In this document: one piece after another, positions 1-64,000 of the stretch
Layout of the letters: each line of letters starts with the position of its first letter
How positions within the stretch are numbered: position 1 is the first letter of the stretch
From: an uncultured Clostridia bacterium
GTDB taxonomy: Bacteria; Bacillota; Clostridia; Oscillospirales; Acutalibacteraceae
Reading direction: 5' to 3'
Length of the DNA: 64,000 bases
Assembly: GCA_947585965.1 (NCBI GenBank)
Contig: CANPXK010000002.1
Coordinates: 439-64,438 of the forward strand
Made by a program: the position numbers and the translations under genes
Notes under the pieces: model-generated
Database searches by the model: none
Told to the model about the DNA's origin: nothing
What the model saw: only the letters and a program-made list of their open reading frames with translations

Positions 1-3000
1 ATGCAGGAGGCATATGAACCCTTTCTCTCATGGATAAAACAACTGTATTTTAAATATTATTATCGTGTGCCGCTTGATGATTTTTTGGAAAAAACGGATG
101 TCTATTATCTTAGCCGCTCCACGATAAAAAGCTATATTATGCAGGGTGAGTGCGATAGGGCAGAGGATATAATTGTTGTGGAAGTAGAGTATGAGCGTAA
201 ACAGTTTATAAACTCACTTATAAATATCTTGACATTTATATCTAAAGAACATACATTGTTCGTGGTGCTTAACAAGCTCCATCTCGCCGAGGAAGGGACT
301 TTGAATTTCCTCTATCATTTTGTAAAACAAAACTATGATAATATCTCGCTTCTTGCAAATTATAATGAAGCATATGAAATGCCCTCATATACCTCGAAAA
401 TATGGTCGGAGCTTGTCCATAAAATTGAAGAACTGAATTATATGCTTGATTGGAACATTCAGGATTCGCAGGCGGAAGTTAATATTATGGAAAGCTTTGA
501 GCCAAAACTTTCCGATTTTTCAAATTATCTTATAAAGATAAATAATATGATTCTCACACTTTCCACAAAACAGGCATCTTATTACCTTGATGTGATATAT
601 AACAGACTGATAACCGAGCGGATCAATATAAACTCAAAAAATCTTGTCCGGTTTTATATCCTCTATGCGAATGCTGCTATTTATGAAGGAAATTATACAA
701 CAGCACTGAGTATGTGTGACAGACTGAAGAATGTGAATAACAGGCGTCCGAATGTAAAATATACCTTCAGCTATTATTATCTTCTTACGGTATGTGAGAT
801 TTATGGGGGTCAGCCGAGCCTTGCAAGAAAAAATTCGGAGAGGTGCAGGAAAATAGCACAGAAAAGCGGCTCGGAAAAATGTCTTTTGTATGCACAGATA
901 CTTGATTATATGTGTATGCTTGACGGTTGGATGTCATATACGCTGTGGCACGGTATAGTGGATGAAACCGAGAGTATAGACAGTTTCAAGGAAAAATGTA
1001 TTAAGCACAAGCTTTACAATCATCTTGCACATATCATGTTCTATGTATGCGGAAATAAGAAAAGCTATTTCTCGGGCGATGCGGAGAAGTGTGAAAACCA
1101 GCAGAATTTTGTAGAGGCAATGAATCTGGCAAAAATGCTGAAAAACGAAAGGCTCATGATTTCCGCATGGAAGAGAAATGTATTTCTTGCGCAAGGCTAT
1201 GGTTACTATTCCTTTGTTGATTATTACTATAAGAAATGTCTGGATATTATCGGGAATCAGAATGATAAGGCGGAAGAGGCTGCCATTTATAACGGACTTG
1301 GTTTCAATCGTATTGTAAGTGAGCAGTTTAATCAGGCAAATGATTATTTTAATCAGTCATTGGTGCTTTACTATAAGCTTAAGGATGCATACAGTGTTGC
1401 GGAAACTCTGTATAATATGGCGATAAATGCAATACTTTCGTTCAATTATGATGTTGCCTATAATAATCTTCTTCAGGTTCTTAAGCTGTTGAATTCAATA
1501 AAACAGTATCGTATGAGGATATGTAATATATCAAAAATATACGGAATGATAGTATACTGTAGCTATAAGACGGGAATTGAATATAATGCCCACTTTTATC
1601 TTGATAAGATGGAAAGGGTGCTATATCATCTTCTTCACTGTGACGGCGAACCTAATTATTATCTGTGGGACGATGATATGTTCTTCTACTATTTTTGCAG
1701 TGCATTACTTGAAAAGAGCGATAATATAGAAAAGGCTCAGGAATATATGGATAAGGCGAAAATCCATATGTATCGCTCGGAGGGTCTGCAGTTCTTCGTT
1801 TATGAGATGTTTGCTGAGGAACAGTATGATATGTATGTTGAGCAGGGGGAGATAGAAAAGGGAGAAGAGATTCTCAATGCCTGCATAGAGTTCTGCAACA
1901 AAAACGGCTATAAATATAAGGAAGAAAGGCTTTTTGCAAAGCTTCATAAAAAGGGATATATAGAAAAGCATATTCCTATTCATGTTCAGAAAATTGACAA
2001 ATATCAGATAGATGAACTTACACAGATTTCCGAAATGAAAGTAATGCTTGCTGACAGAACAAAGGGTATCAATTTCCTGCTTTCATGGCAGGAGCTTCTT
2101 AACAAGGCAAATATGACGGTTGAATCCATAATAGATGATTCCATGGTAATGCTCCAGAATAATTACAATGTTGACTACATTATGTATGTTGATGTTGTTG
2201 ACGGTGTGCCTGTTGTTAAATATAACAGCAGCGGTGTGGACATTACGAACGATCAGCTTGCGGAGGTAGCAGCTTATCTTAGAAAACATAAAAAGGAATT
2301 TGTATCATCAAGGTTAGACAGGGAGTTCTATGAATATACTCCTATTCTGAATATATACGGAATTAATAATATTATTTCTTTTGCCTGCGTTCCTGTCACA
2401 ACAAATGATGAGCTTTCAGGATTTATGATAGCCTGTATAGAGCTTCATGAAAATATGAGCAGCAGCATTACGACTTTTGACAGGGATGACCTGACGATAT
2501 TCAAATTTGCGGTTCGTCAGATGACTGATACGATCTATCGCCTTAAAGCAAGAGATGAGATAAATGCAATGAATGATAAGCTGCAAAAGAGTGCCGTTAC
2601 CGATTTGCTCACGGGTCTTTATAACCGTCAGGGCTTTACAAAAAATCTTGATGACTATAGGAATATGGTTATCAGCGGTAAGAAGGAAGATACGGAAGCG
2701 GCGGTCATATATCTGGATCTTGACAATTTCAAATATTATAACGATACATTCGGTCACGATATCGGAGATGAAGTTCTTATAGCATTTTCAAGGTTGTTTG
2801 AGAAGGTTGTGGGAACTAAGGGATATATTGTACGTTATGGCGGAGATGAGTTTGTTATTGTACTTCCCGGTCATGATGTGGACACGGGTGAGCAGATAGC
2901 AAAGGATATATACAAGGGTATCGAGGACAGCGACCATTTTGCATGGATCGTAAGTAATGCTGCGGATAAAAATGCGGAAATAGCAGAGAAGAATAAGGTG

Positions 3001-3168
3001 TCGTGTTCCATGGGAATAGCGGGAATGGATATTTATGATACGGCACATATGAACGATGCACTTAAACGTGCCGATAATATGCTTTATACAATAAAGAAAA
3101 ACGGTAAGTCTAATTATATGGTCTGGACAGAGGAGCATGAAGAAAATTCTGCTTTTCCTGAAGATTAA
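1..3168 (+). CDS. Large sensor diguanylate cyclase: helical-repeat (TPR/STAND-like) N-terminus plus C-terminal GGDEF domain. Possibly 5'-truncated by the window edge.
   Basis: The ORF is open from base 1. The C-terminal ~170 aa carry GGDEF-domain signatures (LTGLYNRQGF, DLDNFKYYNDTFGHDIGDEVL, RYGGDEFVIVLPG). There is no RxxD I-site just upstream of GGDEF. 'LFVVLNKLHLAEEGTLNFLYHF' near the N-terminus resembles the Walker-B region of STAND ATPase-TPR regulators, but no Walker A lies inside the window. Confidence 0.8.
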   Translation: MQEAYEPFLSWIKQLYFKYYYRVPLDDFLEKTDVYYLSRSTIKSYIMQGECDRAEDIIVVEVEYERKQFINSLINILTFISKEHTLFVVLNKLHLAEEGTLNFLYHFVKQNYDNISLLANYNEAYEMPSYTSKIWSELVHKIEELNYMLDWNIQDSQAEVNIMESFEPKLSDFSNYLIKINNMILTLSTKQASYYLDVIYNRLITERININSKNLVRFYILYANAAIYEGNYTTALSMCDRLKNVNNRRPNVKYTFSYYYLLTVCEIYGGQPSLARKNSERCRKIAQKSGSEKCLLYAQILDYMCMLDGWMSYTLWHGIVDETESIDSFKEKCIKHKLYNHLAHIMFYVCGNKKSYFSGDAEKCENQQNFVEAMNLAKMLKNERLMISAWKRNVFLAQGYGYYSFVDYYYKKCLDIIGNQNDKAEEAAIYNGLGFNRIVSEQFNQANDYFNQSLVLYYKLKDAYSVAETLYNMAINAILSFNYDVAYNNLLQVLKLLNSIKQYRMRICNISKIYGMIVYCSYKTGIEYNAHFYLDKMERVLYHLLHCDGEPNYYLWDDDMFFYYFCSALLEKSDNIEKAQEYMDKAKIHMYRSEGLQFFVYEMFAEEQYDMYVEQGEIEKGEEILNACIEFCNKNGYKYKEERLFAKLHKKGYIEKHIPIHVQKIDKYQIDELTQISEMKVMLADRTKGINFLLSWQELLNKANMTVESIIDDSMVMLQNNYNVDYIMYVDVVDGVPVVKYNSSGVDITNDQLAEVAAYLRKHKKEFVSSRLDREFYEYTPILNIYGINNIISFACVPVTTNDELSGFMIACIELHENMSSSITTFDRDDLTIFKFAVRQMTDTIYRLKARDEINAMNDKLQKSAVTDLLTGLYNRQGFTKNLDDYRNMVISGKKEDTEAAVIYLDLDNFKYYNDTFGHDIGDEVLIAFSRLFEKVVGTKGYIVRYGGDEFVIVLPGHDVDTGEQIAKDIYKGIEDSDHFAWIVSNAADKNAEIAEKNKVSCSMGIAGMDIYDTAHMNDALKRADNMLYTIKKNGKSNYMVWTEEHEENSAFPED

Positions 3169-3175
3169 TAATCCG

Positions 3176-3226
3176 TAAAAAGGGAGTTGACATGAGCACA
3201 TATTTGTGTCTGCAACTCCCTTAAAA
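3176..3226. terminator. Hairpin terminator between the convergent GGDEF gene and fba
   Basis: A 10-bp stem AAGGGAGTTG (3180-3189) pairs with CAACTCCCTT (3213-3222). The flanking A-run on the + strand gives a U-tract on the minus strand, i.e. for fba. Confidence 0.6.
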
Positions 3227-3360
3227 ACATGGAACCGCCGCACCAAATCCGCCAAAACGGGATGCGACAGCTCCATAATATTTACACTCCTGCTGTTCTC
3301 CCTGATCAACAAATTATTTGTTGTCCGGGAAAGTCGGAATGTGTTGTATAAACTATGAAA

Positions 3361-4227
3361 TTATGCTTTGCCGACTGAGCCGAAGAGCTCCATCTTTTCC
3401 TTAACGGTTGCCTTTATTGCCTCAAAGCCGGGAGCGAGAAGCTTTCTCGGGTCAAAACCCTTGCCCTGAAGATCCTTGCCATCCTCTATGTACTTCCTCG
3501 TTGCTGCCTGGAAAGCAAGCTGGCATTCGGTATTTACATTAATCTTTGAAACGCCGAGTGAAATAGCCTTCTTTATCATGTCGGCCGGTATACCTGTGCC
3601 GCCGTGAAGAACAAGAGGCATAGCTCCCGTAAGCTTCTGAACGGCATCGAGAGTTTCAAAGCTGAGTCCTTGCCAGTTTTCGGGATATTTGCCATGAATA
3701 TTGCCTATACCTGCGGCAAGCATTGTTACACCTAAGTCTGCAATCTGCTTACATTCTTTAGGATCCGCACACTCGCCCATGCCGACAACTCCGTCTTCCT
3801 CGCCGCCGATTGAACCAACCTCAGCCTCAATTGAAAGACCCTTTTCCTTGCAGATAGCAACAAGCTCCTTTGTCTTTTCTATATTTTCCTCAATCGGATA
3901 GTGGGAGCCGTCAAACATGATTGACGAGAAACCTGCTTCTATACATTTTTTTGCGCCCTCATATGAGCCGTGGTCAAGGTGAAGGGCAACGGGAACGGTA
4001 ATGTTAAGCTCCTCGAGCATACCGTTTACCATACCGACTACGGTCTTGTAGCCTGCCATATACTTTCCTGCGCCCTCGGACACACCAAGGATAACAGGCG
4101 AATTAAGCTCCTGAGCGGTAAGAAGGATAGCTTTTGTCCACTCAAGATTGTTGATGTTGAACTGACCTACTGCATAGTGGCCTGCCTTTGCTTTTGTAAG
4201 CATTTCTGCTGCGTTTACCAATGGCAT
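3361..4227 (-). CDS. fba: Fructose-1,6-bisphosphate aldolase, class II
   Basis: Class II FBA motifs are present (GQFNINN, HLDHG, GNIHG, LVLHGGTG). The ATG at 4227 has a GGAG 10 nt upstream. The GTG at 4236 in the ORF track sits too close to that GGAG. Confidence 0.93.
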   Translation of the reverse strand: MPLVNAAEMLTKAKAGHYAVGQFNINNLEWTKAILLTAQELNSPVILGVSEGAGKYMAGYKTVVGMVNGMLEELNITVPVALHLDHGSYEGAKKCIEAGFSSIMFDGSHYPIEENIEKTKELVAICKEKGLSIEAEVGSIGGEEDGVVGMGECADPKECKQIADLGVTMLAAGIGNIHGKYPENWQGLSFETLDAVQKLTGAMPLVLHGGTGIPADMIKKAISLGVSKINVNTECQLAFQAATRKYIEDGKDLQGKGFDPRKLLAPGFEAIKATVKEKMELFGSVGKA

Positions 4228-4569
4228 TAAAATCACGCTCCAATAATTAATAATAATTCAAGGTATAAATCCAAAAGGGAACACTTCCCCACAAAACATA
4301 CCCATCAAACCTTATTATACAGCAATAAAAGGAAAATATAAAGAGCATTTCTTCTATTTTTAAAATTTTTTTCATCCGCTATCCGTTATTCGATATAATT
4401 TACCAAAACTTTCTTACAAAATTATATATTTTGTATAATAATAAGAATATTTTCCCGCAATTATTGAATTAATTGACTGTGTATATAAATTAGTCGGTGA
4501 AAATCTTGACTTTTCATCAAAAAAGGGGTATTTTTATATAGTATAGTAAGTTATAAAGGAGATATACAG

Positions 4570-5766
4570 ATGCTTACGTTAGACAAAATATATCATGCCT
4601 CCTATGTTCTTAAGGAGGTTATCCGTCCTACGGATATGATCAGGGCAAATAATCTTTCGGACGAATGTGAGATTTACCTCAAAACAGAGAATCTTCAGGT
4701 TACAGGTGCATTCAAGGCAAGGGGAGCATATTATAAGATTTCTCAGCTTACCGAGGAGGAAAGGAAAAAGGGCGTTATAGCCTGTTCTGCCGGTAACCAT
4801 GCTCAGGGAGTTGCACTCGCTGCCGCACATCATAATATAAAGGCACTTATATGCATACCTAATTCCGCACCTATATCCAAGGTTGAGGCTACAAAAAGCT
4901 ACGGTGCCGATGTATGTCTGGTTGAGGGTACATATGATGATGCACATGACAAATCTGTTGAGCTGCAGAAGGAAACGGGAGCTACATTTATTCATCCCTT
5001 TGATGATGAGTTGGTCATTGCGGGTCAGGGTACGATAGGTCTTGAGATTCTTGACCAGCTTCCCGATGTTGACGCGGTGATCGTACCCATAGGCGGAGGC
5101 GGTCTTATAAGCGGTGTGGCCTATGCGGTAAAATCACTCAATCCCGATGTCAAGGTTTACGGAGTTCAGTCCGCAGGTGCTCCGTCAATGTATCTTTCAC
5201 TTGCACATGACAGTATAGAAACACTTGATACTGTCAATACTTTTGCTGACGGTATTGCGGTAAAGACTCCGGGTGAGTTGACCTTTGAGCTTTGCAAGAA
5301 ATATGTTGACGAGATAATTACGGTTACCGATGATGAGGTTGCAACCGCAATACTTACGCTTATTGAAAAACAGAAGCTTATTTCGGAGGGCGCAGGGGCA
5401 GTGGCTGTTGCTGCCGCATTGTTTGATAAGCTTCCGATAAAGGGCAAGAAGGTATGCTGCCTTGTATCGGGAGGAAATATTGATGTTACAATACTTTCGA
5501 GGGTAATTGACAGAGGTCTGCAAAAGACAGGAAGACTTGCCGAATTTACCATTGCCCTGACCGATAAGCCGGGTGAGCTTCAGACGGTGGCGAAGATAAT
5601 ATCAAAGCTCGGAGCAAATGTTGTTGCCGTAAGCCATGACAGAGCCGATCTCAACACGGATATAAATTCCTGTTATCTTCGTCTTTCGCTTGAAACAAGG
5701 AATCATGAGCATATACAGAAAATCAAGGACGAGCTTGCCAAAAAAGGATACCGTATAGTTCAGTGA
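4570..5766 (+). CDS. ilvA: Threonine ammonia-lyase (biosynthetic type with one C-terminal ACT-like domain)
   Basis: PLP fold-type II motifs are present (TGAFKARGA, SAGNHAQGVA, GGGGLISG). The C-terminal ~80 aa look like an ACT domain (LAEFTIALTDKPGEL). An AAGGAG RBS precedes the start. Confidence 0.88.
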   Translation: MLTLDKIYHASYVLKEVIRPTDMIRANNLSDECEIYLKTENLQVTGAFKARGAYYKISQLTEEERKKGVIACSAGNHAQGVALAAAHHNIKALICIPNSAPISKVEATKSYGADVCLVEGTYDDAHDKSVELQKETGATFIHPFDDELVIAGQGTIGLEILDQLPDVDAVIVPIGGGGLISGVAYAVKSLNPDVKVYGVQSAGAPSMYLSLAHDSIETLDTVNTFADGIAVKTPGELTFELCKKYVDEIITVTDDEVATAILTLIEKQKLISEGAGAVAVAAALFDKLPIKGKKVCCLVSGGNIDVTILSRVIDRGLQKTGRLAEFTIALTDKPGELQTVAKIISKLGANVVAVSHDRADLNTDINSCYLRLSLETRNHEHIQKIKDELAKKGYRIVQ

Positions 5767-5828
5767 TTTGTTTTTGTTTGTTTATCTGAATTGAATAGAA
5801 ACTCCATATGTTGTGCGGAGGTGAACGA

Positions 5829-6932
5829 ATGGGAAAGATTAAGAGGGGCGTAGGCGTTTTTCTGTGGCTTGTTTTTCTGATTTCCATTTGTGCAATCATA
5901 GCGTGGTACTGTTTCAATACGGATTTTTTCAAGAATGAGGAATCAGATGAGGAGGAAAGTATTCCGGAAGGCATACCCTCCATAGAATGGAATAATTCCT
6001 CCCCTGAAAAATCATATGAGGAATTATCTGTGCTTCTCAGTAATATGGAGTCAGAAATAGTTGTCATAAACTGTAAAAAAAATCCCGAATGGGAAGATAT
6101 ATGCATGAAAAATTTCTGGGTTGACAGCTTCAGTATATCGGGGGTAACCGGAGGTAATATAAAAACCTTCAGTTTTAAGTTCAAGGATGATGCCGCGGAT
6201 AATAAAACGATGCAGGTACAGATTGATAAAGAAGCCGATGATATAATTTCGCTCATCCCCGGAAATGCAGACGATTATGAAAAGGCACTGATAATTCATG
6301 ATGAGCTTATAAAGAGAATAGAATATGATGAAAGTGTCAGACTTAAACATAGCCATGATATATACGGTGCTTTTGTTGACCACAAGGCAGTATGCCAAGG
6401 ATATACCTATGCAATGATGTACATTGCGGGGAAAATAGGACTTGACTGTGAGGAACTGTCTTCCCAAACCCATATCTGGAACAAGCTTCCGGGATTTGAC
6501 AGCGGTGAATGTTATGTTGATATAACATGGGATGATATAGATAAAACGGATGCTGAGGGCAATCCTTATGTTATTCACGACAATTTCGCTCTTTCAAAGA
6601 GAGAAATGGAAAATCTTTCAGAGCATCAGCTTCTTGAGGATGAAAATGACATTGAAGAAAAAAGTTCTGAGGGCGATAATTTCTTCAAAAAGAACGGTTG
6701 GTATATTCCGAAGGGGGATTCGGCGGTATTGGAGCTTGCCGTAAAGGAACAGCTTGAAAGCGGCGGAAATACTATTGAACTGCGTTTTGAGGACAAAACC
6801 GACTATGACAATGCAAGAGAAACGGTTGATGAAATGCTCAGAAGAATGGGGTATGGGGATGCATATATCTCATGGCAGAACGAAAGTTTGCTTATATATA
6901 CGGTGGGACTGAATCCGCCGACAGAAGAATGA
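5829..6932 (+). CDS. Membrane-anchored transglutaminase-like (Cys protease fold) domain protein
   Basis: The protein has an N-terminal TM helix and a Cys-His-Asp core pattern (CQGYTYAMMY ... THIWN ... DITWDD). A GGAGGTG RBS precedes the ATG at 5829. Confidence 0.7.
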   Translation: MGKIKRGVGVFLWLVFLISICAIIAWYCFNTDFFKNEESDEEESIPEGIPSIEWNNSSPEKSYEELSVLLSNMESEIVVINCKKNPEWEDICMKNFWVDSFSISGVTGGNIKTFSFKFKDDAADNKTMQVQIDKEADDIISLIPGNADDYEKALIIHDELIKRIEYDESVRLKHSHDIYGAFVDHKAVCQGYTYAMMYIAGKIGLDCEELSSQTHIWNKLPGFDSGECYVDITWDDIDKTDAEGNPYVIHDNFALSKREMENLSEHQLLEDENDIEEKSSEGDNFFKKNGWYIPKGDSAVLELAVKEQLESGGNTIELRFEDKTDYDNARETVDEMLRRMGYGDAYISWQNESLLIYTVGLNPPTEE

Positions 6933-6979
6933 AAACAGCCGACTTTGTCGGATGTACATAAAGAAAGGAAATGATAATT

Positions 6980-7354
6980 ATGTCAGAAAAGATTTATACA
7001 GGAAATGCACCGGATGCTATTGGTCCTTATTCACAGGCTGTCAAGGTAAACGGTATTGTTTATACCTCGGGACAGATTGCAATTAATCCCGCGACAGGAA
7101 ATGTTGAGGAAACAACAATAGAGGGTCAGACCGAGCAGGTAATGAAAAATCTCAAGGCTGTCCTTGAGGCGGCAGGCTCATCACTCGAAAAGGCTGTGAA
7201 AACAGTATGCTTCCTTGCGGATATGAACGATTTTGCAAAATTCAACGAAATATACGGTAATTATTTTACGGGAAAGCCGGCACGTTCATGTGTTGCCGTA
7301 AAAACACTTCCGAAGAACGTACTTTGTGAGGTTGAAGTTATAGCAGAGTGTTAA
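6980..7354 (+). CDS. ridA: RidA/YjgF family reactive-intermediate deaminase
   Basis: About 124 aa with GPYSQAV, SGQI and ARSCVAV...EVE family signatures. The ATG at 6980 follows AAAGGAA. Confidence 0.88.
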   Translation: MSEKIYTGNAPDAIGPYSQAVKVNGIVYTSGQIAINPATGNVEETTIEGQTEQVMKNLKAVLEAAGSSLEKAVKTVCFLADMNDFAKFNEIYGNYFTGKPARSCVAVKTLPKNVLCEVEVIAEC

Positions 7355-7475
7355 TGTCCGTTGCCTGTAACCCGACCGGAAAACGAGTTATACAACACGG
7401 TCGGATGCAGGCGTCTGTAAAATGTAAAAACCTGATTTATGATTGACAGTGTCGGTTCGGCAACGGGAGAAAACA

Positions 7476-7967
7476 ATGAAATTTTGTTATGAGTGCGGTA
7501 CGGAATTAGTGCTGAGGGAACTTGAGGACGAGGGTATGATACCGTTTTGCGAAAGCTGCGGAGAGTATCGTTTTCCTGTTTTTTCAACAGCAGTGAGCAT
7601 GATAGTGCTTAACCGTGATAAGACTGAAATACTTCTCATACAGCAGTATGGAACGGAGAATAATGTACTTGTTGCGGGTTATGTCAATAAGGGTGAAAAT
7701 GCTGAAGAAGCCGCTGCAAGAGAGATATCGGAGGAGCTTGGTCTTGAGGTTGCGGAGCTTGGATATTGCAAAAGCGAGTATTTCCCGAAAACGAATACAC
7801 TTATGCTTAATTTCAGATGCACTGTAGATTCGGAATGTCTTGACGGAATAAACCGAAAGGAAATAGATAAGGCAGAATGGTTTCCGCTTGAAAAAGCGAG
7901 AGAAGCGATCATGCCCGATAGTCTTGCAAAGCGTTTTTTATGTAATTTTCTGGATAATCTTCAATAA
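7476..7967 (+). CDS. Nudix hydrolase with N-terminal zinc ribbon (NudC-like)
   Basis: CYECG...CESCG forms a zinc ribbon and GYVNKGENAEEAAAREISEELGL is a Nudix box. A GGGAGAA RBS precedes the ATG at 7476. Confidence 0.8.
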   Translation: MKFCYECGTELVLRELEDEGMIPFCESCGEYRFPVFSTAVSMIVLNRDKTEILLIQQYGTENNVLVAGYVNKGENAEEAAAREISEELGLEVAELGYCKSEYFPKTNTLMLNFRCTVDSECLDGINRKEIDKAEWFPLEKAREAIMPDSLAKRFLCNFLDNLQ

Positions 7968-8018
7968 ACGGGATTATCCGCTTATTTTTTGTAAAAATTA
8001 ATGATAGAGGGTCAGATT

Positions 8019-9392
8019 ATGATTACGGATATGACTGTGGGAAAGCCCGCGTCGGTTTTGTGGAAATTTTCTTTTCCTATGCTGATAAGCTCAATGTTTC
8101 AGCAGATTTATAATATAGCGGACAGTGCGATTGTAGGTCAGATATGCGGTGATGACGGACTTGCGGCAATAGGGGCATCATATTCCATAACGATGCTTTT
8201 TGTTGCGGCAGCACTTGGCTGCAACGCCGGATGCTCCGTTGTTATTTCTCAATTTTTCGGAGCTAAGCAATACAGTAAAACTAAAACCGCCATTAATACC
8301 TCATATATTTCGGTTTTAACTTTAAGTGTTGTACTGACAGTTGTGGGTTGTATATGCTGCCGTCCTGTTCTGAGCCTGCTGAATACACCGGAAAATATAT
8401 TTGCCGATGGTGCGGCTTATCTTGATATATATACATACGGACTTATTTTTCTGTTCTTATATAATATTTGTACAGGTATTTTTACGTCATTGGGGGATTC
8501 AAATACGCCGCTTGTTTTTCTGATAATTTCCTCCGTTCTTAATATAGGACTCGATTACTTATTCGTAGGTCCTCTCGGTCTGGGAGTTGCCGGTGCAGCA
8601 TGGGCAACATTTATAGCACAGGGTGCGGCAGGTCTTGCGGCTTTTTTTGTATTGAACGCCAGGGTTAAGAAAACGATAAAGGATGACGGACCGATTAATC
8701 ATTTTTCTTTTCCGATGTTCAAGAGAATATGTCTGGTTGCTGTTCCGAGTATTTTACAGAACAGCTTTGTGTCAGTGGGAAATCTTTTTGTACAGGTTGT
8801 TGTAAACGGTTTCGGCTCTGCCGTTATGGCGGGATATTCAGCAGCGGTCAAGCTCAATACATTTGCCGTAACCTGCTTTGCTACAATGTCAAACGGATTG
8901 TCCAACTATACCGCACAGAATATAGGAGCAGGAAAGCTTGCTCGTATACACAAGGGATATAAGGTATCGCTTCTCATGGTTCTGGCTATAACCGTTCCGT
9001 TTATTGTACTTTATGTATGGCGTGGGGACCTTGCCATGGCTCTGTTTATGAAATCCGACAGCCAAAAGGCTCTTGATGTCGGTATCCGGTTTTTGAGGAC
9101 AGTATCCATATTCTATCCTATGGTTGCAATCAAGCTTATGACAGACGGAGTACACAGAGGAGCGTGTGCAATGGTATGGTTCATGGCTTCAACTTTTCTT
9201 GATCTTATTGCACGTGTTATTTTATGTTTCTGGTTTTCAACGATATGGGGGGCTGCCGGCATATGGTATGCTTGGCCGGTGGGCTGGATTTTAGCAGCCA
9301 TACTTATTGTTTGCGCATACATGGGAGGTGCATGGATACCGAAACCGCTCAGAAAAAGAAAGAAAATAATTTCACATATGAATACAGAATGA
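8019..9392 (+). CDS. MATE family efflux transporter
   Basis: The hydrophobicity pattern suggests ~12 TM helices. 'LWKFSFPMLISSMFQQIYNIADSAIVG' is typical of NorM/MATE N-termini. A GAGGG RBS sits 7 nt before the ATG at 8019; the ORF is open from 8001. Confidence 0.85.
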   Translation: MITDMTVGKPASVLWKFSFPMLISSMFQQIYNIADSAIVGQICGDDGLAAIGASYSITMLFVAAALGCNAGCSVVISQFFGAKQYSKTKTAINTSYISVLTLSVVLTVVGCICCRPVLSLLNTPENIFADGAAYLDIYTYGLIFLFLYNICTGIFTSLGDSNTPLVFLIISSVLNIGLDYLFVGPLGLGVAGAAWATFIAQGAAGLAAFFVLNARVKKTIKDDGPINHFSFPMFKRICLVAVPSILQNSFVSVGNLFVQVVVNGFGSAVMAGYSAAVKLNTFAVTCFATMSNGLSNYTAQNIGAGKLARIHKGYKVSLLMVLAITVPFIVLYVWRGDLAMALFMKSDSQKALDVGIRFLRTVSIFYPMVAIKLMTDGVHRGACAMVWFMASTFLDLIARVILCFWFSTIWGAAGIWYAWPVGWILAAILIVCAYMGGAWIPKPLRKRKKIISHMNTE

Positions 9393-9540
9393 TTATTTAT
9401 ATTAGTAAAATTGACTATTCGGTACGCTCAAACATTGTATAAAATGTAAAAAATTAAATATTTTCAGAATTTACTTTTATTAATTTGTACTATATGTTAT
9501 AATAAACACGAAAATTATTTTGTATTGGAGGAATAAAACC

Positions 9541-10494
9541 ATGTATTATCTTGGAATTGACCTTGGGGGCACTAATATTGTTGCCGGAGTTGTTGATGAA
9601 GACGGCGGTATTATTTTAAAGGCAAGCTGCAAAACGACAAGACCATGTACGCAGGAAGCCTTATGTGATGATATGGCGGCTGTGGCTATGTCTGCACTTC
9701 AGAATGCAGGGCTTACGGTCAATGATATACAGTATGTGGGTATCGGTGCACCGGGTGCTGTAAACAGCAGTAGCGGAGTTATTGAATTTGCAAATAATTT
9801 CGGTTTCCACAACTGGGAAATTGTAAAGATGATGAAAGAGCGTCTGGGAACAGAGGTTTACGTTGAAAATGATGCGAATGCTGCCGCTTACGGCGAGTAT
9901 TGTGTGGGTGCCGCAAAGGATGCAAATGATGCGGTTGTGATTACTCTCGGCACAGGTGTCGGCGGAGGAATAATTGTTGACGGTATGATATACAGTGGTT
10001 CTAACTTTGCAGGAGCGGAAGTAGGACATATGGTCATACAGCATGGAGGACGTCTTTGTACCTGTGGAAGAAGGGGGTGTTGGGAGGCATATTCTTCTGC
10101 GACGGGTCTTATCAACATGACAAAGGAAGCCTGTGCAATGCCGAATGCGTCCGAATATCTTCTTTATAAGAGTATAGGCGGCGATCTTGACAAGATTGAC
10201 GGCAAGACGGCATTTGATGCCGCAAAGCAGGGTTGTCCTCTTGCAAAGTCGGTTATTGATGCATACATAGATTATCTCGGATGCGGTCTTGTTAATATTA
10301 TTAATTTATTCCAACCGGAGATACTTTGCATAGGCGGTGGTATAAGCAAGGAAGGAGATTACATCCTTGAGCCTGTCATGAAGATTATTGAGCGTGACCG
10401 TTACACGAAGCACAATGCAAATCAGACGAAGGTTTGCATAGCGCAGCTCGGCAACGATGCCGGCATAATAGGTGCAGCATTCCTTGGTAAGTGA
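9541..10494 (+). CDS. glcK: ROK family glucokinase
   Basis: IDLGGTN is the ATP motif and CTCGRRGCWEAYSS is the ROK zinc motif. A GGAGG RBS precedes the ATG at 9541. Confidence 0.88.
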   Translation: MYYLGIDLGGTNIVAGVVDEDGGIILKASCKTTRPCTQEALCDDMAAVAMSALQNAGLTVNDIQYVGIGAPGAVNSSSGVIEFANNFGFHNWEIVKMMKERLGTEVYVENDANAAAYGEYCVGAAKDANDAVVITLGTGVGGGIIVDGMIYSGSNFAGAEVGHMVIQHGGRLCTCGRRGCWEAYSSATGLINMTKEACAMPNASEYLLYKSIGGDLDKIDGKTAFDAAKQGCPLAKSVIDAYIDYLGCGLVNIINLFQPEILCIGGGISKEGDYILEPVMKIIERDRYTKHNANQTKVCIAQLGNDAGIIGAAFLGK

Positions 10495-10520
10495 TATACT
10501 AAGGAATTTATGACTGTTCT

Positions 10521-10660
10521 TAAATTTACGGTCGGGTCGTGAATTAGCGGTTCCCGATAAAATAATTATTGATTAACAGCGGAGACACTTCCGCCGAATT
10601 GATATTGGGGTGTTTTCGTTGGATTGACAACGGAGGCACCCCGCTGAATTGTTAGCGAGG
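10521..10660 (+). repeat. Intergenic modular repeat: two to three ~48-nt sub-repeats, each ending in a GC-rich hairpin. Apparently related to the 3' end and junction of the 47.3-47.8 kb tandem unit.
   Basis: By-eye colinear blocks: TAAATTTACGGTCGGG here vs TAAATTAACGGTCGAG at 47.75 kb; GTGAATTAGCGG vs GTGAATTGGTTACGG; GGATTGACAACGGAGGCAC vs GGATTGACAGTGCCGGCAC. Internally, TTGATTAACAGCGGAGACACTTCCGCCGAATTG is followed by TTGGATTGACAACGGAGGCACCCCGCTGAATTG. Confidence 0.5.
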
Positions 10661-10690
10661 TGTGCTGCAAGGTATGGAGATGAAACGATA

Positions 10691-11192
10691 ATGGAGAAAA
10701 TTTTTAAAACCATTGATTATAAGAAACTATATAATAATTGTGTGTATTCTTCTGTTGTCCATGCCGTTATGGTAGGAAAATATCCTATTTTGCGTAGTGA
10801 GCAGTCGTGGGATCTGAGCAATTACTGCTTTCAGAATCTGTGCGGTGGGCGTGGGACTATTTCATTTGAAAACGGTTATTACTTCCGCATTTTGGGGTAG
10901 TGATGACAGTATTTTCTCCAACCTTACCGAGGAAGATTTGCTCTCCGACTGCAAAGAAATGTTGGAGCCCCTTTTTATGGGTGGCGAGGACTTGGAGGAA
11001 TATTGTAAGGAACAATATGAAGAAATGACTGACGAAGAAATGCCTGTTGTAAATGATATACTGGTTCTGAGAAAATCTGTGGGTGTTACGGTACTGCCGG
11101 ACAATATAAAAAATCGTTTATCCGACTGCTTTGAGGATATCAGTGAATGTATTGAATCGCTGAATGAGATGGATATTGTTTTTGAAAGCTGA
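10691..11192 (+). pseudogene. Hypothetical acidic protein with an interrupted reading frame (two overlapping ORFs, 10691-10900 and 10845-11192)
   Basis: ORF A (MEKIFKTIDYKK...ISFENGYYFRILG*) has a GGAGA RBS. ORF B continues in the +1 frame (..SAFWGSDDSIFSNLTEEDLL...) and has no RBS of its own. The overlap contains a TTTTGGGG homopolymer pair at ~10889-10896. Confidence 0.45.
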
Positions 11193-11302
11193 TCTTATTT
11201 TTTTGTAAAATATCTTTGAAACAAAGATGTTGATATTCATTTAATGTAGAATATATCCGAGAATTAATAACAACAAATTGTTATGATATCAGATATAAAA
11301 AC

Positions 11303-11347
11303 AAAGGCTGTCATATTAAGGATTTTTGACTTAATATGACAGCCTTT
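11303..11347. terminator. Bidirectional hairpin terminator between the acidic ORF and cysK
   Basis: A perfect 18-bp stem AAAGGCTGTCATATTAAG pairs with CTTAATATGACAGCCTTT around a 10-nt loop. A/T runs flank both sides. Confidence 0.8.
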
Positions 11348-11361
11348 ATTATATTTGAATG

Positions 11362-12291
11362 TTATGCAAACAGCTCGGTTGAAAGATATCTGTCGCCTGT
11401 GTCGGGAAGAATTACAACAATGTGTTTCCCGTTGTTTTCGGGACGCTTGGAAAGCTCAAGCGCAGCGTAAAGAGCAGCACCGCTCGATATTCCTACAAGT
11501 ATTCCTTCACTATGTGCAAATGATCTTCCATATGTGAATGAATCCTCGTTGCTTACGGCGATAACCTCATCATAAATTTTTGTATCAAGTGTTTCGGGAA
11601 CAAAACCCGCACCTATGCCCTGAATCTTATGCTTTCCTGCTTTTCCCTGTGAGAGTACAGGGGAGGTGGCAGGCTCAACGGCTACAACCTTTATGTTCGG
11701 ATTTTTCTCTTTGAGATATTTTCCGGCGCCTGAAACGGTTCCTCCCGTGCCTACACCGGCTACTAAAATATCAACCTCTCCGTCCGTGTCCTCCCATATT
11801 TCGGGACCTGTCGTTTCATAATGTGTCTGAGGATTGGCAGGATTTACAAACTGTCCGAGAATTACAGAACCCTCAATCTGTGCTTTTAACTCGTCTGCTT
11901 TTTCTATTGCACCTTTCATGCCTTTTGCACCCTCTGTAAGGACAATTTCGGCACCGTATGCCTTGAGGAGATTTCTGCGTTCGATGCTCATGGTTTCGGG
12001 CATTGTGAGTATGGCTTTGTATCCGCTTGCCGCTGCGGCCGCCGCAAGTCCTATACCTGTATTTCCGCTCGTAGGCTCAATTATGGTTGCACCCGGCTTG
12101 AGTATACCCTTAGCCTCCGCATCGGCAATCATGCTTTTTGCTATTCTGTCTTTAATCGAGCCTGCCGGATTGAAATATTCAAGCTTTACTATAATATCTG
12201 CCTTTGCTCCGTTTGCCTTGGAAAAATTATCCGCACGAAGTAAGGGTGTTCTTCCGACCAGCTCTGTCATACTCTTATAAATTCTTGACAT
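11362..12291 (-). CDS. cysK: Cysteine synthase A (O-acetylserine sulfhydrylase)
   Basis: PLP-Lys motif NPAGSIKDR is present, plus TSGNTGIGLA and GVGTGGTVSG. An AAGGAG RBS precedes the start. Confidence 0.93.
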   Translation of the reverse strand: MSRIYKSMTELVGRTPLLRADNFSKANGAKADIIVKLEYFNPAGSIKDRIAKSMIADAEAKGILKPGATIIEPTSGNTGIGLAAAAAASGYKAILTMPETMSIERRNLLKAYGAEIVLTEGAKGMKGAIEKADELKAQIEGSVILGQFVNPANPQTHYETTGPEIWEDTDGEVDILVAGVGTGGTVSGAGKYLKEKNPNIKVVAVEPATSPVLSQGKAGKHKIQGIGAGFVPETLDTKIYDEVIAVSNEDSFTYGRSFAHSEGILVGISSGAALYAALELSKRPENNGKHIVVILPDTGDRYLSTELFA

Positions 12292-12400
12292 AATAATACA
12301 ACTCCTTTTGATTTTGCAGCATTTATATAATTACTGCCTGTTTTTACGGTATTGCATGGAATCAAAACATAGTAAACATATAGGCTTTTGGTTTATTAAT

Positions 12401-12429
12401 ACTATAACACCATATATTTCATTTGTCAA
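12401..12429 (-). promoter_or_regulatory. Sigma-A-type promoter for cysK
   Basis: On the minus strand, TTGACA (12429-12424) is followed by a 17-nt spacer and TATAGT (12406-12401). Confidence 0.6.
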
Positions 12430-12452
12430 GAGGAATTTAAGTAAAATAAATA

Positions 12453-13001
12453 TTAAATAAAGGTGATTGCAGATGAGCTTTCAAAAAGCGGAGCGGACGG
12501 CGGATACAGAGTAAAACCTATAAAAAGTATCGTAATTCCTGCTATTAGCAGAAGTGCGGAAAGAGTACGTGATATTCCGGTTTTTGTTTTTCTGCCGATA
12601 GACGCGGTGCTTATACGGAATGAAAGATATACTGCTGTAAAAAACAGAAGTATATCCGCAAGGAAAAAATTATTTCCGAGTATGGCGGTATATGTGTAAA
12701 AGCCTGCCGGTATGAAAATAAGACCGGCAAGAAGTCCTTTTATTCTTGAAAACAGAAAGCCGTTTATATGCCTGCCGTAAATAAAAAATTCCGTAATTGT
12801 ATATAATATATATGGGAAAAACAGAAGCTTAAGATGCTCCCATGTACTTTCATTAATCGGAGTGACCATCCCCACTATGGGATTGCAGCCGCTGAGTTTA
12901 TATAGGAAATGATTTATGCAGCCTATTATTCCGACAACAAAAAATCCGACTTTACCGGCAAAAATATAGTTATTCGATTTATTATTCAAATAATACACCA
13001 C
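12453..13001 (-). CDS. Hypothetical integral membrane protein
   Basis: The 182-aa ORF has ~5-6 hydrophobic helices and a WEHLKLLFFP motif. That motif reminds me of a DUF-type membrane family, but I cannot verify it. The start is GTG and is uncertain. Confidence 0.6.
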   Translation of the reverse strand: MVYYLNNKSNNYIFAGKVGFFVVGIIGCINHFLYKLSGCNPIVGMVTPINESTWEHLKLLFFPYILYTITEFFIYGRHINGFLFSRIKGLLAGLIFIPAGFYTYTAILGNNFFLADILLFFTAVYLSFRISTASIGRKTKTGISRTLSALLLIAGITILFIGFTLYPPSAPLFESSSAITFI

Positions 13002-13082
13002 CTTAAGATCATCCTGATTATTCTATGCGGCGAATCGACAAAAAATATCCTATAAAAAAATTTCGTTAAATAAAAAAATAAC

Positions 13083-13111
13083 TTGACATATACCCGTGGG
13101 GGGTATATAAT
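13083..13111 (+). promoter_or_regulatory. csoR-copA promoter with an embedded CsoR-type operator
   Basis: TTGACA (13083-13088), a 17-nt spacer, then TATAAT (13106-13111). The spacer holds the inverted repeat TATACCC-GTGGG-GGGTATA (13089-13107), which matches the GC-core palindrome known for Firmicute CsoR operators. Confidence 0.75.
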
Positions 13112-13156
13112 TAATGCAAGGAACATAGAATGATGTTGTATCGGAGGTGTATTGAG

Positions 13157-13483
13157 ATGGATGATAATACCGGAAAAAAGGAGCAGTGCGAAGCCTGTAT
13201 GTGCAGATATAAAGCCACACCCCGAACCGAGGACGAAACGGCTGCACTTAAAAAGAGGATTAACAGGATAATCGGACAACTCGGCGGTATAGGAAATATG
13301 ATAGATGATAACAGATATTGCGGCGATATACTTATTCAGATATCGGCAGTGGAAAAGGCATTGCAGTCTCTCGGCTGTATGATAATGAAAAACCATCTTG
13401 AAACCTGTGTGACGGAGCAGATAAAAAACGGTAATGAGGAAATTATGGACGAGGTTATGGAGTTATTCAAAAGGCTTTCATGA
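13157..13483 (+). CDS. csoR: CsoR family copper-sensing transcriptional repressor
   Basis: RINRIIGQLGGIGNMI and the C-H-C ligand pattern (RYCGDIL ... KNHLETC) are present. A GGAGGTG RBS precedes the ATG at 13157. Confidence 0.88.
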   Translation: MDDNTGKKEQCEACMCRYKATPRTEDETAALKKRINRIIGQLGGIGNMIDDNRYCGDILIQISAVEKALQSLGCMIMKNHLETCVTEQIKNGNEEIMDEVMELFKRLS

Positions 13484-13498
13484 GGGTGGTGATAAAAT

Positions 13499-16027
13499 AT
13501 GAAACAGAAATTTGATATTACGGGAATGACCTGTGCCGCTTGCAGTGCGAGAGTGGAAAAATGTGTATCTGCTGTTGCAGGTGTGAAAAATGTTACTGTG
13601 AATCTCCTTAAAAACAGTATGTCTGTTGAATATGATGAAAAAAACGTTGGTGCGGAGGATATTATCTCTGCCGTGGAAAACGGCGGATATGGAGCAGCCG
13701 TAAGCGGAGGAAATAATGCGGTTAAATCCAAGACAGGAGAAAATGCCGCAGGCAATGCCGAAAAAGAGCAGGCTAAAATGCTCAGGAGGCTTATAATATC
13801 CGTTGTGTTTGCTGTTGTTTTATCCTATATTGCAATGGGGCATATGTTTAATCTGCCGCTTCCGCCATTTTTTCTGGGACATCAAAATATGGGTATATTT
13901 GCCCTGACACAGCTCCTGCTTACTCTGCCGATAATGGCTGTAAATTATAAATATTACCAAAACGGCTTCAGATCCCTTCTGCACGGTTCTCCGAATATGG
14001 ATACACTTATTGCTGTCGGTTCGGGAGCATCTTTTATCTATGGTATTTATGCATTATACGGTATAATGTATGGCTATTCGATAAATGATCTTTCGGTTGT
14101 TCATAGCTTCGGAGAAAATATGTACTTTGAAACCGTCGGAATGATACTTGCACTTATAACCCTCGGAAAATATTTTGAATCAAGGGCAAAAAGGAAAACA
14201 ACGGATGCAATTATGGGTCTTATGGATATGTCACCAAAGACAGCAATTGTTGTCCGTGATGGCAGGGAATTTGAAATTTCCGCGGATAAGATACGGATCG
14301 GCGATATACTGTCAGTGAAGGCGGGAAGTACAATACCGGCAGACGGCACCATAATAGAGGGAAATGCGGCTGTTGACGAGTCAAGCCTTACGGGTGAAAG
14401 CATACCTGTTGAAAAAAAGGTCGGTGACAGTGTTATAGGTGCAACGGTCAGCAAATCGGGATATTTTAAGATGAAAGCGGAAAAGGTCGGTTCGGATACG
14501 GCTCTTTCACAAATTATACGCCTTGTTGATGAAGCAACCTCATCAAAGGCGCCGATAGCAAAGCTTGCCGATAAGGTCGCAGGAATATTTGTGCCGGTTG
14601 TTATGATTATATCTGTTGTGACGGCGATAGTATGGCTTTTGCTCGGCTTTGGCATTTCTCATGCATTTACTGCGGCGGTTTCGGTGCTTGTTATATCATG
14701 TCCCTGTGCACTCGGTCTTGCAACACCTACTGCTATAATGGTGGGTACGGGCAGGGGTACTGCCGGGGGTATACTGATAAAATCTGCGGAGGCTCTGGAG
14801 CTTGCACATAATACCGATACCGTGGTTCTTGATAAGACGGGAACAGTAACTCAGGGAAAACCCGATGTTACGGATATAATCCCTTTGGGAGGAACGGATA
14901 GAGGATTTCTTCTGAAATGTGCGTATTCACTTGAAAGACTTTCCGAACATCCGCTTGCCGAGGCAATTGTCCGCCGTGCGGAAAAGGAAAATGTCGGATA
15001 TTTTGAAATTTCCGATTTTAAGCAGACACAGGGAAGGGGAATTTCGGGAAAATCAGACGGAAAGCTTTACAGTGCTGTAAATTATGCGGCGGCGAAAAGT
15101 CTTATTGACGAAAAAATTTCTGTTACGGTTCAAGGTCTTGCGGATGAGGGAAAAACTCCGATGTTCTTTATGTGTGATAACAGACCCATAGGTATAATAG
15201 CTGCCGCTGATAGAATCAAGCCTACAAGCTCCGAGGCTGTCGGAGAGCTTAAGAAAATGGGAATAGATGTAATTATGCTCACAGGTGATAATAGGCGTAC
15301 CGCTCAGGCAGTGGGAAAATCCGTGGGAATTGAGCATATTGTGTCGGAGCTTTATCCGGGCGATAAGGAAAAAGAAGTTGCGAAACTTATTGACGGCGGC
15401 AAATGTGTCGCTATGGTTGGTGACGGCATAAATGATGCCCCTGCACTTGCGAGGGCAAATATAGGAATTGCAATTGGCGCAGGCACCGATATAGCTATGG
15501 AATCCTCCGATATAGTTCTTATGAAGAGTGACCTGTATGATGTTGTCAATACAATACGGCTGAGTCGTGCGGTTATGCGGAATATAAAGCAGAATCTGTT
15601 CTGGGCATTCTTTTATAATGTGATAGGCATACCGATAGCCGCAGGTGTATTTTACGGTTTGGGATTAATGCTTAATCCGATGATAGGTGCTGCCGCGATG
15701 AGTCTGAGTTCGGTATGTGTTGTTTCCAATGCACTGAGACTGCGGCACTTCAAAATGAAAAAGCCGGTCGGTATTGAAAATAATGCTGAGGATAAAAAGG
15801 AGGTGAAAATTATGGAAAATACAGCAACTCTTGCGGTCGAGGGAATGATGTGTATGCATTGCGTTTCTCACGTAAAGGAAGCACTTGAAAAGATTGACGG
15901 TGTATCAGGAGCAGAGGTTGATCTTGACAAAAAGACAGCGGTTGTTACGCTGAACGGTGACGTTCCTGCAGAAACTCTTATTGCTGCGGTTGAGGGTGCA
16001 GGATATAAGGCAAAGACGATTGAATAA
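13499..16027 (+). CDS. copA: Copper-translocating P1B-type ATPase
   Basis: There is an N-terminal HMA domain (GMTCAACSARVE) and a C-terminal HMA domain (MCMHCVSHVKE). CPC (SCPCALGLATP), DKTGT and GDGINDAP motifs are all present. Confidence 0.95.
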   Translation: MKQKFDITGMTCAACSARVEKCVSAVAGVKNVTVNLLKNSMSVEYDEKNVGAEDIISAVENGGYGAAVSGGNNAVKSKTGENAAGNAEKEQAKMLRRLIISVVFAVVLSYIAMGHMFNLPLPPFFLGHQNMGIFALTQLLLTLPIMAVNYKYYQNGFRSLLHGSPNMDTLIAVGSGASFIYGIYALYGIMYGYSINDLSVVHSFGENMYFETVGMILALITLGKYFESRAKRKTTDAIMGLMDMSPKTAIVVRDGREFEISADKIRIGDILSVKAGSTIPADGTIIEGNAAVDESSLTGESIPVEKKVGDSVIGATVSKSGYFKMKAEKVGSDTALSQIIRLVDEATSSKAPIAKLADKVAGIFVPVVMIISVVTAIVWLLLGFGISHAFTAAVSVLVISCPCALGLATPTAIMVGTGRGTAGGILIKSAEALELAHNTDTVVLDKTGTVTQGKPDVTDIIPLGGTDRGFLLKCAYSLERLSEHPLAEAIVRRAEKENVGYFEISDFKQTQGRGISGKSDGKLYSAVNYAAAKSLIDEKISVTVQGLADEGKTPMFFMCDNRPIGIIAAADRIKPTSSEAVGELKKMGIDVIMLTGDNRRTAQAVGKSVGIEHIVSELYPGDKEKEVAKLIDGGKCVAMVGDGINDAPALARANIGIAIGAGTDIAMESSDIVLMKSDLYDVVNTIRLSRAVMRNIKQNLFWAFFYNVIGIPIAAGVFYGLGLMLNPMIGAAAMSLSSVCVVSNALRLRHFKMKKPVGIENNAEDKKEVKIMENTATLAVEGMMCMHCVSHVKEALEKIDGVSGAEVDLDKKTAVVTLNGDVPAETLIAAVEGAGYKAKTIE

Positions 16028-16036
16028 TTTCCTTCA

Positions 16037-16079
16037 GAGGCTTGTGGCAACGGATATGTCGTCACAGGCTTCTTTTTTT
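16037..16079 (+). terminator. Rho-independent terminator after copA
   Basis: A 12-bp stem (three G-U pairs) GAGGCTTGTGGC pairs with GTCACAGGCTTC and is followed by T7. Confidence 0.7.
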
Positions 16080-16100
16080 GGTTTGGTGAAAAAATTGTAA

Positions 16101-16129
16101 TTGACAGACAGCCATTGTTGTCATATAAT
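16101..16129 (+). promoter_or_regulatory. Consensus sigma-A promoter for the CotH-like gene
   Basis: TTGACA (16101-16106), a 17-nt spacer, then TATAAT (16124-16129). Confidence 0.7.
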
Positions 16130-16181
16130 CGAGGTGTGGGTATATCGGTATATATTAAAAACGAAAGAAGGCGTAACAGTT

Positions 16182-18113
16182 ATGAAAAAGAAATTATCAA
16201 TTATACTTTCGGTTATACTGGCAGTTGTTTCCGTTTCAGCCTGCGGCGGTTCGGGTTCTTCAACTGCAAATGGAACACAGGATGATCAGAGCAGTATAAG
16301 TTCGTCCGCACAAGAGCAGGCGGACGGGTCGGTGGTTGACGATAATACAGAATCAGAACAAAGCAAAGTTTCCGAGTCAACGGATGGAAAGTCCGAAGCC
16401 GAAAGCTCCGCCTCATCCAAGAGTGGAGACTCAGGCAGCAGCGGTACGGCGGACAATTCAAAGGATAATTCCGCATCGTCCACGGTTCAGAACTCTGCAC
16501 AGGGCAGCGTAACAGGACAGACAAGTAAGACTCCGCAGAACAGTGCAACAGAACAGGGCGGAGGAGTTACAGACAATACCGGCGGCACAGGAAACGGCGG
16601 CAATTCCGTCAGCACTGGCAATACCGGCAGTACAGGAAATGACGGCAGTAATCAAAGTACCGGTGGAAGCACTGGCAATACCGGCAGCACCGGCAATTCC
16701 GGCAGTACAGGAAACGGCGGCAGTAATCAAAGTACCGGCAACACCGGCGGTTCGGGTACAAATGTAGGTGACCAGTCTGTATATGAACAGCTTTTCAGCC
16801 TTGACAGTAAGGTGACAATTGAAATAACGATGTCCAAAAGTGAAATGGACAAGATGGATAAAGACTATTACAAATATCAGAGTAAGGGTACAAAATCCCC
16901 CATTTACAGAAAGGCAACAGTTGTTATCACAGTCGGTGGAAAAAGCTATACGATAGATGAGGTAGGAATACGCGCAAAGGGCAATCTTTCTGTTCTGCCT
17001 GTTTATGATGATTCTGGAGAGCTGAATCTTTCGCATTATAAATTAAGCTTTAACGAAACCTTTGATGATAAGGATTATTACGGAAGTGATGCCAAGGTAT
17101 GGAAAAGCACTGCCGAGAGAAAGGAAAGAAAAAACAGACGTTTTGCTACATTGAAAAAGCTCGACGTCAAATGGAACAGAAATTATGACGATACCTATAT
17201 AAGGGAAATTTATGCTGCGGAAATGTTCAGACAGAGCGGGGTTATGGCACAGAAAATCGGACTTTCACAGCTTAAGTTCAATAACAATAACTATGGAGTT
17301 ATGACTATATATGAGCCGATAGATGAGATCTTCCTTGAACGTAATTTGCCGGAGTCCGCTCTCGGAGGAGATCTTTATAAGGTGGGTTGGACATATTCAC
17401 CGGCAAATTATGTGGAAAATCAGGTATCAATAGGTATAACGGACGAGGATAAGGGAGCAAAATATAATTTTGATCTTAAGACAAATGAAAAAACATCCAA
17501 GAACGAAAAGCTTAAGAATTTCCTCAAGGTTATAAATTCAAATCCGACACAATCACAGCTTGAGGCTGTGCTCGATACGGATTATTTTGCAAAATTCCTT
17601 GCGGCATATTATTTTGCGGGAGATCCCGATGACATAAGGAATAATTACAATAACCACTATATCTACTTCAGAAAGGACAACGGAAAGGCGGTATTTATAC
17701 CATATGATAATGACCGCACACTCGGGGTTACAATGGGATATAATCCTGACGGAACGGGAATGACAGGTCAGTCACCCTATTCCAATCGTGCGGCGGGTGC
17801 AAATCAGATTCAGGCAAATCCGCTGATAAAGCTTGCCATTGAGGACGGAAACTTCCTCAATACCAAATACACATCGGCACTTAAAAAGGTTGCGGGACTG
17901 TCATTGTGGAATAATTCACAATTTGAGGCACAGTATAATAAGGCAAAGAAAAATTATCAGAGCTTTGTCAAGCCAAGCATAAGCTTTGCAAATGCAGATA
18001 ATAATTTTAAATTCAGTCTTGACGGAGAATATCCTTCCGGGGAGGAGTCCAATATGTCTTTTTCTGATTTTGTTACAAGAATAATGAAGACCTATAAGAC
18101 CTATGTAAAATAA
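16182..18113 (+). CDS. CotH-like (atypical kinase fold) lipoprotein with a long S/T/G/N-rich linker
   Basis: The lipobox is LAVVSVSAC at the ATG-16182 start. About 190 aa of low-complexity linker follow. The C-terminal ~430 aa resemble the CotH family by recall (YKLSFNETFDD, KLDVKWNRNYDDTYIREIYAAEMF, YFAGDPDDIRNNYNNHYIY). Confidence 0.6.
   Translation: MKKKLSIILSVILAVVSVSACGGSGSSTANGTQDDQSSISSSAQEQADGSVVDDNTESEQSKVSESTDGKSEAESSASSKSGDSGSSGTADNSKDNSASSTVQNSAQGSVTGQTSKTPQNSATEQGGGVTDNTGGTGNGGNSVSTGNTGSTGNDGSNQSTGGSTGNTGSTGNSGSTGNGGSNQSTGNTGGSGTNVGDQSVYEQLFSLDSKVTIEITMSKSEMDKMDKDYYKYQSKGTKSPIYRKATVVITVGGKSYTIDEVGIRAKGNLSVLPVYDDSGELNLSHYKLSFNETFDDKDYYGSDAKVWKSTAERKERKNRRFATLKKLDVKWNRNYDDTYIREIYAAEMFRQSGVMAQKIGLSQLKFNNNNYGVMTIYEPIDEIFLERNLPESALGGDLYKVGWTYSPANYVENQVSIGITDEDKGAKYNFDLKTNEKTSKNEKLKNFLKVINSNPTQSQLEAVLDTDYFAKFLAAYYFAGDPDDIRNNYNNHYIYFRKDNGKAVFIPYDNDRTLGVTMGYNPDGTGMTGQSPYSNRAAGANQIQANPLIKLAIEDGNFLNTKYTSALKKVAGLSLWNNSQFEAQYNKAKKNYQSFVKPSISFANADNNFKFSLDGEYPSGEESNMSFSDFVTRIMKTYKTYVK
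16560..16765 (+). repeat. In-frame imperfect tandem repeats encoding (S/G)TGN(T/S/G)G units
   Basis: GGCAATACCGGCAG recurs at 16617 and 16674. GGCAGTAATCAAAGTACCGG recurs at 16644 and 16719. Confidence 0.8.
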
Positions 18114-18128
18114 GTATTATAAGCATTT

Positions 18129-18176
18129 CAGACAGCCTCCTGCACTTTTGCCCGGAAGTGCAGGGGGTCTGTTTTT
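18129..18176 (+). terminator. Rho-independent terminator after the CotH-like gene
   Basis: A long GC-rich stem (CAGAC..CCTCCTGCACTT / AAGTGCAGGGGG..GTCTG) is followed by T5. Confidence 0.75.
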
Positions 18177-18269
18177 CATATACGGTTGATATTAATTTGC
18201 CAAAGCATACAGATATTTTCGGTATTTTTGCTTTTGTGTTGTTATGATACCGAAAATAACCGGGATTGA

Positions 18270-18298
18270 TTGACAAAGTGCTTTTTTGAAATTATAAT
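18270..18298 (+). promoter_or_regulatory. Consensus sigma-A promoter for the glycopolymer operon
   Basis: TTGACA (18270-18275), a 17-nt spacer, then TATAAT (18293-18298). Confidence 0.7.
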
Positions 18299-18332
18299 AT
18301 TACTTAACTATGGTGTATAGGACTGTGTATTT

Positions 18333-19415
18333 ATGACGGTTTCGTTATGTATTATAGCATATAACGAGGAAAAAGCCCTGCCGGGTCTGTTGAATGATGT
18401 GATTTCACAGACCTATCCTAAGAGTGAAACGGAAATAGTGCTTGTTGACAGCGGCTCGGGGGATAATACAAAAAATATATTTTCAAAATTTGCAGGAGAT
18501 AATAAAAACGCTTATATGAATATATCCGTGCTTAATAATCCGAAAAGGTCACAGGCGGCAGGCTGGAATACAGCTATAAAGAATGCCTTGGGTGATATTA
18601 TTATAAGAGTTGACGCTCATGCATCAGTACCACGGGATTTTATAGAGAAGAATGTAGGGGTTATTGCCGGGGGAGAATATGTTTGCGGCGGTGCAAGACC
18701 TTGCAATATTTTGGAACCTACACCATATAAGGAAACACTCCTTCTTGCCGAAAATTCAATGTTCGGGAGCTCCTTTGCAGGCTATCGCAGAAAGGGAGAG
18801 GGAAAACGATATGTTTCCTCACTTTTCCACGGAGCGTACAGGCGGGAGGTTTTTGCAAATGTCGGCGGCTTTAACGAGAACCTCGGCCGCACGGAGGATA
18901 ATGAGTTTCATTGGAGGATAAGGCAGAACGGATATAAGATATGTCAGAGTGATGAAATAATATCATATCAGAATATAAGACCAACACTTTCGGGAATGCT
19001 CAAGCAAAAATACGGAAACGGCAAATGGATAGGACTCACGCTGGGGGTATGCCCGAAGTGTCTTTCACTGTTCCATTTTGTGCCGTTTTGCTTTGTGGGA
19101 GCAATAATATTATGTCTTATATTGCTTGCGGCGGGAATTTTTACGGGTAATACACTTTTATATATTCCGGCTGTTGTACTCGGAGGATTATATTTTACAG
19201 TTGATGTTTTTATGACAATGGCGGCAATTATTGCATCCGAAAGAAAAAATGTATATATGCCGCTGCTTATATTTATATTTCCAATGCTTCATATTATATA
19301 TGGAATAGGGACTATTGTGGGAATAATTGAATTGCCGTTTTGGAAAAGAAGTCTTGACGGAGCGGCTGAAAAGGAAATTGAAGAGGTAAAAAAATGCGTG
19401 GCGGCTCGAAGCTGA
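18333..19415 (+). CDS. Family 2 glycosyltransferase with C-terminal TM helices
   Basis: The N-terminus has a GT-A pattern (VSLCIIAYNEEKALPGLL, VLVDSGSGDNT, RVDAH). The C-terminal ~110 aa are hydrophobic. Confidence 0.8.
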   Translation: MTVSLCIIAYNEEKALPGLLNDVISQTYPKSETEIVLVDSGSGDNTKNIFSKFAGDNKNAYMNISVLNNPKRSQAAGWNTAIKNALGDIIIRVDAHASVPRDFIEKNVGVIAGGEYVCGGARPCNILEPTPYKETLLLAENSMFGSSFAGYRRKGEGKRYVSSLFHGAYRREVFANVGGFNENLGRTEDNEFHWRIRQNGYKICQSDEIISYQNIRPTLSGMLKQKYGNGKWIGLTLGVCPKCLSLFHFVPFCFVGAIILCLILLAAGIFTGNTLLYIPAVVLGGLYFTVDVFMTMAAIIASERKNVYMPLLIFIFPMLHIIYGIGTIVGIIELPFWKRSLDGAAEKEIEEVKKCVAARS

Positions 19416-19431
19416 AAATGGAGGTAATGTT

Positions 19432-20343
19432 ATGACAGATACCGGGCGTGTGTCTGAAAGGGGAGGCAGAGTTTCCCGTTTTTTTAAAAATTTGTGGTCG
19501 GCGGTTGTGCAGATACCGAATGAGCATAAGGGATTTGGCAAGCAGACCTTTATGCTTGCCAAGGAAGACCTTATAAAGACATATAAAGGAGCAATACTCG
19601 GTCCTTTATGGGCTGTTATGAAACCGCTGTTTCAGCTTTTCGTATATTGGTTTGCCTTTACGATAGGCTTGCGTTCGGCAAACAGAATGGAAATGGGAGC
19701 ACCGTATTTTGTTTTTCTTCTTGTGGGCTTTATACCATGGTTCTTTATGAGCGATACTGTCAGCAGAGGTTCTAAATCTATTGTGACAAACAGGCAGTTC
19801 GTTACCAAAGTTTCCTTTCCTGTTTCGGTAATAATGACTTATACGACCATTTCAAAATTTTATGTGCATATTTTCCTGTTTTCGCTGAGCTATATCTACC
19901 TTCTTATTACGGGATATCAGCCGAGTATTTATGACTTGCAGCTTTTGTTCCTTGCACCGCTTATGTTTATGTTTTTCCTCGCACTTCTGTGGTCACTTGC
20001 ACCTATGAGTGCGTTCAGCAAGGATTTTTCAAGCTTTATAACTACAATCATGTCCGGTCTGTTCTGGCTTTCCGGTGTGTGCTATGATTCGTATATCCTT
20101 GACAATGAAGCAATCCGTATAGCTCTTCTGTTTAATCCGATGACCTATTTTGTCAATGCTTACAGAAAGGCAATTCTTTGCAATAAATGGATATGGGAAG
20201 CTCCGAGTTATGATGCAAGCATGAAATACGGACTCCACCCTCTGTGGGAAAATGCGATTTTCCTTGCGGAATTTGCTCTTGTTATAATTCTGGGCATTTA
20301 CAACTACAACCGTCTGAGAAAGGAATTGCCTGACGTTTTGTAA
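19432..20343 (+). CDS. ABC-2 type polysaccharide/teichoic-acid export permease (TagG/Wzm-like)
   Basis: LIKTYKGAILGPLWAVMKPL plus six TM helices is typical of TagG/KpsM/Wzm permeases. A GGAGG RBS precedes the start. No ATPase gene is adjacent. Confidence 0.8.
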   Translation: MTDTGRVSERGGRVSRFFKNLWSAVVQIPNEHKGFGKQTFMLAKEDLIKTYKGAILGPLWAVMKPLFQLFVYWFAFTIGLRSANRMEMGAPYFVFLLVGFIPWFFMSDTVSRGSKSIVTNRQFVTKVSFPVSVIMTYTTISKFYVHIFLFSLSYIYLLITGYQPSIYDLQLLFLAPLMFMFFLALLWSLAPMSAFSKDFSSFITTIMSGLFWLSGVCYDSYILDNEAIRIALLFNPMTYFVNAYRKAILCNKWIWEAPSYDASMKYGLHPLWENAIFLAEFALVIILGIYNYNRLRKELPDVL

Positions 20344-20374
20344 TATTCTCAGATAATCGGCAGGGGTGTGGGAG

Positions 20375-21574
20375 ATGGAAGAAAGCTTTTTTCAGAAACT
20401 TCAACGTGTAAAATTAAGAGATGTATGTCATATATTCAAGTTCATAATTGCTTTGCCGATAGCACTCGTGTATAGGCTTTTCCGCAGAGATTTATGGCTT
20501 ATATGCGATAATGAAAATGAGGCGAGAGACAACGGTTTTTATCTTTTCAGATATATAAGACAAAATTATCCGGAGCAGGATACGGTCTATGCAATAAAAA
20601 AACATTCCCCTGACTATATCAGAGTGAAAGACTTGGGAAAAGTCGTAAATTACGGTAGTTTGATGCATTGGATATTATATCTTACGGCAAATAAGAATAT
20701 CAGTTCGCAAAAAGGGGGAAAACCCAATGCGGCAGTGTGTTATTTTCTTGAGGTAAATAAAATTCTGAAGAATACACGAATTTTTTTGCAGCATGGTATT
20801 ATAAAGGATGATATGCCTTGGCTTTATTATGAAAATACGATGATGAGAATGTTTGTATGCAGTACGGACAGGGAATGGAAATACGTAAGCGAAAAGTACG
20901 GCTATCCGCAGGGGTACGTTAAAAAACTCGGTATTTGCAGACTGGACGGACTGCACGATGCGGAGGTAAAGGAAAATCAGATATTACTTATGCCGACATG
21001 GCGAAGCTGGATAGCGACACCGACTTCGGCATCATATGACATTGAGGATGTGTCGGATTTTACGCATACGGAATATTTCAGGGGTTGGAGCGGATTCCTC
21101 GGCAGTGAACGGCTTCATAAAATCCTTGAAGATAACAGGCTTAAGCTTGTGTTTTACCCGCATAGGGATATGCAGCTGTTCCTTAAATATTTTAATATAA
21201 CAAATAAAAATATAATCGTCGCAAAATGGCCGGAATATGATGTTCAGGAGCTTCTTAAGGAGTCGGCATATCTCATTACCGATTATTCGAGCATAGCAAT
21301 GGATTTTGCGTATATGAAAAAAAGGCTTATGTATTATCAGTTTGATTATAATGATTTCCGCAGGGGACAATACCCGGAGGGATATTTCAGTTATGAAAAA
21401 GATGGTTTCGGGAAGGTTTGCTATAAATTGGAGGATGCACTTGACGAGCTGGAGGAGGCGATCCGAGAGAGGTTTAAAAATAAGGAAGAATATCTGAAAA
21501 AGCACGATGAATTTTTCGATTTGTATGATAAAAATAATTGTGAGCGTAATTACAGAGAGATTAAGGGGTTATAA
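20375..21574 (+). CDS. CDP-glycerol glycerophosphotransferase family protein (TagB/TagF-like)
   Basis: Family signatures LLMPTWR, YPHRD and LITDYSSIAMDFAYMKKRLMYYQFD are present. The start could be GTG 20366 or ATG 20375. Confidence 0.85.
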   Translation: MEESFFQKLQRVKLRDVCHIFKFIIALPIALVYRLFRRDLWLICDNENEARDNGFYLFRYIRQNYPEQDTVYAIKKHSPDYIRVKDLGKVVNYGSLMHWILYLTANKNISSQKGGKPNAAVCYFLEVNKILKNTRIFLQHGIIKDDMPWLYYENTMMRMFVCSTDREWKYVSEKYGYPQGYVKKLGICRLDGLHDAEVKENQILLMPTWRSWIATPTSASYDIEDVSDFTHTEYFRGWSGFLGSERLHKILEDNRLKLVFYPHRDMQLFLKYFNITNKNIIVAKWPEYDVQELLKESAYLITDYSSIAMDFAYMKKRLMYYQFDYNDFRRGQYPEGYFSYEKDGFGKVCYKLEDALDELEEAIRERFKNKEEYLKKHDEFFDLYDKNNCERNYREIKGL

Positions 21575-21577
21575 TAT

Positions 21578-22588
21578 ATGTCAGAAGAAAAAATTGATTT
21601 TGTTCTGCCGTGGGTGGACGGGAACGACCCCGAGTGGCAGGCTGAAAAGGCAAAATATGATACTTCTGCAGTTATGAATAGCAGTGATACATCGGTAAGA
21701 TACCGTGATTGGGATAATTTACAGTATTGGTTCAGGGCGGTGGAAAAATTTGCACCATGGGTAAATAAAATACATTTTATTACATGGGGACATCTTCCGC
21801 CGTGGCTCAACACCGAACATCCGAAGCTCAATATTGTCAATCATCGGGATTATATTCCCGAGAAATATTTGCCTACTTTCAGTTCACATACAATAGAGTT
21901 GAATATGCACCGGATAAACGGATTGGCTGACAGGTTTGTGTACTTCAATGACGATATGTTCATTATTAAACCTGTGACACCGGAAGATTTTTTTAAAGAC
22001 GGACTTCCGTGTGATACTTTCGGACTTAATTGTATTTATTTCGGCGAAGATAGCGCAGGTCATTTTAACGGTTCTGATATGGAAGTGATAAATACTGAAT
22101 TTGCTTCCCGAAAAAGGCAGATAATGAAAAGAGATTTAGGTAAATGGTTCAGCTTGAAAAACGGATTTCGTATAAATCTGAAAACGGCAATGCTAAGCTT
22201 CTGGGAGTGGTTCCCGGGATTTCATTATAACCATTTACCGTCCGGATTTTTGAAAAGTACATTAAATGATGTATGGGATAAATATTATGCTGTTCTTGAT
22301 AAAACCAGCCTTGACAAATTCAGAAAAGAATATAATGTAAATCAGTGGTTATTCAAATACTGGCAGTTTTGTGAGGGAAAATATTCCGTGCGATCACCCA
22401 AAACAGGAGAATGTTTTCATATCAAGGAAAGTAATTTTGCAAAAGCCTGCGATGCCATTTTAAAACAAGAATATTTGATGATATGTATAAATGACACATC
22501 ACGCACGGAAAATTTCAATGAAAAAAAGCTTATGATACAGGACTGCTTTAATAAAATTCTTCCTGAAAAATCCGAGTTTGAACGTTGA
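21578..22588 (+). CDS. Stealth family sugar-1-phosphate (hexose-phosphoryl) transferase
   Basis: Stealth conserved regions are present: IDFVLPWVDGNDPEW (CR1) and FAPWVNKIHFITWGHLPPWL...LPTFSSHTIELNMHRINGLADRFVYFNDDMFI (CR2). Confidence 0.85.
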   Translation: MSEEKIDFVLPWVDGNDPEWQAEKAKYDTSAVMNSSDTSVRYRDWDNLQYWFRAVEKFAPWVNKIHFITWGHLPPWLNTEHPKLNIVNHRDYIPEKYLPTFSSHTIELNMHRINGLADRFVYFNDDMFIIKPVTPEDFFKDGLPCDTFGLNCIYFGEDSAGHFNGSDMEVINTEFASRKRQIMKRDLGKWFSLKNGFRINLKTAMLSFWEWFPGFHYNHLPSGFLKSTLNDVWDKYYAVLDKTSLDKFRKEYNVNQWLFKYWQFCEGKYSVRSPKTGECFHIKESNFAKACDAILKQEYLMICINDTSRTENFNEKKLMIQDCFNKILPEKSEFER

Positions 22589-22603
22589 AGGTGGTGATGG
22601 GGG

Positions 22604-23127
22604 AATATAACAAGGTGGCTGCTTGCAATAGTATTGGGAGTTATATGTGCACAATATGATGTTTTTGCAAGATCAAAGGCATTTATGATAACTAAAAACA
22701 AGATTATAAGTAAGCTTATCAAGTTTGTATTTTTAACATCTGTTTTGGTGCTTCTGTTTTACGCAAAAGTAAAGCTCACTTGAGGAATCGGTTCGGACTA
22801 TACTTGTGAACTGAATGGGAATGTTATTCCGCCTTTGTCTGCTGCTATTGTTATGTATTTATTTCCGATATTCCTCTGATAAGTAATATACTGATGTTCA
22901 CAGGAAAACATTCAATGGATATCTCCTTGTTCCATACATTTATAAGAAATTATTTGTTCTGTTAATTTACTTATCCGTTCCGCCATTTTGCATTAATTAC
23001 CTTTGTTTTACCGGCTGTATCTTTGGCAGTTTCAGTGGTTTTGGAATTGATAAAAAAATACCTCGGATATAATAAACTTGTAGCTTATCTCGGTAAGAAG
23101 ATAAACAATAAAACGTTGACGGAGTGA
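22604..23127 (+). pseudogene. Remnant of an acyltransferase-3 (OatA/WecH-like) O-acyltransferase gene. Only the C-terminal half remains, broken into at least 4 frame fragments.
   Basis: Hand translation gives four consecutive hydrophobic fragments in different frames: NITRWLLAIVLGVICAQYDVF...LVLLFYAKVKLT*, GSDYTCELNGNVIPPLSAAIVMYLFPIFL*, ILMFTGKHSMDISLFHTFIRNYLFC*, FTYPFRHFALITFVLPAVSLAVSVVLELIKKYLGY...*. 'GKHSMDISLFH' resembles the conserved AT3 C-terminal motif. There is no start codon or RBS. Confidence 0.5.
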
Positions 23128-23186
23128 CAAGGGAAAGCTGTAATAAATCTGACAGGTGTATTTTAATAAAGAAAGGATCTAATGAA

Positions 23187-25862
23187 ATGAATGTGGAAAA
23201 CAAACCTTTTTTCAGTACTGTAATTTATATGTCAAACGATTGTGCGGAAGATACGCTTGACAGTATATTTAAACAAAGTGATATTCTTCAATCCGATATA
23301 CAGATTATTCTTGTACGCAGTGAAAGAGAGGATTATGAGGATTATATTTCCGGACTGAAAAAAGAAAATAAGAATGTAGATGTATGCACCGGGATATTTA
23401 AAACACAGGCTTCTGCTTATGCCGAAGCCATAAAACTTGTTAAGGGAAAATACGTTTGTTTTCCGGAATGCGGAGGATCCTATACAGAATATACATTTGC
23501 CTATATGAAGGCAGTATTTGAAGTGAGAAATATATGTCTTGCAACGGTTATGCCTGATCCTTCAACAGATAAAAATTTTTCGGAAATAATCAGGGCGATG
23601 AAAAATAAGCCGAATAATTGCGATTTGAATGAAAAATATTCTTTTCCCCTGGTTTTTCTTTCGGGTTGTTTTATAAGTACGAAGCTTGCATTTGATATAA
23701 ATACAAAGCTTGATATCAAATCCGTTTTTGAATGTGATATGCTGCTCAGGCTTGCCGGTCAGACACAGACGATCAGTGTATTCAAAGACAAAGCCGCAGG
23801 CTTCAGACCTTGGATAAGAAATTCACCTGTATTCGGTTTCTTTGAGGATTTCAGGGATTCAAAGGAAAAGCTTGAATTGTTTTTTGATGAATTCATAACC
23901 GCTAATGCAAAACGATTTTTGGATGAATTCGGCTGCATACCGAGGTTTGTCCAGTATAATTTAATGATTTTTCTTAAATGGAGTTTTACCGCCCCGTCTG
24001 CGGAAAAGATTTTCGCACCTCTGATGTCAATTGAGGAATATGAGAAGTATCTTAAGGAGCTTTTGGCAAATATTGATGATAATATTATAAATAACTGCGG
24101 ATTGCAGCTTGCATATAAACTGCTTATCTTCAGAATAAAGCATGACGGGAAAATAAGATTTGTACGGAGATCCTTTACTAAAAGACTTTATTTTAAAAAT
24201 GTAAAGGTTTGCGAATTATCAACAAATACAATCAATATAGACTTTGTTGAGCTGGAGAAAGACAAAGTGACGTTCCGCGGAAGAATAAAATTTGCCGGAT
24301 GTAAGAAAGACGAATTTGCATTGTATGCAATTGTTGATCAACAGGAAAAGATTAAAGCAGTGGATACGGGACATAGTTATGATACTTTTGTGTGGGGAAG
24401 AAACGAATATCCCGGCATGAGTTTTGAAATTGAGATAGATCTTGAGGGAAGAAATGAATGTAAGATTGAATTTTTCTGCATTCATAAGGGAGATATAATC
24501 AAAAAAAGCAATATAAGTTTCGGTAAATTTTCTCCTGTTTGTTCGGTTGTTCCCGACTGCTATTATTATAATGATAAGAGAATGATGAAATATTCACCCG
24601 CCGACAGTTCCGTTATTATCAGTAAGGCTTCGTTTTTTGACAGGGTAAAATGTGAGCTTAAATATCTGAAAACATTGTCACGTATAGATAATGATTATGC
24701 AAGGCACGCATATTATGCAAGGATATTGTATCATATAATAAAACCGTTTTATAAAAAGGATATATGGCTTATTTCCGACAGAACAAATAAAGCCGATGAT
24801 AACGGTGAAGCATTTTTTAAATATATGCAGAAGGTCAATAATAAAAGGCTGAAATGTTATTTTGTTATTGACAAAAACTCCGAGGACGGCAAAAGAATGG
24901 CGAAAATCGGAAAGGTTATATCTACAAATTCCAAAAAACACAAGATATACCATCTGCTGAGCTCATATATAATATCATCACAGGCGAATAATCCGGTGGT
25001 TAATCCTTTTCTCAGGGGTAATATTTACTACAGGGATATATTGTGCGAAAGACGTTTTGCATTCCTGCAGCACGGCGTTATCAAGGATGATCTGTCCTCG
25101 TGGCTTAATCTTTACAACAGGAATATTTTCGGATTTGTTGTTACAACAAATCCGGAATATCAGTCTATTCTTGACTATGAGTATTTCTATAAGCCTGAAA
25201 ATGTATGGCTTACAGGTCTGCCGAGACATGATTTTCTTTATCATGATGAAAAGAAATATATCACAGTTATGCCCACATGGAGAAAATCTCTTATGAAATA
25301 TCCCGATCCTGTTACGGGTATATGGATAATAAGGGATGACTATAAGGAAAGCAAGTATTATAAATTTTATAATTCGCTTTTCAATAATAAACGACTTCGT
25401 GAGGCAGCAAAGAAATACGGATATAAAATCTGCTGCAAGCCTCATCCGATAATTGAGCCGTATCTTGATTTGTTTGATAAGAATGACGATGTTATTTTCT
25501 TTGACGCGGAAAAATCCTATCGTGAAATTTTTGCCGAAAGCGACCTTATGCTGACGGACTATTCCTCCGTTGCATTTGATTTCGCATACCTGAGAAAGCC
25601 TATAATATATACTCAGTTTGACAAGGAGGCATTTTTCAGCGGAGAACATTCATATACTGCGGGATATTATGATTATGAGCGTGACGGTTTCGGTGAAGTT
25701 GTGTATGATATAGAGTCGACTGTTGATCTTATAATAGATTATATGAAAAATGACTGTAAAATCAAGGATAAGTATCTCAAAAGAATAAACGATACATTTG
25801 CTTTCAGTGATAAAAATTGCAGTGAGAGAGTATACAAAAAGCTTATTCAGGGTAATAAATAG
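23187..25862 (+). CDS. Bifunctional-looking protein: N-terminal GT-A-like domain fused to a C-terminal CDP-glycerol glycerophosphotransferase (TagF-like) domain
   Basis: C-terminal motifs VMPTWRKS, CKPHP and LMLTDYSSVAFDFAYLRKPIIYTQFD are present. The N-terminus begins FFSTVIYMSNDCAEDTLDSIFKQ. The ATG at 23187 follows AAAGGA. Confidence 0.8.
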   Translation: MNVENKPFFSTVIYMSNDCAEDTLDSIFKQSDILQSDIQIILVRSEREDYEDYISGLKKENKNVDVCTGIFKTQASAYAEAIKLVKGKYVCFPECGGSYTEYTFAYMKAVFEVRNICLATVMPDPSTDKNFSEIIRAMKNKPNNCDLNEKYSFPLVFLSGCFISTKLAFDINTKLDIKSVFECDMLLRLAGQTQTISVFKDKAAGFRPWIRNSPVFGFFEDFRDSKEKLELFFDEFITANAKRFLDEFGCIPRFVQYNLMIFLKWSFTAPSAEKIFAPLMSIEEYEKYLKELLANIDDNIINNCGLQLAYKLLIFRIKHDGKIRFVRRSFTKRLYFKNVKVCELSTNTINIDFVELEKDKVTFRGRIKFAGCKKDEFALYAIVDQQEKIKAVDTGHSYDTFVWGRNEYPGMSFEIEIDLEGRNECKIEFFCIHKGDIIKKSNISFGKFSPVCSVVPDCYYYNDKRMMKYSPADSSVIISKASFFDRVKCELKYLKTLSRIDNDYARHAYYARILYHIIKPFYKKDIWLISDRTNKADDNGEAFFKYMQKVNNKRLKCYFVIDKNSEDGKRMAKIGKVISTNSKKHKIYHLLSSYIISSQANNPVVNPFLRGNIYYRDILCERRFAFLQHGVIKDDLSSWLNLYNRNIFGFVVTTNPEYQSILDYEYFYKPENVWLTGLPRHDFLYHDEKKYITVMPTWRKSLMKYPDPVTGIWIIRDDYKESKYYKFYNSLFNNKRLREAAKKYGYKICCKPHPIIEPYLDLFDKNDDVIFFDAEKSYREIFAESDLMLTDYSSVAFDFAYLRKPIIYTQFDKEAFFSGEHSYTAGYYDYERDGFGEVVYDIESTVDLIIDYMKNDCKIKDKYLKRINDTFAFSDKNCSERVYKKLIQGNK

Positions 25863-25865
25863 TAT

Positions 25866-25923
25866 AAACAGCCGGAATATGATGTTCTGCACAATATGCA
25901 GTGTCATATTTCAGGCTGTTTTT
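25866..25923 (+). terminator. Putative terminator separating the polymerase genes from the MBOAT operon
   Basis: AAACAGCC pairs with GGCTGTTT (8 bp) around a structured loop (CTGCA/TGCAG). Ts follow. Confidence 0.5.
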
Positions 25924-26024
25924 GCCGCTTTGTATTAATGATATATGTAAATCAATATATTCAGAAATATTTTTGTGCAAATCACCGTTTTACAAAACTG
26001 TAATAAAAAATCGTTTAAAATTCC

Positions 26025-26053
26025 TTGATATTATTCTTTTAGTGGAGTAAAAT
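26025..26053 (+). promoter_or_regulatory. Putative promoter of the MBOAT-DHHW-FkbH-ACP operon
   Basis: TTGATA (26025-26030), a 17-nt spacer, then TAAAAT (26048-26053). Confidence 0.45.
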
Positions 26054-26096
26054 AAATCTATATAAAAGGGATCTTGTAGAATTATGGAGAAATAAA

Positions 26097-27518
26097 ATGG
26101 TATTTTCGTCTTTGTTTTTTTTGTATGTTTTTTTGCCGATTTGTCTGTTTTGCTACTACATTTGCAAAACAATTGAACAAAAAAATATTGTACTTATAGC
26201 GGCATCACTTATTTTTTACGCATGGGGAGAACCTGTGTGGGTAAGTCTTCTGGTTATCAGCGCATTTGTAAACTGGTTTGCGTCAAGGCTTATCGGTTAT
26301 TTAAAAAAAGAACCGAAAAAAAAGCTTGTCGCCGCCGCTGCGATAGTATTTGACCTCGCACTGCTTATTGTGTTCAAATACAGCGGCTTTATTGTTGAAA
26401 ATATAAATGCCGTGACCGGACTGGGAATTCCTGTTCCGGAGATAGTTATGCCTATAGGAATAAGCTTCTTTACGTTTCAGGCAATATCTTATATTATGGA
26501 TTGTTTGTGGGGAACTGTAAAACCTCAAAAAAAATATATTAACTTTCTTCTGTATTTGTCACTTTTCCCACAGCTTGTTGCCGGACCTATTGTAAGATAC
26601 AGTGTTATTGATGAGGAGATAACAAACAGAAAAATCAGAGCTGTTGATATCAGTGAGGGTGCTAAAAGAGCTATTCTCGGTATTGCTAAAAAAGTTATAA
26701 TTGCAAATAACCTCTATGCTGTTGTTGAACAGTTCTTCGGAACGGATATAACAAACCTTTCATTTTGCGGAACATGGTATACCGTAATTCTTTATTCGCT
26801 GTATGTGTATTTTGATTTCAGCGGATATTCGGATATAGCTATAGGTCTGGGAAGAATGTTTGGTTTCCATTTCAATGAAAACTTTAATTATCCGTTCATA
26901 TGTAAAACAATAAGTGAATTCTGGCAGAGATGGCATATTTCTTTAAGCTCTTTCTTCAGGGATTATCTGTTCTATGTTCCCATTTTCGGCAAACCGAGAA
27001 AATATTTTAATCTGTTTCTTGTGTGGTTCTGCACGGGTATGTGGCATGGCGCTTCATGGAATTTTATTTTCTGGGGTCTGTATTTCGGGTTATTTATCTT
27101 TATTGAGACAAAAATAGGAAAGAAAAGGCTTAAAAAATGGAATAAGGTCTGGACACATATATACAGTAAAATTATTATTGTCATAGGCTTTGGTATATTC
27201 TATTTTACCGATCTCGGTCAGCTCGGAAGATTCTTTATGAATATCTCCGGTTTGAGTATGATAACTAATGGCAACGAATTTTCTGATATCTTGACAAGAG
27301 ATTCTCTGATTAATAATCTTTTCCTGATTATTTTTGCAATAATTGTATCAATGCCGATTCTTGAAAAGGTCAAATATTTCTTCTATAAATGGGGAAACAA
27401 TACAGTATATGCGGCAGGACAGTTAGGCGGAACGCTTATTTGCTGTGCATTGCTGATAATATCGAGTATATTGCTTGTGGATAATACAAATAATCCGTTT
27501 TTGTATTTCCGCTTCTGA
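26097..27518 (+). CDS. MBOAT family membrane-bound O-acyltransferase (AlgI/DltB/PatA-like)
   Basis: The protein is multi-TM. The conserved His regions FWQRWHISLSSFFRDYLFY and GMWHGASWNFIFWG are present. A GGAGAA RBS precedes the start. Confidence 0.9.
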   Translation: MVFSSLFFLYVFLPICLFCYYICKTIEQKNIVLIAASLIFYAWGEPVWVSLLVISAFVNWFASRLIGYLKKEPKKKLVAAAAIVFDLALLIVFKYSGFIVENINAVTGLGIPVPEIVMPIGISFFTFQAISYIMDCLWGTVKPQKKYINFLLYLSLFPQLVAGPIVRYSVIDEEITNRKIRAVDISEGAKRAILGIAKKVIIANNLYAVVEQFFGTDITNLSFCGTWYTVILYSLYVYFDFSGYSDIAIGLGRMFGFHFNENFNYPFICKTISEFWQRWHISLSSFFRDYLFYVPIFGKPRKYFNLFLVWFCTGMWHGASWNFIFWGLYFGLFIFIETKIGKKRLKKWNKVWTHIYSKIIIVIGFGIFYFTDLGQLGRFFMNISGLSMITNGNEFSDILTRDSLINNLFLIIFAIIVSMPILEKVKYFFYKWGNNTVYAAGQLGGTLICCALLIISSILLVDNTNNPFLYFRF

Positions 27519-27533
27519 TAAGAGGAGTTGCAA

Positions 27534-29027
27534 ATGGAGAATAAAGAAGTTCAGTCCGTTAAAAAGCGAAAAAGAAAAAAAGGGCTTAATAATATTCCGC
27601 GAAAAGGCGTTGAGCGTGGCTTTGCGATAATATCGCTTATGATAATTGTGCCGATTTTTTTTGTTGCGGCTTTGCTTATGGTGATATTGCCCCGTCCTGA
27701 GGTATCGGAAATTGAAAAACGAAAGCTTGCCGGGATGCCTGAATTTACATTTGATTCATATTTTTCGGGAGAGTATACCGCCGGTCTTACGGAACACTAT
27801 GATGATACTGTCCCCTATCGAGATGATTTAAAAAATGTGGGATATAGTTTCAAATCACTGTTCGGAATACATACCGAAGATGAGGTTAAGGTTGTGGGTA
27901 AGCCATCGGTCATAAAGCCGGTCGGGGATAATAAGGATGGGCAGTCCGAAGCATCAGAGCCGGATGCCGCAGAAAATTCAAAAACCGAATCTCAACAGTC
28001 AGGCGAGAACCCGGGAACGGAAAGTCAACCCGAACATAGCAGGGAGGAATCATCTCAGGAGACATCTCAGGAATCCTCTGAGGATGAAGAGGTCACCGTG
28101 GAAAACGGAATAATTGTTGTCAAGAACAACGGTCATTATCGTGCCCTTGAGCTTTTCGGCGGGGGAAGCGGAAGTACGTATGCTGAGGCACTTAACAATT
28201 TCCACAAGGATCTCGGTGACAGCGTTAAAATTTATTCGATGGTAGCACCTCTTGCAAGCGAATATTATACACCGGCCAGCTATTCTGATTTTAATGCCAG
28301 CCAGAAAGACAGCATAAAGAGTATTGAGAGCAAACTTGATAAGGATATAGTATCAATAGATATTACGGATGTTCTGGGAGAGCATAAGGATGAGGAGATA
28401 TATTTCCGAACCGATCATCACTGGACGCCACTCGGAGCGTATTATGCGGCAGAGACTTTTGCGAAGGCTGCGGGGCTTAGTTTCAAGGATCTGAGTACCT
28501 ATAAAAAGAATGATATGGAAGGCTTTGTAGGTACGATGTATGGTTTTACCGAGGATGCAAACCTTAATAATGATCCGGAGGTATTTTCTTATTATACACC
28601 CGGAAATATCGACAAATGCATGACATATTATTACACGACCGATTTTGAATATACCGGAAAGGGAAGATTCTTTAACGGTGTCGGTGATGTAAGAAGTGCA
28701 TATCTTACCTTTATGGGCGGAGATGAACAGGTTGTAAAGGTAAAGACAGACGTTAAGAACGGCAAAAAGCTTCTTATTGTCAAGGACAGCTACGGTAATG
28801 CTATACCCGGATATCTGTTTGGCTCCTATGAGGAAATATATGTTGTTGATATGAGGTATTTCGGTCTTAATCTTGTCGATTTTGTAAAGCAGAATAACGT
28901 TACGGATATGCTTTTCACTATGGTATCGTATTCGGCAGTCGGAGATAATGCAGATAATCTTGAAAATCTCAGAACTCAGGCTAAGGGCAGAAAAATCGTA
29001 GACGAAGGTCTTAAGGACGAGGACTGA
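27534..29027 (+). CDS. DHHW family protein (extracytoplasmic AlgJ/AlgX/DltD-like acyl-transfer partner), membrane anchored
   Basis: An N-terminal signal-anchor helix and an acidic Ser/Glu-rich linker lead to FRTDHHWTPLGAYYA (the DHHW motif). A GAGGAG RBS precedes the ATG at 27534. Confidence 0.8.
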   Translation: MENKEVQSVKKRKRKKGLNNIPRKGVERGFAIISLMIIVPIFFVAALLMVILPRPEVSEIEKRKLAGMPEFTFDSYFSGEYTAGLTEHYDDTVPYRDDLKNVGYSFKSLFGIHTEDEVKVVGKPSVIKPVGDNKDGQSEASEPDAAENSKTESQQSGENPGTESQPEHSREESSQETSQESSEDEEVTVENGIIVVKNNGHYRALELFGGGSGSTYAEALNNFHKDLGDSVKIYSMVAPLASEYYTPASYSDFNASQKDSIKSIESKLDKDIVSIDITDVLGEHKDEEIYFRTDHHWTPLGAYYAAETFAKAAGLSFKDLSTYKKNDMEGFVGTMYGFTEDANLNNDPEVFSYYTPGNIDKCMTYYYTTDFEYTGKGRFFNGVGDVRSAYLTFMGGDEQVVKVKTDVKNGKKLLIVKDSYGNAIPGYLFGSYEEIYVVDMRYFGLNLVDFVKQNNVTDMLFTMVSYSAVGDNADNLENLRTQAKGRKIVDEGLKDED

Positions 29028-29066
29028 TGAGTTTATTATAAAATAATTCTTGTACGGGGAGGATAT

Positions 29067-30863
29067 ATGAAAGAACTCGAATATCCGTTTGAAAGTGATT
29101 ATATAATTAAAAAGAAAAAATCGTTAAGGCGTGCTCTCCTTGCCGATGGCAGGGAGAGACTCAGAAAAAAAATAGCCGTATTCGGCGGCTCGACAACACA
29201 TGATATTATAGTTTATCTTGAACTGTTTCTGCTTGATCAGGGAATCGAGCCGGAATTTTATGAGTCCGAATATGCACAATATTGGCAGGACATCATGTTT
29301 CCGAGTGAGGAGCTTCTGGATTTTTCACCGGACCTTGTATATATTCATACGACAAGCCGCAATATAGTGAATTATCCCACAACTGCGGAAAGCAGGGAGC
29401 AGGTTGAAGAAAAGCTTCAGAGGGAATATGCAAAATTCGAGCAGATGTGGAAGAAGATAACGGAAACATATCATTGCCCTATTATACAAAATAATTTTGA
29501 AATGCCGTTCTACAGGCTTATGGGAAATAAGGACTGCTCCGACTACAGAGGCCGCTCTAATTTTGTGAGCAGGCTGAATGGGTTATTTTATGATTATGCG
29601 GAAAAAAATGAAGGCTTTTATATAAATGACATAAATTTCATTTCCGCTTCATACGGTCTTAGGCAGTGGAGTGATCCGTCATACTGGAATATGTATAAAT
29701 ATGCCATGTGTACGGAGGCTATACCTGAATTTTCATTTAACCTTTCTAATATTATAAAATCCGTATTCGGAAAAAATAAAAAAGCACTTGCCCTCGATCT
29801 TGACAATACCCTTTGGGGAGGCGTTGTAGGTGATGACGGTGTTGACGGAATACAGATTGGTCAGGAAACGGGTGTTTCACAATCTTATTATGAATTTCAG
29901 AGCTATGTAAGGTCGCTTAAGGATATTGGTGTTATACTCACTGTATGCTCCAAAAACGATCATGAAAATGCAATAGCGGGTCTTAATCACCCCGAGGGGG
30001 CACTAAAACCGGAGGATTTCATTATAATAAAGGCTAACTGGGAAAATAAGGACAGAAATATAATCGAAACCGCAAATGAACTTAATATTTTCCCCGACTC
30101 TATAGTATTTGCCGATGACAATCCGGCTGAAAGAGAGATTGTACGTGCACAGGTTCAGGGTGTTGCAGTGCCGCGGATGGACGGTGTTGAAAATTATATT
30201 ATTAATCTTGACAGGGGAGGATATTTTGAAGTTACCAATTTCAGTGCGGATGATCTGAAAAGAAATGAGATGTATAAGGCTAATGCCGAAAGATCCGCTC
30301 AGCAGGCATCCTTTGCCGATTACGGCGAATATCTGTTAAGCCTTGATATGAAGGCTGTTATTGATGATTTCATACCTGTTTATCTGCAAAGAATAACGCA
30401 GCTTACGAATAAGAGCAACCAATTCAATGTTACAACAAAGCGTTATACCGCAACCGAAATGGACGACGTATATAAGAGCAATGAATATATACGTCTGTAT
30501 GGTAAGCTTACGGATAAGTTTGGTGATAACGGAGTTGTATCTGTGGTCATAGGCAAGATAGACGGAGATATACTCAATATAGATTTATGGATAATGAGCT
30601 GTAGAGTGCTGAAAAGAGATATGGAGCTTGCAATGCTTGACAGGCTTGTGGAGCGTGCGGCTGAAAGGGGTATAAAAACCATAAAGGGGTATTATTATCC
30701 CACAGCCAAAAATAAAATGGTTCGGGAGCTTTTCAATGTCTTTGGTTTTGAAAAGATTGAGGAGGATTCCGAGGGCAATACCGTATGGAAACTCGATATT
30801 GCCGGGTATGAAAAAAAGAACAATGTAATTACAGTTGAAGATAATTCTTCACTTAATAATTAA
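29067..30863 (+). CDS. FkbH-like HAD-IIIC phosphatase / acyl-loading protein with a C-terminal GNAT-like domain
   Basis: LALDLDNTLWGGVVGDDG is the HAD-IIIC DxDxT motif. CSKNDHENA and FADDNPAEREIV are present, as is the C-terminal IMSCRVLKRDMELAML typical of the FkbH family. A GGGGAGG RBS precedes the start. Confidence 0.8.
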   Translation: MKELEYPFESDYIIKKKKSLRRALLADGRERLRKKIAVFGGSTTHDIIVYLELFLLDQGIEPEFYESEYAQYWQDIMFPSEELLDFSPDLVYIHTTSRNIVNYPTTAESREQVEEKLQREYAKFEQMWKKITETYHCPIIQNNFEMPFYRLMGNKDCSDYRGRSNFVSRLNGLFYDYAEKNEGFYINDINFISASYGLRQWSDPSYWNMYKYAMCTEAIPEFSFNLSNIIKSVFGKNKKALALDLDNTLWGGVVGDDGVDGIQIGQETGVSQSYYEFQSYVRSLKDIGVILTVCSKNDHENAIAGLNHPEGALKPEDFIIIKANWENKDRNIIETANELNIFPDSIVFADDNPAEREIVRAQVQGVAVPRMDGVENYIINLDRGGYFEVTNFSADDLKRNEMYKANAERSAQQASFADYGEYLLSLDMKAVIDDFIPVYLQRITQLTNKSNQFNVTTKRYTATEMDDVYKSNEYIRLYGKLTDKFGDNGVVSVVIGKIDGDILNIDLWIMSCRVLKRDMELAMLDRLVERAAERGIKTIKGYYYPTAKNKMVRELFNVFGFEKIEEDSEGNTVWKLDIAGYEKKNNVITVEDNSSLNN

Positions 30864-30881
30864 ATTAAAGGGGATAGAGCT

Positions 30882-31124
30882 ATGGATTCTAAGACAATTT
30901 ATGCAAGATTGAATAAGGTGTTCAGAGATGTGTTTGATGATGACGATATTACGGTAAATGCAAAAACTACCGCAAACGATATCGAGGACTGGGACAGCCT
31001 TGAACATATAACGCTTATGGCGGCTGTTCAGAAGGAATTTAAGGTAAAGTTTTCAATGGGTGAGATTGCATCCATGAAGAATGTCGGAGAAATGGCGGAT
31101 ATCATTGCAAAACGTGCTAAATAA
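30882..31124 (+). CDS. Acyl carrier protein (stand-alone, polysaccharide-locus type)
   Basis: The protein is 80 aa. DWDSLEHITLMAAVQKEF contains the DSL phosphopantetheine-attachment serine. An AAAGGGGA RBS precedes the start. Confidence 0.85.
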   Translation: MDSKTIYARLNKVFRDVFDDDDITVNAKTTANDIEDWDSLEHITLMAAVQKEFKVKFSMGEIASMKNVGEMADIIAKRAK

Positions 31125-31142
31125 TGAGTGTTGTTATTTTAG

Positions 31143-31178
31143 AGGGGCTTTCCGATAATACGGACGGCTCCTTTTTTT
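31143..31178 (+). terminator. Rho-independent terminator after the ACP gene
   Basis: An interrupted stem AGGGGC..CCG pairs with CGG..GCTCCT and is followed by T7. Confidence 0.65.
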
Positions 31179-31188
31179 GATATGGGTA

Positions 31189-31233
31189 TAAAAATCGACA
31201 GCCGCACAGGTCTTAGTCCCTATGCGGCTGTCG
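31189..31233 (-). terminator. Rho-independent terminator after glgP
   Basis: An 11-bp stem CGACAGCCGCA pairs with TGCGGCTGTCG. The U-tract is on the minus strand (A-run 31190-31194 on +). Confidence 0.75.
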
Positions 31234-31254
31234 GGTTATATGCCGGTTTATTGA

Positions 31255-33666
31255 TTATTCAAGAATTACAGGTTTAGCATACCAGATCGTATCGGCATAA
31301 TCTCTTATGCTGCGGTCGGCGGCAAATCTTCCTGCTTTAGCTATATTTATAAGCGACATTCTGTTCCATGTGTTCTTTTCTTCATAAAGACGTGATGCCT
31401 TTTGCTGGGTATTGGCATAATCCGCAAAATCGGCAAGAACCATATACGGATCGGAGGTTGAAAGAGAATGTGCTATTTCACTGAAGCGATCCCCGAATTC
31501 CGCACAGATTCCGTCAACGGCAGCTTTGATGATATGGTTGTTGTTATACGGGATACTCGGATTATAGCCCTGTCTCTTAAGCTGATTAACCTCGGGTGTT
31601 GTCATACCGAAGATAAGGGAATTATCATCGCCGACAACATCATGTATTTCAACATTTGCACCGTCAAGTGTGCCGAGAGTGATTGCACCGTTTATCATAA
31701 ATTTCATATTTGAAGTACCCGATGCCTCAGTGCCTGCGAGGGAAATCTGCTCGCTTATTTCTGCGGCAGGTATCAGCTTTTCGGCAACCGATACACGGTA
31801 ATCCTCAAGATATACAACCTTGAGCTTTTTGTTTACACGGGGATCATTATTTATTTTGTCTGCAAGCGCTACGATAAACTGAATTATCTGCTTTGCAAAA
31901 TAATAACCCGGGGCTGCCTTTGCGCCGAATATATAGGTTTTCGGTTTGTAATCCGCATCGGGGTTCTCCCTGAGCCACTGATAGGTGCTGAATATATGCA
32001 GGGCATTGAGAAGCTGACGCTTATACTCGTGCAGACGTTTTACCTGAACATCAAAGATAGAGTTTGTATCCACCTTTATTCCGTTATTTTCAAGAATGTA
32101 TTTAGCCATTCTTTCCTTATTCTTTTTCTTTATAACAGCAAGCTTTGCAAGAACTGCGGCATCGTTCTTATATGCCATAAGACCCTCAAGGGCATTTGCA
32201 TCCTTTTTGAATTTATCTCCGATAAGCTCGGTTATAAGATCTGCAAGACCGGGATTTGACTGATTGAGCCAACGTCTGTGTGCGATACCGTTTGTTACGT
32301 TCTTGAACTTCTCCGGTGTTACGGTATAGAAGTCGTTGAACACGGAATCCTTAAGAATTTCACTGTGGAGCTTTGATACACCGTTTACGGAATGTGATGC
32401 GATAACCGCAAGATTAGCCATTTTTACAATGCCGTCATTGATAACAGCCATTCTGCCGATTTTATATCCGTCAATATTTTGCTCATGCATCTGTGCACAG
32501 AAACGACGGTTTATTTCTTCTACTATCTGATATATACGGGGGAGCCTTCTGCGGAAAAGCTCAACTTGCCAACATTCAAGAGCCTCGCTCATAACCGTAT
32601 GGTTGGTATATGCAATGGTGCGTGTTACGATATCCCATGCCTTATCCCAGTCATAGCCGCATTCATCGAGCATAATACGCATAAGCTCGGGAATTGCAAG
32701 AACCGGGTGTGTATCATTGAGATGGATAGCAACAACATCCGGAAGATTATCAAGCGAATTATAGTTTCTGAGGTGGCGCTGGATTATATCCTGAATTGTA
32801 GCAGATACAAGAAAATATTGCTGACTAAGACGCAAGCTCTTGCCCTCGGAATGATTATCCTCAGGATAAAGTACTCTTGTAATGCTTTCCGCAAGAGCCT
32901 TCTGTTCCATTGCGCGTACATAATCGCCTGAGTTGAACAGCTTCATATCAAAGTTATCGGAGGTTGCAGCCCAGAGTCTGAGTCTGCTTACACCCTTGCC
33001 GCCGTCACCCGGAACAAGCATATCATAGGGTGTCGCGATGATTTTTGTTGCATTTTCTATTGCTATGGAATGATGATTACCATGCCATGTTTCGGTCACA
33101 TTTCCGTCAAAGTATACGGGTATGCTCTTTTCGGGGTGAGCCTGCAGCCATACTGCGCCGCCCGGAAGCCAAAAATCAGGAAGTTCTGTCTGCCAGCCGT
33201 CAACAAGCTTCTGACGGAATATACCGTATTCATAGCGGAGAGAATATCCCATTGAGCTGTAGTTCTGTGTTGCAAGACCGTCAAGGAAACAAGCTGCAAG
33301 TCTGCCCAAGCCGCCGTTGCCGAGACCGGCGTCGGGTTCCTGTTCGTATATATTTTCAAGCTTGATATTCATGCTTTTGAGAGCCTGACATACGGTATCC
33401 TCAAGACCAAGGTTATATAGGTCATTTTTTAGAGAACGACCCATAAGAAATTCCATGCAGAGGTAGTAAACGGTTTTGCTCTGCTGTTTTACCGCAGTAT
33501 CACTGAAATCCTTATATTCCTGACGCATGATATCACGAAGAATGAGTGCAATTGCCTTGTAGTAATGTTCGTCAGTTGCATCTGACGGTGTTACACCGAA
33601 GTTATGCGAAAGCTTTGCTATTATGAGCTCTCTTATCTCACTCGGTGTAGGCTTTGACTTTGACAT
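31255..33666 (-). CDS. glgP: Glycogen/maltodextrin phosphorylase
   Basis: The protein is 803 aa. EASGTSNMKFMINGA is the PLP-Lys motif, and GLGNGGLGRLAACFLD is present. Confidence 0.95.
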   Translation of the reverse strand: MSKSKPTPSEIRELIIAKLSHNFGVTPSDATDEHYYKAIALILRDIMRQEYKDFSDTAVKQQSKTVYYLCMEFLMGRSLKNDLYNLGLEDTVCQALKSMNIKLENIYEQEPDAGLGNGGLGRLAACFLDGLATQNYSSMGYSLRYEYGIFRQKLVDGWQTELPDFWLPGGAVWLQAHPEKSIPVYFDGNVTETWHGNHHSIAIENATKIIATPYDMLVPGDGGKGVSRLRLWAATSDNFDMKLFNSGDYVRAMEQKALAESITRVLYPEDNHSEGKSLRLSQQYFLVSATIQDIIQRHLRNYNSLDNLPDVVAIHLNDTHPVLAIPELMRIMLDECGYDWDKAWDIVTRTIAYTNHTVMSEALECWQVELFRRRLPRIYQIVEEINRRFCAQMHEQNIDGYKIGRMAVINDGIVKMANLAVIASHSVNGVSKLHSEILKDSVFNDFYTVTPEKFKNVTNGIAHRRWLNQSNPGLADLITELIGDKFKKDANALEGLMAYKNDAAVLAKLAVIKKKNKERMAKYILENNGIKVDTNSIFDVQVKRLHEYKRQLLNALHIFSTYQWLRENPDADYKPKTYIFGAKAAPGYYFAKQIIQFIVALADKINNDPRVNKKLKVVYLEDYRVSVAEKLIPAAEISEQISLAGTEASGTSNMKFMINGAITLGTLDGANVEIHDVVGDDNSLIFGMTTPEVNQLKRQGYNPSIPYNNNHIIKAAVDGICAEFGDRFSEIAHSLSTSDPYMVLADFADYANTQQKASRLYEEKNTWNRMSLINIAKAGRFAADRSIRDYADTIWYAKPVILE

Positions 33667-33685
33667 AATAAAAATCCCCTTCCTG

Positions 33686-33726
33686 CGGAGAGACTCCGCC
33701 CCGGCGGCGTGCCGCCACTGTAAATT
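33686..33726 (-). other. Two adjacent GC-rich hairpins plus an ATTTACAGTG motif in the glgP leader. Possible short copy of the dispersed repeat family.
   Basis: The minus strand reads ATTTACAGTG-GCGGCACGCCGCC-GGGG-CGGAGTCTCTCCG. GGCGGCACGCCGCC is identical to the hairpin core at 47586-47599. Confidence 0.35.
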
Positions 33727-34024
33727 CGGGACTATACCTTATGCAATGCATTAGGTGAAACAGTCCGAACGGTGCTGTATGTAGTATATTCCATAATGCA
33801 CCTGAATTTAATGGAAATTGTTTACTCATATAAAAACAATATCCATATTATTATAACCCATTCTCAACAAATTTTCAACAGAAATACAGAATATTCTTTT
33901 TTTGTGTTTTTTATGTTTCGCCGGTATATGAATAATTTTAGGTAAAAACAAAATTTCGCTTTTATATTGGTCGAAAATGTATTATAATATCCTTGTATAT
34001 TTATGAAATCAGAGGTGTATTTTA

Positions 34025-34501
34025 ATGGAAGAAAAAATCAAGAACCGTATAAAAATAGATATTGCCGGCACAAGATTTACAGTGTTGAGCGTTGAGGGGG
34101 AGGAATATACAAAAGCCGTAGCCGGCAGACTTAATAAAGAAATAGAGGCTGTACGCAGGGCTGCTTCGGGATTGTCGCTGACATCGGCGGTAATGCTTGC
34201 TTCGCTCAATATATGTGACGCCATGACCAAAGCCGAGGAGGATTCGGACAAGCTGCGCAGTCAGGTAAAGGAGTATCTTAACGATGCCGCAAGGTATCGT
34301 GCGGAATATGATGCGGCGATAAGAGAGAACGAAAAGCTTAAAAAGGATATTGAAACCTACCGCAAAAGGCTCAGCGAAAAGGGCAGAGCAACAGAGCCTG
34401 CACCTGTTTCTCCGGCGGTAAAGACAGTTCGCAAGATAAATTCAAAGGAAGCAGAGGATGAGGAAAATCTGTCATTTTTCGATGCCTCGGATAAGAAATA
34501 A
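34025..34501 (+). CDS. zapA: Cell division protein ZapA
   Basis: The N-terminal ZapA-like segment (IDIAGTRFTVLSVEGEEYTKAVAGRLNKEI) is followed by a coiled-coil tail. Confidence 0.75.
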   Translation: MEEKIKNRIKIDIAGTRFTVLSVEGEEYTKAVAGRLNKEIEAVRRAASGLSLTSAVMLASLNICDAMTKAEEDSDKLRSQVKEYLNDAARYRAEYDAAIRENEKLKKDIETYRKRLSEKGRATEPAPVSPAVKTVRKINSKEAEDEENLSFFDASDKK

Positions 34502-34513
34502 GAGAGTTGCGTT

Positions 34514-36577
34514 ATGAAGGGTCTTGAAATACTTGCACCGGCGGGCAGCATGGAATGTGTCTATGCCGCTGTAAGGTCGGGTGCTGATGCGGTATATCTC
34601 GGTTCAAAAAGCTTCAGCGCACGTTCCTCGGCACATAACTTTGATAATGAACAGCTCGGGGAGGCGGTGAAATATTGCCATATAAACGGAGCCGCCGTAC
34701 ACCTTGCCTGCAATACCCTTGTGCATGATGATGAGCTTAAGGATGTTTTAAAGCTTGTTGAATATGCCTGTGAAACAGGTGTGGATGCACTGATTATGCA
34801 GGATGTCGGACTTATTTCTCTTGTCAGGAAATGTGCTCCCGATATGCCGATACACGGTTCGACCCAGCTTTCCGTTCATACCCGTGCAGGTGTTGAAAAT
34901 TTGTATAAGCTCGGACTTACAAGAGTGGTCCTGTCCCGTGAGCTTTCCAAAAAGGAAATAGAGGAAATAGCAAAGGACTGCCCTGTTGAGCTTGAAGTAT
35001 TTGTACACGGAGCTCTTTGCATGAGTGTATCGGGTCAATGCTATTTCAGTGCAATGCTCGGCTCACGCAGCGGAAACAGAGGAGCCTGTGCCCAGCCGTG
35101 CAGACTGCCTTTTTCATCGGGCGGCAATTCGGATTATGCTTTGAGTCTCAGGGATCTGTCCATTATAGAACATCTTCGAGAGCTTGAGAGTATGGGGATA
35201 GCATCCGCAAAAATTGAGGGCAGAATGAAACGCCCCGAATATGTTGCCGCCGCGGTTTCAGCGTGTCGTCAGAGTCTTGACGAAGGGAAAATTTCCCCTG
35301 AGCTTTCCGAAAATCTTAAGGCTGTTTTTTCACGCTCGGGATTTACGGACGGCTATTACACCGGAAAGCGGGGAGCCGATATGTTCGGAATACGCTCAAA
35401 GGAAAACGTTACGGCGGCGGACGGTAAGGTTTTTGCATCTGTCCATGAAATGTATAAAAACGAACGCAGACATATACCTGTTGATTTTACACTTGATATA
35501 TGTGAGGGCGGGAGCAGTCTTACTGTAACTGACAGTGATAAAAACAGCTTTACGGCAAAGGGGGCGGTGCCTGAAAGGGCGATAAAGCTTCCGCTTGATT
35601 ATGACAGATGTGAAAAGAGTATATCCAAAACGGGCGGAACGCCGTACTTTATGCAAAAGCTTGAATGTAACATAGGTAAAGGTTTAACCATGCCTGTTTC
35701 CTCCCTTAATTCTATGAGAACAGCCTGTCTTGACGGATTATCGGAAATAAGAGGAATGACAAAGAGCGTTAAATTTTCCTCAATTACTGTTTCGGAGGCA
35801 GGTACAAGAAAGAATATCAGACCGAAAAATTACAGGGCAAGATTTGCCGACTGCGATATATCGGATAGTTTTCTTGACAGTGAGCTTATTTATGTTCCCG
35901 TCGATACCGACAGCGAAAGACTTAATTCACTAATGGACAGAGGATTTGCCGTAGCCGTGGAAATACCGAGAGGAATGTTCGGGATTGAGAATAATATATA
36001 TTCCCATCTGAAAAGAGTCAGAGCGCTCGGAATAAATGAGGTACTTGCAAATAATGTCGGTGCAGTTGAAATGGCTAAAAAGCTCGGCATGGATATACAC
36101 GGCGGCTTCGGTCTGAATCTTACAAATACGGAGTCGGTAAAATGGGCGGAGGCTCAGGGAATAATTGATGCGGAGGTTTCATTTGAGCTTACGCTTGAGC
36201 AGATATCAAAGCTTGGAGGAATAATGCCGCTCGGTATAATTTCAATGGGAAGACTTCCGCTTATGCTTACAAGGAATTGTCCGGCAAAATGTTCCGGCAG
36301 AAATTGTAAATCGTGTAATTCTGATACGGCACATATAAGGGACCGCAGGGGGATTGATTTTCCCTTATACTGTTACGGAGCCTGTGCGGAAATTCTTAAC
36401 AGCGTACCGCTTATTTTATCTGACAGGAAAAATGAAATCAGGGGAGTTGAATTTGAAGTTTTACGATTCAATGTTGAAAACTCTGTTGAAAAAGAGGAAA
36501 ACTTACGTCTTTATAGGCATAATCTGACACCAAAAGACGGCTTTACAAGAGGATTATACTACCGTGGTGTTGAATAG
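34514..36577 (+). CDS. U32 family peptidase (fused two-module form)
   Basis: GALCMSVSGQCYFSAMLGSRSGNRGACAQPCR is the U32 signature Cys-rich segment. IEGRMKRPEYV is also present. Confidence 0.85.
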   Translation: MKGLEILAPAGSMECVYAAVRSGADAVYLGSKSFSARSSAHNFDNEQLGEAVKYCHINGAAVHLACNTLVHDDELKDVLKLVEYACETGVDALIMQDVGLISLVRKCAPDMPIHGSTQLSVHTRAGVENLYKLGLTRVVLSRELSKKEIEEIAKDCPVELEVFVHGALCMSVSGQCYFSAMLGSRSGNRGACAQPCRLPFSSGGNSDYALSLRDLSIIEHLRELESMGIASAKIEGRMKRPEYVAAAVSACRQSLDEGKISPELSENLKAVFSRSGFTDGYYTGKRGADMFGIRSKENVTAADGKVFASVHEMYKNERRHIPVDFTLDICEGGSSLTVTDSDKNSFTAKGAVPERAIKLPLDYDRCEKSISKTGGTPYFMQKLECNIGKGLTMPVSSLNSMRTACLDGLSEIRGMTKSVKFSSITVSEAGTRKNIRPKNYRARFADCDISDSFLDSELIYVPVDTDSERLNSLMDRGFAVAVEIPRGMFGIENNIYSHLKRVRALGINEVLANNVGAVEMAKKLGMDIHGGFGLNLTNTESVKWAEAQGIIDAEVSFELTLEQISKLGGIMPLGIISMGRLPLMLTRNCPAKCSGRNCKSCNSDTAHIRDRRGIDFPLYCYGACAEILNSVPLILSDRKNEIRGVEFEVLRFNVENSVEKEENLRLYRHNLTPKDGFTRGLYYRGVE

Positions 36578-36695
36578 TTGAAAGTATATATGTTAAAACC
36601 TGTTGAAAGTGTTGAAAACTTATTGAAATCTTTTTTAGAGAAAATAACAACGCTGTTACAGGTGTATTGATAGTAAAGAGAGTGGTATTAAAACT

Positions 36696-37139
36696 ATGAA
36701 TAAAGTAAAAATAAAAAGGCTGAATGAAAATGCGGTGATACCGACAAAAGCAACCTCAGGCTCGGCAGGAGCGGATCTTTACGCTTGTGTGGATAAGCCT
36801 GTAACAATAAAACCGGGTGAACTTGTAAAAATTCCTACGGGTATTGCAATTGAGCTTGACGGAAGTGAGCTTGCGGCATTTCTTTTTGCAAGGAGCGGAC
36901 TCGGGGTAAAGCACGGTATATGTCTGTCAAACGGAGTAGGCGTAATTGACAGTGATTACAGAGGGGAAATATGCGTCGGTCTTTGTAATGTATCGGGTAT
37001 GGAATATACAATAATGCCCGGGGAACGTATAGCACAAATGGTTATAATGCCCGTGGTATGCGCCGTATTTGAGGAAACAGACAGCCTGAGTGAAACGGAC
37101 AGGGGCAGCGGCGGCTTCGGATCAAGCGGAAAGCTGTAG
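36696..37139 (+). CDS. dut: dUTP diphosphatase
   Basis: GSAGADLYA, GVIDSDYRGE and RGSGGFGSSG motifs are present. Confidence 0.93.
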   Translation: MNKVKIKRLNENAVIPTKATSGSAGADLYACVDKPVTIKPGELVKIPTGIAIELDGSELAAFLFARSGLGVKHGICLSNGVGVIDSDYRGEICVGLCNVSGMEYTIMPGERIAQMVIMPVVCAVFEETDSLSETDRGSGGFGSSGKL

Positions 37140-37248
37140 TTTTTGTCGGTTTTTCTGATATTATTAATACATTTTAACAAAATTCGGTGCAATAAAAACA
37201 GGTTTTTTTGTGTTAAAGCAGAAGTTTTAAATGCGGCTGTTTTTTTAG

Positions 37249-37277
37249 TTGAGATTGATATGTTTTGAGAGTATAAT
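37249..37277 (+). promoter_or_regulatory. Putative sigma-A promoter for mreBCD
   Basis: TTGAGA (37249-37254), a 17-nt spacer, then TATAAT (37272-37277). Confidence 0.55.
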
Positions 37278-37350
37278 ATAAGATGTGGGTTAAGAGGAAA
37301 TTAATGGAAATTTATTATATGAACAGAGAAACGAAAAAGGGAGAGATATT

Positions 37351-38355
37351 ATGTTTTCAAAGGATATAGGAATAGATCTCGGTACAGCAAATACACTTGT
37401 ATATATGAAAGGTAAGGGCATAGTAATGCGTGAGCCGTCCGTTGTGGCTGTCGACCTTCGTACGGACAGCGTTGTTGCGGTCGGATCAAAGGCAAAGGAT
37501 ATGATAGGAAGAACTCCGGGTTCGATAGTTGCCGTCCGCCCGCTCAAGGACGGAGTTATTGCGGATTTTGATATAACCGCAACAATGCTTAACAGATTTA
37601 TAAAGATGGTTGTAAAAACGTCCGCATTCAGCAAGCCGAGGGTTATAGTATGCATACCCTCCGGTGTTACGGATGTTGAAAGAAGGGCTGTTGAGGATGC
37701 TGTCCGCAGGGCGGGAGTAAAGCAGGTTGAACTTATAGAGGAGCCTATGGCTGCCGCAATCGGTGCGGGTCTTCCCGTTACTCATCCGGAGGGAAGTATG
37801 GTTGTCGATATAGGCGGCGGAACATCGGAGGTCGCTATAATTTCACTTGATGACATAGTTACAGCCTGCTCGGTAAGAGTTGCCGGGGATAAATTTGATG
37901 AATCCATAATTCAGTATGTCAAAAAGAAATATAATCTTCTTATAGGTGAACGCACCGCCGAAGAAATAAAAATCGGCATAGGCTCGGCTTACCCGTATGA
38001 GGGAGAGGGCAGTATGCAGATTAAGGGAAGAAATCTTATGGACGGTCTTCCGAAAGATGTTATAATAAGTGCGGCGGAGGTAAGAGATGCTCTTGCGGAT
38101 CCGCTTTCCGTTATAATTGAGGCAATAAAGACAACACTCGAACAGACTCCTCCGGAGCTTTCGGCTGATATTATAGATAACGGAATTATGCTTACGGGAG
38201 GAGGGGCGCTTCTCAGGGGTCTGGAACTGCTTGTTGCTCAGGAAACGAGTATGCCTGTCCATGTTGCCGAAAGACCGCTTGACTGCGTTGTTGACGGAAC
38301 GGGAAAACGCCTTGAGAGAAATTCCGGTTCGTGGGGACGTTCAAAAAGAAGATAA
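37351..38355 (+). CDS. mreB: Rod shape-determining protein MreB
   Basis: Actin-fold motifs [27 protein letters not shown] and [13 protein letters not shown] are present. Confidence 0.95.
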
Positions 38356-38373
38356 ATACATAGATCTGATCAG

Positions 38374-38418
38374 GGGTTTCGCTCGGTTTTTCCTCAAAGA
38401 CTTGAGCGAAGCCCTTTT
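38374..38418 (+). terminator. Intra-operon hairpin with U-tract between mreB and mreC (partial terminator/attenuator)
   Basis: An 11-bp stem GGGTTTCGCTC pairs with GAGCGAAGCCC and is followed by TTTT. Confidence 0.6.
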
Positions 38419-38480
38419 GCGGTAGAGATAGGAATTAAGTTTCGTTGGTTTGCGGGGCAAAAGTAAGGGGAGAATGAATT

Positions 38481-39368
38481 GTGAACAAGGTGACGTCCGG
38501 CAAGGGCTTTAAGGTACTCATAACAGCGGTATGTATTTTGCTTGTGCTTGCTTTGATTACGGCAGGCAACAGTACCGTTGGCGGGATTGTGACGGGATAT
38601 ATTCTCAATCCGCTGTTAAGGGTTGCTTCCGATTTTACAAATTCGGCAGAAGAAACGATCACACCTCCGAAAAGTGTTGAGGAGCTTGAAGAGGAAAACG
38701 ATGAGCTCAAGGAGGAAAACCGCCGTCTTAATGATATGCTTGTTGAATATTATGACCTGAAAAAGGAAAATGACGAGCTTTATAAATTCTATAATATAAA
38801 GAAAAATAATGAGGATTTTTCGGTAGTGCCGTCCACTGTCATATCAAGGGATCCGAACGAGAATTTTTACGGATTTATACTTGATAAAGGTTCGGCTGAC
38901 GGGGTTAAACCGGATGACCCTGTTATGACGGATAACGGACTTGTGGGGTATGTATGTGAGGTAAGCACTAAATCCTGTAAGGTGACCTCGATAATTTCTC
39001 CCGCTGCACAGGTAGGGGCAGTGGATAAAAAAACGGGGGATGAGGGTGTTGTTACGGGTTCGCCGGAATACAGTGACAGCGGAATTGCCGTTATGAAAAA
39101 CATATCCGCACAAAATGCGATGAAAATCGGAGATATTGTAGTGACATCGGGCTATGGCGGAATGTATCCGAAAAATATCAAGATAGGAACCGTAAGCAAG
39201 CTTGATTACGACAGCTATACAGGTATGCCTGTTGCGATTGTCAAGCCGTTTGAGGATGTGAGAAATATAACCTCCGCCGCCATAATTACTAATTTCAGCG
39301 GAAAGGGAGATATAGAGGAGCTTGAGGAGTCGAGCGACAATAAGGAAAATTCCAAAAAAAATAACTGA
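38481..39368 (+). CDS. mreC: Rod shape-determining protein MreC
   Basis: The GTG start follows an AAGGGGAG RBS. The protein has an N-terminal TM helix, a coiled coil (EELEEENDELKEENRRLN) and a C-terminal beta domain. It lies between mreB and mreD. Confidence 0.88.
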   Translation: MNKVTSGKGFKVLITAVCILLVLALITAGNSTVGGIVTGYILNPLLRVASDFTNSAEETITPPKSVEELEEENDELKEENRRLNDMLVEYYDLKKENDELYKFYNIKKNNEDFSVVPSTVISRDPNENFYGFILDKGSADGVKPDDPVMTDNGLVGYVCEVSTKSCKVTSIISPAAQVGAVDKKTGDEGVVTGSPEYSDSGIAVMKNISAQNAMKIGDIVVTSGYGGMYPKNIKIGTVSKLDYDSYTGMPVAIVKPFEDVRNITSAAIITNFSGKGDIEELEESSDNKENSKKNN

Positions 39369-39380
39369 GAGCGATTTGAT

Positions 39381-39887
39381 ATGAACAGATATAATGTGGT
39401 GAAATATACGGCATTTTCTCTTGAAATACTGCTGTGTTATATAATTCAGAGTACACCCGGACTTACACTTGAGGTTTTCGGCGGAAGACCGATACTTATG
39501 CTGCCGATAGCAATGACTATTGCTATATTTGAAGGAGAGATTCCCGCTATTATATTCGGTGTTATATGCGGTCTGATGGCTGATTCCGGATACAGCGGTC
39601 CTATGGGATATTATGCTATCATGCTTGCGATAGCCTGTTATGTTATAAGTATCCTTATGGAAAATTATATACGTACAAATCTCCTCACAGCGGTGCTGAT
39701 AGGTGTTATAAGCGTACCGGTAATTATAACCGTACAGTTTCTTTTATTTTATGTTGCTATGGGTTACGATTATGCAGGGGAGTATTTTGTCGCCCATTAT
39801 ATATCAAGGATAGTATATACCTTTGCGTTTGTTCCTGTTTTTTACGGTGTGAACAGATATATTGCGGCAAAGACAATAAACGAATGA
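39381..39887 (+). CDS. mreD: Rod shape-determining protein MreD
   Basis: The 168-aa polytopic membrane protein lies directly after mreC. Confidence 0.8.
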   Translation: MNRYNVVKYTAFSLEILLCYIIQSTPGLTLEVFGGRPILMLPIAMTIAIFEGEIPAIIFGVICGLMADSGYSGPMGYYAIMLAIACYVISILMENYIRTNLLTAVLIGVISVPVIITVQFLLFYVAMGYDYAGEYFVAHYISRIVYTFAFVPVFYGVNRYIAAKTINE

Positions 39888-39900
39888 GGGGCGGTATATT

Positions 39901-41895
39901 ATGGAGAACAAGGTTGGAAAATGGCGTTATGTACTTATTATCATTATTGCCCTTATAATATTGGCGGTATATTGTGCAAGGCTTATCCGTTGGCAGATTT
40001 TCCAGAAGGATTATTATGAGGATATAGCTCTTACATCAACAGAATATACCGTAAAAACAGATGCTATAAGAGGAGAAATATATGATAAGAACGGTGTACC
40101 GCTTGCCGTTAATAAGTCAGGATACAGAGTCGTCATAAATAAAATATATATGCCGGACGAGGAGCTTAATGAAAATATAATAAAGCTCGTCAGGCTGATT
40201 GACAAATGTAAAGGAAAGTGGATAGACGAGCTGCCGATAAAGGTTGACGGGAAGGGAAATTACTATTTTGATAAAGACAAAACTGACGAAATTGACGAGC
40301 TTAAGAGTAAGGATAATCTGAATATGAATCCTTATTCCACGGCTGCCGAATGTATGGCGAAGCTTGTCGAAAAATACGGCTGCGAGAATTTCAGTAAAAA
40401 GGAACAAAGGAATATTATAAGTGTACGTTATAATATGGACAGACTCGGATATTCAAGAAGCAATCCTTATGTTTTTGCTGATGATATCGACCGGCATACG
40501 ATGAGTGTAATCTCCGAAAATATGCAGTCTGTTCAGGGGATAGAAACAGAATCGACCGCCGTGCGTGTATATGAAAACGGAACAGCGGCACCGCATATGG
40601 TGGGGGTGACGGGTCTTATATCCGAAGAAGAATATACCGAGATGAAAAACAAAGGGTATGCATATAACGACAGGATTGGGAAAAGCGGAATTGAAAGAGC
40701 ATACGAAAAGGAACTCAGGGGTAGTGAGGGAAGCAGAACCTATGAGATATCTTCTGACGGAAGCATATCACTGAAGGATACAGTTGAATCTAAGCCGGGA
40801 AACTCTGTTTATCTTACTATTGATGTTAATATGCAGAAGACTGCACAAAAGGCACTCAAGGAAGCGGTCAGTGAAGTAAAGGCAAACGCAAAGGAAGCGG
40901 GAGGAAAAAATAACGGTGAGGATTGTAAGGGTGCCGCGGTTGTTATGCTTGATGTAAGCGATTTTTCTGTTATATGTGCGGCAAACTACCCGTCATATGA
41001 CCTGACAAAGTATTATGATGATTATGAAAAACTTTCTTCCGATGATAGTTTACCGTTGTTTGACAGGGCATTTATGGGAGCGCTTGCTCCGGGCTCGACG
41101 TTCAAGCCGATGGTGGCGGCTGCCGCTTTGCAGGAAAAGGCAATAACTACAAAGACACATATTGAATGTCAGGGGGAATATACCAAAAACGGACTCCATC
41201 TGTGGTGTATGTCATATCACGGAAGCATAGATATGTATCAGGGAATAAGGGATTCGTGCAATGTATTCTTTGCGGAAACCTCAAGGCTTCTCGGAATAGA
41301 AAATATGGATGTATATGCAAAACGATGCGGACTCGGAGTAAGGACAGGAGTTGAGGTAACGGAAAGTGCAGGCACCCTCGCAGGACCGGAATACAGCCGT
41401 GAAATGGGTTCCGAATGGTACCCGAGTTTTGTTTCTCCGGCAGGTATAGGACAGTCTGACAATCAGTTTACACCGCTTCAGCTTGCCACCTATGTTGCTA
41501 CCATAGCCAATAACGGAGTGCGGCTGAGGACTCATGTTGTTGATAAGGTTGTATCCTATTCGGGTTCTGAGGTTATATATAAGACAGAACCCGAGGTTAT
41601 GGATAATATGGGGGTCAGCGAAGCTAATCTCAAGGAAGTTCAGAAAGCAATGAATATGGCTGCCGACAATTATATTGCCCTTGATGATTTTGAGATGCAG
41701 ATAGCGGGAAAAACAGGTACGGCAGAAAATTCCGGCTCGGATCATGCTAATTTTATTTGCTATGCACCTTATGATAAGCCGCAAATAGCAATTGCGGTTA
41801 TGGTGGAGCATGGAGCAAAAAGTTCCGTTGCAATAGGCGTCGCAAAAAAACTTATGAATGAATATTTTGCGATAAACACTGACAAAAAAGAATGA
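39901..41895 (+). CDS. mrdA: Penicillin-binding protein 2 (class B transpeptidase)
   Basis: The protein has an N-terminal TM helix plus SxxK (GSTFKP), SxN (DSCN) and KTG (GKTGTAE) motifs. Confidence 0.9.
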   Translation: MENKVGKWRYVLIIIIALIILAVYCARLIRWQIFQKDYYEDIALTSTEYTVKTDAIRGEIYDKNGVPLAVNKSGYRVVINKIYMPDEELNENIIKLVRLIDKCKGKWIDELPIKVDGKGNYYFDKDKTDEIDELKSKDNLNMNPYSTAAECMAKLVEKYGCENFSKKEQRNIISVRYNMDRLGYSRSNPYVFADDIDRHTMSVISENMQSVQGIETESTAVRVYENGTAAPHMVGVTGLISEEEYTEMKNKGYAYNDRIGKSGIERAYEKELRGSEGSRTYEISSDGSISLKDTVESKPGNSVYLTIDVNMQKTAQKALKEAVSEVKANAKEAGGKNNGEDCKGAAVVMLDVSDFSVICAANYPSYDLTKYYDDYEKLSSDDSLPLFDRAFMGALAPGSTFKPMVAAAALQEKAITTKTHIECQGEYTKNGLHLWCMSYHGSIDMYQGIRDSCNVFFAETSRLLGIENMDVYAKRCGLGVRTGVEVTESAGTLAGPEYSREMGSEWYPSFVSPAGIGQSDNQFTPLQLATYVATIANNGVRLRTHVVDKVVSYSGSEVIYKTEPEVMDNMGVSEANLKEVQKAMNMAADNYIALDDFEMQIAGKTGTAENSGSDHANFICYAPYDKPQIAIAVMVEHGAKSSVAIGVAKKLMNEYFAINTDKKE

Positions 41896-42011
41896 AATGA
41901 ATTTTTTGAAAATTTAAAAATAATCATACTGTTAAATTTGTATGAAATATTTTAATTCGCTCTTGACTTTATGTTGAATGTGTGATAATCTTGTTAAAGA
42001 GGTATAAGAGA

Positions 42012-42746
42012 ATGGGTAAAGTGGCTGTGATTACATCGGGAAAAGGAGGAACAGGTAAGTCCACGCTTGCGGCAGGGCTTGGTGCCGCTCTGGTAAGGAG
42101 AGGCAACAGGGTTCTTATAATAGACTGTGATGCGGGAATGCGGGGCGTTGACCTTATGCTCGGTGTCAGCGGAAAGCTTGTGTTTGATATTGCCGATGTC
42201 GTGAGGGGGAATTGCTCTCCTGAAAATGCAATATACCCGTGCGGCACTGTTCCCGAACTCTATATACTTCCGGCACCGCAGAGTGTAAGGGATGAGATAA
42301 GTCCCTACATTATGCGTCAGCTTGTATATGTATTGGAAAAATACTATGACTATATACTTATTGATTGTCCGGCGGGCATAGGTACAGGGTTTGAGTCCGC
42401 AGCCGCAGCCGCAGGGTGTGCGGTTATTGTGGCTAATGCGGAGCCGTTGTCTTTGAGAGGCTGTGATAAAGTAAGACAAAGGCTTATGAGTATGAACGTG
42501 TCGGAGATAAGATTGGTTATAAATCGTTTTAATGAGAAGAAATTCAGAAAAACGGGTGTTTTTCCCGATCTTGACAGTGTTATAGATAAGGCGGGAGTAA
42601 GACTTCTGGGGATTGTTCCGGAGGATAATATTGCGGCTGCCGAGACGCAAAAGGGACGACCGCCGGAGGGAAAAATGAGGGCGGTTTATGCTTTTGACAG
42701 AATTGCGGCAAGGATTGACGGAGTTGAGGTGCCGCTTGAGATTTGA
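42012..42746 (+). CDS. minD: MinD-like septum site-determining ParA-family ATPase (short C-terminus)
   Basis: The deviant Walker A is SGKGGTGKST. DCDAGMRGVDLMLG and ILPAPQS resemble MinD. The ATG at 42012 is the likely start. Confidence 0.8.
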   Translation: MGKVAVITSGKGGTGKSTLAAGLGAALVRRGNRVLIIDCDAGMRGVDLMLGVSGKLVFDIADVVRGNCSPENAIYPCGTVPELYILPAPQSVRDEISPYIMRQLVYVLEKYYDYILIDCPAGIGTGFESAAAAAGCAVIVANAEPLSLRGCDKVRQRLMSMNVSEIRLVINRFNEKKFRKTGVFPDLDSVIDKAGVRLLGIVPEDNIAAAETQKGRPPEGKMRAVYAFDRIAARIDGVEVPLEI

Positions 42747-42776
42747 AAAGATTTTACATAACAGGGGGAGTTAATT

Positions 42777-43175
42777 ATGAATATAGCATTAATAGCACAT
42801 GATGCCAAAAAGGAGCTTATGGTTCAGTTCTGTATAGCGTATTGCGGTATACTCAGCAGGCATAATCTATGTGCTACGGGCACGACAGGAAAGCTTGTTT
42901 CCGAGGCTACGGGTCTGGAAATACAAAGGTTTCTCGGGGGTTCCCAGGGAGGAGATCAGCAGATTGCGGCAAGAGTTGCTTTCAACGAGATAGATATGCT
43001 TATATTCCTTCGTGACCCGCTTAATCCCAAACCGCATGAACCTAATGACATGAATCTTCTCAGGCTCTGTGATATGCACAATATTCCCGTGGCAACTAAT
43101 ATTGCTACAGGGGAAGTACTTATACACGGTCTTGAAAGAGGAGATCTTGATTGGCGTGATATTGTGAGATCATAA
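42777..43175 (+). CDS. mgsA: Methylglyoxal synthase
   Basis: [16 protein letters not shown] and GGDQQI motifs are present. A GGGGGAG RBS precedes the start. Confidence 0.9.
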
Positions 43176-43207
43176 ACCCGGTTAGGCAAAATAATTGTAT
43201 TCGACAG

Positions 43208-43233
43208 CGGTTGGCTTTTGCTGACCGTTTTTT
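43208..43233 (+). terminator. Putative terminator after mgsA
   Basis: A 7-bp stem (two G-U pairs) CGGTTGG pairs with CTGACCG and is followed by T6. Confidence 0.5.
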
Positions 43234-43331
43234 ATTTACTGCATATGGCGAATAATGATTAAATGAATATTATTTGTCCGCAGTATGTCAAAATCGGTTG
43301 ACATACAGGTAAGAAAAATGTAAACTATAAG

Positions 43332-45593
43332 ATGGAGTTTTTCGCTCGGTCGGGAAATTGTATTATGATACGGGAGATGACAGGCTTGTCGGAGAATGAA
43401 ATTAACGAAATAGAGGGTTCCGTTGAAGATATAGTTTATAGAAATAATCAGAACGGATACAGTGTCATCATGCTTTCCTGCGACGGCGAGCTTGTGACTG
43501 CCGTAGGAAAAATGACGGAGGTCAGTGTCGGAGATGAGCTTAGACTTATAGGGAAAATTAAGCTTAATCCTAATTACGGAGAACAGTTTTCTTTCGATTA
43601 TTATGAGCAGAGTATGCCGTCAAATGCTGCGGCGATACTTAAATATCTTTCCTCACGGACGATAAAGGGCATAGGAGCAAAAACGGCAAGAAAAATCGTT
43701 GATGCCTTCGGCGATAATACATTGGAGATTATGCAGAAGCAACCGGAGCGTCTTACGGAAATAAGCGGTATATCGCATGATAAGGCGATGTCGATAGGCG
43801 AGCAGGTGAGGAAGATCTTTGGAATGAAAGAGATCATGGTATACCTGACAAAATACCGTATAACCGCACCGGAGGCTGTGCGTATATGGAAGGAATACGG
43901 TGATAGCTCCATTGCAATGATAGAAAAAAATCCCTATATTCTCTGCGGAGAAAATATAGGTGTTTCATTTGAAAAGGCAGACAGAATAGCTGAATCCTTT
44001 GGAAGACCTCTTGACGACCCGTGCAGAATCAAGGCGGGTATATTGTATATAATTACATATAATTCGGGCAATGGTCATACCTGTCTGCCTACTGACAGGC
44101 TTATAGATATTTCTGCGGATTTTCTTAAGACTGACAAGGAAAATACCGCATCGGCTATGGCGGAGCTTATTGATGATACAGCACTTATATGTGACGAACT
44201 TGACGGCAGGAGCTTTGTGTTTTTGCCGGCACTGTATAAATCGGAATTTTACGGTGCTGACAGAATAGCTCTTATTTTAAAGGTTCCCCCGGAACGTATA
44301 ACGGGAACGGAATATGCTGTGGAAACATTTGAAAAAATAAATAATATACAATACGCCGAGCAGCAAAAGCGTGCGATTATCGAAGCCATGACGGGAGGTC
44401 TGCTTATACTTACAGGTGGTCCCGGAACAGGAAAAACAACAACTCTTAATGCGATCATTAATCTGTATGAAAGATTCGGTCTTAAGGTTTTGCTTGCCGC
44501 TCCGACAGGAAGGGCTGCACAGAGAATGTCACAGCTGACCGGACATGAGGCAAAAACCATACACAGACTTCTTGAGGTTGAATGGGATAATAATGAGCGT
44601 CCAAGATTTTCAAGGAACGAGAGAAATCTTCTTGATTGTGATGCGTTGATACTTGACGAAATGTCTATGGTTGATGTTACTCTTTTTGAAAGCGTATTGC
44701 GTGCTTTGCCGCTGGGCTGCAGGCTGATAATGGTGGGTGACAGTGATCAGCTGCCGTCCGTCGGAGCCGGAAATGTTCTCGGCGACCTCATTGATGCGGG
44801 GAAGATACCGGTTGTTCGTCTTACGGAAATTTTCAGGCAGTCAATGGAAAGTCTTATAATAACAAACGCACATAAGATAGTTCACGGTGAAATGCCTGAG
44901 ATATGTCGTACAGATGGGGATTTTTTCTTTATGGAGGAGCTTGACAGGGACAGGATATCAGAAAAAATCGTCGCACTGTATACTAAAAGACTTCCGGCGG
45001 CATACGGTTATGATCCGATGAATGATATACAGGTTCTCTGCCCGGGAAGAAAGGGAGTTCTGGGTGTTACAGAGCTGAATAAGAGGCTGCAGGAAGCACT
45101 TAATCCGCCGGGGATAGGAAAGCAGGAGGTCAGAACACCTGTGTATATTCTGCGTGTCGGAGATAAGGTTATGCAGACAAGAAATAATTATGATCTCCCT
45201 TGGGCTCGTGATGACGGAAGCGAGGGTGCGGGAATATATAACGGAGATATAGGAATAATAGAGTATATAGAAAAGGTATCGGGATCCGCAAAGATAAGAT
45301 TTGATGACAGGGTCGTATCGTATAATTCCGACAATCTTGCAAATGTGGAGCTTGCCTATGCTGTGACCGTACATAAAAGTCAGGGAAGTGAATTCAAGGC
45401 TGTCGTTATGCCCATGTATTACGGTGCACCTCAGCTTTATTACAGAAATCTGCTCTATACGGCAGTTACAAGAGCAAAGGAAAAATTAATTCTGGTAGGA
45501 AATGTATCAACACTGAGGAAAATGGTCGATAATAATAAAAAGACCAAAAGGTATTCAGGGCTGAGGGCATTTTTGGAAAGGAGCGTAGGATGA
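43332..45593 (+). CDS. recD2: RecD2-type ATP-dependent DNA helicase (RecD-like/YrrC)
   Basis: Walker A GGPGTGKTT, LILDEMSMVD and AVTVHKSQGSEF are present. The start is ambiguous (ATG 43332, 43365 or 43377). Confidence 0.88.
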   Translation: MEFFARSGNCIMIREMTGLSENEINEIEGSVEDIVYRNNQNGYSVIMLSCDGELVTAVGKMTEVSVGDELRLIGKIKLNPNYGEQFSFDYYEQSMPSNAAAILKYLSSRTIKGIGAKTARKIVDAFGDNTLEIMQKQPERLTEISGISHDKAMSIGEQVRKIFGMKEIMVYLTKYRITAPEAVRIWKEYGDSSIAMIEKNPYILCGENIGVSFEKADRIAESFGRPLDDPCRIKAGILYIITYNSGNGHTCLPTDRLIDISADFLKTDKENTASAMAELIDDTALICDELDGRSFVFLPALYKSEFYGADRIALILKVPPERITGTEYAVETFEKINNIQYAEQQKRAIIEAMTGGLLILTGGPGTGKTTTLNAIINLYERFGLKVLLAAPTGRAAQRMSQLTGHEAKTIHRLLEVEWDNNERPRFSRNERNLLDCDALILDEMSMVDVTLFESVLRALPLGCRLIMVGDSDQLPSVGAGNVLGDLIDAGKIPVVRLTEIFRQSMESLIITNAHKIVHGEMPEICRTDGDFFFMEELDRDRISEKIVALYTKRLPAAYGYDPMNDIQVLCPGRKGVLGVTELNKRLQEALNPPGIGKQEVRTPVYILRVGDKVMQTRNNYDLPWARDDGSEGAGIYNGDIGIIEYIEKVSGSAKIRFDDRVVSYNSDNLANVELAYAVTVHKSQGSEFKAVVMPMYYGAPQLYYRNLLYTAVTRAKEKLILVGNVSTLRKMVDNNKKTKRYSGLRAFLERSVG

Positions 45594-46261
45594 ATAGATT
45601 GCTTTCTGTTTTTTATCCCAGAAAATGTCCGTATTGTTCAAAGCCACTTAAATATGATATGACGGAATGTCTGGTTTGCAGAACGGAATTTCCGAAGGTT
45701 CCGAGAATAGAGGCTCTGCCAACCGGAGAAATATGTATTGCACCGTTTACATATAATGGTGCGATAAGAAAGGCTATATGCGATTATAAGTTCAGAGGGA
45801 AGAAATTTAACGCCTACAGTCTTGCCGGTGCGGTGGCGGCTTCAATAAGAAATGTATATTATAAGGACATGGGTTTTGAGATTATAACCTGTGTTCCTAT
45901 GAGTAAAGACAGGAAATACGAAAGAGGCTTCAACCAATCCGAGCTTATAGCGAGATATACAGCCGAGCAGCTTGACAAGCCGTTTGAAAATCTGCTTTAC
46001 AGAGACAGTGGAGCCGCGCTGCAGCATGAAATGACATATACGGAAAGAATTTCCGGAAACGATCGTACTTTTCATATTATATCTCCTGAAAAGGTCAGGG
46101 GGAGGAAGCTGCTTGTGATTGATGATATAATGACAACCGGTATGACACTTTCGAGGTGCAGTACCGTTCTTAAGGAATATGGAGCCGAGCGGGTATTTTG
46201 TGCATCTGTTGCGATATCAAAGGAATATGATGCACATAATCGTATTCAGAGCAGCGGGTAG
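45590..46261 (+). CDS. comFC: ComF family protein (ComFC-like phosphoribosyltransferase fold)
   Basis: The N-terminus has a Cys4 motif (CPYC...CLVC). The PRTase motif LLVIDDIMTTGMT is present. The start overlaps the recD2 stop. Confidence 0.85.
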   Translation: MNRLLSVFYPRKCPYCSKPLKYDMTECLVCRTEFPKVPRIEALPTGEICIAPFTYNGAIRKAICDYKFRGKKFNAYSLAGAVAASIRNVYYKDMGFEIITCVPMSKDRKYERGFNQSELIARYTAEQLDKPFENLLYRDSGAALQHEMTYTERISGNDRTFHIISPEKVRGRKLLVIDDIMTTGMTLSRCSTVLKEYGAERVFCASVAISKEYDAHNRIQSSG

Positions 46262-46323
46262 TCTGATACAGTGTGTTTGTCAGGGCGGTAAAATTTTTGA
46301 ACATAACGGAAAGGGTGTAGAAA

Positions 46324-47343
46324 TTGGGACTTGATATTGCTATAGATCTCGGGACCTCCCGAACGAGGATATATTTGCAGAATAAAGGAAAGGTGGTTGA
46401 CGAGCCTTCCGTTATAGCCGTCAACCTTGATAATGACAATATTATAGCTGTGGGGGAGGAAGCATATAAAATGCTCGGGCGTACCTCTGACCGATACAGT
46501 GCCATTTATCCCCTCAGCGGCGGTGTTATATCCGATCTCGGACTTGTTGAGGTTATGATATCCTCTTTTTTGAAGAGAGTTGTTTCCTCAAAGATTGGAA
46601 TGCCGAGAGCTGTTGCCTGTGTTCCGGGGGAGATAACCGATGTTGAGAAGAGGGCGGTTGTCAATGCGATAAGTTGTTCGGGAATCAGGAGGGTATGTCT
46701 TATTGAGGAGCCTGTTGCGGCGGCTATCGGAGCCGGGATCGACATATCGAGTCCTCACGGGTCGTTTGTTGTTGATATTGGCGGAGGAACCACTGATCTT
46801 GCGGTTATATCGCTCAGTGGCATTGCCGTATCGAGGTCGATAAAGCAGGCCGGGAACATTATGGATGAGGAAATAATCAAGTATGTTAAGAAAAAATACA
46901 ATATGTTGATTGGAAAGAGGACAGCGGAGGAAGCCAAGATAAAGATCGGTTGTGTTATTCCGGGCATGGGAATGGGGACATACCGCATCAAGGGAAGGAA
47001 CATGATAACGGGTATGCCCATGTGGATAGATCTTGCATCTGAAGAAACTGCCGAGCCCTTAAAAGAGACTGCTGCTTCTATTGTACGTCAGGTACAGGAT
47101 GTTCTTGAGGAAACGCCGCCGGAGTTAATTGGTGACATACATTCGGACGGAATAGTTCTGACAGGCGGTGCTGCGCAGATAGCGGGGATGGACACATTAA
47201 TTAAGATGGCGACAGATCTGCGTGTTACAACAGCGGAAAATCCTGCTGATTGTGTTGTAAACGGATGTGGAGCCGCCATAAAATACATTGACCGTTTACG
47301 TCACCCCGATGGCACCGTAACCCCCATTTCCGACCGCTTCTAG
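46324..47343 (+). CDS. mbl: MreB/Mbl-family actin-like protein (second paralog)
   Basis: The TTG start follows AAGGGTG. IAIDLGTSRTRIY, DIGGGTTDLAVISL and IVLTGGAAQIAGM motifs are present. Confidence 0.88.
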   Translation: MGLDIAIDLGTSRTRIYLQNKGKVVDEPSVIAVNLDNDNIIAVGEEAYKMLGRTSDRYSAIYPLSGGVISDLGLVEVMISSFLKRVVSSKIGMPRAVACVPGEITDVEKRAVVNAISCSGIRRVCLIEEPVAAAIGAGIDISSPHGSFVVDIGGGTTDLAVISLSGIAVSRSIKQAGNIMDEEIIKYVKKKYNMLIGKRTAEEAKIKIGCVIPGMGMGTYRIKGRNMITGMPMWIDLASEETAEPLKETAASIVRQVQDVLEETPPELIGDIHSDGIVLTGGAAQIAGMDTLIKMATDLRVTTAENPADCVVNGCGAAIKYIDRLRHPDGTVTPISDRF

Positions 47344-47831
47344 CGGCGAGCCGCCGCACCCATGTTCGCGGGGTCGCTCACTTTCGTTCGCTTTGTTTTT
47401 TGTGGAGGTAAGTCTGTTTCCGCGACAGGTAGTTTGCCTGTCGGTGTTGGGTAGAGAGTGTCGTGAAAGCCTCTTGCGAGGCTTTCCGCAACTACAAATG
47501 ACATACTCATCTATTGTTCATCAAGTAAATTAACGGTCGAGTCAAAGACTTATTTATCTGAATAAATTAGTTACGGATTGACGGCGGCGGCACGCCGCCG
47601 CTCACTGCGTTCGCTTTGTTTTTTGTGGAGGGTAGTCTGTTTCCGCGATAGGTAGTTTGCCTGTCGGTGTGCGTAAGAGAGTGTCGTGAAAGCCTCTTGC
47701 GAGGCTTTCCGCAACTACAAATGACAAACTCATCACTTGTTCATCGAGTAAATTAACGGTCGAGCCATAGATTAATTGACCTGAGTGAATTGGTTACGGA
47801 TTGACAGTGCCGGCACGGCACCGGCACGCCG
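47344..47831 (+). repeat. Noncoding tandem direct repeat: two full ~223-224-bp copies plus the first hairpin of a third. Each copy carries the same set of hairpins.
   Basis: Anchor pairs give the period: CGCTCACT at 47375/47599, GAAAGCCTCTTGCGAGGCTTTC at 47465/47688, and GGATTGAC at 47575/47798. Details are in the findings. Confidence 0.9.
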
Positions 47832-47959
47832 CTATAGGCGGATAAAGCTGATTATTATAGCTATTATGGCGAAAATGATTGCCAGCTTCTTTTGCTTGTA
47901 CATCTTTGTTCCATTAGAAGTTTTGGATTTTCCAAGACGGGCTGCAATTATAAATGTAA

Positions 47960-48430
47960 TTATTGAAAAAAGACTCCGAAACCGAAAAAACTGAAAAATA
48001 ATGCAAGTGTACCCATAATAAGACAGGTATGCTCGTTGAACTGTATTTTTGGTTCGTTATTCGACATATGCATATTATTGAAAAATGGGATATTGTTGAA
48101 ATCTCTGTCTTGATTGTTTCCTGCTCCGTCTAAGAACGAACTGTAATTATTCGTTTTTGGAGATACAGTAGGTATGTCCTCGGTGTTGGTGTTATTATTA
48201 TTTTGATATGAATTATCTGTAAAATTCAAATCATTATCCGTGTTATAAGCAATATTATTTGGTATATCAGCTTTTGTAATATATTCACATTCGGTATCGT
48301 AGTTTTGATGTGTGCTGTCGTCATCGGTAAGGACATTGCTGCCGTATATTGTATCTTTTTTCTCCTCGGGGAATTTTACCTCGGGGAATATTTCGTCAAA
48401 CGACATCTCGGTAATATTTTTATTATCCAT
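47960..48430 (-). CDS. Hypothetical Asn/Asp-rich protein with a C-terminal TM segment. Apparently truncated by a 1-nt frameshift.
   Basis: A GGAGG RBS sits 5 nt before the ATG. The ORF ends inside a hydrophobic helix (..LALFFSFFGFGVFFQ*). The next frame continues with SIITFIIAARLGKSKTSNGTKMYKQKKLAIIFAIIAIIISFIRL* down to 47832. Confidence 0.6.
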   Translation of the reverse strand: MDNKNITEMSFDEIFPEVKFPEEKKDTIYGSNVLTDDDSTHQNYDTECEYITKADIPNNIAYNTDNDLNFTDNSYQNNNNTNTEDIPTVSPKTNNYSSFLDGAGNNQDRDFNNIPFFNNMHMSNNEPKIQFNEHTCLIMGTLALFFSFFGFGVFFQ

Positions 48431-48520
48431 GGTAACCTCCGTTTAAATGTATTATCAAAAAATACAATGAAACAAAAAATAGAAGAACATGATACACTTC
48501 TCGTTGTAATGATGTATTTT

Positions 48521-48943
48521 TTACCGCATATATTTGTTATAAATGTATGTGCCGAATATAATAATTAGTATTGTTATTATTATATATATTACTATGTTCA
48601 GTATCAGACCGAATATTGACAATATTGTACCGATAACAGCAGATGTGGATTTGGGCTTTGAAGACAATTCATTATGCTTTTTGTCTTCATGTGCAAGAAA
48701 AAGTCCTATTATGGACATGAGAAGCGGAAATATCGGGGCAAAGCAGAAGACGACTGACATAATGCCGCATATGAAGCTTCCCCATGAGTTACCTTTTTCA
48801 AGGTCATAAATAGGTTTCGGATAACCCTCATACGGATAATGCGGATATTTACCGGTAGCTTCCGGGTTAGTGTCTTCTGTCTGTTCATTCACGGTATAGT
48901 CATCCTCATTAAGGTTTATAGTCTGTTTTTTATTTTTATCCAT
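48521..48943 (-). CDS. Hypothetical small membrane protein (two to three C-terminal TM helices, DUF4190-like architecture by recall)
   Basis: An AAAGGACGG RBS precedes the start. The N-terminus is acidic and Pro/Tyr-rich. It is followed by GSFICGIMSVVFCFAPIFPLLMSIIGLFLAHEDKK and a second hydrophobic block. Confidence 0.6.
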   Translation of the reverse strand: MDKNKKQTINLNEDDYTVNEQTEDTNPEATGKYPHYPYEGYPKPIYDLEKGNSWGSFICGIMSVVFCFAPIFPLLMSIIGLFLAHEDKKHNELSSKPKSTSAVIGTILSIFGLILNIVIYIIITILIIIFGTYIYNKYMR

Positions 48944-48961
48944 AATAAAATCCGTCCTTTC

Positions 48962-49022
48962 AAAAAAATGCAGTTTTCTGTCTTGCTTACGTTCATTTTA
49001 GCATAAAGACATTAAAACTGCA
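48962..49022 (-). terminator. Rho-independent terminator after rlmH
   Basis: On the minus strand, a 9-bp outer stem TGCAGTTTT pairs with AAAACTGCA. An inner 5-bp stem lies within, and T7 follows. Confidence 0.7.
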
Positions 49023-49026
49023 ATAA

Positions 49027-49509
49027 TTATTTATGATATTTTCCGCCGTTGTTTATCTGAAATGCTCTGTATAACTGTTCGCAAAGCATTACCCTCGCAA
49101 GCTGATGAGGAAAGGTCATTTTTGACATAGATATTTTTACCCCGGCAAGCTTTTTGACCTCATCGGAAAGACCGTAGGATCCGCCTATTACGAAGAATAT
49201 GTTTCCGCTTATGTACGCGGCGGTATTGCTGATTTCCTTTGCAAGTTCCTCCGAAGAAAACAGCTTTCCTTCTATGCACATTGCGGCGGTAAATGCACCG
49301 GAGGGGATTCTTGCAATCAGCCTTTGCCCTTCTTTGGTTATGGTATTGTTTATCTGTGAGTCGGAGGGATTATCCGGTAGTCTTTCCTCGTCAACCTCGA
49401 TTATAGAAAAATCAGCGAACCTGCTCATTCTTTTGGAATATTCGGATATTGCCTGCCGCCAGTATTCCTCCTTAAGCTTTCCGACACATAAAACGGTTAT
49501 TTTTATCAT
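49027..49509 (-). CDS. rlmH: 23S rRNA (pseudouridine1915-N3)-methyltransferase RlmH
   Basis: The 160-aa SPOUT-fold protein has FFVIGGSYGL and MTFPHQLARVML motifs. Confidence 0.9.
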   Translation of the reverse strand: MIKITVLCVGKLKEEYWRQAISEYSKRMSRFADFSIIEVDEERLPDNPSDSQINNTITKEGQRLIARIPSGAFTAAMCIEGKLFSSEELAKEISNTAAYISGNIFFVIGGSYGLSDEVKKLAGVKISMSKMTFPHQLARVMLCEQLYRAFQINNGGKYHK

Positions 49510-49521
49510 ATTACCCTCTTT

Positions 49522-50310
49522 TTAATATATCAGATATTTATTGTCCTTTTCTGCGGCAACCGTCAGCATATAATCGAGGTTACGTTTCATTTTATTTTCC
49601 TCAAATGCACATATGCTTGTTTGCTCGGCAAGAAAGGGCATATTGTTTTCCTTGCTGAGATGTGCAAGAACAAATCGTGTTGTTCCGTTTTTAACCAGCT
49701 TTACAGCAGTGTCGGCACAACTGTCATTGGACAGATGACCGTGTTCCGAAAGTATGCGTTTCTTAAGCTCATAGGGATAGCATCCGTTCTGAAGCATACG
49801 TATATCATGATTGGATTCGATAACGACGGTATCGCACCCGATTACGGCATTTTCTATTTCATTGCTGATAATACCGGTATCTGTGGCAAATGCGGTTTTT
49901 CTTCCGTCCGAGGTTTCCGCAACATATCCGTAACCCTCGGCACAATCATGTGAAATGCGGAAGGGGATTATACGCATATAATCGGTTTCAATTCCGTCAA
50001 GGGAAATAGGGGAAATATCTACATTTTCATTTATAAGTGCCTTATTCTCCATTTCTGAGATTGTACCGTTTGACGCATATACCTTTATGCCGTATTTTGA
50101 AGCAAGCACACGAAGTCCTCTTGTGTGGTCAATATGTTCATGCGTAACAAATATTGCCCTGACATTTTTTATATCAAGCTCTCTTTCGTCAAGGGCTGTT
50201 TTGATCTGTTTTGCACTTCTTCCTGCATCAATAAGTATTCCGCTTTCCTTTGTACCTAAATAGTAACAATTTCCCGAACTGCCGCTGAACAGCGGATATA
50301 ACCTTGGCAT
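49522..50310 (-). CDS. MBL-fold metallo-hydrolase (YycJ/WalJ-like)
   Basis: HxHxDH is present (VTHEHIDH). The N-terminus LFSGSSGNCYY is typical. A GGAGAGGAA RBS sits 9 nt before the ATG at 50310; the ORF is open to 50397. Confidence 0.8.
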   Translation of the reverse strand: MPRLYPLFSGSSGNCYYLGTKESGILIDAGRSAKQIKTALDERELDIKNVRAIFVTHEHIDHTRGLRVLASKYGIKVYASNGTISEMENKALINENVDISPISLDGIETDYMRIIPFRISHDCAEGYGYVAETSDGRKTAFATDTGIISNEIENAVIGCDTVVIESNHDIRMLQNGCYPYELKKRILSEHGHLSNDSCADTAVKLVKNGTTRFVLAHLSKENNMPFLAEQTSICAFEENKMKRNLDYMLTVAAEKDNKYLIY

Positions 50311-50400
50311 TCTTTCATATTCCTCTCCGTTAAATATTTTATGATTATCCTGAAACAGGGAGACCGACAAGGTGTCGGACTCCCCGCTGATATACAAAAT

Positions 50401-51678
50401 TTAAGCCTGCTTCATGCTTTCGTTGGTTTTTATGAGGCTTATATCGGCACCCACGGAGGACAATTTACCCACAACGTTCTCATATCCGCGCTGAATATGT
50501 CTGATATCCTCAATCTGTGTTGTACCCTTTGCACCCAGAGCTGCCACTATCATTGCGGCTCCTGCACGAAGATCGGTTGCCTTTACAGGGGCACCGGTAA
50601 GTCTTTCGATACCACGGATTATTGCAAGACTTCCGTCAACGGATATATCCGCTCCCATACGGCGCAGCTCCTCCACATAGCGGAAACGGTTATCCCATAC
50701 CGCCTCGTTGACAATACTTGTCCCATCCGCCGTTGATAAAAGTGCGGCAATCTGCGGCTGCATATCGGTGGGAAATCCGGGATGCGGCATTGTTGTAACA
50801 TTACATCGTTTAAGCCTTCCGCTGCTTATAACACGTACCGAATCGTCAAATTCTTCAATTGTAACTCCCATCTCACGGAGCTTTGCCGTTATGGATTCAA
50901 GGTGCTTCGGAATAACATTCTGTATTACAACATCTCCGCCGGCAGAGCATACCGCAGCCATATATGTTCCCGCTTCTATCTGGTCGGGAATTATGGAATA
51001 CGTTGTGCCTCTGAGTGTTCTGACTCCGTTTATTTTTATAACATCGGTTCCGGCTCCCCTGACATCGGCTCCCATGGAATTGAGAAAATTCGCAAGGTCT
51101 ACTATATGTGGTTCTCTTGCGGCATTTTCTATGGTTGTTCTTCCCTCTGCCTTGACAGCGGCAAGCATTACATTAACCGTAGCACCCACGGAAACAACAT
51201 CAAGATAAATATGATTTCCCGTAAGTTTGTTTGCCTTTATTTTTATCATGTCATCCGCTACGGTATGCTTTGCCCCGAGGATACCGAAGCCTTTCAAGTG
51301 CTGGTCAACGGGACGTACACCAAAATCACAGCCCCCCGGCAAGGCAACATCAGCCCTGAGGTACTTACCGAGAAGTGCTCCCATAAGGTAGCACGATGCC
51401 CTCATATGACGGACAAGGTCATATGTAGCTACAGGTTCTTTAATACCGCTCGGATCTATCTCTATGGAGTTTTCGTCTATATGTCTGACGCTTGCCCCCA
51501 TTTTACACAAAATTTCATCTATAATATTGACATCCTCTATATCAGGGATATTTTCAAGGCGGCATATGCCGTCCGACAAAATTACCGCAGGGATTATAGC
51601 AACGGCAGCATTTTTTGCACCGCTTATTTTTATTGTTCCGTGAAGCCTGTTGCCCCCGGTTATAACTAATTTTTCCAA
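50401..51678 (-). CDS. murA: UDP-N-acetylglucosamine 1-carboxyvinyltransferase
   Basis: ITGGNRLHGTIKISGAKNAAVAI is present, as is the active-site Cys context LPGGCDFGVRPVDQHL. The TTG start follows GGGAGTG. Confidence 0.93.
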   Translation of the reverse strand: MEKLVITGGNRLHGTIKISGAKNAAVAIIPAVILSDGICRLENIPDIEDVNIIDEILCKMGASVRHIDENSIEIDPSGIKEPVATYDLVRHMRASCYLMGALLGKYLRADVALPGGCDFGVRPVDQHLKGFGILGAKHTVADDMIKIKANKLTGNHIYLDVVSVGATVNVMLAAVKAEGRTTIENAAREPHIVDLANFLNSMGADVRGAGTDVIKINGVRTLRGTTYSIIPDQIEAGTYMAAVCSAGGDVVIQNVIPKHLESITAKLREMGVTIEEFDDSVRVISSGRLKRCNVTTMPHPGFPTDMQPQIAALLSTADGTSIVNEAVWDNRFRYVEELRRMGADISVDGSLAIIRGIERLTGAPVKATDLRAGAAMIVAALGAKGTTQIEDIRHIQRGYENVVGKLSSVGADISLIKTNESMKQA

Positions 51679-52256
51679 AGCTCAACACTCCCACTGTTAT
51701 TGTTTGAAGGAATATAAGGATACTTCCCGGACTTTCGGATTACAACGATTCTACATACCTTGTCCGGGAGATTAATTCGGGATGTTGTTGTTCCTCATTT
51801 AATTCAATCTGAGGCTTCGTGCGAATACTCCATGCTGCCGACTGTCTGTTACCGATTATTTTAAAGATTTGTATAATACGCTTTTCCCGATATTGCGTAA
51901 TTCTGTTTATGTCGGTCGAAAACTGAGTCATTTTATCTTAACCGCATACAAATACAAAACCTGCACTGTGCACGAATCAATATTGATAATATATAAAATT
52001 CAAGTTACTCTTGAGTAATAATAATACAAATAATAATTAAAGTCAATATAAATTTTTCGTAAAGCCGGATTTTCATTAAAATAAAGCAATTTTTCCGAAA
52101 AATGACATGATATATGACAAAAATGACATTTTTTATCAGCTATCACTCATGAAGTATAAATTATCAATATCAGCATTATATCATTTTCTGTTTCCTGTAA
52201 TGTATCGCAGCTGTACGTACAGTTGGGGGAGTATTCTTTTTTGTGGGGACATCGGT

Positions 52257-53669
52257 TCAGGCATTGTAGAATTCATACAATGCCCTGTATGTCATATATA
52301 CATCAAGCTTTGAAACAACTTCGATAGGAGCGTGCATTGAAAGAACGGGTACGCCGAGATCCACAACATCCGCATTAAAATTTGCAACATATTTGGCTAT
52401 GGTTCCTCCGCCGCCTCCGTCAACTTTTCCAAGCTCGCAGGTTTGGAAAAGTACATTCTTTCCGTCAAGCAGGCTGCGTATTTTTGCCATATACTCTGCA
52501 CTTGCGTCCGAGGTTGAATATTTTCCGCCGCTGCCTGTATATTTTGATATGACGGCACCGCAGTTTATATAAGCGGAATTATTTGCTTCAAATGCCAAAG
52601 AATAGGTGGGGTCGTACGCAGCACTTACGTCTGCCGAAAGACAGGTGCTTTTTGCCATTACATGGCGTACTTCTTCACCATCCGCGTTTGCGAGATCTTC
52701 TATGAAATCTATAACATATGTGGATTTCATACCGGTATTTCCGTCGCTTCCTATTTCTTCCCTGTCTGTAAGCACTGTTATTATTGTGCTTTCCGGCAAT
52801 TCAGTATCTATTGCTGCAAGCAGTGCCGGATATGCGCATACCTTGTCGTCATGACCATAGGCTGCAATCATACTTCTGTCGAAGCCGAGATCTCTTGCCT
52901 TGTCGGCAGGAACCATTGCAAGGTCGGCGGAAACAAAATCTTCCTCCGTTATCCCGTATTTTTCAAAAAGTATATTCATTATATTAAGTTTGACATTTTC
53001 GCTTTCCTCATCTCTGCTGAAAGGTCTGCTTCCGATAAGCACATTGAGTTGTTCACCGTTAAATGCCTTTGTCATAACCTTTGACATCTGTTCATTTGCG
53101 AGGTGGGGGAGGAGATCGGTAACGCAGAAGCATGGCTCGTCTGTATTATCTCCAACATTTACCGTGATACATTTTCCGTCCTTTAGTGCAATGACACCAT
53201 GAATTGCAAGCGGAATTGTCGGCCACTGATATTTTTTTATCCCACCGTAATAATGTGTTTTGAACAGTGCAAGGTCATTAGCCTCATACAAGGGATTTGG
53301 CTTAAGATCAAGACGTGGGGAATCTATATGCGCTATTCCGAGTCTTACTCCGTTATGTGTTCCGCTCTTTCCGATAACCGCGAGTATAACAGCCTGATTT
53401 CTGTTATTTACATATACCTTCTGACCTGCTTCATACTTTTTTGTGCGGTCATATTCGGTAAAGCCTGACTTTTCTGCGGCAGCTATTGCATATGCCACGG
53501 TCTCACGTTCAATTTTTGCATTATTGAGGAAATCCTTATAATTTTCGCAAAATTCATCCGCCTTTTTAATTTCCTCTTCGCTGACTTTGAAGCAGCCGTT
53601 TTTGGTATTGCGGAAAAGTTTTTCCTTAAGCTTTGCTGATTTGCTCTTTTCTTCCTTATTGTTTGACAT
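52257..53669 (-). CDS. M18 family aminopeptidase
   Basis: The protein is 470 aa. GIAHIDSPRLDLKPNPLYE and GHDDKVCAY are typical of M18 (aspartyl/aminopeptidase I type) enzymes. Confidence 0.8.
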   Translation of the reverse strand: MSNNKEEKSKSAKLKEKLFRNTKNGCFKVSEEEIKKADEFCENYKDFLNNAKIERETVAYAIAAAEKSGFTEYDRTKKYEAGQKVYVNNRNQAVILAVIGKSGTHNGVRLGIAHIDSPRLDLKPNPLYEANDLALFKTHYYGGIKKYQWPTIPLAIHGVIALKDGKCITVNVGDNTDEPCFCVTDLLPHLANEQMSKVMTKAFNGEQLNVLIGSRPFSRDEESENVKLNIMNILFEKYGITEEDFVSADLAMVPADKARDLGFDRSMIAAYGHDDKVCAYPALLAAIDTELPESTIITVLTDREEIGSDGNTGMKSTYVIDFIEDLANADGEEVRHVMAKSTCLSADVSAAYDPTYSLAFEANNSAYINCGAVISKYTGSGGKYSTSDASAEYMAKIRSLLDGKNVLFQTCELGKVDGGGGGTIAKYVANFNADVVDLGVPVLSMHAPIEVVSKLDVYMTYRALYEFYNA

Positions 53670-53695
53670 GGTTCATCTTTCCTTTCATAGAATTA

Positions 53696-54283
53696 TTATT
53701 CTTTGTTGTCATTATAGAGTCTGTTATAGCAGCTTTTATTCTGCTGAACAATATGTCGGTAATTTTCCGTTTCCTCAAAAGGAACCGTTTTAAGTGTTTT
53801 TCCGTCATCGGAATATTCTTTATCCTTAAGCCATGAGTTTACATGACCTACTCCCGCATTATATGCACACACGGCAGTATCCTCATTGCCATACATATCG
53901 AGGAGTACGGATAAGATATTTGTGCCGTAATCAATATTTATTCCGCTGTTATATAGGTCGTCAACCGTATAATCCTCATATTCCCCGTCAACATAATAGG
54001 TCTGTATCCATTCAAATGTATCAGGGGTTATCTGCATAAGTCCTATTGCTCCTGCGGAGGATACGGCATTCGGATCAAAGTTACTTTCCGTTTTAATAAT
54101 ACCGTATATAAGATATTTGTCGACACCGTATTTTTCGGAAGCAGCTTCAATTTCCGTGCTGTATTTCAGCGGATATGTATCGTAAATATATTTTTCGTGC
54201 AATGCTTTAAGTCCGTATGCAGCCGCTGCTGCCACAACAATGACAACAACGATACATATTAATGCTTTAACTTTTTTTTTCAC
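53696..54283 (-). CDS. Lytic transglycosylase (SLT domain), membrane anchored
   Basis: TESNFDPNAVSSAGAIGLMQITPDTF is present (catalytic Glu-Ser and GLMQ motifs). The N-terminus has a TM helix. The GTG start overlaps the coaE 3' end. Confidence 0.85.
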   Translation of the reverse strand: MKKKVKALICIVVVIVVAAAAAYGLKALHEKYIYDTYPLKYSTEIEAASEKYGVDKYLIYGIIKTESNFDPNAVSSAGAIGLMQITPDTFEWIQTYYVDGEYEDYTVDDLYNSGINIDYGTNILSVLLDMYGNEDTAVCAYNAGVGHVNSWLKDKEYSDDGKTLKTVPFEETENYRHIVQQNKSCYNRLYNDNKE

Positions 54284-54905
54284 CTAAAGCCCCACCGTCC
54301 CTCAAGAATTTTTTTATATCATAAAGGATTTTCCTGAAATCCTCCCTTACAAGCCCAACCGGTTTTCCTCCGTCTATTATATAATCAGAGTGCCCGGTAT
54401 AATATTCCTCATCATGCTGGGCATTTATTCTCAGCAAAGCATCCTTCATGCTAAGATTGTCACGCTTTATTATTCTGTCAAGACGTATATCTTTGTCTGC
54501 TGTCACCGCTATGACAAAATCGCAAAGCTTATCGCCTCCGCTCTCAAAAAGCTGGGGAGCATCAAACAATATCACATCATAATCCTTATGCATTAATTCT
54601 TCAATATATTCCCGACATCTGTCGATTATATGCGGATGTGTGATACTGTTGAGCAAATCTGTGTTTTCCCGACTTGCAAACGCTCTTTCGGCGAGAACTT
54701 TTCTTCTGCATAAGCCGGCACTGTCTATTATATCACATCCGAAAATTTCCGCAAGTCTTTTCAGACAATCAGACCCTCTTGTCAAAGCTTCTCCTGCAAC
54801 CTTATCGGCATCTAAAACCGCACAGCCGAGGGTTCGCGCATATTCCGATATCGTGCTTTTTCCCGCACCTGTCTGACCTGTAAGACCTACAACTAAACCT
54901 CTCAT
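54267..54905 (-). CDS. coaE: Dephospho-CoA kinase
   Basis: The P-loop is GLTGQTGAGKST, and the size and order fit the family. The start overlaps the tsaC stop. Confidence 0.88.
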   Translation of the reverse strand: MRGLVVGLTGQTGAGKSTISEYARTLGCAVLDADKVAGEALTRGSDCLKRLAEIFGCDIIDSAGLCRRKVLAERAFASRENTDLLNSITHPHIIDRCREYIEELMHKDYDVILFDAPQLFESGGDKLCDFVIAVTADKDIRLDRIIKRDNLSMKDALLRINAQHDEEYYTGHSDYIIDGGKPVGLVREDFRKILYDIKKFLRDGGALGEKKS

Positions 54906-55933
54906 TTTTTTTCTGCCCCTTTCAGGGAAATAATATTAAAGCCCGCCGCACGTATTATACGGTTATAAACCGCAAGTCCAACACCCTTTTTCCCGGGGCA
55001 TCTTGCATATACGGTATCAAAGCCCATTTCATCGGCTTTCCTTAGTGCGGCGAAAAGTAAATGTGCCTGTTCGGAATAATCATATTTTTTCCCTATAGGT
55101 ATGCATGGGAGTTCGATATTTTCCATGTCCTCAGTATAGCAAAGCACGGCGGCATTCCGGTCTTTAATACCATTGATATATCCGTAAAATTCGTCATTCT
55201 CTCCGTCAAGCAGAATGACCTCCGCCTTAGGGGAATAATGCTTATATTTCATTCCCGGACTTGCAGCCCTTTCACCGTCCCCAAGAGGCTGTGTGACGGC
55301 ATTTGCTACTTTGATTTCTCCTATAGCTGAACGTAACTGTTCTGCGGTAATTCCTCCCGGTCTTAGTAATGCGGGTATGTCCTGTGCAAGAGTAATGACG
55401 GTCGATTCCACGCCGACTTCGCAGTCGCCGCCGTCAATTATTGCATCGGCTCTTCCGTTCATATCATCATATACATGGCGTAATGTTGTCGGACTCGGAC
55501 TCCCCGAAAGGTTTGCCGACGGTGCGGCAAGGGGAGAGGAGAGGGTAATAAGCTTCTGTGCCGTTTTGTGTGACGGGAAGCGAATTGCCACGGTATCAAG
55601 ACCTGCGCTTACCTCGTCGGGTATTATATCCGATTTCGGAAGGATAATTGTAAGAGGTCCCGGCCAGAATTTTTCCGCAAGAATTTCAGCCTTTCGGGGA
55701 AATTCCCTGACAAGACTGTATATCTGTGAAATATCGGATATATGCACTATCAGGGGATTATCCATGGGACGACCCTTTGCTTTAAATATTTTTCTCACAG
55801 CATCCCCGTTGAGTGCATCAGCGGCAAGTCCGTAAACCGTTTCGGTGGGTATTGCAACAATACCGCCGCGTTTTATAATTTCTGCTGCCTTTCCGATATC
55901 CTCATTATCTGAGGAAAGCATAAGTGTATTCAT
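54902..55933 (-). CDS. tsaC: L-threonylcarbamoyladenylate synthase (Sua5/YwlC type, YrdC plus Sua5 domains)
   Basis: PTETVYGLAADALNGDAVRKIFKAKGRPMDNPLIVH is present, and there is a C-terminal Sua5 extension. Confidence 0.9.
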   Translation of the reverse strand: MNTLMLSSDNEDIGKAAEIIKRGGIVAIPTETVYGLAADALNGDAVRKIFKAKGRPMDNPLIVHISDISQIYSLVREFPRKAEILAEKFWPGPLTIILPKSDIIPDEVSAGLDTVAIRFPSHKTAQKLITLSSPLAAPSANLSGSPSPTTLRHVYDDMNGRADAIIDGGDCEVGVESTVITLAQDIPALLRPGGITAEQLRSAIGEIKVANAVTQPLGDGERAASPGMKYKHYSPKAEVILLDGENDEFYGYINGIKDRNAAVLCYTEDMENIELPCIPIGKKYDYSEQAHLLFAALRKADEMGFDTVYARCPGKKGVGLAVYNRIIRAAGFNIISLKGAEKK

Positions 55934-55957
55934 TGTATCATTCCTGTTTTTATTGAA

Positions 55958-56929
55958 TTAATATTTTTTCAGAAGATTATCCTCGTCAGGATTTTGGGCA
56001 TATAAGGTCTGATCCTTTTTGGTGCTGTCAACATAAAAATTACCTTCATCATTCAGGCCGCCCTCATAGAACAGATCCTCCTGCGATACCATATGTGTCA
56101 TCAGTTCCTCTTTTCCTTCCTCTAAGGTTCCCTCGTTCCTGAAATTGTGTTTAGTATTTACATAAAAGCTCTCGTTTTGATTTTTGTCGGTTTTGTACAG
56201 CCCTTCGTCATCAAATATATAATCGTTTTTATCAAGAAGTATCTTTTCGCTTATCTTACCTTTACGTATTGCCCAAGAGGTATAGGCGTTCTTAATGGTT
56301 TTTCTCAGGAGCAGAGGTATGAGCAGAACAAGAATAACGGCAACCGCAAAAGTAAAAGTAATATATTTCCGGGGTATCTGACTGTCCTGTTCGGTTATAT
56401 CAATGATATGGCCGAGAATAGCCTCCTGCGTACCACTGTCTATTCCATGTTTTTGCAGATAATTTGTTGATATAAGCTCCAGATTAAGCGATGTTTTATC
56501 CGCAGCGGACAGGTCGCGTACATAGCCCCGGAATTTTACGGACTCACAATCGCCGCTAATCATATCATGTATTTCGTTATCTGTTTCCGACCCTGAAATT
56601 GTTCTGATAAGCATGATTTTTTGGGACTCGGTTATAATGGAGTAATATTGAATGGAGCCGGAATCCACACCCGGATTGCCGTACATTGTTCCGTCAATAT
56701 GTGTCAGTTCCCCTCTTATTTGTGTTCCTACGTCAAGAGTATCAAAATCTTCCTGTGTTACAGTCTGAGGAAGTTTTTCATTTGCCTGTATCATCTTAAT
56801 GCCTGCGGATACCTGATAAATAATGAGTAAAATACAAACAGCGGTCATTATAATTTTTGCCATTTCCCATTTATTTCCGGTAAAACATCCATTTTTGTAC
56901 ATACTATACATCTCCCGGACACCTGTCAT
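55958..56929 (-). CDS. Hypothetical membrane protein (2 TM helices flanking a ~150-aa extracytoplasmic segment)
   Basis: The start ATG overlaps the prfA stop (ATGA). I recognise no family motif. Confidence 0.6.
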
Positions 56930-57999
56930 TCGGTTTCGCTTTTTTGAAGCTGCTCGGCTCTGTCAGCGGAAATAAGGGCATCAATTATTTCATCTATATC
57001 CCCGTTGAGTATATCATCAATTTTGTATAAGGTCAATCCTATCCTGTGATCCGTTACTCTTCCCTGCGGGTAATTATAGGTCCGTATACGCTCGCTTCTG
57101 TCACCTGTCCCCACCTGTGAGCGGCGTTCGCTTGCTACCTGATTCTGCTGTTTCTGTCTTTCGGATTCAAGGAGTCTTGATTTCAGCACCTTCATTGCCT
57201 TGTCCTTGTTTTTATACTGACTTCTTTCGTCCTGACATTCGACAACAAGACCTGTCGGAAGGTGCGTTATGCGTATTGCGGATTCTGTCTTGTTTATATG
57301 CTGACCTCCCGCACCGCTTGAACGGTAAGTGTCAATTTTGAGATCGTTAGGGTCTATATTAACCTCAACATCCTCCGCTTCGGGGAGTACTGCTACAGTT
57401 ACCGTTGAAGTATGTATTCTTCCCTGAGTTTCCGTATCAGGCACCCTCTGCACTCTGTGTACTCCGCTTTCAAATTTGAGCCTTGAATATGCTCCCTGTC
57501 CGTTTATCATAAAGCTTATTTCCTTGAATCCGCCAAGTTCCGTTTCATTCGCACCTATCAGTTCAATATTCCAGCCCTTTTTTGCCGCATACATCGAATA
57601 CATCCTATATAAGACAGCGGCAAAAAGTGCGGCTTCCTCTCCGCCTGCACCACCTCTTATCTCGACAATTACATTTCTTTCATCATTAGGATCCTTTGGC
57701 AGAAGAAGAATCTTAAGTTCCTCATTTATTACTTCCAACTTATGCTCACATTCCGTGATTTCCGTTTCTATCATTTCTCTGAGTTCGCTGTCCTTTTCCT
57801 CTGAGAGCATTTCCTTTGCACTTTCAAGCTCATTATTATATTTTTTATATTCCTTATATTTAAGTGCTATCGGTTCAACAGACCTGAGCTCTTTCATAGT
57901 TTGTGTGTATTTGTCGGCAGATGCCGCAATCTGCGGATCACATAGCCTTAATGACAGTTCCTCATATTTATTCTCGAATATCTTAAGCTTCTCAATCAT
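56926..57999 (-). CDS. prfA: Peptide chain release factor 1
   Basis: The GGQ motif is [11 protein letters not shown] and the PxT-type anticodon tripeptide is [10 protein letters not shown]. Confidence 0.95.
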
Positions 58000-58068
58000 A
58001 CTATATCTCCTTATGTGGTGTAATGTTTCCGATCGGCATTGCCGTATACAGTCATCCGCAGTCCGGTG

Positions 58069-58290
58069 TCAGTCTGAATCGGCAGCGGATGACTGATTTT
58101 CCGGCTGATGTATAACCTTGCGTATATTCTTTTCCGCTTTCATGCGGGGAAGCATGATTTCATGTCCGCAGCCGAGACAGCGGATCTTAAAATCCATACC
58201 TATGCGGAGAACAAGAAATTGTTTGTTGTTTTCCTTGCCGCAGGGATGAGCCTTTTTCATTTCCAGAATATCATTGAGTCTTATGTCCAT
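58069..58290 (-). CDS. DUF951 family small protein
   Basis: LEMKKAHPCG...RCLGCGHEIMLPR shows the four-Cys pattern typical of DUF951. A GGAGG RBS precedes the ATG at 58290. Confidence 0.75.
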   Translation of the reverse strand: MDIRLNDILEMKKAHPCGKENNKQFLVLRIGMDFKIRCLGCGHEIMLPRMKAEKNIRKVIHQPENQSSAADSD

Positions 58291-58586
58291 AAATATCCTC
58301 CCGATACATATATGCATATTATATCACCGTTTGTTTTATTTTACAATTATTAAAATACAATTTGCTCTTGAAAAAGAAAGGTACTGTATGATATTATTTT
58401 ATATAGAATATACATATTAAGAAGTTTTATATGCAGGCTTTACGAAAACTTTAAAGTTTTTAAGCTGAATTTATCTTTTTCTTAATATTGTCAAAATTGT
58501 CAGTTAATTTTTTAATTGTAATATTATTTACAGTAAGTACAGAGCCGATGTACAGTTGGGGTTTTATATTTTTTGGAGGTTATATT

Positions 58587-59297
58587 ATGGCTGCTCCCGC
58601 GAAACCTGCATTTGTTATGAAAAGGTATGAGATGAAATATATCCTGAATCCTCTGCAAAGGGAATATCTGATAAAAAAGCTTGAGGGACATATGAAGGTC
58701 GACAAGTATGGTCTTACCTCCATAGAATCATTATATTATGATACTCCCGATTACAGACTTATAAGAAATTCTCTTGAAAAGCCGGAATTTAAGGAAAAGA
58801 TGAGATTGCGTTCATACGGAATTGCAAGCGAAAATTCTCCTGTATTTCTTGAAATCAAGAGAAAGGCTTACGGGATAGTCTATAAAAGACGTGTGCAGAC
58901 CATGCTCCCGCTTGTGAACAGATTTTTTAACGGAGAGACTGATGATATTTGCGAGGGTGGTCAGATAAATCGTGAGATAACCGCATTCAGGGATTATTAC
59001 CGAAAACTCATTCCTACCTGCCTTATCATTTATGACAGAGTGGCATATTATCAGCCCGGAGGAGATCTTCGGTTAACTGTTGACCAAAATCCGAGATACC
59101 GCACGGATGAGCTTAATCTTACAAGCTCATTGGACGGTATTCCGCTCCTTGATGAAGGCTGCAGTATTCTTGAAATAAAGGTACAGCAGGCAATGCCGCT
59201 GTGGCTTACGCAGATACTTTCAAGCGGAGGGATATATAAAAGCAGTTTTTCAAAATACGGTGAAGCATATACAAGACAGATACTTAAAGCAAGGTGA
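58587..59297 (+). CDS. VTC (CYTH-like polyphosphate-polymerase-type) domain protein
   Basis: RYEMKYIL, YYDTPDYRL, KMRLRSY, LEIKRK and ILEIKV form a beta-strand motif pattern typical of bacterial VTC-domain proteins. A GGAGG RBS precedes the ATG at 58587. Confidence 0.7.
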   Translation: MAAPAKPAFVMKRYEMKYILNPLQREYLIKKLEGHMKVDKYGLTSIESLYYDTPDYRLIRNSLEKPEFKEKMRLRSYGIASENSPVFLEIKRKAYGIVYKRRVQTMLPLVNRFFNGETDDICEGGQINREITAFRDYYRKLIPTCLIIYDRVAYYQPGGDLRLTVDQNPRYRTDELNLTSSLDGIPLLDEGCSILEIKVQQAMPLWLTQILSSGGIYKSSFSKYGEAYTRQILKAR

Positions 59298-59311
59298 AAG
59301 GATTATTAATT

Positions 59312-59983
59312 ATGTTTGATTCTGTTTATTCGGTACCCGTTCAGGCGTCAGAGTTTTTTCTTATGATGGCGGTGTCAATTTTTACAGGTTTTTTGTATGC
59401 ATGGATAATGTCGTTCCGCATACCGTCAACAAAGAGATTTTTTATAGTTGTAGCAATTATGCCCTTTATTGTTTCTGCTGTTATTACGTTTGTAAACGGT
59501 AATATCGGAGCGGGTGTTGCGGTTGGCGGCGCATTCAGCCTTATACGTTTCAGGAGCGCACCGGGGAGTGCCGAGGAAATAGCCGCCATACTTATAGCTA
59601 TGGGTTCGGGAATAGCTTTCGGAATGGGATATATTGCATATGGTGTTATTATTCTTGTGCTTCTTTCCATCATATTTGTTTTTCTTTCATTAATTCATAT
59701 TTTTGAGCATAATAGGGTGGAAAGAGAAAGGCTTCTCAGAATTACCATTCCCGAGTCACTCGAATATTCGGAGGTGTTTGATGATACTTTCAACAGATAT
59801 CTTAGCAGTTATGAAAATGTCGGAGTAAAAACAACGGCTATGGGTTCTATGTTCAAGCTTTCTTTTAAGATAAAAATGAAGGACAGGACTCAGGAAAAGG
59901 AGTTTATTGATGAGTTGAGGACAAAGAACAGTAATCTTGAAATTTCAATCTTACCGTATGTGGATCAGGAATACCTGCTGTAA
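59312..59983 (+). CDS. DUF4956-like membrane protein (usual partner of bacterial VTC-domain proteins)
   Basis: Four N-terminal TM helices precede a soluble C-terminal domain. The gene lies 14 nt after the VTC gene. Confidence 0.65.
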   Translation: MFDSVYSVPVQASEFFLMMAVSIFTGFLYAWIMSFRIPSTKRFFIVVAIMPFIVSAVITFVNGNIGAGVAVGGAFSLIRFRSAPGSAEEIAAILIAMGSGIAFGMGYIAYGVIILVLLSIIFVFLSLIHIFEHNRVERERLLRITIPESLEYSEVFDDTFNRYLSSYENVGVKTTAMGSMFKLSFKIKMKDRTQEKEFIDELRTKNSNLEISILPYVDQEYLL

Positions 59984-60007
59984 AATTTTAACTTTGGATT
60001 ACATGAT

Positions 60008-60048
60008 AAACAACCGATTGACGTCTATAAGTTCAATCGGTTGTTTTT
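60008..60048. terminator. Bidirectional hairpin terminator between the DUF4956 gene and hemW
   Basis: A perfect 14-bp stem AAACAACCGATTGA pairs with TCAATCGGTTGTTT and is followed by Ts. The right arm overlaps the last hemW codons. Confidence 0.7.
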
Positions 60049-61142
60049 AGTATTTCTGCTATGAGTGAATTTGAAACCATAAAGCCTCTTTCGGTAAGTG
60101 CAAAGCCGTTGTCAAGTATCTTTGTCAGACCGACAGGTTCAAAGCGTTCGGCTCTTCTGATATATTTTTCGGGAATATCATAACCGAAACGAATACGGAA
60201 ACGCTCGTTTGTTATCCCCTCTAAAAGCCGCAGACCGAGCATTATAAATTCTTCAACATCTCCTCCGCTGCCGTCCGGAATAATTTCATTCGCATAACAA
60301 CGCTTGAAATTTGCGGGACGGTAAAAGCGTTTTCCCCGGAAAAAGGAATGGGCGGATGGTCCGAAGCCGATATATTCCTCGTCATGCCAATATTTGAGAT
60401 TATGTTTACTTTCATAACCTGTTATGCAAAAATTGGATATTTCATAATGCTTATATCCGTATTCTTTCATAAGGGAGCATAGGTATTCATACATATCGGC
60501 GGTACGTTCGTCATCAGGGAGATCCAGGTTGTCTTTGTTTTTATAAAATACCGTACCTTCCTCGATTTTTAAGATATATGCCGATATATGCTTTGCCCCG
60601 TGGCTTGCACAGAAATCCACAGAACGCCGCAGATTTTCATTTGTCTGATTTGGCAGAGCTATCATAAGGTCGAGTGATATATTGTTAAAGCCTGCGTTTA
60701 TTGCGGATCTGATACATCTGTCCGCATCACGTGTATCATGTAGTCTGCCTAAAAATTGCAGTTCCTTATCGTTTGCGGATTGCAAACCTATTGATATGCG
60801 GTTACATCCTGCCGAAAACAGCATACCGAAGTCTATATCCCGCTTTTCGGGGTTTACTTCAACCGTTGTTTCCGTTTCCGGATAATTAAGAGTAAAGGAT
60901 TTTTTTGCTGATTCAATTATTTCCGTTATCCTCTCCGCACCGAGCACTGTCGGTGTTCCCCCGCCGAAATACAGAGTGTCGGCAATTATATTTTTATTTT
61001 CGGAAAAAGCCGAAATCTGTTTGCAGAGCATATCCGTATAATTGTTATATTCACGTTCTCCGCCTGACCTTGAATAAAAATCGCAGTAGGGACACTTATT
61101 TCTGCAAAACGGAATATGAATATATATACCTTTTTTATCCAT
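60033..61142 (-). CDS. hemW: Radical SAM family heme chaperone HemW
   Basis: The CxxxCxxC cluster motif is FCRNKCPYCDF. The length and HemN-like C-terminal region fit the family. Confidence 0.88.
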   Translation of the reverse strand: MDKKGIYIHIPFCRNKCPYCDFYSRSGGEREYNNYTDMLCKQISAFSENKNIIADTLYFGGGTPTVLGAERITEIIESAKKSFTLNYPETETTVEVNPEKRDIDFGMLFSAGCNRISIGLQSANDKELQFLGRLHDTRDADRCIRSAINAGFNNISLDLMIALPNQTNENLRRSVDFCASHGAKHISAYILKIEEGTVFYKNKDNLDLPDDERTADMYEYLCSLMKEYGYKHYEISNFCITGYESKHNLKYWHDEEYIGFGPSAHSFFRGKRFYRPANFKRCYANEIIPDGSGGDVEEFIMLGLRLLEGITNERFRIRFGYDIPEKYIRRAERFEPVGLTKILDNGFALTERGFMVSNSLIAEILKTTD

Positions 61143-61143
61143 A

Positions 61144-61494
61144 CTATTTCCCCGAGTTCTGACGGAGTATCAGCAATGCTTCGATAAACATCGAAATGAG
61201 TGATGCCGCAAATAATCCGATATCCGTGTATTTGAATGTATTAAAGGCAAATTCCAGATCTTCATTAGTGGGGTTATCTTTAAGCACGGAAAAGCTTATA
61301 AAGTTGATGAGAGAATCGGAAACAGAACTGTTTGAAACGGCACTGTCTATCAGATATGTTACTACAACAAAGAATATAAGTACAATTATCAATGAGCTTG
61401 TGACAACGGGAACAGCAGGCTTATTAAGTATTGCGATTGCAAGGGCTGACAGAACCAACGCTGCCGCAGCAATAATAATAATGGGATTTATCAT
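61144..61494 (-). CDS. Hypothetical small membrane protein
   Basis: The 116-aa protein has 3 hydrophobic helices. It appears translationally coupled, with ATGA overlapping nudF and a 1-nt gap to hemW. Confidence 0.55.
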   Translation of the reverse strand: MINPIIIIAAAALVLSALAIAILNKPAVPVVTSSLIIVLIFFVVVTYLIDSAVSNSSVSDSLINFISFSVLKDNPTNEDLEFAFNTFKYTDIGLFAASLISMFIEALLILRQNSGK

Positions 61495-62048
61495 TTTTCC
61501 TCACCGTTTTTTATTCTTCCTGATATAAATGCCGCTTTAAGTACGGCAACCTGAGTTTTTGCATCCGGGAGCTCATTATTAAGAACCATTTCCACGGCTC
61601 TGTCAATATGGATACGCTCGACGGTTACAAATTCGTCCTCGTCAAGATGCTGCTGTTCAAATCTGTCAATTTTGCAGAAATACAGGTGTATGATTTCTCC
61701 GCAGTATCCCGGACTCGGATACAGCTTGCCGAGGGGAATGTATTCCCTTCCTATGGCGCCCGTTTCTTCAAGAAGCTCTCTTTTTCCGTTTTCAAGCGGT
61801 GTTTGTCCCTTTTCAAGCTTACCGGCGGGCAGCTCCAGAACTACCTCTTTATACGGGTATCTGAACTGCCGTACAAAAAGAAGCTCATTATTTTCCGTCA
61901 AAGCAGCGATGCATACTCCTCCGGGATGTCCTACAACCTCTCTTGCTGCCATTTCGCCGTTTTCAAGCTCTACGGTATCATAAGTTACATGAATAACTTT
62001 TCCGTCAAAAATATTTTTTGTTTCAAGAGTTTTTTCAAAAAGCTTCAT
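61491..62048 (-). CDS. nudF: ADP-ribose pyrophosphatase-type Nudix hydrolase
   Basis: The Nudix box is GKLEKGQTPLENGKRELLEETG. The N-terminal beta domain is typical of ADPRases. Confidence 0.85.
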   Translation of the reverse strand: MKLFEKTLETKNIFDGKVIHVTYDTVELENGEMAAREVVGHPGGVCIAALTENNELLFVRQFRYPYKEVVLELPAGKLEKGQTPLENGKRELLEETGAIGREYIPLGKLYPSPGYCGEIIHLYFCKIDRFEQQHLDEDEFVTVERIHIDRAVEMVLNNELPDAKTQVAVLKAAFISGRIKNGEEK

Positions 62049-62202
62049 AATCTACCTCCGAAAAATTCATATGTACTATTATAACATAATTTTCTACCTT
62101 TAAAAACTATTTTAAGAAAATTATTAAACGTTCGCTCAGCCGTCCGACAACGCTCTGCGGTTGTTGTATCATATATTTTTGTCGTATAAAAGGGTAATAT
62201 AA

Positions 62203-62231
62203 ATAAAAAGGGGGTCTTTCGACTTCCCCTT
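62203..62231 (-). terminator. Terminator after the 342-aa lipoprotein gene
   Basis: On the minus strand, AAGGGGAAGTC-GAAA-GACCCCCTT is followed by T5. Confidence 0.6.
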
Positions 62232-62237
62232 CTTATA

Positions 62238-63218
62238 TCATTGCTGACCGTAACTCTTTTCCATAAAAATATTTTCGTTGCTGTCTTTAAGTCGTATTTT
62301 CACACCTATTTCCTGTTCTTCTACAAACTGTTGAACAATTGAGGCAAGATATTCATATGTGGGAGACATCTCTTCATTTTCTTCCTCTAACTGTGCAATT
62401 TGTTCGGCAGTGGGTATAAAATTGTAGGTTTGTTCATATACAAGTACATTTCCGTTTTCGACATATATGTCGGATACAATTCCACGGCTGCTGTCGCTTT
62501 CAATCCGGGAGTTTATCATTTCCTGTACATACGACTGAGCAATCAGATCTTCAAGAGTGGCTGATTTCATCTCACTTAATGAACTTACATCAATGTCAAT
62601 GTCTGTATCTGTTTCATTGTCAAAAAATTCAATGTCATCAATACTGCTCTCTTTAGCGGAACTATCATTGTTATCCGATGTGTTATCGTTGACCTCATCA
62701 GTGCTTGTAAAGGTTCTCTCGTAAATCGTTTCGCCGTCGGAATTATTATACCTGAAGACAAGGCGGATTCCATCTTTATCCAATGCTTCTTCCAATTGCT
62801 TTACGAAGTCTATCAGGGTTTCTTTTGCTGTTTTTAACTGAGATTCCAACTCTTGAACACACAGATCGATATCTTCGATATATTCCTTGAATGTATAGTC
62901 AAATGCGATAGTTTTATCATCGACCAAGGACATTTCCGCTGTTAATCGTTCATCGGATAAAGAATCAAGAATGCTGTTCAACCGTGACTTGTATTCTTTG
63001 ATTTCAAACAATTCTTCTAACGACGTAGGCTTTGCGTTATCCGATAACTCCGAGGACTCGTCTGCTTCCGTCCGGCTTACTTCAGCGGATTTTTCCGAAA
63101 CAGACACCGTGGAATTATCTTTGGTATTATTGTCGTTTTCGTTTTTGCAGGATGCTGCCGACAATACAATCATGGCGGCGGTTATACAAACCGCCGGAAT
63201 CCTGAATATTTTTTTCAT
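62238..63218 (-). CDS. Putative lipoprotein with two copies of a ~110-aa repeat domain
   Basis: The lipobox is VLSAASC, after the ATG at 63218 (GGAGG RBS). The repeat ends are LVFRYNNSDGETIYERTF and KIRLKDSNENIFMEKSY. Confidence 0.7.
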   Translation of the reverse strand: MKKIFRIPAVCITAAMIVLSAASCKNENDNNTKDNSTVSVSEKSAEVSRTEADESSELSDNAKPTSLEELFEIKEYKSRLNSILDSLSDERLTAEMSLVDDKTIAFDYTFKEYIEDIDLCVQELESQLKTAKETLIDFVKQLEEALDKDGIRLVFRYNNSDGETIYERTFTSTDEVNDNTSDNNDSSAKESSIDDIEFFDNETDTDIDIDVSSLSEMKSATLEDLIAQSYVQEMINSRIESDSSRGIVSDIYVENGNVLVYEQTYNFIPTAEQIAQLEEENEEMSPTYEYLASIVQQFVEEQEIGVKIRLKDSNENIFMEKSYGQQ

Positions 63219-63274
63219 ACTTTCCTCCGCTTTTTCCGTGTGTTTACTTAACGTAACCTCGATCACGAAAGCTG

Positions 63275-63679
63275 TCAGGCAGGATTATATTCCTTTTCCG
63301 CAACAATACTGCCGTTTATATCCTTATACCTTATCTTCAATGTTACACTTTTTACACGCGTTTCATCCCTTATCTCCGTTACAAAATTTTCAAAGGTTTG
63401 CTTATATGATTCGTCCTCGAGCATTTCATTTAGAATATTTGCTTCACCGCTGTCTATTGAAGTATCTACCTGATATTCCAATATCACTGTATTTCCTTCA
63501 CAATAATATGATGCGGTAACACCGTCACCCGATTGTGAGTCGGCAATAGCCTGGAGTTCATCCTGCCTGGATGTTTCCCTGAAATAATCTTCCAATGTCG
63601 CGGGGGAACAGGCTGCGGCGGAGACGGTAAGTACCAATGCAGCAAGCAATATGGGTAATGCTTTTAAAACTTTCTTCAT
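63275..63679 (-). CDS. Putative lipoprotein, single copy of the same repeat domain
   Basis: The lipobox is TVSAAAC and a GGAGG RBS precedes the start. YYCEGNTVILEYQ and KIRYKDINGSIVAEKEY parallel the neighbouring gene. Confidence 0.7.
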   Translation of the reverse strand: MKKVLKALPILLAALVLTVSAAACSPATLEDYFRETSRQDELQAIADSQSGDGVTASYYCEGNTVILEYQVDTSIDSGEANILNEMLEDESYKQTFENFVTEIRDETRVKSVTLKIRYKDINGSIVAEKEYNPA

Positions 63680-64000
63680 AAATTTACATCCTCCGTATTC
63701 ATTTTATTTTTTACATGATTATATCATAAATATTTTATGTTTTGAATTGTTATTTATGCTGAAAATACGTTCGATAAAGAGTTTTTTATATTTATTATTT
63801 ATATTTTTGGGATAGATTATAATCACGGAGAAATTTTTATGTCACCTTCGCGGTCGGTACTTTTTGCGATCCGTTTGAGGCTGCCTTACTTGAATTGATT
63901 AATATACAAATATGCGATATTACCCTTGCTCACGCCGGGATTAAAAGGAGTATAATGATTGCTTTTGTGCGGCAGTCATACCCCTATAAAAAGTACTCAT

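Follow-up and report, generated by a model that had tools for sequence, protein, structure and literature searches.

Within a window of 64,000 nucleotides of DNA from an uncultured Clostridia bacterium lie four consecutive genes that probably make up a self-contained operon for carrier-protein-dependent, extracytoplasmic acylation of a cell-envelope glycopolymer. Their products are an MBOAT, a DHHW-family SGNH protein, an FkbH-like loader and a dedicated acyl carrier protein (ACP), and they would appear to join the parts of two known systems: a PatA1/PatB1-type MBOAT-SGNH membrane half and an FkbH-type loader/ACP cytoplasmic half, the latter standing in for the acetyl-CoA of the Pat/Alg systems or for DltA/DltC of the Dlt system. 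That the four proteins work together, with the ACP as donor, is held with good confidence. A literature search found no publication describing the four-gene module, in agreement with an earlier, sequence-only reading of this DNA that was aware of no characterised example.

Gene organization of the module

ORF calls on the window place the four genes at 26097-31124, all on the + strand, with intergenic gaps of 15, 39 and 18 nt and a GGAG-type Shine-Dalgarno sequence 5' of every start. The unit lies between two terminator hairpins, which the sequence-only reading had located at 25866-25923 and 31143-31178 and which were recovered with slightly different ends (Table 1). The upstream hairpin closes the TagF-like gene and sets the module apart from it. 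ORFs, Shine-Dalgarno sites and flanking terminators all support the discrete four-gene unit described in that reading. Its promoter proposal fared less well: the candidate resembles the sigma-70 consensus, but such sites are no commoner in the region than in shuffled sequence (22 found against 19.4 expected), so that the promoter is plausible, not demonstrated. All of the quoted protein motifs (RWHISLSSFF, MWHGASW, FRTDHHW, DWDSLEH, DLDNTLWGG and MSCRVL) are present, and profile searches gave significant matches to the four families named, MBOAT, DHHW, FkbH/HAD-IIIC and PP-binding.

Table 1. Features of the module and of its upstream context (window coordinates).
Feature	Position	Strand	Details
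Context: candidate acceptor-polymer locus	16101..25862	+	Pfam: CotH-like, GT2, ABC-2 permease, TagF-like, Stealth; also AT3 pseudogene remnant and 912-aa GT-A/TagF-like fusion
Upstream intrinsic-terminator-like hairpin, then U run	25866..25921	+	Fold -27.7 kcal/mol, z -5.5; 0/200 shuffles fold as well
Sigma-70-like promoter candidate	26025..26053	+	TTGATA, 17 nt spacer, TAAAAT; 10/12 positions match; 44 nt 5' of MBOAT start
MBOAT gene	26097-27518	+	473 aa
DHHW-family SGNH gene	27534-29027	+	497 aa from ATG; in-frame TTG at 27528
FkbH-like loader gene	29067-30863	+	598 aa
Dedicated ACP gene	30882-31124	+	80 aa
Operon intrinsic terminator	31141..31181	+	Hairpin 31141-31174 + U7; fold -18.3 kcal/mol, z -4.8

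Assignment of the four products

The MBOAT matches PF03062 (74.6 bits, cutoff 27; 1.1e-20) and carries the conserved residues His280 (in RWHISL) and His317 (in MWHG); both His motifs align with DltB in the PDB (8jem/6bug; 1e-24). Its DltB-like core (residues 7-368) has DltB as its closest counterpart in both solved structures and NCBIfam models, but the score against the DltB equivalog TIGR04091, 158.7 bits, falls below the cutoff of 375. Beyond the core come hydrophobic segments at 398-430 and 436-466, then a C-terminal FLYFRF (468-473, including Tyr470), a fused form of the FxYxxF acyl-shuttle motif that PMC12148441 defines. PatA (of PatA/PatB, Gram-negative peptidoglycan O-acetylation) and the AlgI/AlgJ/AlgX system also have additional C-terminal helices that end in FxYxxF, and the Tyr of this motif hands the acyl group to the SGNH Ser (PMC12148441). 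The motif is kept in 27/27 type-i and 33/38 type-ii MBOATs. DltB-type identity was rejected on the equivalog score and the fused motif; judged by these features, the protein is a PatA/AlgI-type MBOAT with a fused acyl shuttle, and a separate DltX microprotein would be unnecessary because the MBOAT bears FxYxxF itself.

The DHHW protein matches PF14286 (176 bits, cutoff 25; 1.7e-51), ALGX (2e-10) and the PDB entry 4nzk from Eubacterium siraeum (9.8e-89). It also aligns with Bacillus cereus PatB1 (5v8d; 5.7e-8) over the DHHW, KDS(F/Y)xNA and DxR(Y/H) blocks, which correspond here to DHHW at 294-297, Ser419 in KDSYGN, and Asp439/Arg441 in VDMRYF. A hydrophobic stretch lies within about residues 25-58 and a Ser/Glu-rich linker at about 125-190. 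The product is predicted to be a membrane-anchored, extracytoplasmic SGNH acyltransferase of the DHHW/PatB1 family, not a DltD.

Three domains were recognized in the loader. The FkbH_N or NEX extension (about 35-231; PF21211, 43.8 bits, cutoff 27; 3.6e-11) precedes a HAD-IIIC phosphatase domain (TIGR01681, 60 bits, cutoff 35.75) with residues D244, D246, S295-K296-N297, K328 and D350-D351, and a C-terminal acyltransferase subdomain contains S511-C512-R513; the FkbH domain model TIGR01686 scores 255.3 bits (cutoff 146.65). Residues 18-393 align with PDB 3slr (1.5e-51), and the C-terminal domain has a GNAT fold (RimI, Ard1; target-normalised TM-scores 0.68-0.74) in an AF2 model that is poor in the HAD core (pLDDT below 50 at residues 245-319). 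Across 22 aligned sequences, down to 31% identity, neither the HAD motifs nor the SCR cysteine vary, and the same residues are invariant in a second alignment that includes a 27% identical short FkbH homologue from the zwittermicin (NRPS/PKS) cluster of a B. cereus plasmid. Thus both the HAD nucleophile Asp and the catalytic Cys, on which the sequence-only reading had staked its loader, are kept. The long-form family is very large (5013 clusters at 50% identity, E <= 1e-30) and is almost entirely uncharacterised. The ACP, finally, matches PF00550 (23.6 bits, cutoff 20.8; 6.4e-5) with its phosphopantetheine site at Ser39 in DWDSLEH, and the DWDS motif is kept in the orthologues examined; among PDB entries 2lml, a "putative acyl carrier protein" (7.8e-21), matches it best.

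These assignments leave the module only partly comparable to Dlt (DltA, DltC, DltB, DltX and DltD; teichoic acid D-alanylation). Both are stand-alone operons with a carrier protein, an MBOAT and a membrane-anchored SGNH transferase, and both would handle a small acyl group. The dedicated carrier protein does stand where DltC would, and an FkbH-type HAD/GNAT enzyme does replace the adenylating ligase DltA, none of the four proteins (0/4) matching AMP-binding. The one-to-one correspondence proposed in the sequence-only reading breaks down elsewhere: the MBOAT is no DltB counterpart, a DltX microprotein is absent and its FxYxxF is fused to the MBOAT instead, the SGNH partner is PatB1-like and no DltD counterpart, the ACP is not close to DltC, and a neutral hydroxy-acyl group is predicted where Dlt carries a cationic aminoacyl. 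Dlt-like carrier-protein logic has been re-used for another envelope modification in AlmEFG, which adds glycine to Vibrio cholerae lipid A; there AlmE works by adenylation, AlmG does not belong to the MBOATs, and transfer is on lipid A.

The membrane half has its counterparts in PatA1/PatB1, responsible for O-acetylation of the secondary cell wall polysaccharide in Bacillus cereus/anthracis, and in CcsH/CcsI of Clostridia, which likewise pair an MBOAT with a DHHW-family SGNH protein (PMC9487903, PMC7710045). For those systems the literature consulted names no loader or carrier protein and acetyl-CoA is the presumed donor, whereas the operon described here includes co-conserved FkbH-like and ACP genes. 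The cytoplasmic half resembles the glyceryl-S-ACP synthases of the FkbH/OzmB/Tmn16/ZmaN type in its identical HAD motifs and SCR cysteine, its long-form NEX, phosphatase and acyltransferase architecture, and its adjoining stand-alone ACP gene. Characterised FkbH/ACP pairs stem from PKS/NRPS clusters, which would suit a secondary-metabolite pathway (tetronate or methoxymalonyl-type polyketide) in place of envelope modification. We consider this most improbable: no KS, FabH-like, AT, condensation or dehydrogenase/O-methyltransferase domain was found among the Pfam-scanned ORFs at 1-37139, nor in related loci; the neighbours are wall-polymer or housekeeping genes; and the place of a PKS, a FabH-like tetronate synthase or dehydrogenases as consumer is taken by an MBOAT with an extracytoplasmic SGNH protein.

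Linkage of the genes across genomes

Linkage was surveyed from the FkbH-like gene in 80 species-level loci, MBOATs being counted in the 46 whose flanks extend 4.5 kb or more in each direction. Immediately 3' of the FkbH-like gene, 65 of the 80 species have an ACP homologue, and 73 have an ACP no more than 3.5 kb downstream. An MBOAT is found within 5 kb on the same strand in 33/46 loci: 13 have the order MBOAT-DHHW-FkbH-ACP, and 20 contain a second MBOAT clade, mostly in the order FkbH-ACP-MBOAT, with the gene for a membrane-anchored protein (about 330 aa) coming next. This last protein has invariant DVxFxGxS and D...H blocks and looks SGNH-like. When homologues of the DHHW protein at 50-52% identity were followed instead, five out of five kept the four-gene order in differing genomic surroundings. 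Co-conservation of the genes is thus seen with either the FkbH-like or the DHHW gene as the starting point. The taxa are mainly gut and rumen Clostridia, with single MAG-derived loci labelled Bacteroidota, Synergistota and Elusimicrobiota. On pSymB of Sinorhizobium meliloti, an MBOAT ending in FLYQGF, a membrane-anchored protein with GGS...DPGH, an ACP and an FkbH-like gene adjoin capsule genes. At one related locus (L005) a methyltransferase gene lies just 3' of the ACP. The comparative evidence for the four genes as a functional unit is strong.

The same survey bears on a different explanation, in which two independent functions merely adjoin: a PatA1/PatB1-type O-acetyltransferase using acetyl-CoA, and an FkbH-like/ACP pair making glyceryl-ACP for cytoplasmic use, for example N- or O-glyceroylation of a nucleotide sugar or lipid. 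Among FkbH-ACP pairs with sufficient flank, about one in four lacks an MBOAT within 5 kb; some of these lie beside PFK/DnaX or, with other genes, on a C. perfringens plasmid. Other consumers are therefore served by the loader/ACP pair as well. Di-O-methylglyceroyl-modified pseudaminic acid has been reported in a strain of Campylobacter jejuni that carries cj1302; this modification is presumably cytoplasmic, on a nucleotide sugar, with no known role for an MBOAT/SGNH pair. The FkbH-domain gene cj1302 belongs to a glycan-modification locus, the flagellin glycosylation island (PMC7099621). Moreover, PatA, with the same fused FxYxxF, auto-acetylates from acetyl-CoA (PMC12148441), and the one DHHW protein that has been characterised, B. 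cereus PatB1, acts as an O-acetyltransferase (PMC9487903). Against separate functions, the linkage holds in both directions, in varied contexts, with two clades of MBOAT/SGNH-like partners and also in an alphaproteobacterium; terminators flank the module and only short gaps separate its genes; and in the neighbourhoods examined there is no other conserved acyltransferase beside the ACP that could use the cargo. We judge two adjoining functions to be rather unlikely.

Proposed pathway, cargo and acceptor

With the four proteins acting as one pathway, holo-ACP would bear phosphopantetheine on Ser39. The substrate of the FkbH-like enzyme would be an acyl phosphate, with 1,3-bisphosphoglycerate the likeliest; the enzyme's HAD domain (Asp244/Asp246) would strip the remaining phosphate while the acyl group sits on Cys512 in the GNAT-fold subdomain, to give glyceryl-S-ACP. 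Conservation shows the catalytic residues, and the chemistry is proposed from characterised FkbH/OzmB/Tmn16-type enzymes. The acyl-ACP would then dock at the cytoplasmic face of the MBOAT, a donor role suggested by gene linkage, and His317 would catalyse passage of the acyl group through the membrane onto Tyr470 in the MBOAT's own FLYFRF. By analogy with PatB1 and DltD, Ser419 of the DHHW protein would accept the acyl group and esterify a hydroxyl of the surface polymer. The core of the carrier-protein acylation idea in the sequence-only reading is retained here, with corrections to the type of MBOAT, to its SGNH partner and to the link with the TagF/Stealth genes. If the scheme is correct, it would be the second carrier-protein-dependent MBOAT-SGNH acylation system after Dlt, and PatA-type MBOATs with a fused Tyr shuttle would be able to take acyl-ACP instead of acyl-CoA. 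According to a 2025 JBC paper, MBOAT/SGNH pathways other than Dlt, including PatA/PatB and AlgI/AlgJ/AlgX, operate without a carrier protein (PMC12148441). An acyl-CoA donor may also be possible for the present MBOAT, since C. jejuni PatA, the sole mechanistically studied MBOAT with a fused FxYxxF, uses acetyl-CoA directly (PMC12148441).

Glyceryl-ACP is the best guess for the cargo because the HAD and SCR-cysteine residues match those of the zwittermicin-cluster FkbH, and the chance that the acyl group would be glyceryl is put at even or marginally better. The same architecture might carry lactyl, glycolyl, acetyl (from acetyl phosphate), 3-phosphoglyceryl or a later-modified glycerate, which we think unlikely. 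The loader's low identity (27%) to the PKS/NRPS-type homologue examined, the size and almost entirely uncharacterised state of the long-form family, and the methyltransferase gene of L005 leave room for such a cargo, and bryostatin-type FkbH domains have been proposed to yield lactate after further processing. On the other hand, all HAD phosphatase residues and the SCR cysteine are strictly conserved, which points to a substrate bearing a second phosphate besides its acyl phosphate, as in 1,3-bisphosphoglycerate; the FkbH-like enzymes described in the literature found all make glyceryl-ACP; and the module in the window contains no tailoring enzyme. Glycerate esters have not, to our knowledge, been reported from Clostridia wall polymers. 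The proposal in full, a widespread uncharacterised pathway in which an FkbH-type enzyme diverts 1,3-bisphosphoglycerate to an ACP and surface glycopolymers become O-glyceroylated outside the cell, comes slightly short of an even chance.

As for the acceptor, the sequence-only reading had tied the module to the polymer made by the adjacent TagF/Stealth genes. A teichoic-acid-like product of these neighbours is a plausible, if tentative, acceptor in the source genome: the same neighbours recur in the closest relatives (L002-4, L007, L009 and L013) and in the more distant L094. They are absent from the other type-i loci examined, so that the tie applies to a minority of relatives only. In most relatives the operon sits among unrelated housekeeping genes, and the module is, from its distribution, a portable operon.

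Layout of the four-gene unit

The window carries on its + strand four closely spaced ORFs that encode an MBOAT, a DHHW-family SGNH protein, an FkbH-like loader and a small acyl carrier protein (ACP). The ORFs are separated by gaps of 15, 39 and 18 nt, each is preceded by a GGAG-type ribosome-binding site, and the whole is bracketed by two hairpins, confirming the four-gene unit described in a sequence-only reading of this DNA. Despite an alternative in-frame TTG at 27528, the ATG at 27534 is the likely start of the DHHW ORF, as GAGGAG lies 7 nt 5' of it. The promoter-like site ahead of the MBOAT gene is plausible only, since such matches are not enriched relative to shuffled sequence. No Rfam family (scan at gathering threshold) and no tRNA (tRNA scan) were found in the window. 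The gene for glycogen phosphorylase is convergent with the module, and its own terminator lies 15-20 nt from the module terminator, forming a back-to-back pair.

Features of the module and its surroundings in the window
Feature	Position	Strand	Remarks
CotH-kinase-family ORF	16101-18113	+	670 aa; heads the glycopolymer cluster
AT3 remnant	22604-23103	+	truncated, frameshifted Acyl_transf_3 (AT3) O-acyltransferase
TagF-like ORF	23124-25862	+	912 aa
Upstream hairpin	25866-25921		followed by U run; -27.7 kcal/mol, z -5.5; closes the 912-aa TagF-like gene
Promoter-like site	26025-26053		10/12 positions matched
MBOAT ORF	26097-27518	+	473 aa
DHHW ORF	27534-29027	+	497 aa
FkbH-like ORF	29067-30863	+	598 aa
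ACP ORF	30882-31124	+	80 aa
Downstream hairpin	31141-31174		followed by U7; -18.3 kcal/mol, z -4.8
Glycogen phosphorylase terminator	31196-31233	-	15-bp G+C-rich hairpin; -32.1 kcal/mol, z -9.0

Membrane components and putative carrier-protein loader

The MBOAT matches PF03062 (1.1e-20). Its sole NCBIfam match is DltB, at 158.7 bits, far under the 375-bit equivalog cutoff and confined to residues 7-368. The only solved structures matched are likewise those of DltB (1e-24), with the RWHxSL and WHG histidine motifs both aligning. Past the DltB-like core, the protein has two further hydrophobic segments and then a C-terminal FLYFRF. According to Anderson et al. 2025 (PMC12148441), FxYxxF is the acyl-shuttle motif: the Dlt system has it as the C-terminal end of DltX, and PatA, AlgI and their relatives have it joined to the MBOAT itself. 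Once acylated, its tyrosine delivers the acyl group to the SGNH protein. The extra hydrophobic segments and the terminal FLYFRF thus assign the window MBOAT to the PatA/AlgI architectural type.

The DHHW protein (PF14286, 1.7e-51) has an N-terminal membrane anchor followed by a Ser/Glu-rich linker and closely resembles an uncharacterised Eubacterium siraeum structure, 4nzk (9.8e-89). Its DHHW, KDS(Y/F)xNA and DxR(Y/H) blocks align with those of Bacillus cereus PatB1, in which they contain the catalytic residues (PMC9487903).

The FkbH domain of the loader scores 255 bits against an NCBIfam cutoff of 146.65, and the HAD-IIIC cutoff is also exceeded. Residues 18-393 match 3slr, the crystal structure of the N-terminal part of Bacteroides fragilis BF1531. 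The AF2 model (mean pLDDT 68) is good in the N- and C-terminal domains and poor in the HAD core; Foldseek identifies the C-terminal domain as a GNAT fold (target-normalised TM-scores 0.68-0.74 to RimI and Ard1). This make-up agrees with the description of long-form FkbH-like proteins in PMC12304814 (citing Sun et al. 2008), namely an N-terminal extension followed by phosphatase and acyltransferase subdomains. An alignment of 22 family members, 31-61% identical to the window protein, showed D244 and D246 (DxDxT), S295-K296-N297, K328, D350 and S511-C512-R513 to be invariant. The catalytic residues are also kept in a Sinorhizobium meliloti homologue and in a short-form homologue of 359 aa whose gene is flanked by NRPS/PKS genes of a B. 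cereus plasmid and which, from its context, we take to be a zwittermicin ZmaN-type enzyme. The cysteine of the SCR triplet is presumably the acyl-enzyme residue reported for OzmB. The loader thus has both the HAD aspartate and the cysteine, either of whose absence would have spoken against its assigned role. A role of the N-terminal SGNH-like domain as a catalytic esterase is not supported, the serine of its GGS falling outside the conserved columns of a diverse alignment.

The ACP scores 23.6 bits against the PP-binding cutoff of 20.8, has Ser39 within DWDSLEH, and matches the NMR structure 2lml of a "putative acyl carrier protein" (7.8e-21).

Recurrence of the unit and proposed source of the acyl group

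The loader family is a large one, with 5013 clusters at 50% identity (E <= 1e-30). A loader-anchored scan with one genome per species, annotated by phmmer with the window proteins, yielded 80 loci at 53-88% identity (loci from other genomes are given L-numbers here). An ACP homologue lies no more than 3.5 kb downstream of the FkbH-like gene in 73 of the 80 loci and is directly adjacent in 65. Flanks of 4.5 kb or more are available on either side of the loader in 46 loci, of which 33 carry a same-strand MBOAT within 5 kb of it; in three loci scored as lacking one, an MBOAT is present approximately 6 kb upstream. Thirteen of the 33 show the order MBOAT-DHHW-FkbH-ACP, identical to that in the window (type i). 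The other 20 carry a second MBOAT clade (type ii; 500-530 aa) that scores just 100-200 bits against the window MBOAT, and in their usual arrangement, FkbH-ACP-MBOAT, the next gene encodes a membrane-anchored protein of some 330 aa. FxYxxF ends 27/27 type-i and 33/38 type-ii MBOATs, the exceptions being mostly truncated at contig ends. Conversely, in a search anchored on the DHHW protein, all five homologues at 50-52% identity showed the order MBOAT-DHHW-FkbH_N-ACP (ACP of 80-81 aa) in unrelated surroundings (HrcA/GrpE, histidine operon, TagF/Stealth and others). Co-conservation of the four genes therefore holds from the FkbH-like gene (type i, 13/46) as well as from the DHHW gene (5/5).

The type-ii partner belongs to no Pfam family. 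In 13 aligned sequences, the D, G and S of a DVxFxGxS block are invariant, as is the His of a later D...H block whose Asp is nearly so; the sole hits in a PDB profile search were SGNH structures below threshold (PAF-AH 0.06, PatB 0.17). The conserved GxS and D..H blocks would make this an SGNH/DltD-like pattern. A related unit on S. meliloti pSymB (L087, CP140955.1 1048481-1053516) comprises an MBOAT ending FLYQGF, a 409-aa protein with a membrane anchor, GGS and DPGH blocks and no Pfam match, an ACP and an FkbH-like gene. Genes for capsule export, namely a member of the Capsule_synth family, an ABC transporter and RkpR, lie a few kb away. One record labels the 409-aa protein "TonB-dependent receptor", probably wrongly in view of these features, and the FkbH-like protein merely "HAD family hydrolase". 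The module is present in the cultured Eisenbergiella tayi DSM 26961 and Ruminococcus flavefaciens 007c and in the genetically tractable S. meliloti. MAGs labelled Odoribacter, Synergistales and Endomicrobiellum contribute one locus each, and here binning errors are possible.

A mechanism can be proposed in which the FkbH-like enzyme, judging from its conserved residues and the chemistry of its homologues, loads the ACP. From the acyl-ACP, a donor suggested by gene linkage, the acyl group would pass to Tyr470 of the terminal motif through catalysis by His317 of the MBOAT. Onward transfer to Ser419 of the DHHW protein, and from there to a hydroxyl of the polymer, is proposed on the model of PatA/PatB, PatB1 and DltX/DltD. 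That the MBOAT acts on the ACP cargo is suggested chiefly by the recurrence of this loader and ACP in company with two distinct MBOAT/SGNH-like pairs, no other conserved acyltransferase being present. In the main rival explanation, acetyl-CoA is the donor for the MBOAT/DHHW pair, as it is for PatA, and the loader and ACP serve another consumer. Because the gene linkage is bidirectional, we consider this less likely. A polyketide cluster was rejected, no PKS, NRPS or FabH-like genes being present among the ORFs scanned with Pfam over 1-37139 or in the related loci. The identity of the acyl group is a separate uncertainty. Strict conservation of the phosphatase residues points to an acyl phosphate bearing a second phosphate as the substrate, a description that suits 1,3-bisphosphoglycerate; we put the chances that the acyl group is glyceryl at even or slightly better.

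The loader/ACP pair evidently also feeds other consumers, as FkbH-like genes occur without a nearby MBOAT. In two Lachnospiraceae loci (L019 and L035), such a gene precedes those for phosphofructokinase and DnaX (DNA polymerase III tau/gamma), with an adjoining ACP in L019 and none detected in L035. On a 56-kb Clostridium perfringens plasmid (L088), an ACP and a HAD-IIIC gene accompany genes for a nucleotidyltransferase, a VOC protein and two ABC exporter components. Other loci carry additional genes. One species encodes, about 400 nt 3' of the module ACP, an 840-aa protein in which a xylose-isomerase-like TIM barrel (AP_endonuc_2) is fused to an AMP-binding adenylating enzyme (L017:10432-12954) and which could load this carrier protein in place of, or in addition to, the FkbH-like enzyme. 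In L005 (74% identity), the gene for a 287-aa protein stands between the DHHW and FkbH-like genes (L005:7113-7976); the protein has a CxxC motif like that of a zinc ribbon at its N-terminus, a region rich in Q, Y and N, and membrane segments at its C-terminus. A SAM-methyltransferase whose gene follows the ACP in L005 (L005:10474-11262) might modify the acyl group. Tandem DHHW paralogues between the MBOAT and FkbH-like genes (four ORFs with DHHW similarity at L065:3794-7982, one of just 184 aa; two each in L026, L041 and L049, with no MBOAT detectable near L026 and L041) suggest, by comparison with AlgJ and AlgX, that one acyl donor may serve several acceptor specificities.

The core of the sequence-only reading, a Dlt-like module with an FkbH-type loader, was right, and required refinement as to MBOAT type, SGNH family and acceptor. 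Use of a carrier protein is common to Dlt and the module, but the latter has neither DltA nor DltX as a separate gene, and its MBOAT falls under the DltB cutoff. The membrane half is of the same kind as PatA1/PatB1 (MBOAT plus DHHW), and the loader is a member of the FkbH family. Acylation of surface polymers by MBOAT-SGNH systems is currently viewed as having two donor modes, D-alanyl-carrier protein in Dlt and acetyl-CoA in all others (PMC12148441). No description of the loader/ACP and MBOAT/SGNH combination was found in the literature searched, which excluded most subscription journals. If the proposal is correct, an FkbH-loaded ACP feeding a PatA-type MBOAT would constitute a third donor mode, altering the two-mode picture and surprising specialists in envelope acylation. 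Many gut commensals would then be expected to bear a new ester substituent, probably glycerate, on their wall or capsule polymers; surface chemistry of this kind influences phage, lysozyme and host recognition. Envelope decoration would also be coupled directly to glycolytic flux.

Candidate acceptor polymer and neighbouring locus

In the window, the module is preceded by genes for a CotH-like protein, a GT2 glycosyltransferase, an ABC-2 permease, TagF-like and Stealth proteins and the 912-aa GT-A/TagF-like fusion (Pfam). The polymer made by these TagF/Stealth genes had been proposed as the acceptor. The same neighbours do recur in the closest relatives (L002-4, L007, L009, L013) and in the more distant L094, and the TagF/Stealth product is a reasonable candidate for the acceptor in the window genome. 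As a general rule the proposal was rejected, synteny being limited to these loci; the majority of the remaining type-i loci have housekeeping genes as neighbours (SPFH/NfeD, cardiolipin synthase, Zn peptidase, HrcA/GrpE, histidine operon, for example). Thus, the module behaves like a dlt operon, as a portable unit that stands alone and would modify some constitutive polymer of the surface.

The Stealth and 912-aa TagF-like genes are separated by a 536-nt "gap", which holds the AT3 remnant. L002 has an intact AT3 gene at this position, and the remnant shares 57% protein identity with residues 207-373 of its product; the reading frame of the remnant shifts near 22831. The window strain seems to have lost AT3-type acylation at the same polymer locus. 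In the 912-aa protein, the TagF-type CDP-glycerol glycerophosphotransferase domain is found only at residues 537-907; the first ~530 residues have no Pfam match at E <= 0.001, and their start resembles a GT-A glycosyltransferase (FFSTVIYMSND...).

Follow-up and report, generated by a model that had tools for sequence, protein, structure and literature searches.

The array between two convergent genes

In the 64,000-nucleotide stretch of uncultured Clostridia DNA analysed here (the window), direct reading shows that the whole gap between two convergent stop codons, from 47344 to 47831, is taken up by a repeat array. It consists of two head-to-tail units with a period of 223, bounded by G+C-only hairpins, and extends from stop codon to stop codon, in agreement with the convergent placement reported in the initial annotation. 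The gene facing the MreB/Mbl paralogue, which encodes a small membrane protein, is split in the window by a 1-nt deletion near 47962 relative to its relatives. Coordinates of all features are listed in Table 1.

Table 1. Features of the array, its flanking genes and related pieces elsewhere in the window
Feature	Position	Strand	Evidence
Upstream flank, MreB/Mbl paralogue; TAG stop at 47341-47343, array from the next base	46324..47343	+	Pfam MreB_Mbl, E = 4.7e-114
Head of array: GC hairpin GCGGCG-AGC-CGCCGC at 47343-47357, then linker ACCCATGTTCGCGGGGTC	47343..47375	+	Hairpin scan; aligns with head region of 28 family units
Module A, unit 1; internal 9-bp hairpin GAAAGCCTC-TTGC-GAGGCTTTC at 47465-47486	47376..47495	+	BLAST to module A
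Module B, unit 1; ends in ...GTTACGGATTGAC	47496..47582	+	BLAST to module B
Junction GC hairpin CGGCGGCG-GCA-CGCCGCCG; tail of unit 1, doubles as shortened head of unit 2	47582..47600	+	Hairpin scan
Module A, unit 2; internal hairpin at 47688-47709	47600..47718	+	BLAST, nhmmer, pairing check
Module B, unit 2; ends in ...GGTTACGGATTGACAG	47719..47807	+	BLAST to module B
Terminal GC tract GTGCCGGCACGGCACCGGCACGCCG: tail hairpin plus CGGCAC-type extension; end of array	47807..47831	+	Hairpin scan; 3' outer boundaries of all arrays
Convergent flank, small membrane protein gene; stop at 47832-47834 abuts the array	47832..48430	-	No Pfam match
Marginal tail-like piece (TGATTGACAGTGTCGG...), may be chance	7439..7466	+	nhmmer, E = 0.37
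Decayed B tail with degenerate hairpin, just 3' of the stop of a ROK-family gene	10521..10596	+	nhmmer, E = 1.3e-5
Weaker second tail-plus-hairpin remnant (GGATTGACAACGGAGGCACCCCGCTG)	10621..10650	+	nhmmer, E = 0.065
Tail-plus-hairpin remnant (GAATTTACAGTGGCGGCACGCCGCC), 5' leader of glycogen phosphorylase gene	33695..33741	-	nhmmer, E = 4.3e-5

Tandem Repeats Finder placed the repeat at 47375-47817 (period 223, 2.0 copies, 89% matches, score 716), a repeat search aligned 47385-47600 with 47608-47823 at 88% identity and a spacing of 223, and BLAST of the array region against the window returned 226 nt at 88% identity (E = 3e-78). These searches bear out the two full tandem repeats of period 223-224 described initially, and the computed identity of 88-89% falls within the 85-90% estimated by eye. 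Taken by thirds, units 1 and 2 are 90.7%, 92.0% and 81.3% identical, so the last third of the unit is the least conserved, as had been noticed for the end of the repeat relative to its first two-thirds. An nhmmer model of the unit recovered unit 1 with E = 2.5e-87. The tract at 47806-47831 had been taken for the first hairpin of a third copy; it is instead the tail hairpin, with which every unit and every array of the family ends, and it starts no further unit.

We rejected the possibility that the unit is coding. The 46-aa plus-strand ORF found in copy 1 (47393-47533) meets an in-frame TAG in copy 2, the frames of the minus-strand ORFs are broken by 1-nt indels, and minus-strand ORFs recur only because the DNA itself repeats. 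The array and its unit contain no consensus promoter or terminator. Across the 64-kb window, a Pfam scan of 53 large ORFs gave housekeeping matches or none and revealed no transposase, reverse transcriptase or Cas gene, which upholds the earlier statement that no mobility or Cas gene is adjacent. ARAGORN found no tRNA or tmRNA in the window, and no sequence at the GC-skew switch came within 8 mismatches of the dif site of B. subtilis. Type I/III toxin-antitoxin repeats, CRISPR arrays and integron attC arrays were dropped as candidates on the basis of the wrong period and the lack of core sites and of any toxin, Cas or integrase gene. Group II intron fragments were likewise rejected, with no Rfam intron match.

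Family anatomy and hairpin conservation

Searches with an exact 30-mer from the unit and with a B-tail pattern gave matches only in four species of 'Lapin' MAGs, all rabbit-gut Clostridia, with 22 or more contigs matched in the closest relative, and the B-tail pattern occurred on 18 contigs of a European-hare metagenome. In these five assemblies the same sequence forms about 50 arrays at unrelated loci, with at least 112 tail copies; nhmmer identified 90 units in the first 28 loci, and distinct B tails number 112 in total. The family is confined to one small clade of Acutalibacteraceae-like Clostridia from lagomorph guts. Plasmid, phage and viral collections yielded no match to it. Weak D-like and A-like matches were seen in the rumen Acutalibacteraceae MAGs L062 and L053.

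Family members open with a head hairpin and module A, continue through one to six B modules and close with a tail hairpin; some also contain module C or D. The basic element is ~260-280 bp long and runs from the head GC hairpin and CTGTCATGTTCGCGG through module A, with its internal GC hairpin, and module B to CGGATTGACAG and the tail GC hairpin. Head and tail mirror each other as terminal inverted repeats of ~25 nt: reverse-complementing the tail (CGAAC/GGAT-TGACAG + hairpin) gives the head (hairpin + CTGTCATGTTCG), with a TGC loop in place of GCA. The constant sequence flanking the hairpin reads ...GGATTGACAG in the tail and CTGTCATG... in the head. In the module maps drawn for all arrays, units are always arranged head to tail. 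Six tandem B modules with a period of 103 are present in one array, and module C, which is absent from the window, is the only module with a hairpin-plus-T terminator. Units also occur truncated, as B-only runs, or fused at arbitrary points. Shorter related pieces had been suspected at three other places in the window. Those at 10.5 kb (E = 1e-5) and 33.7 kb (E = 4e-5) stand, with 10621-10650 as a weak addition, while that at 7.4 kb is marginal. In alignment, the site orthologous to 10521-10596 in locus L008 carries a well-preserved A(59-)-B unit.

A hairpin scan recovered the G+C-only junction hairpins and the perfect 9-bp stem first described in both copies. The junction hairpin (47582-47600) has an 8-bp GC stem and a GCA loop, the tail hairpin (47807-47827) has a 7-bp stem, and the stems at 47465-47486 and 47688-47709 are perfect over 9 bp each. 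GC-only stems of 6-8 bp lie at every unit boundary in the family. A hairpin is carried by 112/112 distinct tails and is the only structure conserved among them. The loops of the tail hairpins are GCA triloops, and DNA hairpins with a GNA triloop are unusually stable.

Among 28 full units and 112 B tails, compensatory changes are confined to the head, internal and tail GC hairpins. The head hairpin shows a compensatory GC/CG swap across the 28 units, and the internal hairpin is 99% paired over the same units, with 5 pairs altered on both sides. Outside the GC hairpins no covariation was detected on either strand; long-range pairings predicted by RNAalifold had no compensatory support and were rejected. 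The CGAYAGG/CCTGTCG stem described at 47423-47443 and 47646-47666 is present at both positions but is not a conserved feature of the family, with two pairs broken in 12 of 28 copies and no compensatory changes. Conserved linear blocks (GCTCAC, TTTGCCTG.CGG, GGTCGAG and TTACGG) are not accounted for by the explanation proposed below.

A single unit folds far better than shuffled controls on both strands (z = -4.6 and -5.0), and its minimum-free-energy fold includes pairing of head with tail. In Rfam covariance-model searches, the window had no match at gathering score, 47200-48000 gave nothing but noise with the E-value limit relaxed to 10, and the arrays of 7 related loci gave nothing, in line with the initial view that the unit resembles no familiar RNA family. 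The lone real Rfam match among the related loci was a T-box in L017, unrelated to the arrays.

Arrays are enriched between convergent genes. Convergent gaps hold 10 of 28 arrays and make up 30 of 297 gaps overall (odds ratio 6.9, p = 9e-5). In same-strand gaps with both flanks known, 8 arrays are sense and 7 antisense. An early impression of co-orientation with the upstream gene was an artefact of convergent contexts and was rejected in view of this split.

One of the options first raised was a gene for a small or structured RNA in every 223-nt unit, which would make the region a tandem sRNA pair and the family a set of paralogous RNA genes. It draws on the favourable folding of both strands, the three hairpins that hold their pairing through compensatory changes, the strong conservation among copies of the blocks between hairpins, and the identity of unit 2 between the window and the hare contig (97.0%), which exceeds that at third codon positions of the flanking genes (93.5%). 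Nonetheless, we regard it as distinctly unlikely. Rfam gave no match even at permissive E-values, the unit has no consensus promoter or terminator, covariation is limited to the GC hairpins, and the CGAYAGG/CCTGTCG stem is frequently broken. Truncated units, B-only runs and arbitrary fusions, together with arrays that lie equally often sense and antisense to their neighbours, also count against RNA genes.

Module turnover and possible mobilisation

Array content at this locus varies among relatives that are 95-97% identical: the window has two units, a hare contig (L241) has one, and bin18 has the arrangement A-B-D-B19-B. In species with 93-95% identical MreB, the site is empty or holds only a decayed D module; the empty orthologous site in L033 has a canonical hairpin-plus-T terminator. 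Family-wide, arrays gain or lose modules in whole or in part, as seen in A-B repeats, B-only runs and insertions of C or D, with breakpoints at GC hairpins or short homologies, and orthologous arrays therefore differ even between 95-98% identical genomes. The stems of the junction G+C-only hairpins were found swapped between haplotypes, with pairing kept.

Units 1 and 2 of the window are 88.6% identical to each other. Unit 2 is 97.0% identical to the single hare unit, and unit 1 is 90.6% identical to unit 1 of bin18. Since relatives carry a separate orthologue of each, the two units are old paralogues and did not arise by a fresh duplication. A recent, neutral local tandem duplication of no wider significance would be in keeping with two adjacent copies and with the lack of an adjacent mobility gene, and the initial annotation had tied it to an absence of other copies and of conservation in relatives. 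This is clearly not the case: arrays are dispersed over unrelated loci in five assemblies, and each unit is closer to an orthologue in relatives than to the other unit, from which it differs by 11.4%. We rejected this reading as vanishingly improbable.

Searches for a mobilising function gave no candidate. Recurrent ORFs around about 46 loci included no autonomous partner (only ABC-transporter ATPase and NifS paralogues), a crude regex screen of 469 kb of clade DNA detected no HUH or reverse-transcriptase (YxDD) motifs, and no RAYT/Y1 transposase was found in the 64-kb window or by motif screen of the 469 kb of clade loci. No autonomous IS with matching ends was found, in a search that was not exhaustive because a genome scan with the head pattern was swamped by chance matches in high-GC genomes. 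No target-site duplication recurs at the outer ends of the roughly 50 arrays, and no clean pair of an occupied and an empty site with flanks on both sides was recovered, so that transposition is itself an inference. The boundaries of the array in the window have a possible TA, which is not general among arrays.

The family could owe its spread to a single-copy RAYT (IS200/IS605-like Y1) that moves the GC hairpins and their TGACAG flank as single-stranded, REP-like palindromes, with modules A-D as BIME-like filler. The palindromes are short, G+C-rich and high-copy, with a constant flanking tag (TGACAG or CTGTCA) and GCA triloops in the tail hairpins. The hairpins of head and tail form an inverted pair, like those of REPINs, which are defined as inverted palindrome pairs (PMC3116915, PMC3337134). 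Solitary tail-plus-hairpin pieces occur, and copies are extragenic and enriched in convergent gaps. However, no RAYT/Y1 was found in the window or, by motif screen, in the related loci, the tag is neither GTAG nor CGTC, the inverted hairpins lie ~220 bp apart as opposed to flanking a short spacer, and hairpins are almost never found without an adjacent B tail. We consider this mechanism unlikely.

The ends of the units are not equivalent. By nhmmer, 3' ends are intact in ~78 of 90 units and full 5' ends are present in 32 of 90. On the 5' side, units start at a small number of discrete places (model positions ~150, 163, 181 and 192) at hairpin or short-homology junctions, several arrays open with a 5'-truncated unit directly against unique flanking DNA, and the number of CGGCACG-type repeats in the tail varies. 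Such asymmetry is not predicted by a symmetric cut-and-paste and recombination model. It would be expected from 3'-anchored copying in trans, unit by unit, either by reverse transcription with the tail hairpin as the priming site (SINE-like) or by a rolling-circle HUH process ending there (IS91/Helitron-like), which would yield intact 3' ends, variable 5' ends and head-to-tail arrays, with new copies landing on existing GC hairpins at gene ends. All 4 remnants in the window are tail pieces, and the variable tail repeats and strict head-to-tail order are also in line with this idea. If true, it would represent a class of non-autonomous element not described in bacteria. Several observations make it very unlikely. 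Most arrays start with a complete head whose hairpin is inverted relative to the tail, a trait of terminal inverted repeats, and the discrete 5' classes are explicable by recombination at the hairpin or short-homology junctions. Furthermore, 3'-truncated units and internal fusions exist as well, and the window and 469 kb of clade DNA revealed no reverse transcriptase or HUH enzyme.

Interpretation and comparison with known repeats

Based on these analyses, the region is probably one local array of an interspersed repeat that is modular, non-coding, non-autonomous and BOX/BIME-like. Its hairpins probably function as structures at the 3' ends of transcripts. The family is previously undescribed, of a familiar kind, and very probably no new RNA gene. 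Of the options first offered, a modular intergenic BOX-like repeat is the one that fits, since copies are dispersed and modular and vary in number among close relatives. A decayed mobile element describes the family in part: it looks non-autonomous and has terminal inverted repeats, but the copy in question is intact, decay is limited to the pieces at 10.5 kb and 33.7 kb, and no autonomous partner was found.

Copies may spread in the manner of MITEs or REPINs, moved by an enzyme encoded elsewhere that would recognise the hairpin-containing ends, and may persist mainly in the 3' flanks of genes. Here the array appears to have taken over the whole convergent spacer, including any ordinary terminator. 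The very stable GC hairpins would be usable in either orientation and could most likely provide 3'-end structures for both transcripts, acting as barriers to read-through or to 3'-exonucleases, by analogy with what has been shown for REP/BIME and proposed for SPRITE and BOX. A terminator or RNA-stabiliser role is suggested by position and hairpin stability; the hairpins have no U tracts, which counts against it. The only hints of an unusual mechanism are the swapped-stem hairpins that keep their pairing and the difference between 3' and 5' ends.

The family adds small modular interspersed repeats in a lineage of uncultured gut Clostridia. To our knowledge, almost nothing is known of elements of this kind beyond Proteobacteria, streptococci and a small number of other groups. 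Arrays break short-read assemblies, with many copies at contig ends, and could be mis-annotated as ORFs or sRNAs; their VNTR-like variation between near-identical strains makes them possible strain markers. At some convergent pairs they appear to replace ordinary terminators, offering a testable case in a Firmicute of a selfish repeat used as a transcript-end structure.

Several known systems share traits with the family. Mycobacterial MIRU-VNTRs are intergenic tandem units whose number varies between strains; MIRUs are 40-100 bp long, lie within operons and follow gene orientation, whereas the arrays described here have no orientation bias. SPRITE, a pneumococcal element resembling a Rho-independent terminator, is interspersed and concentrated at gene 3' ends and is a proposed co-opted terminator. 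Its tail is U-rich, in contrast to hairpins that have no U-rich tail except in the hairpin-plus-T of module C. Bacterial MITEs (RUP, Correia/NEMIS, ERIC, bcr1) are likewise small, non-coding, multicopy, intergenic and foldable end to end, and the terminal inverted repeats of the family, at ~25 nt, conform to this type. Unlike MITEs, however, the family yielded no related autonomous IS with the same ends and no target-site duplication in the searches made, has G+C-rich ends in an A+T-rich genome, and forms tandem modular arrays with frequent 5'-truncated units, which are atypical for MITEs.

The REP/BIME and REPIN-RAYT systems of Proteobacteria resemble the family in their short, GC-rich, high-copy extragenic palindromes with a constant tag, in mosaic clusters with other motifs, in their location at gene 3' ends and between convergent genes, and in the inverted palindrome pairs that define the mobile unit. 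REP/BIME are known mRNA 3' stabilisers or attenuators, the role inferred for the arrays. They differ in that the tag 5' of the palindrome is GTAG/CGTC in REPs and TGACAG here, and in that REP/BIME palindromes alternate, whereas those of the family are co-oriented except for the head. In the family, moreover, ~200 bp of non-palindromic but conserved sequence separates the palindromes, the host belongs to the Firmicutes, and no RAYT was found.

The closest description is that of BOX in S. pneumoniae and S. suis, boxA-(boxB)n-boxC (Croucher et al. 2011, PMC3049150), also a non-coding composite repeat of a low-GC Firmicute. Differences lie in the host class (Clostridia), in modules about twice as long, in junctions formed by G+C-only hairpins with stems swapped between haplotypes, in the tandem repetition of whole A-B units and not of an internal module alone, and in the candidate element, since ISSpn2 has been proposed for BOX and no IS with matching ends was found here. 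The likeness is one of description, and we do not claim membership for elements found only in lagomorph-gut Clostridia. BOX comprises terminal boxA and boxC and tandem boxB, varies between strains and is enriched downstream of coding sequences (PMC3049150). In both systems, distinct terminal modules with partial inverted complementarity enclose variable tandem internal modules, here as head-A-(B)n-tail hairpin with n = 1-6, and the optional modules C or D recall boxD, boxE and boxF of S. suis. Both form stable stem-loops, lie preferentially downstream of coding sequences and have an uncertain mobilising enzyme, and both exist as dozens of dispersed copies whose module number differs between close strains, here between 95-98% identical genomes.

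Anatomy of the array and its modules

The array takes up the whole space between two convergent stop codons, those of an MreB-paralogue gene and a small membrane-protein gene. As the initial annotation had proposed, it consists of tandem ~223-bp units carrying a perfect 9-bp stem and G+C-only hairpins, the latter against a genome G+C of 41%. The estimate of 85–90% identity between copies also holds, as does the lower conservation of the last part of the unit (81% in the last third vs 91–92% in the first two thirds). No real ORF is present: the sole sizeable plus-strand ORF, in copy 1, is broken in copy 2. Nor is a transposase, reverse transcriptase, Cas or toxin gene adjacent, housekeeping functions making up the window's coding content throughout.

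In bin18 (a rabbit-gut Clostridia MAG, the closest relative) and a European-hare contig, the membrane-protein gene is a single ORF of about 198–203 aa, and two C-terminal hydrophobic stretches of the protein resemble transmembrane helices. In the window it is split by a 1-nt deletion, which is either a sequencing error in a homopolymer or a genuine frameshift that makes the gene a pseudogene. MreB has its DRF* end at empty sites too, so this end is native, and the complementarity across the array boundaries probably arose by chance from GC-rich motifs.

Features of the window and of related loci
Feature	Position	Strand	Remarks
MreB/Mbl paralogue	37351-38355		in mreB-mreC-(mreD)-PBP2-minD cluster
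MreB/Mbl paralogue, left flank of array	46324-47343	+	after recD2 and comFC-like gene
Tandem units	47375-47817		Tandem Repeats Finder: period 223, 2.0 copies, 89% matches
Copies, ungapped	47385-47600 vs 47608-47823		88% identical; BLAST E = 3e-78
G+C-only hairpins	47343-47357, 47582-47600, 47807-47827
Perfect 9-bp stem	47465-47486, 47688-47709
Boundary sequences	47334-47353 vs 47822-47841		CCGCTTCTAGCGGCG... / ...CGCCGCTATAGGCGG; 20 nt including both stops, 85% complementary
Membrane-protein gene, right flank, convergent	47832-48430 (stop 47832-47834)	-	deletion near 47962 vs bin18 (L002) and hare contig
Family pieces, confirmed by profile	10521-10596, 33695-33741
Family pieces, weaker	10621-10650, 7439-7466
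75-bp tandem repeat in ORF 16101-18113	16599-16738		1.9 copies, 90% matches; 18- and 9-bp sub-repeats; N-terminal part of CotH-domain protein
Low-G+C region (35-37%)	22000-28000		teichoic-acid/glycerophosphotransferase and Stealth-family polysaccharide genes; may be a horizontally acquired surface-polymer locus
GC skew	1-47 kb		+0.15 to +0.24
GC skew	from 48 kb		negative (-0.06 to -0.13)
Cumulative GC skew peak	around 47000-48500		at array; gene orientation also switches
Module D, related loci L001/L009			after ilvC-like gene
Module D, related loci L022, L027, L237
Module D, related locus L034	4039-4160
Module D, L062 (rumen MAG)	2742-2802
Head-to-head junction, related locus L004	1112-1180		array end

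Direct reading of arrays, together with module mapping, shows a mosaic of co-oriented modules. The head consists of a GC hairpin and then CTGTCATGTTCGCGGGGTC or GGGCAATTCGCGGGGTC. Module A, of about 120 nt, contains the internal GC hairpin; module B is about 89 nt long and has the 3′ end ...GTTACGGATTGACAG; and the tail is a GC hairpin often extended by CGGCACG-type repeats. Some arrays also contain module C, which carries a classical hairpin-plus-T terminator, or module D, a chain of hairpins, both absent from the window, and at one locus (L010) B alone is repeated six times with a period of 103. Module D, about 145–170 nt long (...GTTTTAGGTCAAGCCTTTTTCAAAAGGCTTGCGG...GGTCGCCGTCCGCAGACGGCGAAATC...), shows very strong conservation and carries a compensated hairpin of its own (CCAAAGGC vs CCAGAGGC). 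It matched no Rfam family, and its range is wider than that of A and B, with a D-like match (E = 3e-9) in a rumen Acutalibacteraceae MAG.

The head (hairpin + CTGTCATGTTCG) and the tail (CGAAC/GGAT-TGACAG + hairpin) are reverse complements of each other, and the loops are inverted as well (TGC vs GCA). The basic element therefore has ~25-nt terminal inverted repeats, which pair with each other in the minimum-free-energy fold. Arrays mostly open with a full head and close with a tail hairpin. Among 90 units detected in the first set of loci by a profile built from 28 full units, about 78 have intact 3′ ends vs 32 with intact 5′ ends; the points at which units begin on the 5′ side form a few classes, each at a hairpin junction or a short homology. 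Arrays are otherwise strictly head to tail, the rare head-to-head junction in L004 consisting of a short B start (ATGACATACTTAT) and then, as ATAAGTATGTCATTTGTAGTT, the same start inverted together with an inverted A end.

Covariation and the RNA-gene alternative

Compensatory changes in the 28 full units are confined to the three GC hairpins. Three versions of the internal hairpin occur, all fully complementary (GAAAGCCTC, GAGCGGCTC and GAGCGGCGG); it is paired in 99% of cells and has five pairs changed on both sides. Head and tail hairpins likewise alternate between complementary versions. The loci together yield 112 distinct tails, and in these B tails the tail hairpin is the sole consensus structure on either strand. 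Conserved pairing had also been claimed for the CGAYAGG/CCTGTCG stem, which turned out to be broken in 12 of 28 copies without compensatory change. Units fold much better than shuffled controls on both strands (z = -4.6 and -5.0), as palindromes would, and this is uninformative on which strand matters. The alternative that each unit is an sRNA gene is poorly supported: Rfam gave no match, in agreement with the initial annotation, no consensus promoter or terminator was found in the array, and covariation is confined to the GC hairpins. The linear blocks conserved between hairpins (GCTCAC, GTTCGC, TTTGCCTG.CGG, AAATGA, GGTCGAG and TTACGG) could be protein-recognition sequences.

Dispersal, turnover and genomic location

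The units belong to a lineage-specific, non-coding, modular interspersed repeat family with hairpin-bearing inverted ends. Two uncultured Clostridia MAGs from rabbit gut contain an exact 30-mer of the unit, at four loci in all. A gapped pattern based on the unit's 3′ part gave about 28 true loci, all from four 'Lapin' rabbit-gut MAG species and at least 22 of them contigs of Lapin-002 bin18; it also matched 18 contigs of a European-hare metagenome, from an organism 97–98.7% identical to bin18. By its MreB orthologues the host falls with Acutalibacteraceae-like Clostridia of rumen and gut. Many of the copies are found at the ends of contigs, which fits the tendency of repeats to break assemblies. 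Of the shorter related pieces suspected elsewhere in the window, those at 10.5 and 33.7 kb were confirmed and that at 7.4 kb is weaker; every decayed or weak piece is a tail piece.

The family changes quickly through module gain and loss. The MreB-adjoining locus holds two units in the window and one in the hare contig (L241), and in bin18 the arrangement is A-B-D-B19-B; a species with a 94% identical MreB carries a decayed D module only, and the site is empty in three others. Identity to the hare unit is 97.0% for unit 2 of the window, and identity to unit 1 of bin18 is 90.6% for unit 1, both values exceeding the 88.6% between the window units; third codon positions of flanking genes are 93–93.5% identical between the genomes compared at this locus. 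The window units are thus old paralogues, and a recent duplication is ruled out since each has its own orthologue in relatives. Orthologous pairs at 97–98.7% genome identity differ through the insertion or deletion of whole units at hairpins, and also through fusions at 2–5-nt homologies. The 10.5-kb site holds a decayed copy in the window vs a well-preserved copy in a relative, with flanks 96.5% identical.

Convergent gaps account for 10 of 28 array-bearing gaps vs 30 of 297 overall (odds ratio 6.9, p = 9e-5), the gap statistics over all loci resting on crude gene calls. An apparent co-orientation of arrays with the upstream gene proved to be an artefact of the convergent cases; in same-strand gaps, 8 arrays are sense and 7 antisense. 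The switch in skew and gene orientation at the window array could mark a replication terminus or a mere gene-strand-bias boundary, and no dif-like site was found there.

An empty orthologous site (L033) has a canonical terminator, whereas the window array lacks one, leaving the stable hairpins as the only candidates for the 3′ ends of both transcripts. The array appears to have taken over the whole convergent spacer, and its extremely stable, orientation-independent hairpins would define both flanking transcripts' 3′ ends. REP/BIME repeats are known to play such a role, and SPRITE and BOX have been proposed to do so (PMC3049150).

Proposed mobility and comparison with known repeats

Dispersal and terminal inverted repeats suggest mobility: the family would spread as a non-autonomous element, copies persisting where insertion is tolerated, chiefly in gene 3′ flanks. 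No mobilising gene was found among the housekeeping functions of the window, and the only ORFs recurring near arrays encode ABC-transporter ATPases and NifS paralogues. A motif screen of 469 kb of clade DNA gave no HUH or reverse-transcriptase signatures, viral, plasmid and phage collections contained no related sequence, and array boundaries showed no consistent target-site duplication. There is a small chance, from the asymmetry between 3′ and 5′ ends, of a 3′-anchored copying mechanism, which would be novel.

The family's hairpins are similar to REP/BIME palindromes and its inverted ends to those of MITEs and REPINs, but the REP tag is absent. Because neither this tag nor a RAYT, a parent IS or a target-site duplication was found for the family, we do not claim membership in BOX, REP/BIME, MITE or REPIN; what stands of the proposed BOX/REP-like element is the likeness in architecture and behaviour. 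Compared by description, the nearest analogue in both respects is BOX of pneumococci and S. suis, which has terminal modules, tandem internal modules, strain variation and enrichment downstream of genes (PMC3049150). The repeat is a new family of an already known kind.
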